Assembly (NCBI GenBank): GCA_017499595.2
Contig: CM039006.1
Span: 2,728,001-2,792,000 of the forward strand
Direction of reading: 5' to 3'
DNA from: Psilocybe cubensis
Lineage: Eukaryota
Length of the DNA: 64,000 nt
Numbering within the stretch: the stretch's first letter is position 1; each line of letters starts with the position of its first letter. The position numbers and the translations under genes were made by a program. Under the pieces are notes generated by a model. The model was not told the origin of the DNA, ran no database searches, and saw only the letters and a list, made by a program, of their open reading frames with translations. Below are positions 1 to 64,000 of this stretch, in pieces.

Positions 1-2138
1 TTACTCTCAACTTCCTCTACCTCCAGGCCCAAAAGGTCTTCCGATAATTGGAAACCTTCGTGACATGCCTACATCCTTTGAATGGAAAACCTACCACAAG
101 TGGTCCAAGGAACTTGGTATGGTCCCGTTTATACTCGCACGCGAACGATCCGTTAATGGTAATGGATTGATTCAAGACACGGATATTCTCTACCTCAATG
201 TTGCGGGAACATCAATTGTGGTACTCGACTCTTGGGAAGCTATCCTTGAACTTTTTGAGAAGCGCTCTTCGATATATTCTGACAGGTAAGCAATGATGGC
301 TTTTTGGCACAGCGGATGTCCATACTTGATAACGTGGGGACAGAGCTCGGATGCCTATGATCAACGAACTGATGGGATGGAATTTCAACTTTGGCTTCAT
401 GAAATATGGTGTGTTTTTTATCATAGCTGTTACTGCAATCGATGCTCATTGTATGGGAAGGGGAGCGATGGTGAACCCTTCTATAGCCTTTCCGACCCTA
501 ATATACGGCTGACTCCAGTGTTCCAGGCGCCGCCACCGTAGACTTATGCACCATAACTTCCATCCTACTGCCGCCGCCCGTTTCCGACCCCACCTTTTAA
601 AGGCTGCACGTAACCTGTTGAATCGGTTCCTCGACATGCCTAACGATGTGATTGGGAACTTGCGGCAGTATGTAACATTCATTGAACTATCATCAAATTT
701 CTAACGTTATGTTGTAGTATGGCTGGAGAGACCATCATGTCCGTAGCATATGGCTTAGAGGTGAAACCAAAGGATGATCCTTACATTAGGACAGCAGAGC
801 AAGGTGTCCATCCGCTGGTAGCGGCCGGTGTTCCTGGCGCGTTTCTGGTCGACGTTCTTCCGTTCCTCAAATATGTTCCCGAGTGGATGCCCGGAGCTGG
901 ATTCCAGACCAAGGCTCGAGAATGGAAAAAGCTCGCTCTGAATATGGTTGAAATTCCATTTGCTGCCGCAAAGCGCAACTTGGTGGGCAATGTTCTCTGT
1001 TTGCCAAAGGTATCGTGGACTCATATGTGATTTTCTGTAGGCGAACGGAGTATCGTCACTTTGTGTGGCATCTTTGAGTCTACAAAAGCTTGAGAATGGT
1101 ACCACAGACGACGCGTATGCAGAGGATATCATTCAAGGTGTGACTGGCACTATGTATGCGGGTAAGTGGTAGATTAAGACCTTATTCATGTCATGAATCG
1201 TTCTGTTCTTTTGTAGCTGGATCCGACACAGTGAGGATTTTTTTTTAAAGTTACGCCCGATGATCTGTACTAAAAGAGAATCCTCACGCAGACAGTATCA
1301 GCCGTTGCTTCTTGCATTCTGGGATTACTGGACAAACCAGAGGTTATTAAAAAGGCCCAGGAAGAATTGGATAGAGTCGTCAAGCCTGGCCACCTGCCCG
1401 ACTTTGATGATGAGGAGTCATTACCGTACATAACCGCTATAGTAAAAGAAACCCTTCGTTGGAGAGATGTCGTTCCTATTGGTGAGCTACAAACACATCT
1501 ATCCGTTGACAAATTTAATTCAAGTAAACTACAGCAATTCCTCGTCTATTAACTGTTGACGATGAGTACAAGGGATATCGCTTACCTGCCGGGGCGATTG
1601 TCATTCCAAATGCATGGTCGGTAATCATATTATATGTGTTATCTGTCTAATTAGTTGTGTTCTATTTAGGGCTATGCTGCACAACGAAGACGTATATCCT
1701 GATCCGTTTGAATTTAACCCGGACAGATTTATGAAGGACGGAAAATTTAATAAATCAGTGAGAGATCCTAGTCACGCATGCTGGGGCTTCGGTAGACGGT
1801 ATGTGTGACAATCTGTATCTAATCATGCAGATATACTGATTCCAGCTTAGAATTTGCCCTGGACGTTACATGGCCTTCTCTTCTGTTTGGATTGCCGTAG
1901 CTTCTCTCTTGACTGTTTATGATATTAAAAAAGCTGTCGATGAGGAAGGAAATGTGATCGAGCCCCAACATGACTACCTGTCAGCACTGGTATGGTGAGT
2001 GAATTTTTTACCTACTTGCATGCATCGGTAACTCACGGAAACCACAGTATGCCGAAGCCATATAAATGCTCCATTACACCACGCTCCCAGAAAGCGGAAA
2101 GGCTTATTCGCTCCGCGTCCAACCTTGAGGCTTTATAA
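1..2138 (+). CDS. Cytochrome P450 (CYP5144/CYP64-like), multi-exon, 5' end outside window
   Basis: LPPGPKGLPIIGNL hinge, AGSDT I-helix, KETLRW (ExxR), FNPDRF, WGFGRR|ICPG heme motif split by an intron; GT-AG introns; TAA at 2136-2138. Confidence 0.95.
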
Positions 2139-3476
2139 CATAACAGGTGCTTGATCAAGCACTTCTCTTGAGTAATACCCGTGTAGATACCATGCTGAGT
2201 GAAGTTATAGGTACTTTCTATTTAAAACCTCAATTTGATATCATACATCTTTATTTTTGTGCACTCAAAACCGACATATACGTCATTCAAAATACCCTTG
2301 AGTGCACCAGATGATGAGTGACGAAACAAATGGCGGTAGCGACAGAACGCATCAGATGCGTATTGCAGAGATTTGTACGAATTCGTATTCATCTGGCTTC
2401 AAAGTGGTCATTGGACTGGGGGACACGACCTTCGGATATGCTTCACCAATGAGCTAAGAGCTAGAAAGCCTTCTCATTGTGAGATATTCGCGCCAATCCA
2501 GCACTTCAAAAGCTCGACTGCTTGGCATACTCTGGATAGGAGGAAGCATCGGACTCCCGTTGCACCGGAATACGGTGATGATAGCACAAATCTTATACCG
2601 TCTACTCCATCAAAGTTTACCCACATTTTAACAAGACCTTTATTTCTCTGAATGGTGCACATGGCATAATCAGATTCTTGGCTATGTTGCTTGGACGTGG
2701 GGTAACGCGGGGGGATGTGGAGATCAGGCCTTGGTCCTGCATGCATTTCAAATAAGGGCCGATGTTCAGAGGATCACCCAGTGCATTGTTGCCGAGGAGG
2801 TTTCTTAGACAAGGATTACACTTGGGCGTTGAGCGCTGAGCCGGTAGTTCTGTGCTTTGTTTCAACCTGTTGTCATTCGGAGAAACTGCTCCCGAAGCAC
2901 CCGTCGGTACACCAAATTCTTCGCTCAAACACACTCCAGCCCAGGCATCCCAATCATTCATCAAGTTCTACAAAGATTTTAGTACAGAACTACCAGGCCA
3001 ACAATTACTGTGTGTTCCGTTTCGGGATACACGGTCTACCAATGGCCAACGGGTGACGTAGCCATTTAGCTCAACAAGTTTTCTTTCCCTGATATATATA
3101 TTCCGGAAACTAAGGACATATCCAGTCTTATATGGGCTTCATGATTTCTCATTTGAGCATCGTATAAGTCCGATTTGCAAAAACCGACATGTATTTTTAC
3201 GTATTGACTTGAGCCGTCATCGGAAGCGCAGGGAAGCGCTCGTTTCGCATGAGCCAAGGTAGGCGCCAAGAGATCCAACTGAAGATACATATCTCATTAT
3301 TGGACGACCCTGGTCACTTTCAACTTGCTTCACTGCGCGCTCCCTATATAATTCAATGGAGGTTTTATCATAGGACCAGGCCAAGTACAACCCAAAAGCC
3401 ATTTAGACGCGATTCGAAGAGCTACACTCTTTTCTTCACCCCTCTCGATTTTTTTGTCGTCCTCGGACACTCAGAA

Positions 3477-5465
3477 ATGTCACTCTCAAAGCCCAAGACC
3501 AGCGAGGATTCAGTATCATTGGAGAAGCCTCATGTTTCTACCTACCAGAGCAATGAAGACACGCAAGGTCCGACTTTCGATAGCACTCGTACGTCTGCCC
3601 TATTGCGCAAATTAGATTGGAACATTGTTCCCTTTCTGTCATTGTTATACTTGTAAGTCATCTCAAGGATGTTCTTCAGATGACTTAACGTTCACATCTG
3701 CCTTCCAGGCTTTCATTCCTTGATCGAACAAACATTGGCAATGCGCGACTAGCTGGTTTGGAGCAGGATTTAAACATGAAAAATCTCGATTATAATGTAT
3801 GTACTTTACCATTTTCTTTTTACTGATAGTGTCAACGTCTCACTGGATGTGTATAGATTGCGCTCGCCGTCTTCTTTCCGTGGTATGTTGCTGCGGAGAT
3901 ACCAAGCAATATTATGATGAAGCGAACGAGTCCCTCACTTTGGTTGTGCATTATTATGCTCGCCTGGGGTATATGTAGGTTCAATTTCGAGCCAGCGTCT
4001 AGATCCAACCGCTGAGTTATGTCCTTCTAAGCGATGACCCTGATGGGACTGGTCAAGAATTTTGCGAGCTTACTCATTGTTCGTATGGCACTTGGACTTG
4101 CAGAGGGCGGTCTATTCCCCGGAGTTACGTGGTACATCACTTTATGGTACCGCAGGCATGAATGTGGCCTGCGTATGGCCATTTTCTTCTCTGCCGCTAC
4201 ACTTGCGGGTGCATTTGGAGGTCTTCTGGCTCGTGGAATCTCTGAAATGAAGGGCGTTGGAGGAAAGCCAGGGTGGGCTTGGATTTTTATTCTAGAAGGT
4301 ATAGCAACGGTTGTTGTTGCGGCATTCGCAAAGTGGATTATTCACGACAACCCCGAGACGTAAGTTTGTACATTTTCTCGCCTGTGCTCAACGCTGACGT
4401 TGATTTTTTTGCTGCGTAGCGCCAGATTTTTAACAGAAGAGGAACGAACTGAGATCAAAGCCCGGCTGAAGCTGGATCGTACTTCGCTAGCGGATGAGTA
4501 TCATATACGCTACCTTTACGCCGCTCTTCGCGATTGGAAAATATACGTCCACATGCTCATTACTATCGGTATGTACGGATTCAAAGGTTATCGACCATTA
4601 TGATGAACCTATTAATCTTATTGGACACGGAATTAAAGGCATATACACTCCGCTTTATTCTATCTCGCTATTTCTTCCGACGATTGTCAAAAATATGGGG
4701 TACAGCAATAATAGGTCACAGCTGATGAGTGTGCCACCTTACGTCGTTGGCTGTGTTGCCACAATCTCCGCCGGTTACTTTGCAGATAAGTCTAAGGAGC
4801 GAGGTCGTTATATGATGGCGTGCTGCCTCGTTGCGATTTTTGGCTTCGTCCTTCTTATCTCTACCAGCAACTCCCATGTCCAATACGCCGGAACCTTTTT
4901 TGCAGTCTCTGGGTTAGTCCCTTAGCTTACCTTTTATCACTGGATATTGATTTACATATTCTTCCCCAGAATTTATCCTAATGTACCCATGGGAGTTGCG
5001 TGGAATGGCAACAACATTGGAGGATCGACTAAACGAGCTGTCGGTATTGCGATGCATGTTGGTGAGTACACAGGAAATACTGTCCGAAAAATTAATCTAA
5101 GGTCATCAACGTTTAATTCGCTTGAAATGCAGGTTTCGGAAACTTGGGAGGGGTAATATCTGCCTTCGCTTATCGTTCCAAAGACGCACCTCGATACTAC
5201 TCTGGGCACGGACTTCTGATTGCGACAGTGTCCATGAGCTTTGTCTTATCACTCTTCATGCATCTTTATCTTAAGCGTGAGAATGCCAGACGCGATGCGA
5301 GCATGAAAAGCTTAGGATATACTCTCGACTCGTACACCGAGGAGATGAAGCACTCTGAGCGAGAAAAGGGGGACTATGCATCTGTGAGTGATATCCTTAG
5401 CTTTTGTTACAAACTTCATAATTCCACTAACCCCATGTTCTCAGTTTTTCCGCTACACTACTTAA
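3477..5465 (+). CDS. MFS transporter, anion:cation symporter (allantoate/nicotinate permease-like) family
   Basis: LLRKLDWNIVP, LSFLDRTNIGNARLAG, GLAEGGLFPG, GWAWIFILEG and C-terminal FRYTT* across GT-AG introns. Confidence 0.93.
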
Positions 5466-7532
5466 ATATCCGACCGTCAGTCCCAACTCATTTCTTCCAC
5501 CTCGTTCTATTACATATTTAGTGGAAAATTACATCATTATTGATACTGGTCCTGGATTATGCTATAATGCTTGCAGATTTCGTACTCCATTGCAATCACG
5601 TAGCTACCCCGAGCTCTGCACGTCCTTGCTATCTTTGCCAATTTGACTGTATTATATAAAGACGTAGCGTAGACGACCTTGTGGTAGCTTGCGATATAAA
5701 TAGAATTGGCGCTTGCTTAGGTTGCTCTTGGGCGCTTGGTAAAGCTTGGTGCGAGCCGTGTGACTGGTGTCCACGTTGTACACTTTCTGGCACATCCTGT
5801 CATGTCCACCCGTATATCGCCGAGATATAACCAGGCGTAAAAGACAAAAGTTGTACTAGACTTGGCAACTGACAACACATAGCCACTTTTAGGGAGTGTG
5901 AATCTGTGCAGAACTCGTTCCCAGCTTCAGTCTATGCCAATCATGTTACAGACACTCCTAAATCTCCTTCGTGTTGTTAACAGGATGACTGGTTTCCCTA
6001 CCAGGCGACAAACCATCCTTCCGGTTCGTTTGATGTAAAATTCACGATACATCATCTGGTGAAATGTTAGATGATTCACGCGGGCACACCGATTCTACAC
6101 ACAACACGAATGAGTATTAGTCCATTGGGAGTTAGTTGACTGATGACTTGTACTACCATCCTAGATCCTTAAGTGACTTTCTTTCAGACTATGCTCGGAG
6201 TGATTGTGCTATTCTTTAATGCTCTCTCGTTTTGTATTGAAATTTGAAAACTCGTGTACATTCGCTCTAAAATCCAGATTTGTATAGTTACCCATTACCC
6301 ACAATAAATTGATAACCGTTTTTACGAAGACGATTGGTTTTCTGAGCAAGCGCTTAACTGTTCTTCGATGTTCCAGCCCGTGAGGTTCGACCCAATATGC
6401 ACAAACATATGACAACAAAAGTTGGCAGGTGAAATTCTATTTCACTCTCATTACACGATGGGCACCTAACTGTCATGTGGCTATCTAACATGTTAGCTAG
6501 GTTGTTGCCATAATATTGTATTATGTTAATTGTCATGTAATTGTCACGTTAACTGTCATGTTTTTTGAGTCACACTCTGCCTTGTCACTCATGACATGGG
6601 GTCCAGCAGATACATATCCGGTTGACTTGGGGGAAAAATGAAAGGAAATGTAGAGTGTATACATTAACACTACACCACCTGGCCAATATTAAACACTAGG
6701 GGTATTGGCTTAAGAAAATAGTAATTTGTCTGAATTTTTTTGATTGATCAAATTGCAATTAAATTTCAAGATTTATTGACAATAAAATTGATGTGGTGCA
6801 CATCATGGCGGTATTTGAATCCATCAATACCCATGCCGATTGGCCGATCAGTAATCATGCTCGCTAGAATCCCCCTATTCGTATCAATTTCTTCCAATAT
6901 GGCGCGTACTCGCGCATTAGAGAGACAGCATGCACCTAGATATCAGCAAAATAAGGACAAGAATCTCACTTCCTGGGAAAGAATGGCAATTTTCCTCATT
7001 AACGATGCAAAAACGGTCGACGAGCAAACAGTCGCAATCATGTTCTCACATCACGCAAACTAAGATCGGAAATCACGTCGATTACGTGCTGAGAGGCTTG
7101 CTCTAGATGGGTGTAATTGTTGACAGAATGCGCACCCTGCCAGGCATTGGGAAACACAGCTGAAAACGCGCGCAAAGAGGAGACACGCCGCGAAATAAAG
7201 ACGCGTTGCTGCGGTCGGCATGTTGGCCGCTTTCAAGCTCATTCAAACTCAGAAAGGCACACCAACAGTACACACCACATGAATTTTACGAGTAGCACTA
7301 CTATTGCCCCCAAGTCAACCGGTTATGTAACTGCCAGACTCCATTTTTGATTGCTAGCTTTGGGACTTGAAGACTATTCATGGTTCACAGAGACTTACTG
7401 GGTCATGAGTGACAAGGCAGAGTGTGACCCAAAAAACATGACAGTTAACATGGCCTTGCTGTAAAGCTAAGGCTCCCCACTATTGAAAAGATGAATGTTT
7501 AGACGTTGTTTGTCACAGCTATTTTTAACGTC

Positions 7533-7679
7533 TTTGCCAAACCTTACCCTGCCATTGGGACTTGCACTCGAATGTTGAGACATTGTTTGGTTCTAATGTG
7601 TTTGCCAAACCTTACCCTGCCATTTGGACTAGGACGAATGTTGAGACATTGTTTGGTTCTAACGACTGTACCAAACCTT
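7533..7679 (+). repeat. Subterminal tandem repeat, ~68-bp unit, two copies plus a partial
   Basis: TTTGCCAAACCTTACCCTGCCATT...CGAATGTTGAGACATTGTTTGGTTCTAA starts at 7533 and 7601; partial CCAAACCTT at 7671. Confidence 0.85.
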
Positions 7680-8078
7680 GTCGCACTGTGTACTCCTCTC
7701 CCTGAACGTTGTACACTCATGACCGACGCCATCTACCTGGTTGTCCATTTAAATTTTCACTTCTCTTTGACTTGTCTAACTCACTCCTTATCCTACAGGC
7801 TCAACTCTCCGCATATATTCCTAAGAAGTCGAAGTCCACTGTCATCACGTCTGTTTGACGAAGTCAAAGACCACCGTCATGTCTGCACCCCAATCCAACA
7901 ATGCAGTAACCAGCCCCCCTTCGATGTGGCTTACCATCAACTCTGACGATCTGACAATGGACCGTCCTACCAATGTGAGTCTTCATCATACCTATTTCTA
8001 TCTTCACTAACCATGTCGTTCAGCCTCGTACACAAAATTAACAAATCCTTCTTTTGTTACTAAAAAATGTATTCTAAT

Positions 8079-11000
8079 CTAATATAATCCGATTCTCTGT
8101 TGTTGATCGAATTCCCATCGTACTTTCGTCTGTTTATTCAACTCCTCCAGCCTCTTCATATCCGCTCGAAGATCTTCCGATGGATGGTGCTGAAAAAGTT
8201 TGTGGTCAAACTTTCTGAGCAGACGGATTGTATCTCTACCCCGACTCCTTGACAGGGCCACGTACGCCCCAAATGGTGATAAACTGCCGCTGGGAGGGGG
8301 TGCTAGGTCAATAATGACATACTCAATGGTTTGCCCCTGTGACTTGTAATCCGTGAACGCGTAGCCAGCCGTGATGGCATATTGTCGCCGCATAATGGTC
8401 GTCGCTTTCTTCTCGCCCTCCAGTTTGACTGATATTTTTGCTTCAGAGGGGGTCAAAGGTATCAGCCCCGGTTCAATGCCTTCAAAACGTAGATGAGTTG
8501 GTTTGTTGGGTTTGAAAAGCAACATGGCCGGAGGATATTTCAGTTTCGCCACACCATTTTCAATTACTGGATGTCTTCCTTCTCTCTCGTCTAATATTAT
8601 GTCGTGAATGATACCCCTGGTGCCGTTCGCGATATCAGCTTCTGTAGCAATGTTTATCTTGATCATGGCTTTCATGCCAACCGCAATTTCAATGACATCC
8701 GTCAGGTTTCCTGTGAGATCTTCTTTCATCGCTGCGATTTCGCATCGCTGAGCAATCGATGCCCTCTCTCCGGTGCTTTTCACTGTATCCTCCGCTTCAA
8801 CAATGTATCTGATGTTTCCACTGCGATGACAATGTTTCTTGATCGCTGCTTGATTCCACATCTCTCTGACTACATGCCGAGGAGTTACTAGGATAGCGTC
8901 ATCCCAGGGTGGTTGAGTAAAATCGGGTACAACACAGCGCTGGTCTTCCAAAACCAACTTTTCTATTTCATCGATATCGTCGTAGTCACACTCTCCGACT
9001 CTCAGGCGATTCAGAATCTCCATCCATTGTACGTCTTTCACCCGTATTTGTTTGTCGAGAATGACAACTGTCTCAAATTGTTTGAAGATTTCTCTGCCTA
9101 ACATTGCGCGCACCGAGTCCTTCTCGCTCTCCACATACAACGCTCCTTGAGGTTTACGCACCGGAGGAAATTGATGAAAGTCTCCGGTGAGAATTACATG
9201 CATTCCCCCAAATGGTAGATCGGCGTTGGCACCTCTCGCTTTGCCATGAACATGACCCGTCACGGCGGACGTTAGTTGAAGGGCTGTTTTGTCGGCCATT
9301 GAAGCCTCGTCCAGAATCAAGAATGATTTCCCCTCTATATTTCGCTTTCGCTTAGCGAGCATCTCAGCCGAGGGTTTCTCCAGCCATTCATCAGTTTGTG
9401 GGGTATTTTTTGAAAGACCGGCCCATGAATGTAGCGTTTGCCCCCCGATATCAGTGGCCGCAATGCCCGTAGTGGCGCACTTTGCTAAGATGTTGAGTTG
9501 GCCGTAAAAGTCAAATGTCTCCGTAATAGCTCCGATTAACATTGACTTCCCAACACCCCCTTGCCCAAGTATCAGCATCAAAAGCTGCTTGGCGTGCCCA
9601 TCTGTTGTCTACCATTGAGTTCCATCATGAACTTCATTAGCCTGAATGAGTACTTACGGGTTGTCAGATGTTCCACCAGCTTCCTTTCAACAATATCATG
9701 GGCACGACGTTGCTCCTCGTTAAGGTACGCTAGAAGGCGTCGTTCGATACCACGGACTGGACGCCCTGAATCGGTTTGCATATCAAAGTGTGCATAGCTC
9801 TCGTCCATTAGTCTTTCGACATGGGGTGGTAAGTGGTTTATAGACCCTAATACCCTCGGCTCTCTCTCATCGCTCGTCATGTTGTCGCACGAGGCATCCA
9901 TTGCGTTTGTCACTCTAACAGTTTCTTTCAACTGCTGGTCCCACGCTGCTATCCTGTCTATTTCCTCCTCTCCTCTTGCCACGCGACAACCTGCTCTCCA
10001 CACTGTGTCTGGGCATTCTTCCTCAAAAAATCCGACTCGTTCTCCTTCATAGAGTGCTGCCGCTGCAAAAAGCGTCTCCCTGGCGGGTATTTTGCCCATC
10101 CGCGCTATCTCTACATCCTCTTCCGTTAATTCGTCGAAAAACGGATCCGCTCGCATCTCCTCTTCTAGCATCTCTTTCTCCTCGTTTTCGAAGTCCAATT
10201 CGCACTCCACAGGTTGGTCTCGAGTCCCTTGATTCTTCTCCATTTCTCTTCGCGCGTGCGCTCCATCAAGACATTCATAGTAGTACTGAATGTTGTGGAT
10301 TACGGTGTGTACTCTCCTTTTGCCTTCGCCCAAAAGTTGTTGAAATCGTGCTTCAAAGGTGGCGCACTCTCCCTTCAGCGATTGCAGCTCCGTCCATGGC
10401 GAAAGTAATGCAACCATTGACGCAAAGTAGAACTCTTTTTCATGATCTTCCATACAGTCATTTCGTGGAAACCAACGGCCAACGAACCTTGGTAGCCTCT
10501 CGTGCCCCGGTCCACGGATAATACGACAACGGCTCGCCTTGCCTGCCCCTTCTTTGTATGGTACTCGTTGACTCATAGGACGACCTCGTGCCACCCCATC
10601 GCCCTGTTCCTCCATGTCTAGACCTCCTGTCGACTCGACGTTGATGCTCCCGTTTTCGACTCCTTCGTGGCCCGCATCTCCTTCGTGTTCAGGACGTGGT
10701 CCACCTTTCTTCCCAAGATCTCCCTCGTATGTGAACAGCATGAAATCTAAAAAACTCATATGCTCCAATTCCTCCCCCCTATAAACGTAGTCGCGCAACT
10801 GATCTTTGATCATGGCACGTCCGTCTACCATTTCCAATGTAACATCGTGGGCCTGCTCCTGATTTTGGTGGCAACGTCAACAATGCTACTTAAAATAACA
10901 CAAAAATTCTGCCTACCTGCGTGCTGCCACCAGACCCTTCCCGATCATCGCTGGTTGTACCGTCTGGTTCGACTGTCGTGGGTGGGGATTTCTCCTCGTG

Positions 11001-14000
11001 ACTCTGTTGTGGTGGAATAGTTCTGTCAAGGAACAGTCAGCTCGCAAAGTCAATGTGTTGGTGGTTCTATGTCATACCTTGGTTTGCAAAGTTCTGGATA
11101 CATCTTTTTCAACGTACGGGCGACCGGATCCCAGAAAATCGGTATGTAGTGATGTGATTCGTAAACATCCCCCCATCCCATGATGTAGCTAACTATTTCT
11201 GGGCCGCTAAACTCTCGATAACGAGTTAAGGAATTGGCACAACGTTGGATCAGTCGTTTGTTCACGAGCTGCATATCGGTAACACCCCGGTCCGCTGCTT
11301 TCGAGAAGGCAAAGGCATTGGCCAACAGAGCGGACAAGTTTGAGGTTCGCTGTTGTTTCTTCGTGGCATAATTGGTGATGTAGAACGTAATGGTTGCAGT
11401 ATCCATTCCGCTCAAAATCAATTTCAAGTCGTGATTCGCCCGTAATGCGTGCATAATCCAGGGATTGAAAGCGTTCAGGAGTTCGCACAGTCTCTTAGGA
11501 CCCCACCGGCCCACTTCATCCACCCATGCATGCACTGCCTTCTCGAAGGGTGCCCGCCGTTTGCACTGCATCCGTCCGTTGATTAATTTTAGACATGCGG
11601 CCGCGGTGCATTTATGATATTGCATGGCCCTCACTAACTTTTCCAGCTGCTCCAGCAACTCTTGATCAGTGGCATGGCGAGGATCCACCGGTCTAGAGTA
11701 CCCAACACCTGCGACTTTAGGAATAGCCAGCACTTGCTCTTTCGTCTTTCCACCAATATCCGCTTGAATCACCGTTTCGATATACCTCCGCATTTTCTCT
11801 CGAAACCTTTCTGATAATAGCGCTCGTTTCATCTCGTCTGCATTGGGCGCATCCTTCAGCCATATAAGTGTGTGCAAATGAAGAGTTCCTCGACCCTGAG
11901 CCTCTACCGTGCCGATATAGCATTGCACTTTCCCCAGCACGCCGTATTCACGTTCCAACCGTCCCTGTGGATACTTTTTAATGCCCAAAAGCTCTTCCAA
12001 CACCAATTTCATAATGAAGTGAAAATATTGTGCCGAGGCGTACGGATCCGATGCCATGTTCGTGGCTCGACGAGTGTGGTCTGGCCCTGCGGTATTGCAA
12101 AACGCATCGAGGTCAATCTCCTCTCCCGCAAACACCTGTGCAATTGGATCTTGGGTATCGGCCGGGTTGATGGTCATCCAAATGGATGGAGGGTTGAACA
12201 GCAGGTTGGTGCCCCAAACTTTCGATCGTACTGAGCTCCGAGATTCATCTGTTCCTTTAACCGCCTTTCTGACTGCCCTCAATTCTGTCCGTAACGCTCG
12301 AACCGCTGGGTTGGTAAACGTGATTCCCCGCTTTTCTTCCTGGCTCGCTTGAAGTAGGTCCCTTGGTTTCAATGTTGATATTAGCCTCATGTTGCGCATA
12401 AAGGTGGATTTCTTCATTTGAAGAACAGCCGATCTGCAGACTTCCCGCTTCTGCATGACACCAAAAACTTGGAAAGGATAGTGCGGGTCTTTGCGAAACC
12501 TGTGATCGTGATATTCCATGGTCCACCTAACGTGAGTCTCGTAGGGCACCTGAACAGGCCGATCTGTTTCTATTCCTCCGGCGCCATACGGGAACAGAGC
12601 GGGAAAGCTTCCCAAGAGATGGTTGGGGTTGCTTGGACCCCCGTGGTGAAGTCGCCCATTTTGCTGGTTCCTGCGAGGGTATTCGTTTACGAAGGTGTTT
12701 CCACGACGAACTGTGAAGTCTTCAGGAACTTGATGAGACGTGTCTGTGCCAGTACACATGTTGTTAAGGGCATGAGCCAGCAGTTCTGACGTGGTGATAT
12801 CTCCACCCTGGACATCGACAACGCCGTGGGATAGAAGGGGGATAACGGACGGTAGAACTTCCCCTGAAGTCATGGTCAGAATACGGTCAGTGCCAGGATT
12901 GCAAGACAAAGTAACGGGTTATTTACCTTCTTCAACATGGCTATTGTCGTGCTCGTCAATCTCCGTGAGTCCAGCTTCGTTCAACGCATCTTGAAATGCT
13001 TGAGAAGAAAGGTGTTCATGCAACTCGCAACTTCCCACGAAGAATAAACTTACCTTCTTCTTCCGCCGCGTCCTCTGGCACGTACCCGGCATGTTCCTTT
13101 TCAACTGCTTGCAAGTCAGACGAGTATTTGGTGGTGGCCAGTAGTTCCAAAGGTATACCATCTTCCGGCAACATTTGCAAGTTTTCATCGCTGATATCAA
13201 TGTTTTCATACAGTGGATTGTTCGCTTTCAACCAGACTAGGGCGGCATGCACACGTTTTCTGCGAACTTTGAACATTGCTGGCATGGTCGACTCCGGCAA
13301 TCCTTTGGGCCCAACAAAGGTCACTCCGATAGTGGCAGGTAAAATTTTCGACGGGCGGGGGAACACGTTTTTGCCCCCTTTTAACATGGAGGCTACTTGG
13401 TTTGGATCAAGCTTGTACGTTGAGACGTTTCCCCGTAGGCCGCTATGCATTTGTGACCGATCCCAGTGTTGTGCACCTTTCTGTTTGGGAAACAATTTGA
13501 TGATGTACGCCGCAGGGAAATACATGGCGATTAGCATCTTTTCCGGGAGAGTGAGATCGGCGAGTTCTCGTGGTACGTCACCTACCCACATGTTGTTGCC
13601 CAAGCTGAATTTCGGTCGTTTACATTTCTTCAAGGAACTGAGGCATTCGGAACACAGTATAGCGTTGTTGCCGTCCAGCAGAGAGCCAGTATGGAGAAGC
13701 ATCCCCTCAGTTAGTACATGAGCGGGATGAGGGGTATACGGGTTCAAAAGATGGCGATGTGGTATGTCACTCAGTTTGAGCACATTCATTTCTTCCTCTA
13801 ACATCTCCCTGGCACATGACGCGCAGACCCGATGGCGCAATGCTTCATTCGAAGACGCATCAATGAACTTCGCAAGTCGTTCTTTGCATAGGTCTATGGA
13901 CGGGGGCATCAGGAAATCGCCTTCAATAATCTCTTGGAGTCTCTCATCGGAGACTTCATAGAAATTTAGCCTCTCGGCGGCCGTGGGTTGTGGGTCTTCT

Positions 14001-14365
14001 CTGGCAACCTTGGGTGGCTGGCGCCTGATTCGTTTGCGCCGCATTCCACAAACATAATCTGCAGCTTTCCTTCGCGTACCGTAATTTGCGTAACGGCCTT
14101 GCCCTGCCATTATCACTGTCCTGGCAGCGCTAGTAATTGCTTCCACAACATTGGGTGGGAAGGTGGCGATCTTTTCAAGCATAAGACTGCGAGTCTTGAG
14201 CGAAGCGTGCGTGAGCCTCTCGGGAGAATGTTCAAGGATGATTTCTTTTAGTTTAGAAACAGTAATATCGGACAGTGCTTCCATGGGGTGCGGGTTGAAT
14301 AGACCACGTTTAATGATGTTCTGGTCGACAAATGCTGCTGGACAACTTGCGGATACAATTTGCAT
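8079..14365 (-). CDS. Helitron RepHel transposase (DUF6570-like Zn region + HUH/Y2 Rep + PIF1 helicase), multi-exon
   Basis: 13016-14365: CASC...CSEC, SLGNNMWVGDVP (DUF6570-like). 11050-12909: WMTINPAD, EAQGRGTLHLHTLIW (HUH), YITNYATK (Y2). 8079-9581: GQGGVGKS, LDEASM, GDFHQFPPV, YAFTDYKSQGQT, YVALSR. Whether this is one spliced gene or separate Rep and Hel genes cannot be decided from sequence alone. Confidence 0.93.
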
Positions 14366-14595
14366 TTTGCTTCAATGTGGGTCTTACATTTCTGTCACGC
14401 GTTATTGTCCTGTTTCGCTTGAAATAAATTTGACCTCTTTTCCTCATGTTAAATCAGGAGCACTGGGTATTGGTAACCAACCGGGCTGTAGAAGCTATGA
14501 AGAAGAATTTGAAACAGGCGTCGTTTGTGGGCCAATGCATGCATGTACGTGTTTGCAGTAAAGTCACTACCTGTGTAACTCATTGTCTTTATAGG

Positions 14596-15120
14596 ATGTT
14601 CCCCGTCGTTCCTGCGCGTTCTTGGGCGGTGCCACTACCAAAATTTATATTGTGAATGTCCCCGCCGCTGCAGGTAAAGAAGATATCAAGGATTATGAGG
14701 ATCTAGACGTCACCATGTGGATGCCTCACTGGCCATTTATGTGGGATCATGTTGCTGCGTTTGACGCACAGTTTTGTCAAACCTACGAACGTAGTTTGCC
14801 CGGAACCTCCATCACTTTTCAATATGTTTTATTCCACTATTCCCAGGTTGGCGTTCCATAGTCTTGCCCTTTCAAAATTTCTCATTATGTTTTGTAGTCA
14901 ACAATCCGTGGTATAGCGGATGCCGACAACAATTTTGTAAGAACGCTCCTACGTCAACGGGGCATTACTCGCTTGCTTCCTTGGTATGGGGAAATTCTCA
15001 TTGCCAAATGTACGCTGGAAGGCACTGTCGTGGATTTTACACGACGCGACCTCGCTTTGGTTCCGGAGTTAATTCAACAGTTCGTGTGTCTTTTTTGTCT
15101 ACCTAACTTTTGATTGATGT
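14596..15120 (+). CDS. Helitron cargo: small intron-containing coding segment of unknown function, possibly 5' exons of the downstream F-box-like gene
   Basis: Reading frames ...DLDVTMWMPHW...YVLFHYSQ and, after a GT-AG intron, ...NNFVRTLLRQRGITRLLPWYGEILIAKCTLEGTVVDFTRRDLALVPELIQQ. Confidence 0.45.
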
Positions 15121-15374
15121 AGCCTATGGTAGCCTCGTAGAACGTTTTGAGACTATTTGAATGAGTATCAAGCCCTGTCTGTACTTATTTCAGTAGACCA
15201 AAGGCGCAATTTCCTGATGCCACCCAATTTCTATATATAGTTTGCTATTGACACTTGTGTACTACGTGACCGTTAAAATTTTGTCAATTCTTCCTACCTA
15301 CTCGCAACCTCAACATACATGCAAGGTTTGTTGCAGTGGTTGGACTTTGATTGTCAATAACTTAACGCCCTTTA

Positions 15375-16338
15375 GATTTCTTTAAACTACTTCCCGACGA
15401 AATTCTGGGTCTCGTCATCAATGATTCCTCTTGGTCCGCGTGGATGGCTTTAAACTACACCAACATGCGCCTGAGGAGGCTGGTGCAAGAATCCGTCCGT
15501 CGTCGCATCAAACACTTTGTTGGACTTTTTTTCGCTGACGCCCTGGAAATTTTTTTCCACCTGCTGGGCAGTAACAACGCCTTGATCACGGGGCCGCTCG
15601 TCCGATGCATCATGTCTGTGGACAATCCCATATACACACAGGTGTACCCTATCCAGCTCGACATCATTCTACCAAGGCGTTACGCTTTCGGTTCTTTTGA
15701 TTCCTTTGTCCGTTCCCAAGGATATCATGGAGAAAACACTGGAAACGTGGAAATGTCACTGCGTAAGGGCTTGAAAAGATTTCATACATATCTCTCGGTA
15801 TGTAATGCCTTCTATGCTTAGCAATAATATGCTGAGATTTCTGAATAAGTGGAATGGCGTAATGAAAGTCTGTTTGCTTTTAGCAACTGATGATAAAACG
15901 TTACCTGGCCTCCTCTCTGCGCCGTCGTCGTCGCAAATGTTTGCGTTGTCACACACGCGGCTATACTGCTTCTACCCGCAGTTGTTCGCCAAAAGACAAT
16001 TTTTGTATATTCGGAATGATGTGGACGATATTATCATGCCACCGTACGAGGAGTTCAACTTCGGCCTTTGGAACAGAGATGGCTTGGTTTTGTCGGAACC
16101 TTGCGGCGAAACATGCCCCGTTCTATGGAGGAGGATCACCGCTGGAGGTGGTGTGGCGATTATGCGTTGGGGAGGATTTCATGGGGACAAGGACTATGGC
16201 AAGCACGTCTCACCACCTGATTATTTTGTACAATCTGGTCAACATATAAGGTGGCGTTCCGCTCGGAAAAACCGTTGCGACAATGTCCATTGCCAACACT
16301 TCCGTCGTTTTATTAATTTAGAGTACACATTGTATTAA
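15375..16338 (+). CDS. Helitron cargo paralogue 1: F-box-like + degenerate nucleotidyltransferase-fold-like protein
   Basis: FFKLLPDEILGLVIND...NMRLRRLV (F-box-like); ALITGPLV...IQLDIIL; APSSSQMFALSHTRLYCFYP; Cys-rich C-terminus. Confidence 0.6.
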
Positions 16339-16582
16339 GGGTGCACTTGGCCTTCCTATGTGACGTCATCCTGTTCCCCCTATATGTTGATGTGTGTGAT
16401 CACGTCCAAGGTTGTTTTCCATCCACCTAGAGCAGACATTAGCATTAAATGCCCTACTCATCGCGGGGTACGTCACGCTGAGTTTCGTGAGTTTGTGATG
16501 GTGCCTCTGACAATCGCAAGCAGAAAAATCGAAGTTTGACCACTTATTATCCAAATACAATCTGGGGCCTGTTGACAATGTC

Positions 16583-17245
16583 TTGAGCTTACTGCGACAT
16601 TCACGAGGTGTGGTGTTCGGATCGATGGCATTGGGCGTTATACAAGATCTATTATTCGAGCCGCATGATCTCAACCTCTTGGTGGGGCGCCAGGGCCGTC
16701 GGTCTATCGAACGTTACATTCAGAATCATGGTTATAGGCTGGTTCAAGAACAAACGGGTAATATGGGGTCAACGGTGTCGTGCTTGACAACCTATTCCCA
16801 CAAAGTGACACACAGGCAGATTACCCTGACGGTCTCTCGGGCACATTCCACTCTAGCTCCTCTGATTCAAGCACCTTCTACGCTTCAAATGAACTTCGTT
16901 TCTTGGTATGGAGCAGTCTGCCTGTACCCGGAGCAGACTTTACAAAACAAAGGCTTAGTACACTTCAGCGAAAATGAAGATGGGTTACTCCTGGACCGGT
17001 ATGAGCAACGGGGTTATCGTATCACTTATCAAGGCAATCATTTGGGCCACTTCTGCACGGCTCAGCCACGAAGTATTCAAAGCCCTGCTGTTCATGTCGT
17101 CCCTTTTTTACCACTTGATGAAACACGGACGGCTATAAAGAGCACAGACATAATGTGGAGGCTTAATGGTAAATGTTGTGAAGATTTTGCCAGATGTGCT
17201 GTCTTCGTAGACGTGAGGAATTACGAAGTTGGTAAGCCTTTGTGA
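16583..17245 (+). CDS. Helitron cargo paralogue 2 (nucleotidyltransferase-fold-like); start probably upstream
   Basis: VVFGSMAL...PHDLNLLV; APSTLQMNFVSWYGAVCLYP; DIMWRLNGKCC. Confidence 0.65.
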   Translation: MSLLRHSRGVVFGSMALGVIQDLLFEPHDLNLLVGRQGRRSIERYIQNHGYRLVQEQTGNMGSTVSCLTTYSHKVTHRQITLTVSRAHSTLAPLIQAPSTLQMNFVSWYGAVCLYPEQTLQNKGLVHFSENEDGLLLDRYEQRGYRITYQGNHLGHFCTAQPRSIQSPAVHVVPFLPLDETRTAIKSTDIMWRLNGKCCEDFARCAVFVDVRNYEVGKPL

Positions 17246-17526
17246 GTTAATACCATATTTTTTGATATGTTAACGTCCATAATTTGTAGTCGAAGTGCAC
17301 ACGCCTGCTGACGAGAGTTTGTAATGGCAGTCCCATCCTTCATTTCCTGGCATGCAATCATTACTAGGGGAAAGTATAATCCTAGCAGGCGACACCATGT
17401 TGCCGTCATGTATACGCATTTATAACTATGACCTAATCTGCTAAATTTATCTTGCTACTGTTCCAACCCGTTTAATGAAACCCATTGGCGTCGTCCTTAA
17501 TGTGAAACTGTCTTCTTCATTTTTGT

Positions 17527-18430
17527 TTGGTTTCCCTGCATATACGGAAAACCCCTTCTCTTTGTTCAGTCTTGCCATGTCTACTTTTGTTCAACGTGCG
17601 TACTCCCTTTACCTTTTCTTTAAATGACCTGACTTGCCTTGTAGATAAAGAAACATTCACATCCCTCATTCGCCCATTCCTCCCTCCTAACGAGTTTTTG
17701 GCAATAATGCGGTCCTGCGATGTCGTTGTTGTTGGTTCTGTGGCCCTCGCCATGGTTCGACCCATCGCTTTTACGCCCTCTAACCTAGACCTACAAGTGC
17801 CTTGCGATGGGCGACGTGACCTCCACAAGTTTCTCTTAAAACACCGCTACCCGCCTAAACTCATTTTCCAACGACAACACTGGTTCCACTGTCTCACAGA
17901 TCTGCTCTTACTCACACCCGTCCCATGCCTCATACATCTCCATCATTGTTTCTAGGAACAAATCGTCTTTGACCCCCCTGTTTCAATCCCCTTCGACGTT
18001 GCAGATGAACTTCGTTGCCTGGTACGGGGCGGTTTGTCTGTATCCTGAACTTACGCTACAATGCAAAGGCCTTGTACAATTTGATGAAGACGAGGATGGT
18101 TTATTTCTCCACAAATATCTCGAACGGGGCTACACTTTTCTTCCACAACAAAATGCTGTTGGTCACTTCTGTGCTTCACAACCGCGTAGCCTGCGCTCAC
18201 CGGTCACCATGATTGTTGGCTTCTACAACCCCGACCAGACTCGACTGGCCATGCGTAACCTGGATGTCATATGGCGGCTGCGGGGAAAGTGTTGCGACAG
18301 TCAGCTCAGGTCAGGTTTATTCATCGACGCCTATTCTCATGACGTTGGTGCGTTGACTTACATTGTGTATCTTCCTTTCGCTCATTTCTTCCAAGTGGAA
18401 ATTCATTCATCCTCTGATATCGGTCCCTAA
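17527..18430 (+). pseudogene. Helitron cargo paralogue 3, frameshifted
   Basis: VVVGSVAL...PSNLDLQV; SPSTLQMNFVAWYGAVCLYP; DVIWRLRGKCC. An apparent +1 C at 17850-17852 shifts the frame relative to paralogue 2. Confidence 0.6.
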
Positions 18431-18556
18431 TTTACTACATGTCACCCCATTGCTTTTGTATTACTAATGCTAAAGTTTTGTTCAAACCTCGAACCTGACC
18501 ATCTCCGCCTTCATATGGCACCATGTATCTTTAATGGGTGACATCATCTTGACGTC

Positions 18557-19616
18557 ATGTATAGAGATAGAGATAAGATAGTCTATGAGAGTGATCTAAT
18601 CAGTTTTAATTTATCTTGGAGCTTTTACATCCACCTTAACTCATTACTGTTTCAACCACGAGTCAACGATCTGGCCATGTATCTCAATTACCTTTGCTCT
18701 AGTCAACTGCGCCGATGCAGAGTGTACCACGGTAACTACGGTGAGCTAAACATACTACTTTGCATTCCCTGTCATGGACCACTAACGGTGGTATTGAACA
18801 TACTGGCCGCAGAAAGTATCGAGGAGCAACGGTTCCATTTGGAAAAGTGCCACGACTATCTGGCCAGCGATAGCTTTCTCCGCACGTCAACCTGGTATAT
18901 GTTAAACAACGGATATTCTCGCCTACATAGCCTGCCTGCTTCGCATCAAAAGCGATGTGTGGTGGTAGGTGTGATCAGCGACGATGGTGCATGGTTGGGC
19001 CCTTTAGGTAATTTGGACAAAAACTCTGGAAATAACTTGAGCGACGCCAAACATATCTTTAACCTGGTCTGCCCTCGAGGAACAAAAGGCTACGACGTCG
19101 ATTTTTCCAAAGCAATGGGGAATCTACGCTTCCTTCTAGAAGCATTGCCTGCACACTCAGTAACAGATCCGATGCTCTCTTCCGCTCACGGCGAACCGTG
19201 CATAACATTTACGGCGCCGTTGTTCAAGTTATCCGTACGTTGCAATGTGAATCTCTGACGTGTGGTATACACTGCTCAAACCTTCCATGTACCTTAGACA
19301 CTTGGAGGCGAAGGTCCGAAATCCTGTCTACGCATGTGGTTGTTGTATACTGAATGATCACTTAGTCCACAGGGATCGTGATATTGATGTTGACTATCCA
19401 ATACCCGTGGAATATCAACGTGACCTCCGCCTGTTGAGAGAGGATCATATGATGGGGTATATGACAGTTTGCAAAGGGGACAGAAATGATTCATTACCGG
19501 TGGAAAACTTTTCAAAGGAGTTGATTGGACACTTGGTTCGTGTCGAATTTATTTTATTTCACGACTCCAATTACCAGTTGCATACACTGGTGTTAGAAAT
19601 TAGAATAGTCGACTAA
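18557..19616 (+). CDS. Helitron cargo family B, copy 1 (unknown; beta-rich, possibly OB-fold)
   Basis: VVVGVISDDGAWLGPLGN...AKHIF...DFSKAMGNL...FTAPLF...LIGHLVRVEFILFH, colinear with the gene at 20481. Confidence 0.5.
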
Positions 19617-20480
19617 ATTCACAGGCCAACGCTCGGTTCATGTACTGTCATTGAATTTACGCAGTTTATTTTACCCTTTCTGGCGGTGAGGGAACTTCTG
19701 CTGACGTGAAAATCGGACATTGGTCCGATGGCTGTGTTTGTGTGTGTTGATCGCGGATGGTCTGCCGTTGTATGACAGCCCCAAAGGGGTTTGGTTCTCT
19801 TACTTCTCTAACCTCAACTGCTTCACCTCAGTTTGTCCAATTGGCACAAACACCTGTCTCATAATCGCAGTGGATGGCGTTGCAAGTAAGCACATAGTAT
19901 GTGTGGCTCATTGTATCGGTTTCACTTGTACCCGCCAGGGACCCTGCCATGAAGGGAGCCCGACAGCGATCACAACCGACACAATTTTTTTTTCGGGGGG
20001 GGGAACATTTTTCTATGAATTTCATGCGGTACCAAAGTGAGTTTTTGGGCCATGTTTGAAGAGGGGTTTTACTTAACCATGTGGACACGCGACTAGGTTC
20101 CGACCTGGTCAACTTGTCCCGTCGTTTTTGTTGACCAAAGGAGCGGGCCCACGTTCTCAAAATCGGATTGGAAGTCCCCAGAATGCAGCCATCTTGCCTC
20201 AAATTTGTTGCGACCACCCTCCCTTCTTTCATTGGCCAAACCTTTAACCTTGGCGTAAAATTTGGCGGGTGCGTATCTGTTTGACTACGTCACCAAGGAT
20301 CACTCGTAGACATAAAAGCGGCAGGTTTGGCGTTAAGACATAATTAGCTTGGTTTTCAACGACCACCATCCCTCAGTTTCCGCTTCACAAGTGCTGCTGT
20401 CTGTCGCCATGAACACTTCTTCGTATGTATCTGACTTGTTCCTGTTATAAATCTTTTACTGACTTAGCCCTAGCGCCACC

Positions 20481-22340
20481 ATGCCTTTCAACGAGGCCTA
20501 TGTTCGTCAACAACTTCTGACCTTGCCGCAATTCACTGCATCTCCTGGATTTAAGGAATACGTGCAGTGGCGTGGTGCCGGGCAGGAGGTGTTAGCCCTG
20601 CCAGGCAGGCCCACAGACGCCATAGAACCTGTCCAGTTGATTGTGGTTGGTCAAGTCACCACACGCGCGTACCTCGAGCCCCAAGGGAACTTCAATCCAA
20701 TGTGGCAAGATCCTTTGCGAAATGCCATTGGGGCGAAGCTGGTGTTCGATGTTGGGAAGCCTCTCCAGGTTCTCACATTGGGCGGAGACTATGATACGAG
20801 TTTTGATAACCTGTCCGAGTGTCAAACGTCGATTGCGAAGACGAACAAGCACAACCATTTCCTGAACAAGGAAACGCGCACTATGCGGTTCAGTTTTCCG
20901 CTTTGGGAACCAAGGGTGTGTAATGCCATTTGGATCTATTCCTTTTCCCCTTATCTGACCATCGCCGTTTTCTCTCAGAGTGTTGAAAATACGAGTAAGC
21001 CTCTTTTCTTCTTGGCGAGATTACACAGTTCTAATGCTATATGTACAGCTCCCGCGCGCGACAGTGCCACATACGGATATACAGTCAACCCCGCTTGCAC
21101 CCCTTGGTTCAACAGTGCAAAAAATTCTCACCATATCCGACTGATGCCTGTGTACGACGTGGAGGAAACACTAATTACGCGCCCAGACTTGTTCGCCTTG
21201 TTGCTGATAGGTTCCGTGGTGGAAGTGACTTTCACTCTCCGCCACTACCACATGGCCGTCACATCCACTCGCACAGATGCATCCGATACTTTCTCGGCGA
21301 GAGTTGAAAGTGTGAGTGTCTTATGTCCACCCCCACCTGTTCTGCAGAGCCCTATTCGCATGATCTCGCCCCGTAAACCGCCCCGTCAGGCTCAGACTCC
21401 TACTCGCCATGACTTTAGTCAGGTCAAGCAACCGTCTTTCACCGCCAACCCTATGACGGTTCATCTGGCTTTGCCAATGAGTAGTGCTGTAGGACCACAA
21501 GCAGCATACCAAACCAGTATGCCAAACTTCACCTATATATCTTCTTTCATAGCACTAATGTTTCTCTAGGTACCTCATCCGCTACATCTTTCACAGTAGA
21601 TACGGCCCTCAGTGCCACTGGGGCACCAGGACACGCCTCTTTTCCGGCGTCCCATGATATCGCTGGTGGTCCAACGACACCGGTAATGGGGGTGTCCCCG
21701 CCTCCGACGCTTATGCGACCCGCAGCAGCAGCGTCTGCTTCTGCGCAGGCGCCGCCACTTATTGCTTCGACGTCGATCCCTTCCGCACCTGTGCCTGTGG
21801 CTCCCCCTGTGGCACCCGTGTCTGTCCCGCCGACGCCTGCGCCTGTGTCTGTCCCACCGCCGCCTGCTCCCGTGTCTGTCCCACCGATGCCTACGCCTGT
21901 GTCTGTTCCACCGGCCCCGGAACCTGTGTATATCCCTCCTCCGGCTGGGTCTGTCCCGCCTGCCTCTACGCCTGTGTCCGTCCCTCCTGCGCCTGCGCCA
22001 GTGCGTGACACTCCGGCACCTGCGCCTGGGACTGTCCTTCCTCCGCCCGCGCAAGCGTCTGTCGCACCTAACGTCACGGTCACAAGCGGAGGTGTGGCCT
22101 CGGGGCTCGTAGGATCTTCGTCCGATGGTGGTTCGCAACAGAGTGACCCTGCGACATCTTCAGCTCCTGTGGCACCGGTACCTGTGGTGTCTCAACCGGA
22201 AACCAGACGGTCAAGCTTACGTCGTTCAAGTAAGTACCTCGCTGTCTTAACGTGGAATACTGTTTAATTGGTTTGCCCAGGAGAAGTTACGGACCAAGGA
22301 GATGGGGAAGGAAGTCCTACCAAGAAAACCAAGTAAAATA
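20481..22340 (+). CDS. Helitron cargo family B, copy 2, with long Pro-rich C-terminal tail
   Basis: IVVGQVTTRAYLEPQGN...AKLVF...FSFPLW...MPVYD...LIGSVVEVTFTLRHY...FSARVESVSVL, then PVSVPP repeats; 3' end approximate. Confidence 0.6.
21787..22030 (+). repeat. Coding minisatellite, ~27-30 bp units encoding PVSVPPxPA
   Basis: Repeated CC(T/C)GTGTCTGTCCC units in the Pro-rich ORF 21686-22267. Confidence 0.8.
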
Positions 22341-22641
22341 TTATCGGTATTGGGAAAGTAATTTGCCATGCCCTCCCAAATCATTGCACTTGCGTAGTAT
22401 AGCTATTCCGTGTTTTAATTGTATTTGTTCCAAATATTTACTCCTGATTAAAGTTGACTCAATGGACTTCGATATAAAAGCAATGAGTGAGCCTGGAAAG
22501 GTGACCACTGCCCCCGAGCACAAGGAATTGTTTCATCTGTTGAAAATGGATTTTTTTGCGCATGTATTCTCTTTCTGCTGTTTTTGCTTTGGTGGCTGAC
22601 TGGTTTGCAGGAGTTTTTCCACCGAGTACGATGACTCTCTC

Positions 22642-23770
22642 ATGGACCACTTGGATCAAAGGTCCCTGTACCGGCTGTCATGGACTTGCTTAGAACTACA
22701 TGAAAGGGTCAACAGATATATGGGCAGGGCGCTGTCTGTTGAAAAATTATTGTGTCGTTTCTTTATGCCCTGTGAATATGACGATTTTCGTCGTCTTCAA
22801 TACGACACAGGCCTTGTCATATCGGGTTCGGCGGCCCTCCATTTTTTGTCACGGGATAAACATTGGGTTCCGGACGACCTGGATACATATGTTGAACACC
22901 GCTATGCATGGCAAGTAGTCCACTGGCTCCAAACCCGTGGATTCGAATATCGCATAATGGATGTATTGCCTGAGTTGACCTCTCCAGAGGTGGCTCTGGA
23001 TAATCAATATGTCCATTTTCCTCATGGCGGTTACGATACCCTAGGGTCCATTTTGTTATTCGTGCGTGGTTCGTCAAAAGTGCAGTTGATTACGGCACTA
23101 GGTAGTGTAATGGAATGCATTGTGCCTTTCCACAGCAGTGAGTATTGACCCGTGGCTTCTACCGACTGATCTCATTGATATAATACACTTACATGCAGCC
23201 GCGGTCATGAACGTCATTACATATGAAAAGGCGTACTGTCTCTATCCACTGGCCACTTTGGCTAGGAGACTCTCGTTGTTGAAGTCAAACATGATGGCTC
23301 GTCGAACCCAGAATGCAGTCATAAAATATCACCACAGGGGTTATGGTATTGCTTTTTCAATTCCGGATCCAGCAACGTGGATGATGCTCAGTCCAACAAT
23401 GCAAGACAAATTGATCGAGAAAATTGACGACCTTATCATTAGTTATCCACGGGAAGAAGGAGGCGAGGAAACAATTCCGGTGCGATATATAACGAGAGGG
23501 ACTCGTATGTTCCCAATGGGGGGCCGTCGGGTTGGCGATGCATTATGTTGGACTTACACACTCGAAAAAACAAATTTCCCCACAGGCCCATCTGTGTTTG
23601 AAGCGAATACGTGGTATTTCTGGTATGACAGGTACAGGCGTGTTATGTTGGAGTTTACAACACTGCGAGGGGAAGGCCTCAAATTTTGCTACACAACCCA
23701 ATCGGAGGTTCTTTGGAGAATCATCAACGAAAGGTGCGAGGGTACTGTGTGGAGAAGGAACGGACCGTAA
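22642..23770 (+). CDS. Helitron cargo paralogue 4: F-box-like + nucleotidyltransferase-fold-like protein with intact GS...DxD motif
   Basis: MDHLDQRSLYRLSWTCLELHERV (F-box-like C-terminal half); LVISGSAALHFL...VPDDLDTYV; KVQLI; FHS|(intron)AVMNVITYEKAYCLYP. Extra short exons are likely at both ends. Confidence 0.7.
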
Positions 23771-24006
23771 GCATAGTGCTCTGTTTTAATTGTAATGAAG
23801 TTAGCTGACGCTTAGATACCAGTAAGCGAGACGCCAATGTGCTTAAGGTTGTTAAAAAGTTCAGCGTTCGCCCACAAAGATTATGGGCACATTAGGTTGC
23901 AATATTAATTATATCAGTGTAAAGTACATGTTCAATACAAGCTGGTGAACACGTTATATTTCAAAAATACCGTAATCCTCAAGTACATCTGGATGTTTGC
24001 AAAGTT

Positions 24007-24810
24007 TTAGATCGTTATTGCTCGACGGAAAGTCTTAGAGAACCCACGAATTTGGTCACTTTGTAAGTCAATCACAGCGCCATTCGGGGACCCAGACTGG
24101 CCCGCGAGACGCCAAACAATATCATACTGTTGCATAGGGGACGCGCCAACATATGAGTTGTCCAAAGGAATGAATAATATGGTGTCCAATGACATTCCTC
24201 GGGGGTGCTCCAGGAAGGAGCGAACAGTATTATCGCATGAGGGTTGCAGAATGAAATTGTGACGGTGAAGGAGTTCCCCAATGACTTCATTGTCCGATCT
24301 CCTATAAAGAATGACGCCTTGGTTTCTCGGCAAATACTCCGGATACAAGCATACCGCGCCCTGGGGTGTTATGAAGTTCATGCCAAACGTCGTGCTGAAA
24401 TTGAACACAGGCAAAAATGGGACATGATTTCTGGATATTGTAACCGTAATCTGGCGTCCGGATTCAAAGTTACAGTAGTAGCTGTGTTCGGTCCAAACTG
24501 ATTGCTCGTTGTCTGAGTGGAAGGTTTGCAAATATTCATATCCGTGTCGCACACAAAAGACGTGCACACGAGAACGACCAGTCTGACTAACAGACAGAGA
24601 GAGGTTATGAGGAGTAATATCTTCACCCGTGAAAAATGCGAGCGCGGATGCCCCTGTAATAACAGAGCTGGACCACTTCAAGAAATATAGGAAGTCGTCC
24701 ACACTACCTACGCCGAAGGGTCGTATGATGTCGTGAACTTTTTGCCTTGCTGTGAATAAAAACGTGCTTGAGAAAACCGCGTCATTGAAAAGTACATATG
24801 GAAAATGCAT
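24007..24810 (-). CDS. Helitron cargo paralogue 5 (degenerate nucleotidyltransferase-fold-like), inverted
   Basis: FLKWSSSVITGASALAFF...PHNLSLSV; STTFGMNFITPQGAVCLYP; DIVWRLAG. Confidence 0.65.
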   Translation of the reverse strand: MHFPYVLFNDAVFSSTFLFTARQKVHDIIRPFGVGSVDDFLYFLKWSSSVITGASALAFFTGEDITPHNLSLSVSQTGRSRVHVFCVRHGYEYLQTFHSDNEQSVWTEHSYYCNFESGRQITVTISRNHVPFLPVFNFSTTFGMNFITPQGAVCLYPEYLPRNQGVILYRRSDNEVIGELLHRHNFILQPSCDNTVRSFLEHPRGMSLDTILFIPLDNSYVGASPMQQYDIVWRLAGQSGSPNGAVIDLQSDQIRGFSKTFRRAITI

Positions 24811-25123
24811 GTACCTGTGCGAGCGGACTGTGTCGCCATCATAGAAGAGAGGATGTGGGGTGCTCGAGTAGTTTCACTGCAGAGACATATCAATTATATA
24901 AGTGGTAATCTGGTCAAGACTGACGTAATCAGATACCTATAATCTAATCAGATGTTCAATCTATTCCAATTGGTTTTTGTGTCTCGGACTGGCGAGGCGT
25001 CATGACGGTGATGTTGAGGAAGGTCCTTGTCTCCGAGTCTTAACGTTGACTACCTATGGCTGACTTCCCATCGTCATATGAAGGTAAGTTTGGGTTTTAT
25101 TGTAATAGGCGTCTTATAACACT

Positions 25124-25891
25124 TTGCCAGCTATTTCAAGACTAGCAGACCTGCTTAGTCCATACGACGTCGGCACCGTACCTGGTTTCTTGCGCTTTTT
25201 AAAGTGGTCTAACAGTGTTTTGATTGATAATGGGGCTCTAATGTTTTTCACGCATCTGGACCTGCCAAACAACGACATCAATATTAGCGTTTCTGAGGCT
25301 AACGAGTACCGAGTCGATGCGTTCTGCTACAACCACGGTTATGTTTTGGTGGATAGAACGGATGACAATAGACCAAGTTCTTACATCCAGCGCGTCTCTG
25401 TGTTCCGCCATCCAACGTCAACGGTGTCTATAATCATCACAGTCTCGGCATCATCATTAAATTTCCTTCCAATCTTCTCAGCAGCATCAACTCTCCACAT
25501 GAACTTCATTAGCCATGAGGGAGCTGTCTGCCTGTATCCAGACCTACTCAACAACAAATCGGCAGTTATTCAATTTGCGCAACGTGATGATGAGCCTCTC
25601 ATCTCGTCGTACCGATCTTACGGATTCAACTTGCGCCATCAGGGCTCTTCACGGGATCACTATTGCATGAAGTCACCAAAATCGCTGACTGGTAACAACG
25701 TACTCTTTATCCCTTTCTCAGCGGACGGCGAGTCGGCCGCGCCATGCCACAACGCTTTCGGAGTGACCGACGTGATTTGGAGGCTTGGTGGACAATGTTG
25801 TGATGACCATGCACGGATTGCCACAGTAATTGATGTGCCATCGAAGAACATATGTAAGTTTTCTATTGTCACTATAAGGTCCATCTCCTAA
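25124..25891 (+). CDS. Helitron cargo paralogue 6 (degenerate nucleotidyltransferase-fold-like)
   Basis: FLKWSNSVLIDNGALMFF...NNDINISV; ASTLHMNFISHEGAVCLYP; DVIWRLGGQCC. Confidence 0.65.
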   Translation: MPAISRLADLLSPYDVGTVPGFLRFLKWSNSVLIDNGALMFFTHLDLPNNDINISVSEANEYRVDAFCYNHGYVLVDRTDDNRPSSYIQRVSVFRHPTSTVSIIITVSASSLNFLPIFSAASTLHMNFISHEGAVCLYPDLLNNKSAVIQFAQRDDEPLISSYRSYGFNLRHQGSSRDHYCMKSPKSLTGNNVLFIPFSADGESAAPCHNAFGVTDVIWRLGGQCCDDHARIATVIDVPSKNICKFSIVTIRSIS

Positions 25892-26824
25892 CCAGTCGAC
25901 ACAGGTACATATAATGGAAAGGGGCTTTGCATAATGTAGAGACATAATTAGTAGTAGAAATAAATTGCATATTGGCTGGGTTCCGGTGTGCGCCGGACCG
26001 TTGTTCGACGTCCCAACACCAGCAAGGCCCGAATTGGCGAAGCCAATCTTTTATGACAATTACATGACAATTAACATAGTACAATATTATGGCAACAACC
26101 TAGCTAACATGTTAGATAGCCACATGACAGTTAGGTGCCCATCGTGTTATTAGTAGGCTGCGTGTGGGCGGGAACAACACGTTCCCAAGTTTCGCGGGCA
26201 ATACAGAGTCGACGGTAGACCGTACAACAAACGTACATCACGCAACACAGCCTCGTCTGGACGATCTCCCCTGTTTACATCTATTTCCCACAAGCTCTCC
26301 CACGACGATCGAAGTTGTTCATGGCGCATAAAAAGTATATGGATTTTGTGCTTCAAGAAAGGTCAGTTCTACATGAGTAAAAAGTTGTATGTATATATGT
26401 ATATATAGGGGTTACGCCTATGATAGGAAGATGATGTTACATCGCATTTCCTCGCGTCCTATCTTGTATTCCCTCGTGTCACATCAAACACATCAACAAA
26501 AATGGATCGAAGGATCGATGGTAACATAGACTGAGAGGAGAACACGGTGGAACTTGTACGAGAAAGCCCCCGGGCGAAGAGGCGAGGTACAAAACAATGA
26601 GTGGGAGAGGATAGTGTGTGTGAGAGCTGCCGGGGGCGGACAGCAGGAAACATGAATCAAGAGGTGTCGCACAAATCAAATAACAAAAAGATGAGAGTGA
26701 TCGCAAGAAAGGAATGGAGGGGAGGGTACAAAGCTAGATCGATTATGACAACAAGACGGAGAGTTGTGATGTAAGGTTGCAAGGAGCGTGGTGTGGTTTC
26801 GGTGTGGTCCAGTGAAATGTTGAA

Positions 26825-27946
26825 TCATGTCGACAGAGGCTCGCCAGCGGACTTAAGCTCCTGATCCAACGTCTGCACTTTGGCCTTTGGTGGTCCAAAA
26901 TTCAATAGCTTCGGCCGAATGGCTGCCGTCAAATCGTGTTCCTCGTCCTCCCCTTCGTCGCCGCTGATGGATGGCGAGCGTTTACGGTTCCTGGTAGCTC
27001 GTACTGGCTTCTTGCCCTTTCCACGACGAGCTTCGGGGAAGAGAAGCTTTGGAGGACAGTTGAGAGCGGGGGAGTAGTCCGGGTGGTCAATAGGGAGCTT
27101 GGATTCAGGAGGAGGCGAATAAGCCCGGCCTTCTTGGTGATTGAAAAGCGGGTTATTGAAGACGCGCCTAACACCCCGGCTACAGGTCATTTAGTACGAA
27201 TCCAAAAGTAAGCATGAGATCACGTACAAAACATAGGTCAAATTGGGACGTTCCAAAGGAGTCGGTGTTTTGGGGCTGGTCGTGGCACTCCTGGAATTGA
27301 GTTGCTTCTGAGGGGTTACTAGGAATGGGTTGTCAGGCGAGTCGCGCAGCGTTAACGCGGCCTTCTTGGTTTGTGACCGCGTCCTAGGAGTGAAGGGGGG
27401 AGAAGGGGACTCTGTAAGTTCTGGGTCCGAGACAGGCGACACCGCGACGGCTGTTTTGCGATTTGACGGCGGTGGCGAAACAGGGGCCACGTCCACTTCT
27501 GTCTCCGTCTGTGCCAGCAGACGTCGATATAATAAAGGCACTCCATGATTCTTGGACGAGCTGCCGCTCTTCGACGAACCTCCGGTCAACGTCGCGTTCA
27601 GACCCGCTGAACCTGTACCACTACCAAGCCAGAAAGCCTCTTCGTTGTCCTCTACAGCATCTCCTGTCCTCCTCTTCTTGTTCTTGTGCTTCTGATGGAT
27701 GCCAGCCTCGATCGCATCGTTATCGTCATCACTGGACAAGACCGCATGTTCGTGTGCGTCACTGTCGCTGTCGCTATCGCACGAGCCCCTGGATCTTCCT
27801 CGAGTGTGTCTTCGATGTGTTCGAGGTGGTGTAGGCAGCGACGCTGTCGATGCTGATCGTTTCAGAGGTCGGCGAGGCACAACAGGTATCGGGATCGCCT
27901 GTGCTGGGACTGGAACTGGAAGTGGCATTTCTTCCTGGTCCAGCAT
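26825..27946 (-). CDS. Hypothetical disordered Ser/Pro-rich fungal protein (2 exons)
   Basis: 251-aa and 121-aa ORFs joined by a plausible intron (TYV(F)|RGVRRVF); LKRSASTASLPTPP, DSPDNPF. Confidence 0.7.
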
Positions 27947-28531
27947 ACAAAATTTGGGTTTTTTTCGCGTAATGTGTGGTTATATATCGTCTTTAGATTT
28001 TAAAGGGTCTTGTCGTTGATGTCAAAGAAAGATTTAGAGGTTGCGCTGGAGATGTGAGATTGTAAAGAGACCAAACCAAAACCAACCTTGCCTGGGCCAA
28101 CAACAATGGCCCTTTTCTGAAAACAACAATCAACAAAATAACACAGCCACGAGTACCTCTGACTGATCTGATCTTACTTTTTCAAAGTCCGCAAAAGCCT
28201 CTCCCCCGAACACTTTCTTTTGAGTTTGGTTCCAATATTTCCGGCAACATATCCGCCGGACAAGCTCAGTCTTGCTCACTTAGTACAAACGTCTCCATAA
28301 TCTCAACTATCATGCCTCGCCCGTCATTTCTTCTTGAAAGTGGATGTTTCAAGTACTTCCACAAGGCACTACTTTCTTTGAACACCTTCAGTGGCCAAAC
28401 AAACGTAATTGGGAGCAAGAAGCCACCGGGATCCCAATAAGCGGAAGTAATTGGGACAATGCATTATCTTCCAACAATGCGGGTGTCAATTGTGATAAAA
28501 AATAAATCGTCGAGCATGTCTGTCCCTTCAA

Positions 28532-30527
28532 GTGTGCTATCCCTCCTCGATGACATCGACTCTTCTTCCACGCGATATTCTGCTGTCCATCATCGACATT
28601 TACAATAACAATGGGGACATAGAGATGCTCAAGACGTGGTCCCTTGTTAATTTTGACTTTTTTTCCATCTGTCGCCCCCACATATACCGGACATTTGACA
28701 TGCGAAGCTATCTGAGCCACGAAATAAACAAATCAGACCGTCAATTAGTCGCCGCGTCCCAAAAAATCTTTACAAATTTCCACCGGTTCATCGTCTCCAA
28801 CCAGCACCTCGCGCCTTTCATACGCGTCGTCCATGTCACTCAACCTGGATCCTCAGACTACATGCGTTATCTCTTGCACAGTCTTATCTGCGAACAACCA
28901 GCTTTTTCTGAGGTTGTTCCACTGCTGCCCAACCTCCAATGCTTCGGATTGCATTTCCCCGAACAAATTTCATGGCCGAGCTTTTCACGCCGGGTAGAAC
29001 AAACGCTTTCCGAATTGTGCGGCAGAGACAACTTGAAGGTGCTACATCTTTCTGGAATCAGACGGTTTCCTGTTGGACTGCTCAATCGATGTACAGACTC
29101 GCTTGAGGAGTTACACCTCAACAAAGTGATGATAGCTGAATCCAGCCCAGCGCCCTCGCTTGTCGGCAGGGCTCACGCCTCAATGCACAATTCCGAAGTT
29201 GACGATGAAGAAGGCTTACACTCTTCATCTGATTTCAAGCCCTTATATCTTGTCAAAGCTTCGTTGATATCAACTCAATTGTCAATGTTCACCTCTAGCC
29301 ACCCCGTGCTCAGGATCAACCTTTCTCGTCTAACAGATCTGACTATCAGTTTCGCCTACAACACCTTGAATGAAGCATGGCGAATTATATCACTTTGCAA
29401 AGAGACTCTGCAGCGACTCAGCATCAGCCAGTCGGACCATGCCGAAGGAGAAAGGTTATTCTCACCAACTACGTTTTTTGACACCAGTGCGTTGCAAAAC
29501 TTTTTTCTTACATAGCAAATCCACTGACATGGTAGCAGGACTCGTTGAACCCCAGCAAAAGTCCATAACGATCTCTTCCACTTGCGCGACGCTTGGACAT
29601 CTTACATCCCTCGAGCACCTCACGCTCCATATTGTTATTCCAATGGTCAAGACACGCGACGCAATGGCAATCATGGTGGAAGAGTGGTGTGCGCTTCTTG
29701 AAACCGTCCAGCCGGATTCAGCTATCAGGACTGTAACGATTAACCTCGACATCCAGTGGATGCGCCCATCCAAGCTATCGATATTCTGCTCACCATTCCC
29801 AATTAACTCTGACTTAGACACCACGGAAGGATTTGATTCAGAAGGGAAGGGAAAAGAAAAGGAGCTAGCTCAGCGAAATGTGCTAGCTTGCCTTGACGAT
29901 ATTCTGGCTGGACGAGGGACTTTCCCGAGGCTTTCTGCAGTGAGAATGTTTATCCTAGTTGCAAGGGAGCATACAGTTCCTCGGGGTGTACGAACTCCAA
30001 CGGCTGAGCTAGAGCATGGACACAACTCGTCAGAGGTATCGGAAGCCAATGCAGGCATAGACAACTTGGACCAAAACTCTTCTGGGTCCGTATTACGGGA
30101 CATCTTGATGGACGGTCACAGCATGGAACAAAACTCTTCTGGGTCCGTATTGCGGGACATCTTGATGGACAGTCACAACATGGACCAAAACTCTTCTGGG
30201 TCCTTATTACGGGACATCTTGATGGACAGTCACAACATGGACCAAAACTCTTCTGGGTCCTTATTGCGGGACATCTTGATGGACAGTCACAACATGGACC
30301 AAAACTCTTCTGGGTCCTTATTGCGGGACATCTTGATGGACAGTCACAACATTGCACGTCCGAATTTGCACTGGTATAAACAACGGAAAAGGGCACGGGC
30401 ACGGGCAAGGCCGTTTACGTTCGAGGAAATCGAGGCTTCCGTGAAGGGGATGATGGGCCAGACGAAGACGCGTCTTGAAGAGGGAAATGCTGGTGTGTTT
30501 GAAGTAGTAGTTCGCGTAGATAATTGA
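28532..30527 (+). CDS. F-box-like / RNI-type LRR protein with 19-aa tandem repeat
   Basis: LLPRDILLSIID F-box-like start; LxxLxL repeats (LKVLHL, LEELHL, LTDLTI, LEHLTL); probable intron ~29455-29515. Confidence 0.7.
30062..30351 (+). repeat. 57-bp coding tandem repeat x5 (MDQNSSGSLLRDILMDSHN)
   Basis: CAAAACTCTTCTGGGTCC at 30072, 30129, 30186, 30243 and 30300 (exact 57-bp period). Confidence 0.95.
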
Positions 30528-31092
30528 AGCCGTAGTAGAGATTCTAGATGAGATTCTGGTCGATTCCAATTATGTTGTCTCGAATTTTTTCTACGACGAG
30601 TAACTTCCGTTAGGTTTGCTTCCGCCACAGAAAAATGGGAAGCTCACAGAAGTATTTGTTGCGCAGGCATTATAATTGACAGCAATCTTAGCGCCGACCA
30701 TTTTAGTATGATAGTAGTCTTATCATTTTTCAGGGTTGAAACCATCAAACCTATGTTTTCTTGTAAAAAAACGGCTTACAATGCTAGTTCTGAATGTATT
30801 GCTAAGAATAAGAATGCTGCGGTGAACAGATCAGATCACTTCCCATTGGTTGCGCAATGAAATTTTTTCAGACGAGTACCTGCGCAAGTACGCTGGTAGA
30901 GACTGAAATAGAAATAATGGAAGCATAGCAAGCGCCCGTTCTCGGAGATCTTCATTTGCCGGTTCTATTATGGGCACCAAATGTAAGAAGTGCAGAAATT
31001 ATGAGGCACATAAATGCACGAAAGGAATGCTACCTTGTCTTCAGGCAGCTTGCTCAATCAACCTTAGCAGTCGCTAACTATCCGGCACTATC

Positions 31093-31760
31093 ATGAAAGT
31101 AACAGGCAACGTGCTGCTCTTTCTTTCATTCTTTACACCATTGATTGTCGCTGGCCCAGTCGTAAGTACAACCGAAATGATCGTCAATGAGAACACAGAC
31201 TTACATCAAACGATATTCCAGCGGCGCACGACGGATACCTGCGGAGATCCCTCTCTCGCAGTGACCTTCATCCAAGGGTTCAGCCGGAGCCTGACAGCGC
31301 ACAACGTCAACTTCCGCGCCGACTTCGTCAACGCAAACACACAGAACACCGGCGATGTCGAGTACGAATTTCAAGGCGAGATGTTCCGCGCGTGGAAGAC
31401 GCCGCAGGTGAACACCGTCCCCCTCTTCCGCATGGGCAGCGACACGCTCGCTTCGGATATCATCCTGGCCACCTCCACCACCACTGATCCGCCAACCGTC
31501 CCAGGGTTCCCGGTAAACTTCGGGCTCATTGGGTATGTTTATGCAACGCAGATCTGTGATAGCGTCCCGCTCTTCCAGGTCAGCTTGGCTTCGAGGACTG
31601 ATCATTGGGTCACGACGGATGCCAGCGAAAGGGACGCCCTGGTGAGTTTTGGTTGGGCTGATGAAGGGACGGTTGCATTCGTATTGCCGCCCTATTCCAG
31701 TGAGTCGTTCTTGAGAACCAGCATGTTTGTAATTTGACTGAGTGCATATGGAATAGCCTA
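31093..31760 (+). CDS. Secreted protein, DUF5648-like domain
   Basis: Signal peptide MKVTGNVLLFLSFFTPLIVA; TCGDP, TVPLFR, GYVY...CDSVPLF, DHWVTTDASERD...GW..EG.AFV. Confidence 0.7.
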
Positions 31761-33198
31761 AGTTAAGCGCAATGTGTGAAGGAAGATCAGGGGACTGGTG
31801 GTGAGGCAATTGAGTGTAGTAAACGTACAAGTCCGGGGTATGACGTCGGATTAAGGAGTAACAGGCGTTTTTCTTTCACCTTTCACGTTCAAGCCTATCA
31901 AGCAGTCGATTGACGGGCACCTCGATACTTCAAACAAAAGACAATGTTGCGGTCCATGCATGAAGCCTCGAAGAACATATGTCCATAAGTTTTGTCAACA
32001 CTTCGTAGAACAACCAGAGGTGTACAAGGGCTCGAATGAATGTCGCTCCTGTCGGGAAAGTGACAAATTGAGGCAGCTTTCAGACGGACTACCTGCGAAG
32101 TGCCGCCTAGAAGACTTCAAAACCAATCCCGACATCAATACTTTGCGGCCTTAACTTTGACAAATGTCGCTGGAAAAACAAAACATCCAAAGCCTGGCCC
32201 AACATAGTGGGTCCGCCACCCCCACTTATAATATTGTGGGGAGATAGAATATCACACTGCGCCTCCGGTCTTGACATGTCCAGGGCAGAGCAGATAGGAA
32301 CAGGACTCAGGAGTTAGCACTGTGAGAGTTGAACGGCAAGGCACAGGTTCACGCTCGTCCAAACGCACATGGGCCCGTGTCCTTCGAAAGGAAAAAAAAA
32401 CAAAGAGTACGCATGTGACGAACCCAATGACATTCAATTTTAAGTTACTTGGTTTCTAGGCCTGCGACAGCGTAATTAGCAGGAATGAAGACAAACATGG
32501 CATTTTGGAAGCACCGATTAAAACGTAGGATATCTGTCCTGAGAAACTGCGATTGATTGCACCGGATTGCACCATTGATTGAAGTTCATGGGAAGCTCGA
32601 AAGCGATAGCGGGGAAGAGAGGCTGTAATCCCATAAGGTCTTGCATAGAAAGTCTACTCGAGGCCGAGGGAGGAGCCATGTCCGTCGAACAGCAAAAAAT
32701 TATGCAAGTCAGGACCAAGTAAGGACAAGAAAAGCGATCGTCGCTTGGGGTTATGTATTAATTTTTGAAATTGCTCCTGATCTCCGGGGCCGATGTTAGG
32801 AAAGTTGAAACACGTGTCGCGACGCGAAAAACTGAAAATGACCACCTGAAACGGCATATTAGGGATTGAAATTTGCACGGAGCAGGAATTGAAATTGAGG
32901 GTGCACCCATGGGGAGCCATACTATATACATGATCAGAAGTGGAATGAAGAGAGAAACATATTTTTGTTATTGTAGAATGAGGGGGAAATTGCATGCAAA
33001 TGTCAGAGCGAAAGGACAACGACGACGATAAGATGAGGAATAACAGAGAAAGAAAAAGAGGCCTCGGCGAAGAGGGTGGAACCTGGCAGTGAACAGTGAA
33101 CCCCGAAAAAGAAAAAAAATAGAAACGATCCTAAAATAGTACACAAATGGGGAACAAGAAGAAATAGCATAGGAGTAAAAAAAGTTATGATCCAGGGT

Positions 33199-34164
33199 TC
33201 ACGATTCGACGTGTTGGACAGGGATCGAAGGTCTATTTTTCCGGGAGAATCTAAGGGTAAAGTTCTTGGCCTTGGACAGCCAGCCCGTGCTGCTGCCACC
33301 GGCACCGTTGACAACTTTGGGAGGAGGTATTGTCAACCTCGACGATTGGTGACGCAGAGAGCCAGCAGCCTGAATGCTCGTACGGCGCGAGCGCGTCACT
33401 ACGGCACCATCTTCCTCGCGCTCGGATTCGACCGTCGCTTCTTGGACAGAGACGTCGATTATGACAGTGGATTCCATATTTTGCACACCCCTGGGCGGGG
33501 GGATCACGCCCGTGGACTGAGACCGGCTGAGCCGCCGTGGAATCATTTTGGACGAGATACTTGGACGGCCTGCGATATGGTGCATCTGGGTGACGTGGTT
33601 GTCGTCTTCCGTATGAGCGTGGTCGTTCGAGTATGCAGACGCGCCTGAGGCTATGGAATCCGTGCTACCGTTCTACACCATATGTAAGGGACTTGAAGAA
33701 GAACAATTCGCGACGAAGGGAATTTACATACTGCTATTTGTGCCTGGTAAAAGGGAGAGTTGGAGGTGATTTTCATCAGCGTAGGCGTTGTCGGTCCTTT
33801 CGTCTCCGCCGTTGACATCTCCTCCGGGAGCTGCGGGGGTTGTTTAAGCGGTGTACCGACTAGGGGGGTGAGCGTACGCACCTGCCCAATCCGAGAAATT
33901 GAAATACTACCCCGCCGTCTTTCTCTAATCCTTTTGATGGCAAGTGAACTGGTAGGGCGTTCCGGCGAGTCGTCAGAATTAGGGGCCATGAGTTGCTCCT
34001 GGGCCTTGCGCTCGCTCTCTTCCTCCAGTTGCTGGAATATCTGTTCGAGGGGACAAACACTGTTAATACTTGCACAACCACAGACCGACGAGCAACCGCA
34101 CCTTTTCCAGCGGTTCGAGTTTTCCGTCCATCACAGTGATACGCTCGAATCCAGAATCAACCAT
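33199..34164 (-). CDS. Hypothetical low-complexity fungal protein, multi-exon
   Basis: Consecutive minus-strand ORFs (33199-33585, 33651-33989) with intron-like gaps; RRRGSISISRIGQ. Confidence 0.55.
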
Positions 34165-35186
34165 GTAGCAAGAAATACGCGTCAAGTGGGGGGGATATGG
34201 TTTGCTGTGGTATGTTGGATGTTATTGTTCAGAAGAGACCACAAACATTAGTTTGGGCACATGTCCTGTCTGAATCCTGGGATGAACAAGAGCGCACTTT
34301 GCAAGGATTCTAGACACCCACGTTGCCATTTCTGTCGCCGGTTCGGACTCCGCCGCGTATCTTATTGGACTTCTGATGAACTCGTCCACGGTTCATATTC
34401 CGTGATGCATCATCCAAATGAGCAGTCACCGCAGTCCAAACTGGTATAAGAGCTTTGCCTTGTACTTTGGGACATGTCCCCTTTCATTTTGAGACGGTTG
34501 GTATAGTATCTCTTAATAGCACCAGTAACTGGTCGGACAACAATCGTCCTGCAGCTCAAATTTACTACTAAAAACCCGGAGAGTAGCGTCGAAGGAGTTA
34601 GTGATGGAATCCTGGATATCTCATCATGAGGCCTGTCTGCCCGAGTTCTTCACACATTGGACCTTCCATTTTCGATGAGAACCTTTAAGGCAGCCAGTAG
34701 GGTTTTGTGCATACCTAACTGGTTGAATTGTTTGAACGGGGTCAATACAACGAACTCGGCGTCGAAATAGTGTATTGAAATTTAAAACTTGGAACTTTGG
34801 CGAAGCGATTATTGATTTAGTTGCATTTTCATGAATTTATACAGAAAAACGCACCCTGAAAGTCTGCGATGTAGGATAAGAGGGTAACGAACAACTATTT
34901 GACTATCAATGGCGTCAATGTACCTGCCGTAGACTAAGAAGAACGTGGATTGTGGCGTTACTGTACCAACAAACTACAGTACTTGAGCACAAAGGGAAAG
35001 ATCTCATGCAAGGCTGCTTCTAGCTATCATTGAAAATGAACATCCACCTCTTTGGTTAGATTGCTGAGAGATGGACCAAGTAGTTCGCCACCAGAGGACA
35101 AATAACGAAGGTATGAACGTACACGCTAGTATATTAATTAGCGACGCCTTGTGCCTTGGATTGCTGTCATTAAATGGTATCAGGGT

Positions 35187-36882
35187 CTATTTGCCTGGAG
35201 AATCAGGTCTTGGTATCCGTATCCTGGCGATGAGTGCCTCATCGCGTCCCTCGTTCATTGCCCTGACCTCTTGCAATAATCGTGTCAACTCCATCGTGCG
35301 CCCGTTTCCTTCTGGAAGGGGTGGAACATTATACACCGCATCATCTTCCTCCTCTTCTTCCTCTGATTCAGACCCCCACCCATCGCTGTCCCCATCCTCT
35401 TCATCGCTTTCTTCCTGCTCGTCCTGCGGCAGCGTACCAAGCGTCTGCCCTGTACAATCTTCCAACCTAATCCCATTCCCCACACATGCGTTCCACCACT
35501 TATTCCACCGCTCATACCCACCATTCTCCATGGACGGGCCGTCCGAATGGTTCAAATCATTGAGCATCGTCCGGCTAAGCGCCCTTACCCTCGTCAACTT
35601 GGGGAAATTGCGTCTAGTGAGCGCCGCGACATTCCGGTCATTCGATCTCTGCGTGACCCGCGTCATGATCGGGTCGGCGGAGGGTGCGGCTGTATAGCCC
35701 ACCCCGAACGCAGAGCAGAGGCCGTGGAGCCCTATTGTCGTGATATTGGAATGGGGGTGCTTCACGAGGTCCGTCGCCGTGTTAGTGTGCGGTGGCGCCG
35801 GCCAGTCGGCGTTGAATGTGAATGTTGTGAGGTTGGGGCACAGGTCCAGGACGGCTGGCACGTCAACGGGGCTACAGTTGAGGTCGAGGAGGGCCAAAGA
35901 CAGACCGTGCGCTTTGACAAACTCGAGAACGTCCGGTACGTCGTGCACGCTCTTGCCTGAGTCGACAGAGAATACGCGCAACGAGGGCAGCTCCCACCCT
36001 GCCGCGTGTTCGATGAGTTCCTCAACGTAGCCGCGCAGCGAGAGCTGCTGCAAGAAGGGCAGCTTTAGCGGCAGATTAGATGCCGCACCGAGGTTCGCGC
36101 ATTCCTGCCCAACGGGTACTGCACTGTCTACATCGATATGGGTCGCGATGACGTTAGGGAGGGCCGCCAGTGCCCAGATCACCTTCGCGATCGACTCCCC
36201 TGGAACATTCCACTGGACAGTATGCAATTTCTTGGAAGAGTACATCGCCAATGCGTCGGCTACTGGACCAAATGCAGCTCCCATCGGCCTTTCGACGACG
36301 AAAATCTCGAGGTTGGGGCAGTGGCGTATGATGGATACAAGGGTATCCTCAAGGTCCTGAAGAGTGAGTCCTTTGGTGGGATGAAACTGTGAGACATGGA
36401 TCCGCCGCGTCCACCATCCAATGGAAGAAGTCACAGTTGTGGTCGTGGATGCCGATTTGTCGAGGATGGCACATAGCGGAACCAACTTTGATGGATCGCT
36501 GAAGTAGAGACAACGGAAAAGAAATTCAGATCCCACTGCCCGCCACTGACGACAGGTAGATATAATAGCCTAACATAAATTCCGGATTCAGTTCTATCAG
36601 AGGTTTTCGCTGCAAAGCAGATCTCGAATTTACCATCTTTGTAGCATAGCTCCTGCTTTGTAGTAGATTCATGGCTTGTTGCGGTGATCGCAACCTCCAA
36701 CTTGCAGATTCCAAGGACCACCTGCGACTAATTGGAAGTGTATCAAATTCACCTCCAACTTTGTCCTGGTACCAAGCAGATTCCGCCATAACCGTTGGGA
36801 ACCCTTGTTGGAAAAGTATGTCTTCATCAGCGGCGAGGTCGAATATTTGGGACCATATTTCGTCAGGAAGCGTTGAGATCAT
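35187..36882 (-). CDS. F-box-like / LRR-like protein with acidic tail
   Basis: ISTLPDEIWSQIFDLAAD F-box-like start; CPNLEIF, LPFLQQLSL, LPSLRVF, CPNLTTF repeats; 449-aa terminal exon. Confidence 0.75.
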
Positions 36883-37092
36883 GATGGTAGGAAGTAAGTC
36901 TGAGGTTTTGGATCATGGAAAAGGCAGAGTGTGCCCCACCGAAGGTTGGAATCGAACAAGAACAGAAACATGCAACCCGTCAGGAGGTTCGAATATTTCG
37001 CGCGATTTGATACTGTCACGTGGGGCTACCCGACGCGACGCGAACTTCACGCGCCTCATGGCATACCCTAAATCAAATCCAATTTGATTATA

Positions 37093-37772
37093 CAGTTGAA
37101 CCCCTCTTAACCCATACCTCTCGGTGGACGGCTCAGGGTATGGGTTATCAGGGGTTATGGGTTTCAGGAGGTATGCTAAAAACAGGCCTGAAAATTCGCG
37201 AAAAAATCGTTAAAAATACACAAAAAATTCCTCGATGATAAGACGGATACCAATTAGATACATTTAAGGTACTACTAGCTATGATCTAAAATAATCAGTT
37301 ACTACAGTATCTTTCATTGTTCTGGCTCTTCAAGGTGCAGTTTTCTATTTAATGAGTCCAAAAGTGTTTCAATTGTACGGACAGTACGATTGTCCATGTC
37401 GCTGATGTATTTGGTAAGAACAGAGCGGGGTTGAAAAATTCTTTGCCGAATGATTGCCGAATTTTCCAAGCCAGTGTGTTGAGCCTCCGGCAAATTTTTT
37501 TCATTTTTTGTAGCTACGAGGAGGTTTCAGTGGTACATTACCCAAATAAGCCACCGGCGTACTAAATTTTGACACAAAAGTAAAGGTCCCAGCCTATATA
37601 TGGTAGGTAAAACCTATGGGTTTTGAGAGCGAAGGGTTATGGGTTATGGGTTATTGCGGACTTATGGGTTATGGTGTGCAATTCCCTGCGAACCAAGTTG
37701 GTGGACAGCTGATGCTATGGGTTACCAGGGGTTATGGGTTTTGAGAGGTATGGGTTAAGAGGGGTTCAACTG
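37093..37772. mobile_element. Tc1/mariner-type MITE (680 bp)
   Basis: Perfect 30-bp TIRs CAGTTGAACCCCTCTTAACCCATACCTCTC (37093-37122 / 37743-37772), TA on both flanks, no transposase ORF. Confidence 0.92.
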
Positions 37773-38101
37773 TACTTATCAAAGCGAACTTTGTGAAAAA
37801 TTGAGAGGAGAAAAAGGACACTGGCAAGAGCCATTCTTCATGCCTCGTGTATCATCTACAACCACTGTGAAGGTTCTTCTTAACTCCGCGGCCTGCTCAT
37901 CCTTACTGGCGAAGTTGGCGCGAGGTTCAAAAATCAAACTTCATTTAAGCACGAAGATCGCTCGAGAATCAATTTACAATCACATATTAAATGAGGAGAT
38001 CAGAAATCCTACAAGGCGAGACGTAATATCCCAGACGGGTATACAAATTACAAGAGAAAAAAAGCTCAAGGCAAAAAAAAGAAAAGAAAAGGTTTGTAAG
38101 C

Positions 38102-38701
38102 TCAGCCTTGCTTGTGGCAGGTGTTCTCCTCGAGCTCGATCTCGCGGGACTCTTGCGTGAGCTCACAAGGTGTGCAGCAGAAGGCAGAGCAGCAGTCGCC
38201 CACTCCACCGCCACCGATGTTGTATCGTCCTCTGATGCTGCTTCGGTTCATCATCTGTCAAGTATGCTTTTAGAACGAAGCAAATTGAGGACATAGACTA
38301 TCACAATATTTACCTGCATGATCCATCCAAATCCAAACATAGAGATGCAGCCGTGAATCATACAGTCCGATGTGCAGAAACCGCCGCGTTCGGGGTCAGG
38401 GTAGCCCTTAGTGTGGAGATGCTCATAACGGCGCTTTACTTGGCCGTAGGTGATACAAGGACAGCAGCATGCAACGATGCCTGAAGACAACAAAGAAAGT
38501 AAGTCAGTTAGTTAGCTTTCCGTGCATCAGTTCCACGACAAGAAAGAGAGACGTACATGTTCCGGCGTCGCCGCAACAATCAAAAAGGCCGTGACTCCAA
38601 TCGCGGGTGCCGTCGCTGCTGACTGGGACATTATTGGCATTCCTGTTACCACCATGAACTTGCATGCCAGGGTTGGCCATGGGCTGCTGTGTGTATGCCA
38701 T
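38102..38701 (-). CDS. PLAC8-family Cys-rich protein
   Basis: RDWSHGLFDCCGD, CCCPCITYGQ, IRGRYNIGG...DCCSAFCCTPCELTQESREIELEE across 3 exons. Confidence 0.9.
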
Positions 38702-40538
38702 TTTGACGACCTCGGTGGACGGGGTTTAGGTGTTTTACGGGGTTTTTGTGAAGAATGTCACTTTGGCAGGTCCAAGCGCCCTTATATACGGCCCAAGCAC
38801 TGGTCCCTACATTAGATCCGTTTTGGCAAATTGTGCGTGGAAGACGACCAATACGTAAGCAGCCTCATGTAGCATAGCGCTGAGACTCATCAACAATTGG
38901 GTTGTCAAACAAGATCATCATTCACAAATACAGGGGTACGTGAATAACGAAAGGAGATTCCCATGGGCGTGCTGTGAAGAGGATTGGATGATGTTTCAAT
39001 CAGTATCACTTTCGAACAACAATGTATACATTTCCTTATGTGACACTCGCATAATCCAGCCCTGGATGCCATAGTTTTTATCAGTACCCACCGCAAACGG
39101 CTAGAAGAGGTGGATCGTTTCAAGAATATCCTCAACCCAAGCCTGGGTTAGCGATTAAAAATCGTGCTACGAAGTACTAATCCTTGAAAAACAGTGACAC
39201 AGCCTAGAGCTGATACGGCTGTTCAGCAATTCAACGGTATCCAGGTTGCAACCTCGAAGTCAAGTCGCAGGCTTTACAACGACATTCTAACGGCAATTGC
39301 GATATGCCTCCGGTCTATAATTATAGATCTACATAAAGGGACCGCGAATAGGCGAGACGTCACAAACGCTTATTCGTGCGGCATACCTACAGGGTGCGAG
39401 AGGCAGTGAAACCCCCAACACCGCCATTTGAATACGGAGACCATTGGTTCTAGTCTCTTCCCAACAAACTATATTGGGTCAAATTTGAGCCTTGATAAGT
39501 CTGTTATTACTTTTGCACATACTAGTTTAACATAGCCATATTTTGGCCAAGAACAAGCTTCTCGTATCCGCAAGCTTGAGGTAAATCCTGCAAAACACTA
39601 TAACGAGGCATGACTCATGAGGCCTGCCCAAGACCTGCCTCATGTTAACAGATATTACGAGCGGAGAATAAGCGAGGACAGCCAATATTGTCAATCCTGC
39701 GTTTGTTTCGGGGGCTCCATCAGGGCGCCCAACAGAAATGTCGATGGAGCGAACTTGGGCGCTATACACGCCGTCCCACGCCGGCTCGCGCTGTCGCTAT
39801 CGAATGTTCAAACCTCAAATGATCATTGCTGAACATCCCAGCTATCGCAAACCCACATCAGTCGAGGATCATACTTTCCGGCTTATTCAAAGGCCCTTCG
39901 TGGTGGTATATATAGCTCCAGGCGATCAAGAACAAGTGAGTTCTTGGCCGGTTACGCTGTTAACCATACTCCGCATCCACTCCATCTTATACACCCTTCC
40001 CATGAATTTTGTTTTGACAGAGCAACGCCGCTGATGGATGTTGTCTCTGCAACTTCCTTAGGTTATTAACAGAGCACAAAAAAGAACATATCATTATATC
40101 TGTTATTTGATAGTTAAATGCCAGTTTCATTCGCAATTGAAATGTAAATGCGGTGTCTGACGTAGAACTTCAATTTGAGCGGTCGATGTCGGTCAATTCG
40201 GGGCAATAGGTAACGATAGTTTGCGATAATTGTCGAGGTTTCGAGAACAGGTTTGAGTTACAGTATCGTAGCGGAGACCCAGTTAGTATAAGACCCCAAA
40301 GTAACCTTTTCGAAGCTCTCGGGTACAAAAAAAAAGAGAAACAGGGAATTCAGGGTGGCAGGTACAGGCGATAGGAGATGATTCAAAAAACCAAGATACG
40401 AAAAAAGACAAGTGTTTGAAAATCATATTTATAAATTACAAACCTTGTACAGTTCTCCGCGTGAATAATTGGTCTCCGACAGTTAACTAGTGAGCCAAGT
40501 TCAAACTCAGACGGAAAGTTGAAAATTACATAAGAGTC

Positions 40539-41220
40539 AATTCCTACGGAATTATTCAAATGATGGTATCTCAACTTTGATGGCTGATGGGAACAATTCT
40601 CACATCCCAAAAATAGAAATGTGTGACACATTGGCGAAACACATCTAAAAATGTGCCCAGCGGCCGCCTGTGTAAGCTATCTATCCTTTTGCATTTGTTA
40701 CTGTTCTTTGAACCATTTTTCCAATGCCTGGAGGATAGTTGAAGAATAAATTACTTTATATAAGCAATTGACTATTAGCAAGTGTATATAAAATGTAATA
40801 AATGTAGAAGATATAAACAAATATAAAGTAATTAAACGAGTGAAAAATGTAAAATCGGAAGTCACAACACTTCAGTAAATGCTCCTAAACCTTCAAGCTG
40901 AATTCTAACCCATTCAGAACAAACATCTACCTCTGTAAGTTCTAAATAAGTATCAATAGAACTTTGATCATTCTTTAAAATGCTGTATTTCATTTAACTA
41001 CATTGAATACACATGTATAATATGTTTAGAGCTTGTGAATGTGATGGAAAAAAGGTGAACGTAGGGCAAAAACATTGAAATTGCGAGGTTACACACAATA
41101 ATCAGTCGTGGATCAGCCGTGTGACTGAAATGTGACGCCTACCCAAATTGGGACGTGAGAATTGTTCCCATCAGCCATCAAATTTGAGAATACCATCATT
41201 TGAATAATTCCGTAGGAATT
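40539..41220. mobile_element. Probable MITE (~680 bp, ~72-bp imperfect TIRs, AT-rich interior)
   Basis: AATTCCTACGGAATTATTCAAATGATGGTAT...TTCTCACATCCCAA (40539-40610) is inverted at 41148-41220; exact termini and TSD unclear. Confidence 0.75.
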
Positions 41221-42033
41221 ATAAACTCTTCTTTGTTCTCGACCGCCATCTTACCGCCGTCGGCGTCACCTACCCACAAAATCCAACGCACCTCGCAAAA
41301 ATAACCTTGAAGTGGGCCCGGAAGCGGGAGTACAATGCACTGTAAATCCTCTCAATTCTCACATATCTAGTATCTGCTGCTAAATGATGTGACACGTTGC
41401 TCAGGATTCCGCCAGGCGGGACTCAAATGGAATTTGAATATTATGATATTGTTTTTTGCTTCATGATTCACTCGATAGAACTACCGAGTGACTCCGAATA
41501 CTCATCCAAAGTGTTGATGTACTCAGATAATTCGAGTCATCGACTCCCATCAATAATTTTAACTACAAGAGTTGGATTGTCAATCCAAACCTGCGCATAA
41601 ATTGTGGTGCTCGACATATTTTCGACGCATCATGTGGGCATGAATCAAAGTTGACGGCTCGTTCTTCTTGTCTGTGCTAGTGCACCCATCAATTTTCCGT
41701 CTTTCTCCGCACACTTCATAGATGGTCACCTGGTCGCTGGCACAAAGGCAAGGATTCTTGATTTCTCCGAGGCATACAGTTGAGCCATTGACTCCTTCAT
41801 TTCATGGCCGGTGGAGCAATAGAAAGGTATCTTGAGACTACAAAGGAGAAATTGGTGTGATATTCCTTGGCCTTAAACTGTTTTATGATCACGCAGTCAC
41901 CATAATCTTTTCGCTAACGGCCTTTTTTCTGCATAAATATAGGATACCCTAACATATAAATTCCCTAGTGTAGGCAATAAACAGCCAACGCAACCTTGTT
42001 ACAGAGCTGCTTTTACTGTTAACTAGTCTAACG

Positions 42034-43862
42034 ATGATCGGGGAACTCTTTACTATCACCCTCGTCCTTGCCATAGTGACAGTGACCTGGGCTGATTTGT
42101 CACCACCCAAACCCTCTGCAGCATGGGTATGTACTCTACCATTATGTTCACAACGATTGAATAATATCTCTCTACCTTTCAGCCTTTCGATGTAACCGAA
42201 ATCAAGGCACCAGATGGCTCTATAACTGCAAAGTTTGTCTCTCTAGGTGCAACGCTTACAGAACTTTGGGTAAAGGATAGAGAAGGAAAATTCAGGGACG
42301 TGGTCTTAGGATACGATGATAATGTAAGTCGAGAATGGGATTTTAGGAACCCCGTAAAACGACTGACAACTATGCAGTCGCAGCTACTCACTGACCCCGC
42401 GCATCCTGTGTTCAATGCAATCGTTGGGAGGTAAGCTACATGTCATGACTGTGATATTACCGACACTGAGCCTATTTTAGATACGCAAATCGGATTAAGA
42501 ACGGTTAATTTCTCTACCAATACCTCGAAATAGACTATTTATCTCGTCATCGACAGGAACGTTCTCCATCCCCATATCTAAGAACCCAGACCCAAACGCA
42601 CCGAACACCTACCATATCCCAACCAATGACCAAAACGGTTAGTCACGCGCTCTCGAAGATTATCCGAATATTTACATTGTTCATAGGGCAGGTTTGTCGT
42701 CCCAAAATTAACCAGTTGAAACCGCATAGCTGAAGGATTGTACGCGGCTCTTGCAGGTGACGCTTCATGGGGGCATTGTGGGGTGGGATCGTCGTAACTG
42801 GACCATTGTAGAGAAGACTCCATCCAGCGTCACGTACAAACATGTCGACAACGCAGATGAAGGATTCCCTGGAGATGTCACCGTCTTTGTGAGGATTTTT
42901 GACTTAGCCTGAGAAATACGCTGCTTCATACTAATCTCAATCTTCACAGGCTACTCATACAGTTTCCAACGGAGGCATCCTACGGACCAAGCTACGAGCA
43001 ACAGCATCGCAAAAGGTAAGTTTTTTTATAATATATATATATCGACTCGCATGAGCTCACGGTTCGTTAGACTCCGATTATGTTGACCCAACACGTATAC
43101 TGGAACCTTGATGCTTTCCAGCAGGGAAGCAATGACATTTTCAACCATGAGCTGAGACTCGACGCGTCTCGCTACATCGAGCTCGATGATATTGCTATTC
43201 CTACAGGAAGATTCACAGATGTTAAAGGAACACCGCTTGATTTTACAAAACAGCAGAAAATTGGTGCAAGATGGAATGAAACTGTTGATTTATGTGGCTC
43301 TGGTGCGTGATCATACGGTACATGTATATTTGTTGATGCTTATAACTTCATGTTCCGCGTATCAAATTTATAGGATGCCAAGGGTACAATGGCGGATTTG
43401 TGTTCGATCGACCAGACCAAAAGACAAGCAAAGTCTCTCTCCAGAGCCAATTGTCTGGCATCAAGTAAGATTTTCTCCACGGTATCAATCCCATGGTCGA
43501 TTCCGATGAAGTTGACGATATGATAGAGTGGATATCTCCACGGACCAGCCTGTTGTGGTGGTTTACACTTCATATTGGTTGAATGTACCTCGCAAGGCTA
43601 TTCACGGTGGGCCATCTCTTAATTATGGTCCAGAAGCCGCAGTAGCTTTGGAGCAACAAGGATATATTGCGGCCATAAACACACCGGAGTGGCATGTAGA
43701 CCAAATATGTGAGTCTAATGTCTAGATACATCCAAGCGGATACGATTCTTCTCATCGACGTTGATATATAATATATGACTGACGGGGATGCCTTTTTTTT
43801 GCTCAGATTACCCTGGGAGAGAGTTCAATTGGAATACAGAGTACAAGTTTTCCACGATTTAA
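42034..43862 (+). CDS. Aldose 1-epimerase (galactose mutarotase-like), predicted secreted
   Basis: GATLTELWVKDREG...DVVLGYD, GRYANRIKNG, TLHGG, EGFPG, MLTQHVYWNL, ALEQQ; hydrophobic N-terminus; many short exons. Confidence 0.9.
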
Positions 43863-44848
43863 TTTCGATCTGGAAAGCTGAAAGACTTCTTGTCGCTGAT
43901 GTCCTTTCTACGTCATGTACAAATGTATAATTCCAATGGTCACTGTCTGATGTTATTCTCACTGGAATTTATGGAAGATGCTATCAGTTTGCTCCGCATG
44001 GCAAGCCGTCCGTTTTCGCGCCCTTGTACGCCTATTCTTAAACTCGACATTGGAGGACCTGCCCGCATAATTCTAAGGCTTCTTAAAACTTAACCGTCCT
44101 AGGCCGTGGACCTAACGAGCAATCTGTCTAATGTAGGCAACATCGTAGCATTTTGACGTCCGGTATGACGTCTGAGACTCGAACAGCTAGGAAGTGGTTA
44201 ACCACCTTCTAAGCTTCGATTTTGACTTCAGCTACTATAGAGTGACAATTTGAAATCGGCTGACATTTTAGTTCCAGCAACCAATAACAAATCAAACGCG
44301 TTTCCCCAACGTGTGACTGGACGCAAATCCAACAGAATCTAGCCCATTTGAGTGCCTTTTCTATTTCCTGTTTGGCCAAGCTACTCCAAAATTGTCGAGT
44401 CGTCGACTGTCCACGAGCTTCCTCGCGACTTTTGGCCACCAGTAGAGAGAAAATTTGGCATATCGACCAATCATCGTGCGGGGTGTGTATACACAAATAC
44501 GCGAAGTCTTTGGCGTTGATTCCATATTCTTGGAGGCTCCACTTTGTGCCGGAATCCGTTCCGCTCCTTTCGTCCATTTCATTGCCATCATACGAACATC
44601 GGTACACATCGTGCTCTTTTCAAATTTTCTCCTATTTCCAAGCACGAAAACGGGCAAAAGGTTGCCTATGATAGTAACCGTTGAACCGTACTGAACTGAG
44701 GACGAAATTGGGCCTGTGGTGACGTACAATCCTTGAAATATCCTCCTTTCCATATCTCCTCGTCTTCGTGACTTTCACGCTACCCCTTTCCCCCTCTTCT
44801 TCATCTTGTCCTGGGTGCATTGGAGGGAGGCCCACTTACCCCTGAGCC

Positions 44849-46601
44849 ATGGATGCCGAGCTCACCCAACAAACCTTCAACGCTATTGCGAGGGATTTGT
44901 GAGTGTCTGTGCTTGCAATCGTACATGGGTTGAAGGCTGATTCGACGTCGTGTTTGTAGAATGGCCGCCAAAATGTTTTCTCTGGCATCCTGTGGTGAGC
45001 TAAGTCCCCCTTCATGAGCTGTGGAATACCCCTAACCTGTAGCCCCTATGCGGTGCAGTGATGCTGTTCTACGATATCGCTCTGACATTTGGAGAAGAAG
45101 TCGAGAGAATATGGATGCGGCCATTTTCCCTGTTCACTATCCTTTGGTTTGGGGTGAGCTTCTTGAAAATCGAACGAGTGCTGCGTTGCAATTTGCTAAG
45201 CAAATATCAAGAATCGATATATTACCCCTTTGGCGTATATTGTGATCATCGTTTGTGAGTAGTCTCGCAGAAGTTAGCGCAGGGGAAATATTCATGTCGT
45301 TGTATAGCGTTCCATGACCCAAGCTGGAGTAAAGAAGTCTGCGATCGTTATGTGCTCTTCCCTGAAGCGTTAAAAACCGTGACAACCTTCATTATCGGTG
45401 GTCAGTGTCCCTTTCATTTCTCATAATGGTCATTCTACGCTCACTCTGCACGCGCACGCGTTTCCTCGATACCAGCTGTCTTCATCACTCGAGTCTATGC
45501 AATATACTCTCGGAAGATGTGGGTTTTGGTATTTGGTGTCTTTCTATTGGTGGTGGAATTAGGGCTGAAGATCGTGAGTGTTTAACTTACTCATTGAACT
45601 AAATGTCTTAATAATTCGGCTTAGTGGTCATTTACCGATGGTGTTTCACTTGATCTCCCTCCAGGTAAGGTCTATCCGCACCAAAACTTTACTCAGCTGA
45701 TTTGCGCAATTTTACAGGTCTGGTGGGTTGCATCCTGACCGGAAAGCATCATATGTGAGTCTCCTCATTTCATGCCTAGCCTTATTAAACTGAAAAGATA
45801 TTCACAGGCGAATGGCGTTTACATGGATTGCAGAACTGATCTTTGGTGACTGCATTCCATAAAAATTACAACGGTTGGCTGATCATCTGGCTTGAATAGA
45901 TACTGTAATGTTCTTCATGACGTTCTGGAGGACAGCCAGGTTCAACCAACAAATGCACGGCAATTCATTATCGCTTTATAAGCTTATTCTGCGAGACGGT
46001 GTGTGCAGGAAAGGGAATATCGGAATAGGCGATTAACATGGATTGTACAGGGGTCGTATACTTTGGTGTAATTTTTATCGCGAACCTGGCTACAACTTTG
46101 ATTTACCTCGTGAGTGTTAATGTTTTTAAAACGGAAAGGCGGACTTGGCTTACACCGTAGTTTACCAGCTTGCACCTGTCAGTAACATTTTTTCGATCAG
46201 CTTTCATGAAATGGTTTATTCATTCGTTCTTGCAGCCAAACTTGAAAGCCATCAATGCGAGCTTCAGCACACTGTGAGTACTGGCAGAATGCTTGGATGT
46301 ATGATATTTTATGGAATTTCTCCAGAATAACCAGCTTAATGGTCTCCCGGTTGATTCTTAATCTCCGACATGCAGGGTCTGTAAGAGAAATTAGAATGGA
46401 GAGTTCCCGCCAGCCTGACGGGAGGTGGACATACGAGGTTTATGATGGAAGGCCAGAGACGGGTGAGTGGTCAATTGTACAAGGAGAACGTCACTTATTA
46501 ATACATGGTCCTCTTATACAGAAGTCGACAACATCAGCGACCTTTTTACCGCTCGAAGAAGCGCTGTGGCATCCAATGCCTCTCTCAACGCTGCAAAGTA
46601 A
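44849..46601 (+). CDS. DUF6533-like multi-pass membrane protein
   Basis: MLFYDIALTFGEEVERIW...LWF|NRY, TRVYAIY, LILRDG|VVYF, SLMVSRLILNLR. Confidence 0.8.
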
Positions 46602-47113
46602 TAAATTTGTAGGATCTAGTTTGCATTCAACTCTGTATCTCTTCGTATATCCCAGCCGGACACTAGGTCGTCCGGCCATACCACTGCAATCCGCAACGAC
46701 AATACCAATCCAGTCCTTTCATTCAAAGAAGCCAACCCATGGACAGATTTTCATTTACTGAAAAATATTAATCTCGGGCTCGCTGCAAGATACCCAAGAA
46801 GCATCTTCACAGTTACGTGGTTAACTGGGTGAGGTGCCGCAGGGTGGTGATCGGCGTTGGATTTCAAAAGTTTGAGAGGAGATACGCTCAGGAATTGTTC
46901 AAGAATTTTGTTCAGTTTTTTAACCCGTTTAAGGGTGAATTTTGAGAGATATCAGAGAAAAGCAGTCTACAAGCAGTCTACGTTTGAGGCAAGCCGCAAG
47001 GTTGCCATTTTTGAGCGTGTCAAGTCAGCGAAGGTCGTAGCCAAGCAAGTACAAACAATACTACTTTTCGTGCTCATTCAAAAATTGAGGTTATAACCCA
47101 GACACTATATCCA

Positions 47114-48314
47114 ATGGCTTCATCGTGAGTTTATCTAGACGTACTACCGTTTCATACTGGTTTTTAATCGACTTGTGAAGAGTACCAAAAACATCATGGG
47201 CCGACGATGTCGAGGAGCCAGGCAAGTTGGGAGAGGCTTCCTTCTTGATGAAATATCTGATCAATAAACACCAGAGTTGCCCAAAAACGAGGAATTCGTG
47301 GATGAAAACGGAGTCAGGACTACCATTGAATATGCTTTCAACGAGGAAGGAAAGATTGTCAAAGTACATGTTGATGTATTCTTCTTTTTGATCTGCACTA
47401 AAGGATGATTTCAGACTACCCGACGAACAAAACGCACCCTCCAAAAGTCTGTGGTTGATCATGCTGTCGCCGAAAGGCAGAAGTGGGCGAAGTTTGGGTT
47501 GGAGAAAAACAACAAACCAGGGCCAGATAGGGCGACAACAACCGTTGGAGAAAACGTTGTTTTGAAGTTGAGCGCCGGAAACAAAGTGAGCAGAACGTTT
47601 GATGGATGCAAGCCTTGCGCTGACGGTCCCGAAGCATGCGGAAACTGAACAGGCTCCGGAAGAAGCTATGAAGAATAAGGTCAAGGCCGCCGGAGCTGGA
47701 AAAGTCTCCTGTCGTCTGTGCAAAGGAGACCATTTCACGGCCAAGTGTCCTTACAAAGATACTTTGGGTGGTCTTGAAAACACTGGTTCGCTTTGTCACT
47801 TTTTTTTTCTCGATACTGTCTGACACTTACTTCAAGATACTGGAGCGGGCCCAGACGACGATACAGGAGCGGGTCCCGACATCTCAGCACCAGCAGCCGT
47901 TGGAGGTAAATACGTCCCTCCCTCAATGCGTGGTGCAGCCGGTGGTGCCCGTGGACCGGGAGAATCAATGCGTGGCGCAGGAGGCAACCGTGACGACCTT
48001 CCTACCTTGCGTGTTACCAACATCTCAGAAGATACCCAAGAGAACGATTTGCGAGAATTGTTCGGTGTGTTTGGTAGAGTCGCGAGGGTGTACGTTGGAA
48101 GAGACAGGGAGACTGGTGCCGGAAAAGGATTTGCGTTCGTTAGTTTCGAAGACAAGGCAAATGCCCAGAAGGCCATCGACAAGGTACACGGACGTGGATA
48201 CGACAATCTTATTCTCAGTGTCCAGTGGAGTCGTGAGTCATAACCGAATTATTTGTAAGAAGTATGCTGACCACTATTGTATCGCATTCAGAACCCCGAC
48301 CAGATGGGAGATAA
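47114..48314 (+). CDS. TIF35: Eukaryotic translation initiation factor 3 subunit G
   Basis: SWADDVE, VAERQKWAKFG, CRLCKGDHFTAKCPY zinc knuckle, KYVPPSMR, RRM TLRVTNISED...KGFAFVSF...GYDNLILSVQWS. Confidence 0.95.
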
Positions 48315-48480
48315 TCTGGATACCAAAATTCCATGCTTAATTTGCTTTCGTTTTGTTGTATTTCTTTCGGCAATACATGATTTGGTTTACGACTTAACCA
48401 ACCTAACAATGCTATTACCACGTTTATCAACTATGTGCCGCACTGTATTTCTTTCTACCTTCAAGAAGTGTTTGTATGCA

Positions 48481-50621
48481 TCAGTATGAATCAGCTGCAG
48501 CTTGTATGAGCATGGTGCACTCCTTCGATCGCGGTTTGATGGTACATTTGAAAGGAAGGGGATGGCTATTGCAGACAGTATCGGTGAGCTTTCTACATAG
48601 ACAATCTTGCTCTAGGAGAACTAACCATATCAAAGCAGATTCATACTCGACACAAGGCTTGATAGGACGCCCGTCATCATCAATAGCCTCTGTTATATTG
48701 AATGTCGCTAGCACTGTCGCGGCAGTCAGCCATAATGCCGATATCGCTATGTGGTTTCCTGGACATAATCTGCAGTGAAGTGAATTAGTCATGTCTTCCG
48801 TGTCAAAATCTTACGCTCCACTGACCTACGACCGAAACCAAATGCCATTTCAGCGGGATCGCGAACGTTGGGGTTTAGCTTCCCGTCTTTGATGAAGCGT
48901 TCGGGTTTAAATAGAGATGGTTCAGGATAGTCTTCTTCATTGTGCAACATTGCCCTAGAACACGATCAAAGGTGCGTCCTAGGTGATTGTTGTTTGAATG
49001 GATCTTACCATGCGTTTCCGATAACCAGGGACCCTTTAGGAATATGGTAACCATTGTATACATCGTCCTCGCTGGAGTAGTGGGGGACACCTGTAAGATC
49101 CCATTGGTCTTCAATGCATCATATGAAACACCCGCAAAATTTACCTATTGGTGTGGAGGGCTCCCATCTAGGCCATGTCAACCAGATTATTTCTGCACAT
49201 TTATAATCAAAACAAACCTGAGTGTTTCTTTCACTAAAGCAGACAAATATGGCAGGTCAGCTTCGTCCGAAAACTCGGGCAGCCTTCCTTGAAGTACACG
49301 ATCGATTTCTTGCTGTGCTTTTTTCTGGACCTCTGGGAAGCATAGCATTGCGACGAAAAATGTGTGTATGGCAGATATCGTAGTATCGGTAGCGGCTAAA
49401 GCAAGTCACTTGACGTTAGATAAACAGGTAAGTAGATTATGCTTCTTACCGGCAAACATGTTGCCAGCTGTATCTTTGATGATTGTGCGCTGATGATCAA
49501 CGTCCCTGCTTTCGTCTAGATTTTCCAAACACGTCGAAGTAAACGACACTTTTGCACTTCCTGACGCCTGCGAATCATTTCAGTCGGCCAACGCAATAAT
49601 AAGAGCACAAGACTGACGATATTTTTTAGTGTGGCTGCAAACGGAATCTCGCGCATGTTCTCCTGTACCTTTCTCCATATCCTAGCCTTTTTCTTGAATC
49701 CAGCGCCAGGGAAAAATTCCGGCACGTATTTTAGCGCTGGGATCATGTCAACAAGAAATGCACCAGGAATAGCGACTTCGCCGATGCTTTTCACGGCTGC
49801 TTCGGAAACGCGGAGATACGGGTCGTTCTTCTCCTGAATATCTAATCCATAGGCCAATGTTAACGCCATTGATCCCAGTGCACTATCGAAAATTCATAAA
49901 CCATCGCACTGTCATCGAGTGGGGGATATGGATTCTTACTGTCGAGTGATGCTGAGGAAATCTTCGGGCTCTTTCAAAAGACGCGGCAGCATCTTACGCA
50001 CGGCTTGCATCTGGACAGGCTCGTAGAGATGCGCGTTTCCAACATGAAAGTATTGCTGGAACGCCTTTCGGCGCTCTCTCCAAGGTTCGCCGTACACCAT
50101 TCCCGACATGAGCCAATCCCAGCCGATCCTAAAGAAAATTGTTTAGAAATATAAAGTTACCCTCAGACACGTACTCACAACTCGCTAAACATGGTCATTT
50201 GGGCCCTAGGTCGATGACGTTAGCTATCTGTGCTGAAGGTTGATGAGCTCTGGCGTACCGACTCGAATATATAGACGACCTTTTTTCGAACAAGTCATTG
50301 GCCGCTTTGAAGCTATTGAGGATGATGAAGTGGCTACCGGCCACGCTTAAATGTAAAACGTCGGAATCTAAGGCCAGCGGCGTTCTATTAGTCGGCAGAT
50401 ATAGCTGATGATCCACACGACTTACCGAACGTCTTCCCCCACTCTGCATACCTCTTCCATGCAAATGTAGTAGGTACATCGAGCAAATTTCCGAGGAGAA
50501 AATGCTTTTTGGGGCCAGGAGGATATGGTAGAGTATAGCGCTTCCTCTTCTGCAGATATAACACTATTCCGGCGAAGAGCGAGGCGGCCAGCAGTATCCC
50601 ATTTGTAGTTTCAAAAGCCAT
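48481..50621 (-). CDS. Cytochrome P450 (CYP5144/CYP64-like), multi-exon
   Basis: N-terminal TM + YPPGPK, AATDTT I-helix, KETLR, FKPERF, AFGFGRR|LCPG heme motif. Confidence 0.95.
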
Positions 50622-51436
50622 TAATAAAATAGAACGTTGAAAGGGCAAGATTTCTTCGACATGAAATCTTTTCACCTTTTTATGTCTTGTTGACTACAAC
50701 TCGAATTCGATTCGAAACGCAACAGCATTTTTGTGATAGAAGATCAGAACAATGCCGTATAGATGTCGTACTCCTTCCCCATGTAATCGAACCCAATGAC
50801 TGTTCGATTTCAGGGTGAGTGGTGTGTGAAAGTTTTTCATATTGATTCGTTGCTTCTTTCGAAACCCTGCGGAAAACGGGCCTGACAGTATACTTGGCGG
50901 GATCCATTCGGTCATTGTAGTGGCTCTATACATATAATCTATAAATCTGATAGACTTTCGAGATGATCCTCATTTTTGGTAGTGTGACTAACAAATACTT
51001 TATCATGAAGAATTCCCTTGGGCCCATTTCCATAGAATAATCAAATTTTGAACAAATCGGCTGATCAATGATTAGCTCTACTGATAAAGCATTGAATATA
51101 ATGTGTGTTCAGGGTCCAGGCACCTTACCTCTTCTACAAGTGTCAGCTTTATAGTGTGAGATCTTTGAACAGTCAGAATCAATGAAACATATGAATTTAT
51201 TCAGGTGTTATTATACAAAATAATGTATTATGACTGTATAAAGTGAAGCATTGTCCATTTTTTTTTCTTCCGCTAATGCAGGGGTTTTGTGAGGTTATAG
51301 GTGGACAACAAATCAAAATACACAGCAAATGGAAAGAAAGATGAAATGAGAGTAATTCAATGAAGGAGTGGATGTTAATAGAGATAGGAATAAAATAAGA
51401 AGGCAAAAGAAAGAAGAAGTAAAAATTGAACCCTAT

Positions 51437-54068
51437 CTATGAGCGGTTGCCAGTGGGAGCCCATAGGCTAGTCAGCCATGACCGAAGGCGTGAAAAAATA
51501 CCGGATCCATGAGAAGATGGCTTATCTTGAGGGAGAGGCTGACAAGGAAGGGCGACCGTTGAATCCTGAACGCAATCCTGGGAAGGCGTGGACATGCAAA
51601 GCTTGACACTGATATTTAGAGTTGGGGTTTCCAAAGAAAAGTGTGCAGAAACAGGAGGGGAAGAAATGGCAGGGAGTGCAGGCGGGGCAATGATGGTGCT
51701 TAACTTTGCGAAGTCTTGAGGCTTAAGCCATAGTTTGGGACCTGGACCACACGGCCTTGTAGATGGTGGTGTGATAATGGTAACGTCCCATCCAGGATTG
51801 TGCAGGGCGGTATCAACGAGGGAACCAGTTTTTTCTTTGTCAACTTGAAGGTCGTGGCCGCATCGGTCTGGGGTCGTTGGCGCACTGGATGACTCCCGTC
51901 CAAACAGAAGGTCCTCGTAGCTTCCCATGCGCATGATCTCCACATCCGATACTGTATCGAAGCTGCCGTCGGAGTCATCTTCTGAGTCGTCATTGACGTC
52001 GTAGGTTGAGAAGCGTGTCCTTGCTTCCTCTGAGATATAGTTGAACTCCGGGTAAGGATCCGATTCCTCGTCTTTGTATGGAATACCAGGCTCGAAGTTG
52101 GGTGTGGTTGGCTCGTAGACGTGGCTGATCTCGCTTTGTGGCACCCAGGGAGGAGGAACCTTGCGCTCTTCCATGAGAGTCCAATTACTGTTATAACGGA
52201 TCAATAAGTAAGAAAACAACAGAGACAGAAGAACTCACATTCCAGCAAAGTAGGGGTGATTAGGCATCTCATAGGATATCATTAACCTCTTCTTCGGGTT
52301 TTTAGCTAACATCTATTGAAAAGTGTGAGTTAAGTGATAATACTTGTAAAAATATAAGAATCACCCTTTCAAGAAAGTCGATGGTGTCTTCATCGACATT
52401 ATCGTTTGGATCCCAATAAAGAGGGTCCTCCGCAATCTTACATGCAAGAGGCTTGACGTCCTCCTCTCCCTCATCCTCGTATTCTTCTTCGTAATCATAG
52501 AAGGGAGGCTGGAACGTTGTGAGAAGTCATATATGTGGGAAAATATTTCAACTCACCCTTCCTGTCAGCATCCAAAACAGAACTACCGCGGCTGACCAGA
52601 AATCTACCCCGAACGAATAGGGCTGTCGTAGGTGAACCTCTGGTGCCATCTCGAGTTCCGATCCACGATAATCCCAGGCCACGAAGAATAGTTCTTCCGG
52701 GTCTCTAGGCTCCGTCTCCGAGGTAGCGTTCTCATCTCGTAGGTAGGGCCAATAAGGCTGGTAGATACGCTCAGCAATGGTCGGCTTCTCTCCAAAATCC
52801 TTAGACAGTCCAAAGTCAGCGAGGACGATGTGACCTTCGCGATCAATCAGAATATTGGGAGACTTGATGTCACGATGGATGATTCCTCGTGAGTGCAACT
52901 CGGTCAGAGCGATGATCTACCATTTGTTTGAAATAAGTGTGATACTCTGGATATTAATGAAGAAGAGACGCACAATCTCAGCCATATAGAAGCGCGCTCT
53001 CTGTGGTTCTATGACGTTGCATCTAATCATCTCACTGTCCAAATCCGTAGGATACGCAGTCTGGAACAATTTCGAAGTTAATTTATGTAACGTGCAGAAT
53101 TAAGAGACTGACCATGGCGATATATAGATTGGTATCATCGTGCCACGATGCCCAAAGTTTAACAAACCATGGAGAATCAGAAAGCTTTTCCGAAATTTCA
53201 CGTTCCAACAGTACGATGCTGAGGGTGTAGTCATTCTTTCTGGCCTTCGAAACAACCTTGAGAGCGACCTTGGCTTTGGAAATTTGATCCTTGACATAAT
53301 AAACTTTCCCGCTTGTTCCTTCTCCAAGGTATCGGATGATCTGAAAGTCACTGGTTTTCATAACTCTCGGCTCATGGGTGATAGTAGCTGGGACCAATGC
53401 CTTTGACTCTGACTGGGTAATGGCCGGAACAGGCGTTTGAGCAGTTGAATCCAAAGACGAGGTAAGGAGAGTCAACGCAGGAATCTCGTATATAGTCTGG
53501 GTGCGGCGACAGCGAGGCCGGAGGATGTCGACGATGTTCTAAATGTCATAAAATGTCATGAGCATGTTGCCTGTTAATTGCTTTTTAGGAATATATTAAC
53601 ACTAACGGGAATAGGCGTTTCTGCGAAGACGGAAATGACGAGGGGATTTAAATTGTAACGTTGATGCCTCCGGGCGTCGAGGATAGAGGGATCATGAAGG
53701 GCCTCGAATATTTCTTGAAGTCCTTTCAGGACTTCTGCATCCTAAAATAATGCAAGGTTACGATCAGACGTCATTCGTTCTTCAAGAATTTGAGTGCCTA
53801 CAATGATGGCAGTGATATTTATGACATGTTGGGAATGGGGGGGCCGGTCGAAAGCTTGGAGAGCGGTTGAGGTTTCATTGACCTTGATGTACAGATAAGA
53901 AACCATTAGTAATATAATTTATCAAAGCAGAGTCAACTTACAGTCCCAATCTCCGTTCCTTTAACAAAGAGACCTGAGATGGATGCCCGAAACTTACTGA
54001 GAGGTCGTGCTCGTGGCATACGGGTCTCCACATCCGTTGTGCGAGTGTGGTGTTTGGCGCTGATACAT
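51437..54068 (-). CDS. Ser/Thr protein kinase (AGC-like), multi-exon
   Basis: [36 protein letters not shown]; long disordered C-terminal exon; start codon approximate. Confidence 0.88.
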
Positions 54069-56336
54069 GATCGAAACATTTTTATATAACCTCGAGGCAG
54101 TGGATGCTAAAGCAAGCGTCAAAGCAAGAAAGTAGTAGAGCAACTTCGTCTGGTTGTTGCTGAAGAGAACGCGTCGCATGCGGCGATTTATGGAGAACCC
54201 ATTGGGCTCAGGCCTGGCTGGCGGGCTTGGTTAGATTTGGTGGTGTTCTCGGTACGCCGCTGGAGAGGCTGGCGGTAACGCCAAAGACGATAATGGTCAG
54301 CCCCTTCGTCAGGCGGTATTGAAGACACTTGCCCGCCTCCATAACTCGGGTCAGCCCCTCTTCACAGGTCGTCATTCTTGTAGTCCGAAATTAGCGTAGG
54401 TTGAGGTTCTGCTATCTGTCAGACTGATTTAAAGTTGGCAGTCTGATGAGGAGCTTTAGTCGGATTCGAAAATGGGGTTATGGCTTTGATATGAAAATGG
54501 AAGACGCAAAATAAGAAACACGATCCTTCCTATTTGCGGTTTTATGTCATGTGTAATCACCTGCGACCACAACCTATGCTAGTCATCGTAATAGATGGTA
54601 AAGGAGCGGTACCTATGAAGGGAAAATGTAGTTGCATCAATTGACTGAAAAATCACCAGGTAATCGCTCAAAAAGCTGACCAGAAAGCATGTTCAGCTTT
54701 TTGTGCCAAATTTCCGGGCAGATTAGACTGGCAGAAATTTTTCAATGACTTGGTTAGCCCACGAGGTGTTAGCGGGGAATTGGGAGTTCGTGGGTGGTTT
54801 TGTGCAATTAGGGGAGATGTATTGGGATGCATAGCGATTTATCCCCTCAGTCCATCTGGAACTTACGTCGACACAAAACTGTGGATCAAATGGCTTTTTA
54901 ACAGCATGATCAAAAAGCAAAAACGATGGCGTACCTGCCAGTGATATTGGCTATAACTATAACTTTACCCAACACTTGGGCAGTGTACGAAGTGAGAAAA
55001 GTATGGTTATCTGCCATGTCAACATAAATTCATGAGGAGAGATCCTAAATACAACTGGTATCGCATTCATAATTTAATAGAAAGTTTCAATGATGTTAGA
55101 TTTTGCCAATGCGTACCGATGTATTTTCCCCTACTAATCAGTTATACGCGGATAGTAATGCCAGGTGTTAATCTTTCCCTAATGATACCAGGCAACATTT
55201 ATTCGCTGTTAGGGAACAAGTACAAGTTGTAGAAATGAACTTGGAAGAAAACGTCAACGTTCCGTTGTTGTTCTATATTTTCTCCCGGTGCTGTCGCTCG
55301 CTTGCGCAAATAGTTCGGACGTATTAAAGCGGACTTTGTGCGAGTTTGTTCATTGTTCGTTGTTAATTCCTCCCAATAAGTCCTCAAGTTCAACTTGTTC
55401 TACTATTATGGTTGCTCAGGTCCATTAGTTGCTCAAAGTTGTAAGTTTTTTCTGCAGTTATACACGATTCAGGGTATGAGAGGTGATGAAACGCACTGGG
55501 CTCTGACAATGTTGATGCCACGCACTACGCTCGACGAGCGGCGGCCTAGAAAACCGTTAACTGACTATACATACCCCGCTTCATACCTAATACACCTGTT
55601 TATTGATTGCTAACAAAGATTACCCAACAAATACACAGATTTCTGGCCGTCTCACTACGATCGGCGTTAAGGAGAGCTTTCCTCTGGGAGTTGAAACGAA
55701 GGGAAGGGAGGGGAAGGGAGGGGGAGGGAGGAAGGAAAACTGGCGCACTGGTATCGTTTTTACCAACATCTGTTTATATTTTGTACTGTATATATAACAT
55801 TTGTAGGACCTGTACTTCTGTAAATATTCATGTAGGACGATAGTCTGAGGAGAATGTTATGGTTTTCACCTCAGGTCATCTAGTTCCAACATTCATGCTG
55901 TCGTAGTGCATCAGCGTGTCAAAGGCAATTGAACACATAGAGCTTACCTCGACACACCATTACAACGTCGATCCAAGACCAAGTTCCCCCAGATTGGGCT
56001 ACCGGACCTGGGTGGCTGGGTTGTTTTGTACAGAAATATGGACAACGAATCAGGTGAGCTCCATGATAGTAGTTGCACTGGCCGATCGAATGCGTAATCT
56101 ATCTTTCCGTGTGCCGGAGTACAGATATATGTAGCAAGAAATGTGGCCGATCGAATGCGTAAGCCATTTCTATTGTGAGAGAGTACCCAAGCAGCTACAT
56201 AGGCTATCTTTGCTCGTGCAAAGATTGCCATTTGTCATCGAAGATGTGATTTTAGGCTCCAACGACTGCCTTTGTCTGAGTATAAGTATTCGCAAAAACG
56301 CATCTCCTCAGCAGTATTTTATCCCCCACTTGCGAG

Positions 56337-57159
56337 ATGTCAAAGGTTATACTGGTAACCGGTGCGTTTGATCTATCCTGCTTCATGGCAAAATTTTGAT
56401 ACCGCAGCTTCAGGGAGTAACTCGAGCATAGGGTTTGAGTTGGTTCGCATTCTTGCCGAAAAGGGCCATACCGTATACTTGAGTGCCAGGAATGAAGAGG
56501 CTGGCTTGGAGGCTCAGTGCGTCTGCTAATAATGTCGTAGTATGTCAACTGACGCAACATACAGAAAGATACTTCATGCAAAGGGACTAACCAATGTCAA
56601 GTTTGTATTGTTGGATATTCGAGACACCGCGTCGATCGAGCGTGCAAAAAATACGATCGAAGAGGCCGAAGGCAGGCTGGACGCACTTGTAAACAACGCT
56701 GCAATATCCAGAAACGACACACTTCGGCGCGCATCCGAGCTCGACATTGCCGTCTTTAAAGACATAATGGAGACAAATTTTGTAGGTCTGGTCCAAACAA
56801 CAACGGCATTTGTCCCTCTCTTGCGCAAATCGTCGGATCCCAGCATCGTGAACGTGTCTAGTGGGCTGGGGTCTTCAACGTACCAAACCCGCAGGGGACA
56901 ACCGACACTGTTCACTGCTTATGCGGTCAGCAAGGCAGCTGTCAACTCGTACACGGTCAATCTATCTCAAGATTTAGAGAAGGAAGGCTTCAAGGTCAAC
57001 GCCGTCTGCCCCGGCCTTGTATCTTCAAGATTGAATAATTTCATCGAGGGTGGCAAGTCATTGGAAGCGGGAGCGCAGGCAATAGAGCCATTTGTTCTCT
57101 TGGACAAAGACGGGCCAACCGGCAAGTTCTACAGTCAAGGAGTAGAGATGGAATGGTAG
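56337..57159 (+). CDS. Short-chain dehydrogenase/reductase (carbonyl reductase-like)
   Basis: MSKVILVTG|SNSSIG, LVNNAA, VNVSS, YAVSK (YxxxK), VNAVCPG. Confidence 0.92.
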
Positions 57160-57885
57160 AGTACGAGGGCCAGGAAGAGGACAAATGATTCATTTACAAA
57201 ATAAGTAAAGCTTGTTCAAATAGCAATATGACATTTGTTTTGTTGCACGGTGGTATTTTCCAAGTTATACAACTTTGAAGTTGTTGCGTCTGGAAAGATG
57301 CCGGCAAAGAGTAAGGACGTTATTCTACCTGACGCTCTGCTCAATAAAGAGGACAAATATAAAAAGTTCTCAATGATGCAGGGGTGAAAATTGCATGATA
57401 GTTTTGAAATCTTTTCTAATGCTCCTTGTCCAATGTCACTCTTGAATACAATCTGAGTCTCTCCGTTTGCTCTCCATTTAAGTCCAATGAGATATTTAGT
57501 TCCGTCCACGTGATAGCTACGCGCGTCTATTTTTGTCTCAGACGCGATAGTATTTTCGATCAAACATGTTGATACCGCGACTACATTAGATTGCTAAGTA
57601 AGCGTCAGCATCTCTATTCGACTGAGCCAGAAATATTGATCTGAAATTGTTCAAAAAATGGTGTCCATTTTCCAATGGATCACAATAGGTAACAACGGCG
57701 AAATGCCAAATCAAATTCGGCTTAATCACTGATCCTTTGGGGTATATCGTAATTTCCAAATACATTCTATATATAAAGGCTCGTTTTTTATAAGAGTTGC
57801 GTTGCCCTAATACCCGGTGCTTTCAAGAGTGGTTCTATTTCAAGGTTGGGCGGGGAATGGGGTACTGGCTTTGGTAAACACTGTC

Positions 57886-57973
57886 GTCGGTATCGATTAG
57901 GGGTTAAATCACCTCGTTGTGGTCTGATATGTTCAACCCCGAGGAGCCGTTGGTTCGATTCCAGCTACCGACA
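57886..57973 (+). tRNA. tRNA-His (GUG) with 16-nt intron (57923-57938)
   Basis: Acceptor GTCGGTA/TACCGAC, D-arm GATT/AATC, anticodon stem CCTCG/CGAGG with TT-GTG-G loop, T-arm GTTGG-TTCGATT-CCAGC. Confidence 0.9.
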
Positions 57974-60317
57974 TAATATTTTGCATTCTATTCTTTTGCT
58001 TCAACTGACTTCGATCTGAACGGCGACGGTAGACAGTAATCGCCAGACCGCAGAACTATGAGGGTTCTTCAATGAATTGGAATTGATGAGTAACACATAA
58101 GCAGAACGGTCAATTCTTGTGATGCTGGAAGCAATTTTCTACTACTCGGATGCACTTAGACTTGACGGTGAAGTTGTATGACTTTATCCCCTGCTACTTA
58201 TTCTGGTGTTCTTCTGAAAAAAAATGGCTACTATATGTCTCCAAAACAGCATTGATGTTGGGATCTTGATTTGCACGAGCGGAATGAGATTGGTTTGAGA
58301 AAGTTTCTACTGAGGTAAGGCCTACTTCTGAAATCAAAGCTGATTCTCTAGTATCGGTTTCACTATCGTCTTTCGTCGTTTGCGACCTCCACGACCAAGA
58401 ATAAACGTTCGAGTTTTGCGCTTGAGACCTATTGGGGCACCCTCATAAGAATTCACCATGTCTTATGGATCAGTACCATGTTGCGATTGACTTTCGGAGT
58501 TCGGATTCCATGTCGTATAAACGGACGAGTGAGCGTCAATGGAGTGAGCTATATAGTCGATGGTTATGCAGGTACAGGTAGACGAGTTTCTTTATGTACC
58601 TGTCAGGAAACATGAAAGTCGTGAATATCATTCTCACACAATTTTGATATATTACAACAGAGCATCGGAGGGCATCGTCATCATCTCAATTTAAATGCTC
58701 AGAGATTTTCGAGTGAGTTTAGTAAATTAATGCCAATTCATGCATATGAGGGAGGTCAGGAGAAAGTTGCTGAGCTCTGTGTGAGCCATTATTCGGATAG
58801 ATATGAGCATACCTGTTGTAATGATATATCCTGAGTTCTTGGGTGAGTGACACTGCGCCCTGGCCAGTAGCGCCAACAATACTGGCTCAGGCAATACATA
58901 TTCCGAACCTTTTATAAATCTTCGACTGTCGACTCATTCTGTTCAAGAGTTTCCGAGTAACTCAATACGAGAAATCCCGGGACTCGGGATGCTGAGCGAA
59001 CCTTTCAATCCCATGCATTCAAATACGTTATCTCGCCGTGAAACAGGTCATAGAAAAGTGCAAAAGGCAGATGCCGGAGAATTCAAACCACTGTAAATGC
59101 TACCTACGTGAGCGCCCCAACCCAAGATATAACGAAGATTATGAGCCTAAGTACACGCGTTCGAGGGATGCACTGTTGTAATCTTCCTACAGCTGGGAAG
59201 CGCTTAGCGTGCAAGGTGAGTCGGTCTGAGAATAAGCCAGAAACGGGGGTTCTGTATCCCAGATATTAAGCTATACCACGTAAAAGTGTAATGTGAAGGT
59301 GACTGTACGTCTGCAGGGAAGAATAGAAAGGTCGGTAGAACAAAGAACGATTAATTTGCTATGCCAGTACCTGGCATGCTCTAGGTAGAATCTTGCCGCA
59401 TCACAAACGTCGGCAGGTCTCGCTGGTAAGTTCACACGGGGTGCCATTTTCGCACGGGGTGACGATCAAAACACTGGTGGATCACGTGTGCTTAAGCATT
59501 TTGGGTCCCCACCAGTACAAAGGGGAGCAAGCTCCCCAATGATACATATCTTAGCTGGTGACAAAGTTGGTGAATCTAACTATGGTAAGGACGAAGGGGG
59601 GCATCCTGGTAATCCATTAGAGAACTGAAACAGGAACGGTCAGAGTGTCGTTTTACAATGTATCTGTTCATAAAAATTCAATAATCCAACTCTCGTTAAT
59701 TATTAATATTGAACAAAGGGAACATTACTCGTGGGCCAGTCATTGATCAGGGTGAGTGTCAAGGGACAATGGCGGTTCAGCAACGTTGCAATGGATCTTG
59801 GAAAATTAGATCATTGTTCCCCTACTACATTGGAATTGACGCAGAAGTGGAGGTACGTAAGATATCAAATTTACGAAAGGTGTCTCCTGCAGAAGTGTTT
59901 GAGGAATGAGGTTGGTAAGCTCCGAGCGATGAACGGCAATTGACAACAGCAAGAAACACCTTAATTCAAGTTAAGGATTAGTTACCCTCCGGGTTCAAAA
60001 CGCGCTCACCATTTATGGAATTTGGTATTGGTTGTCGACTGTAAAGCCAGTCTATCCGAATTCCGAATGCACACATCATGACGGTGAAGCTGTGGATTTC
60101 GGGCACTGCGTTCGTCAGTCTCGTTTCAGGTTGTCCTCTGATAGGCGAAAAACATGGGGCGAAATTCAGACGGCGGCGCTTACATACGCTCCAGATTCAA
60201 GGTCCACTCCACAAACCTTGATCAGTGATCAAAGCCTCAGGTATTCACACTGCCTTAGCAAAACCAAATTTACTTCATTAAACCTCTACAACATAACGAC
60301 GCAATAACTTTCGGCTC

Positions 60318-60915
60318 CTAGTAGCGCTGGACACCAAAGCTCTGCTCCTCGAGCTCGAGCTCCCGGGACTCTTGAACAAGTTGGCAGGGAGAGCAAAAGA
60401 AGGATGTGCAGCAGTCGTTGCATCCTCCGCCCTTGATGTTGTAGCGGGTGCGGACGTGACCACGGTTGCCCATCTATTTTGCATGTCAGCAAAAAGTTAT
60501 CAAGTACAACTTCAGGAACTTACTTGGAACAGGAAGCCGAGACCGCAAATGGAGAAGATACCGTGCGACATGCATGAACCCGAAAAGCAGGATCCACCGC
60601 GTTCAGGGTGGGGTGTGCCCTTGTTGGCCAGGTGCTCATAGCGGTGTTTGTTCTTGCCATAGACAACACAAGGGAAGCAGGTTGCCACAACACCTAGGTA
60701 AATAGACAGTCAGAATTGTTGGCACTTTCTAAATACCGATATATCAAAGGAGACTTACATGTTCCGCATTCGCTGAAGCACGAGCAAAGGCCATGACTCC
60801 ATTCTCTGCCGTCAGCATCGACGGGCATGTTCTTCGCGTTTCTGTTTCCTCCTCCTCCTGGAGCAACGACCATTCCAGAGGTAGCGGCAGGTTGTTGTTG
60901 ATAACTGCGAGACAT
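60318..60915 (-). CDS. PLAC8-family Cys-rich protein (paralogue of 38102-38701)
   Basis: REWSHGLCSCFSECGT, CFPCVVYG, VRTRYNIKGG...DCCTSFFCSPCQLVQESRELELEE. Confidence 0.9.
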
Positions 60916-62694
60916 TATAAAAGATTGAAAAAGGTGCAGGAGGTTGTGTTGGTTAAAATTTGATCAGGAACTCGCCCAGCGAAGTTCTTTCAACGACTGT
61001 TGAGTGAAGTAAAGGGTTTGGTAGGATGGGTGGAACTCGCACAGCAAGATGTCGAAGGAAAACCGAGGTCCAGGGTGACGTGGATTATATACTCCCAAGA
61101 ATATCTCCATATGTCAACAATTTGTCAGCGATGAGGCAGGACGGAGCTATGAAAAAGGAAGTTTCATCAATCCATCAAATATAAGTGCACTGCCCCGAGG
61201 CTGATCGTCGTCGGTTGCCTCGAACAGGCGATCGCGATGCGAGCCTGTTTTGCAGGCGAGTTCCCTGCTTTTATAGCTATTTTCATATCGATAGACCTAT
61301 TCCCTAAATTTACACATACACGGACAACGAATTTTATTAAGCGGAACATAAAATTTGAAGACGGCAAAATCACGGAAACTCGCAAAATCGTCAATGAGTA
61401 TTTACAAAAAGTTGAGCTATGAGAACGAATGTCGATACCACCACATTATCAGCACGCCTAAAGCCATTCCCTTCTCAAACTGAAAGGCATGTCGACGCTT
61501 TGCTGCCAGATCGTACCATAGTTTGACATAAACTCAACATCGGAGCATTCCTTATGTAACTCGGTTACGCAAAAATTCAAGGCCGACTGTATGAAAATAT
61601 TTTGAGGTTGGGCCTATCGATATGAAAATAGCTGTAACAACACGTATATTTTTCATAGTCTGTGTCTTATCACGGAAAAAGCAGTGTTTCCTAGTAAACC
61701 CCATTGGAGGTCTTCTCATGTTTCTGAGACTCAGAGCTTAGCTTTTCCAATTTACCCTGATAATCGCATTTAATGTATATAGGAAAGCATAGATGATTTG
61801 TATAATGTAAATCCTGCAGCTCAATGTTGGATAAAGTTGTTGAATGGTATGATTGGTAATTAAGTAAAGCCAGTAGACTCTCAAAGCTATATAGAGAAGC
61901 TCACCAAGTACTGAAGGACCTTAGTCAAAACTTCATGCCAGTAATACTAATACCTGTCATGGTGTAAATACTTGCTACCAGATGACTGCAACCTTATGGT
62001 AATAAATTACTACCAGTGCTTCATTTCCTGAAAGATTGTTTTGCACCTTAGTATAGATGCAAGTATATATGAAGGGTTTGCTGGGTCCGTCCAGTCAAAC
62101 GGAGATTAATGCACGGTTTAGGTCCTGTTATAGCTATGTAACTGACGACGCGTTTTGCGGTCATGCACTGCACGTGCTGTTGCGCCTACGCAGAGTTCCG
62201 CAGGTAAACAGGGGCAAATTGCTCCGCCACGGCCTGGGTCAGCTGGATGTCTCTTCGTGATCATCATTTTGACAGTTTCTCCTTTCCCGACCCACCCAGA
62301 TCAACTTCCTTCAGTTTTCTCAAGCCTTATATCTATAATAACGTTGACTTGCTATAGCAGTATTCCAACCACCGTGTTGAATGTGACCTTGATGAGCATT
62401 AATGCCTCACGTTTGATTCCGTTTTACGGCCTGAAATAGTGGGAAGGATGAGACGGAAAGGGCGTTTATAATGCTATACTCTGAAGTCTAACATTCTCGA
62501 TCGGATCTTACCCCACACTCGCCCCGCATTCGAGGCTCACCCTGAAGTCTCTTTCTTTCCCACTTATATAAAGCTCGCCGGCACCTCCCACCTCCCCTAT
62601 CCTTCTTTCCTTCAGGAAGTCCAAGAGGTTCACTGTCTCCTCATTTTTCGCCCTTTTCAACCTACTTTTCGCTTTATTTTCCTTTCATACCACA

Positions 62695-63188
62695 ATGGCT
62701 GCAGTTGACACCGCAACCCCAGCTACGATTGAGATTAACGACGCCATCTTCTGCACTCATTTGAAAGAAGTCGTAAGTAATATTCCACAGTCATGTCTAT
62801 GGATCTCTAAGAGATCGCTGAGCATCGAACGCCAAACTGATCCCCCTTTCCCTACCCAGTGTGAAGAATGCAACTTTGATGGCAGAGAGGAGAACGATTC
62901 GTTCTTCGGGGTACGTATCTATTGTGTCGCGTGATAAAGCCGCCGACCATTAATATCGTCGCTGTAGTTCGACACCATTGATCGCGAAGGCCTCGAGTGC
63001 CCTCCAGCCACCCAGACCAAGGACGGCACTTACCAGTGCAAGAAGCATGGATCTACCTGTACGTCGTAACTGTCGAATCTGTTTACTTGCCGTCTTAGCG
63101 ATCGACAATAGCCTGCAGCCAGTGCTACGGCTGGAAGAAACAAATTACCAGAGCCCGTACCCAGGCTAAGAAAGCCGGGAAGAAGTAA
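62695..63188 (+). CDS. Small Cys/His-rich hypothetical fungal protein (4 exons)
   Basis: Splices to MAAVD...FCTHLKEVCEECNFDGREENDSFFGFD...CKKHGSTSCSQCYGWKKQI...KKAGKK*. Confidence 0.75.
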
Positions 63189-64000
63189 CCGAATGTTAAC
63201 ATGCAAATTGAATACGTCTAGAAGAGTGGAATATATGGACATTGCATGTACATGTACCCTCATTTCCCTTTCTGGCTCAAAGCACGTAGAAGTTGTAAAC
63301 CATGAACGCTGAATTGTAATTGTGATTGCCCTCGGAAAGGCTATAATCCCAGCGCATGATAACACGATCTCCGTCGGATCACTGACAACGTCAAGGTACG
63401 GTATCAATGTGTGAAAATCAAACGAGGGTTAGCTGGTGTTAGTTCTCTTCAAGCACGCCGTTCATTTTACTCACCGGTTCACTTTGTGTCGGTTATAAAT
63501 ATGTACGATATAGACGTGAATGTCATATTTGAATTCTGTATTCCGTTTCCAGGAGATCTTTCACAGTATTCTGGCGGTACAAAGAGCACACAAACGAATC
63601 ATGGCGCGACGAGCGACAAGCCATGTACTATCCTACTTCTTGTCCATTAATACGATTGCTATGTTTGTAGTAAAACAGCCAATACTTCCAAGGCTAACTA
63701 AGTCATGAATGCCTTGCCAAGTTCTGCCTTTCTCCCACATCGGTCGAATCTCGGATGGAAAGGTGTGGTGATGCCGCTCATGAGGAACATCTCTAGCTTG
63801 AGCTATTCCAGTCAGTCGTTAATATGTTATTTCACCCGTTATCTGGTTTGAGTACTGCGTGTAGATTAGTCCATCGCTATCGTATCAGGTAGCCACTGTC
63901 GGATGGCTATATTTTAATGGCCAGGAAATTTCTTTATGTTGACCACCCTATTGAGCCCGGTATCCTACTCAAGGTAAGCGCCCAACACTTAATGACCGTT

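Follow-up and report, generated by a model that had tools for sequence, protein, structure and literature searches.

Among described transposons, Helitron2/FoHeli (PMC5148889) and the Pleurotus HELPO elements with their cap genes (PMC4289320) come closest to the element reported here, as they share its asymmetric terminal inverted repeat (ATIR) as well as its candidate hairpin ends, have RepHel inverted relative to these ends, and carry expressed cargo genes of uncharacterised function; nucleotidyltransferase (NTase) cargo, however, is not mentioned in the available portions of these two reports. Ubiquitin-system genes have been described as Helitron cargo in the accessible part of a further report (PMC9741609). 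Class II NTases, i.e., the CCA-, CC- and A-adding enzymes of bacteria and eukaryotes together with the poly(A) polymerase of bacteria, follow a scheme of head, neck, body and tail domains, as far as the available text of PMC11646218 goes. The phage protein Gad2, short for Gabija anti-defence 2, is, like the genes described below, an NTase carried by a mobile element.

The window, i.e., the whole analysed stretch of 64,000 nucleotides from Psilocybe cubensis, contains an unstranded Helitron2-type element of 18,603 bp (7451-26053), which has inserted at AT within the right TIR of a MITE, the empty site being visible in MITE copies. A second copy on contig C4 is 99.93% identical and likewise sits at AT; 2-3 bases of overlap at these sites would also fit a short duplication. 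The joint 7449-26053 is present in runs X1 and X3, and the element ends can be placed only to within 3 bases. The ATIR, read from the sequence, has a terminal arm of 10 bp at 7452-7461 and a subterminal 10-bp arm at 26020-26029 (both plus strand), present in both copies. It is followed by a hairpin (26033-26047, plus strand) with a 6-bp stem and GAA loop and then by a short T tract that ends the element; the hairpin forms, but has a z of -0.3 taken alone, with 72 of 200 shuffles folding equally well. The RepHel transposase (8079-14371, minus strand) is spread over several ORFs with presumed introns and shows DUF6570, Helitron_like_N and PIF1 (Pfam E 7e-43, 2e-33 and 1e-20), so that the Rep and PIF1 helicase of Helitron2 are both present. 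The host MITE lies outside the Helitron, with its left part and a TIR of ∼150 bp at 6447-7450 and the rest of the right TIR at 26054-26153 (both unstranded). The 100-bp inverted repeats at 6447 and 26054 had been considered as TIRs of a Polinton- or KDZ-like element and were rejected, as they belong to this MITE. The window element is a young, recently active rolling-circle transposon of the Helitron2 type, and all six NTase genes are its cargo.

A reading made from the sequence alone had proposed six homologous genes, and this has been confirmed for the span 15319-25939. A profile of p2, p3, p5 and p6 only has retrieved p1 and p4 exons among the 1,323 window ORFs (E 1e-4, 3e-4 and 0.036; best unrelated ORF E 0.15), and all six score E 7e-15 to 5e-68 against a profile from 117 outside homologues. 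The dead NTase p1 (15319-16338, plus strand; introns 15326-15375 and 15798-15849) reads TGP, QxD and APSS; its N-terminus is divergent and F-box-like, and its C-terminus contains 4 Cys. Degenerate members of subfamily A are the short p2 (16511-17245, plus; FGS, DxN, APST; model pLDDT 89.7), p3 (17638-18430, plus; VGS, NxD, SPST), p5 (24007-24873, minus; TGA, NxS, FSTT) and p6 (25056-25939, plus; IDN, DxN, AAST; 261 aa when spliced at introns 25084-25130 and 25854-25904). In p4 (22612-23770, plus; intron 23138-23198, start codon not fixed), a predicted F-box precedes an intact subfamily-B NTase (SGS, DLD, FHST, VMN, KY..RG). Three further cargo genes, all on the plus strand, accompany them: z1 (14595-15113), a small gene shared with the C3 sister element at 37% and lacking a Pfam match; x1 (18542-19616), related to the N-terminal part of y1, with tblastn matches to the sister's x1 and y1 and no name from Pfam or PHROGs; and y1 (20481-22336), with a Pro-rich tail and conservation in both the sister and metagenome Helitrons, which, judged by eye, is possibly an ssDNA-binding protein.

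The triplets at the DxD site are those first reported, namely QLD in p1 (15654-62), DLN in p2 (16667-75), NLD in p3 (17782-90), DLD in p4 (22876-84, with ISGS at 22819-30), NLS in p5 (24598-606, minus strand) and DIN in p6 (25274-82). The count of one intact and five degenerate motifs also stands: SGS, DxD and FHST (99 of the 117 outside homologues) are kept by p4 only, hG[GS] and Dh[DE] are found in p4 and fail in p1, p2, p3, p5 and p6, and the family His of FHST (107/117 homologues) has been lost in all five degenerate copies. The spacing, described as slightly longer than in the superfamily signature, is indeed 15 from GS to DxD in p4 and 14 in 96 of 106 pattern-matching homologues. Calling DLD a metal-binding triad was mistaken, since it supplies only two carboxylates; the likely third catalytic position, placed by strand order without residue-level superposition, is Q in p4 and Q, N, D or H in 66, 27, 16 and 4 of the 117 homologues. 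The likely third catalytic carboxylate seems to be missing even in p4, an observation that speaks against a role in conflict. Of the shared motifs, ST..MN had been ascribed to all six but reads SSSQMF in p1, p6 departs from the six-way consensus with IDNG at the glycine motif, and D.hWRL.G.CC, ascribed to most, is complete in three of six (p2, p3, p6) and partial in p5. Pfam has no family for any paralogue ORF (one match of E 0.19 on the second p4 exon), PHROGs gave no match for 118 family members, and sequence searches of the PDB returned chance matches only. Word-based searches with p2 and a p4 exon found no homologues, which a full HMMER search then recovered; the literature searched holds no prior description of the family.

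The suspected Pol-beta-superfamily fold is supported by structure comparison of confident predicted models (Foldseek, VIA), in which the fold is a class II-like NTase head of the CCA-adding enzyme and poly(A) polymerase type, without body or tail. Against class II enzymes, the p2 model reaches VIA Z scores of 9.2, 8.9 and 8.9 (rmsd 3.5-4.7 over 154-162 residues) and an intact homologue 9.2, and a Z of ∼9 exceeds only modestly the 7-8 that unclear matches typically give, though every top row is an NTase. For p2, each of the 11 VIA rows with Z≥5 is an NTase, and the top Foldseek rows are CCA-adding enzymes, TENT5 and TUTases. The head domain matches PDB entries 3wfo, 3aql, 3h37 and 4wby at Z 8-9.2, and across class II NTases and TENT5/FAM46 the head and the start of the neck superimpose over ∼160 residues (Z 7-9). 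The neck, body and tail of class II have not been recovered, the alignments stopping at about residue 200-220 of targets with 370-425 residues; the short family proteins have ∼250 aa. While p4 shares G[GS] and DxD with class II, the fungal family has FHST-x2-MN in place of the RRD-type motif of class II NTases and a likely replacement of the third carboxylate, and it differs further by F-box fusion, a C-terminal Cys/His module and its location on a transposon.

The N-terminus of p4 scores 24.1 bits against a profile of the family's N-termini, with none of 300 shuffles as high, and residues 1-50 of a homologue resemble Skp1-bound F-boxes (Z 4.2-4.8); neither p4 nor p1 has a Pfam F-box match. 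For p1, the F-box assignment is by orthology only, as three of eight dead-lineage relatives match an F-box model, one of them, the orthologue L057, above the Pfam cut-off; the p1 N-terminus itself fails the family profile, with 97 of 300 shuffles scoring as high. Among predicted structures, the family is matched best by giant-virus proteins (E down to 5e-10). Several of these are F-box-fused, and they include NTase and F-box-NTase proteins of Klosneuvirus, Orpheovirus, Cedratvirus, Catovirus and Pithovirus, several named as F-box proteins; they are uncharacterised themselves, and their identity with the fungal family is 10-20%. Relatives in viral contigs have not been found. The Gad2 family PF26128 is annotated on 3 of 120 listed fungal homologues and on 29-34% of members of the giant-virus Atlas clusters near p4 (0.91) and p3 (0.88). 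Gad2 scores 13.9 bits against a subfamily-A profile (best of 1,000 shuffles 7.1) and 5.6 bits, inside the shuffle range, against the whole-family profile (HHalign probability 6.5%), and tblastn found no phage relatives in 50,697 phage records. The motifs are collinear, IIAGG..DVDIYF, LQMI, FDFTVCM and KY in Gad2 corresponding to ISGS..DLD, IQ/NxI, FHSTxxMN and KY..RG in the fungal proteins, whereas the fungal family has His where FDF has Asp, and it comes with dead paralogues, F-box fusions and a eukaryotic host. From the sequences, the fungal family may be distantly related to phage Gad2, although the link is weak. To our knowledge, the Gabija system is absent from fungi, and therefore the analogy to Gad2 is one of kind only.

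The six copies belong, by sequence phylogeny, to three old lineages and not to one burst. Descent of p2, p3, p5 and p6 from p4 has been rejected (AU p=1e-7), as has a single tandem burst from p4, and the picture of an effector whose decoys are its own duplicates is consequently too simple. For monophyly of all dead lineages, the tests decide neither way (p-AU 0.54 and 0.40); the p1-type dead lineage forms one clade (support 98/97). That a host gene was captured, duplicated and left to decay neutrally might be read from the one-base frameshift at 17850, overlooked in the reading from the sequence alone, which splits p3 in the window copy only, and from broken family copies elsewhere in the genome. 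Yet p3 has an uninterrupted frame in the C4 copy as well as in runs X1 and X3, p2/p3 and p5/p6 have kept open frames at 27-48% identity between copies despite saturated synonymous sites, and the three lineages are not copies of the host gene. Moreover, p1 orthologues in metagenome Helitrons show dN/dS of 0.08-0.18, on a par with 0.12-0.21 for their intact neighbours, and spliced p6 transcripts occur in two runs of one study. Runs X4 and X5 cover neither p1-p5 nor RepHel, and no RNA run is listed over 15300-25290. Neutral decay is already largely refuted and highly improbable. Five genes have lost catalytic residues and are nevertheless kept as proteins, and the p4 motifs, the dN/dS of p1 orthologues and p6 splicing favour the original proposal of one possibly active enzyme plus maintained pseudo-enzymes.

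The family is a large Agaricomycete one of class II-like NTase heads and spans mushroom-forming fungi, and neighbouring locus tags suggest tandem clusters in several of them. In metagenome loci, drawn for the most part from a small number of related samples and picked out with an HSTxVMN pattern, RepHel lies beside a family gene in 19 of 76 cases, and in 13 of 22 loci of at least 7 kb, compared with a rough 0.7% expected from the Rep density of this genome. Such close linkage over several Helitron lineages, together with recurring y1/ssb2-type neighbours, would suit an accessory of transposition, in which the enzyme processes 3' ends of ssDNA intermediates or of element RNA, and dead copies act as nucleic-acid-binding helpers alongside the putative SSB-like x1 and y1. 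Copy number and subfamily, however, differ freely between elements (1 to 6), and the F-box fusion and host-resident branch would be unexpected for a replication factor. The C3 sister element has no intact copy, its p4-type gene being truncated and broken, and we regard an accessory function as improbable. This genome also contains ∼25 amplified copies of a subfamily-B gene that are interrupted between GS and DxD; with the broken sister gene, this means that elements spread or persist without the enzyme, which weighs against a conflict role too. The host genome retains an intact subfamily-B gene, and a host-type copy groups with the protein of a congener (support 100/100). This conserved host copy could equally be housekeeping, which counts against a conflict role of the family.

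In related metagenome Helitrons, a dead F-box-like p1 orthologue stands beside an intact enzyme. L064/L066, L067 and L074, and the short contigs L062, L065 and L083, keep RepHel, a p1-type dead gene and an intact subfamily-A enzyme in that order, with a Rep 57-60% identical to that of the window. This conserved order speaks for a toxin-antidote function, of the addiction or spore-killer kind, which is the main rival of a counter-defence reading: the short intact NTase would poison cells, e.g., by tailing tRNA ends, and the adjacent dead F-box paralogue would bind it like-with-like and send it to degradation by SCF, so that nuclei or spores losing the element die. The purifying selection on the single dead clade and the F-box of L057 point the same way, SPbetaL7 Gad2 is toxic in bacteria according to the available part of bioRxiv 10.1101/2023.05.01.538930, and F-box antidotes exist in nematodes. 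There, the accessible text on Caenorhabditis tropicalis describes linkage between an F-box gene and an enzyme that may do harm, although the toxin originates from a tRNA synthetase, and toxin and antidote are not paralogues (PMC12680543). Against such addiction, the dead and intact pair is adjacent in only 5 of 19 RepHel-bearing loci (fetched DNA, partial contigs), L045/L050 have three enzymes in tandem, most of them intact, and no p1-type partner seen on these partial contigs, and the window's subfamily-A copies are all dead, with no intact subfamily-A gene found in this genome. The host, moreover, keeps an intact family gene, p1's own F-box fails the tests given above, and Pleurotus HELPO2 helitrons are under- and not over-transmitted in the available portion of PMC5397611. 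A complex prediction for an exon-split p1-type protein and its intact L067 neighbour, run without alignments, scored 0.00 and speaks neither for nor against it. Altogether, we consider a toxin-antidote function rather unlikely.

The best reading, held tentatively and with somewhat less than even confidence, is by analogy a Helitron-borne conflict module of enzyme and pseudoenzymes that serves counter-defence and works like Gad2. Pointing towards it are the class II-like fold, the frequent company of RepHel, the retention of dead copies as proteins, the likeness to giant-virus proteins and, weakly, to Gad2, the grouping of a host-type copy with a congener's protein, the apparent tandem clusters in several fungi and the ubiquitin-system cargo of Helitrons. 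The intact enzyme of p4 type would transfer nucleotides onto a target in the host, for which its CCA/poly(A)-polymerase-type head makes an RNA 3' end the likeliest choice. The dead copies would retain the fold and the C-terminal Cys/His module as non-catalytic binders, which may shield the products of the element or block family members that belong to the host or to rivals, and the F-boxes would link the module to SCF degradation, the net result being an element protected from host silencing or restriction. A more far-reaching version, which we put forward as doubtful, is that Agaricomycete Helitrons carry the first transposon-borne NTase toxin-antidote or anti-immunity system of fungi, in which a Gad2-like enzyme tails host RNA, dead SCF-recruiting paralogues neutralise or steer it, and an arms race runs with the host F-box-NTase as an unrecognised mushroom defence gene.

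Fungal Helitron cargo has so far gone under the label "captured genes of unknown function"; one large cargo family has now been given a predicted fold and predicted catalytic residues, a conserved pairing of enzyme and pseudoenzyme, and ties to proteins of giant viruses and to an anti-defence protein from phage. The analysis has also exposed a conserved mushroom F-box-NTase gene without a described role. As the enzymes are short and single-exon and come with natural dead partners, they lend themselves to direct tests in yeast. Should the conflict reading be true, the family would show how fungal transposons resist host control, or represent a new class of basidiomycete selfish drivers.

Six related genes had been proposed in a sequence-only reading of this region, and the proposal has been borne out. 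The nucleotidyltransferase (NTase) paralogues p1-p6 occupy 15319-25939 (p5 on the minus strand, the other five on the plus strand), and a profile made from p2, p3, p5 and p6 only recovers the p1 and p4 exons among the 1,323 ORFs of the window. Pairwise identity among p2, p3, p5 and p6 is 27-48%, with p1 and p4 much further off, and all six match, at E 7e-15 to 5e-68, a profile of 117 homologues of 200-450 aa from outside this genome, taken from the best 150 matches listed. Across these 117, G (117), S (113), D (111), D (116) and H (107) are near-fixed, likewise a T and a KY..RG motif; GS, DxD and H are jointly present in 99 of the 117 and in 203 of 230 members of a larger set, both sets being top-scoring matches and hence biased towards conserved members. 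The triplets that the same reading had assigned to each paralogue proved correct on re-check: p4 retains all near-fixed residues, and p1, p2, p3, p5 and p6 have each lost the His together with one or both Asp, by differing routes. In the window, the p3 frame is broken by one additional base at 17850; as neither the second element copy (contig C4) nor the sequencing runs X1 and X3 have this base, it either arose by mutation in this copy alone or is an error of the assembly. Proteins identical to those of the window have been annotated as 'hypothetical proteins' of Psilocybe cubensis, and one existing gene model merges the cargo gene z1 with p1, p2 and p3. Contigs of p6 from a single other study, in two runs whose RNA flag is a guess, match the gene with both GT..AG introns, and no other letters, removed, which leaves an open 261-aa frame; the most degenerate copy is therefore transcribed and spliced.

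In p4 an intron interrupts the domain, so the modelling covered p2 (pLDDT 89.7, pTM 0.88) and the intact homologue P0069 (pLDDT 90.5, pTM 0.90); both AlphaFold models are confident and match the class II NTase head fold. Foldseek searches point the same way with E-values that are modest (the best being 9e-4), and the structural match is limited to the head and early neck, for which the domain scheme of class II CCA/poly(A) polymerases in PMC11646218 served as comparison. Over its residues 1-50, P0069 resembles F-boxes bound to Skp1 (Z 4.2-4.8), and the best matches among predicted viral structures are giant-virus proteins, several of them named F-box proteins. As p4 carries Q at the presumed position on the strand normally bearing the third carboxylate, its activity, too, is only predicted.

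The NTase genes are mobile cargo. They adjoin a minus-strand RepHel transposase (DUF6570, Helitron_like_N, PIF1) within an 18,603-bp insertion (7451-26053), placed at an AT as judged against uninterrupted copies of the target MITE. At its ends the element has an asymmetric inverted repeat with 10-bp arms, a T tract and a short hairpin with a GAA loop (not significant by itself), features with which Helitron2 ends are described (PMC5148889). Between the window element and a second copy (G000 C4:329001-348400), which likewise sits at an AT, the only differences are 12 transitions and one base; the element has therefore moved recently. That 12/12 substitutions are transitions is possibly due to methylation-driven mutation. 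The target (6447-7450 and 26054-26153) is a many-copy MITE, about 1.1 kb long and with TIRs of some 150 bp, which includes the inverted repeats of 100 bp at 6447 and 26054; outside this locus, its eight closest copies in the genome match at 87-90%. Repeats of 66-68 bp occur near the element end, at 7503-8050, together with a short frame on the plus strand whose peptide PPSMWLTIN is similar to PPSIWMTIN of the Rep ORF. The cargo genes x1 (18542-19616) and y1 (20481-22336) are mutually related and recur on Helitrons of other fungi; they received no name from Pfam or PHROGs and by eye resemble ssDNA-binding OB folds, and the end of y1 consists of Pro-rich repeats of 27 bp (21785-22048). Contigs of X1 and X3 break at 24815-24819 (region 24815-26054), and different flanks are seen on loose contig ends at 7451 and at 26054, which may point to further insertion sites or to shorter elements sharing these ends. 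Three more small inverted-repeat elements (37091-37774, 40539-41220 and 61266-61642) are probably MITEs, and a host ORF with tandem repeats of 57 bp (30004-30352), a DUF5648 gene (31078-31737) and a short-chain dehydrogenase (56533-57159) constitute ordinary host context.

The family profile covers 3,901 clusters at 50% identity, and the named homologues among the matches listed are all from Agaricomycetes. In trees built without the motif columns, three lineages are seen: a dead one including p1 (support 98/97), the short subfamily A and the long F-box subfamily B. The paralogues p2, p3, p5 and p6 form one clade (99/96) inside subfamily A, where their relatives are mostly intact, and p4 clusters with two other copies of this genome in subfamily B (100/99). 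Grouping p4 with p2, p3, p5 and p6 is rejected (p-AU 1e-7), a constraint uniting all dead copies is neither supported nor rejected, and the root and the p1 placement are unsure because branches are long. A single gene on C6 pairs with a congener's protein (100/100) and, judged on a 3.5-kb locus, looks host-resident.

Elsewhere in this genome, subfamily-B genes adjoin Rep on C3 and C5 as well, and no intact subfamily-A gene has been found. In the 10 kb read of the C3 sister element, the p1-type gene is open and the p4-type gene truncated and broken; an additional cargo gene there (L033:5117-6591), without a Pfam match, has a GIGRYSANDLL motif, presumably reminiscent of Fpg/Nei glycosylases. A second Helitron family at C3:3683198-3693526 has RepHel as a single 2,781-aa frame, a divergently placed subfamily-B gene with NxD and, among nearby cargo, a JmjC-like frame (by eye). 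In a high-copy element (C10:83104-85198, L121, about 25 similar places), about 1.56 kb of inserted sequence separates the GS part from the DxD part of a subfamily-B gene, which was amplified in this split state, unsplit copies being few (e.g., C3:3669438 and C6:719965). A subfamily-B and a subfamily-A gene form a decayed tandem at C8:2429929-2432400 (L017, L029), with no Rep nearby among the matches listed, and two copies of another intact F-box member (L120; C12:1775865 and C2:549518) lie some 3 kb away from sequence that matches the left end of the window element at 72-85%.

Linkage to Helitrons is also seen outside this genome. Scanning metagenomes with 15 subfamily-A proteins as queries gave 76 loci, many from a few related samples and obtained with a pattern that selected for HSTxVMN; RepHel is present at 19 of them (17 distinct) and at 13 of the 22 loci of 7 kb or longer, the expected co-occurrence being 0.7% by a rough estimate from the Rep density of this genome. 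Elements with Rep 57-60% identical to that of the window have, in a shared order, RepHel, a dead gene of p1 type, an intact enzyme of subfamily A and y1. In the p1-type genes the His is lost, the first Asp is replaced (by S, T, N or Q) and four Cys are invariant. Their dN/dS is 0.08-0.18 (estimable for 7 of 10 pairs, the other 3 being saturated), equal to that of the intact neighbour enzymes (0.12-0.21); the frames of p2/p3, p5/p6 and p1/sister are open despite saturated synonymous sites. The dead genes are thus maintained, and neutral decay seems highly improbable. The conserved pairing of a dead with an intact gene speaks for the main rival reading, a toxin-antidote system, for which nematode F-box antidotes offer a parallel (PMC12680543); however, the partner is seen at only 5 of the 19 RepHel loci and the F-box of p1 itself is supported via orthologues only, and we regard this explanation as rather unlikely. 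An accessory role of the cargo in transposition appears less probable still.

The reading that we favour, tentatively, is counter-defence, within a conflict role that we infer for the NTase cargo. The intact enzyme would modify a host target, probably RNA ends, the dead paralogues may be binders that shield or jam, and the F-boxes would reach SCF. Helitron-borne deubiquitinases (PMC9741609) are a precedent for cargo manipulating the host. Gabija anti-defence 2 (Gad2, PF26128) is reported to be a predicted NTase that inhibits Gabija and is toxic in bacteria (bioRxiv 10.1101/2023.05.01.538930). PF26128-bearing giant-virus clusters lie near p4 and p3 in the Atlas, and the domain is found on 3 of 120 fungal homologues listed. 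For Gad2 of phage SPbetaL7, the subfamily-A profile gives 13.9 bits, compared with at most 7.1 for 1,000 shuffles, but the whole-family profile gives only 5.6 bits, within the range of the shuffles (up to 7.2), and the HHalign probability is 6.5%; the motifs are collinear, and the relation appears to be one of distant kinship, not membership.

Full-text searches, whose coverage excluded most subscription papers, gave no paper in which the fungal family, its fold as an NTase or its link to Helitrons is described, and 'PF26128' is absent from the literature so searched. Expressed 'cap' genes without assigned function have been described on Pleurotus helitrons (PMC4289320; the HELPO2 transmission study PMC5397611 was also compared), in the same layout as that of the metagenome Helitrons L045 and L050, in which three tandem subfamily-A genes lie downstream of a same-strand RepHel.
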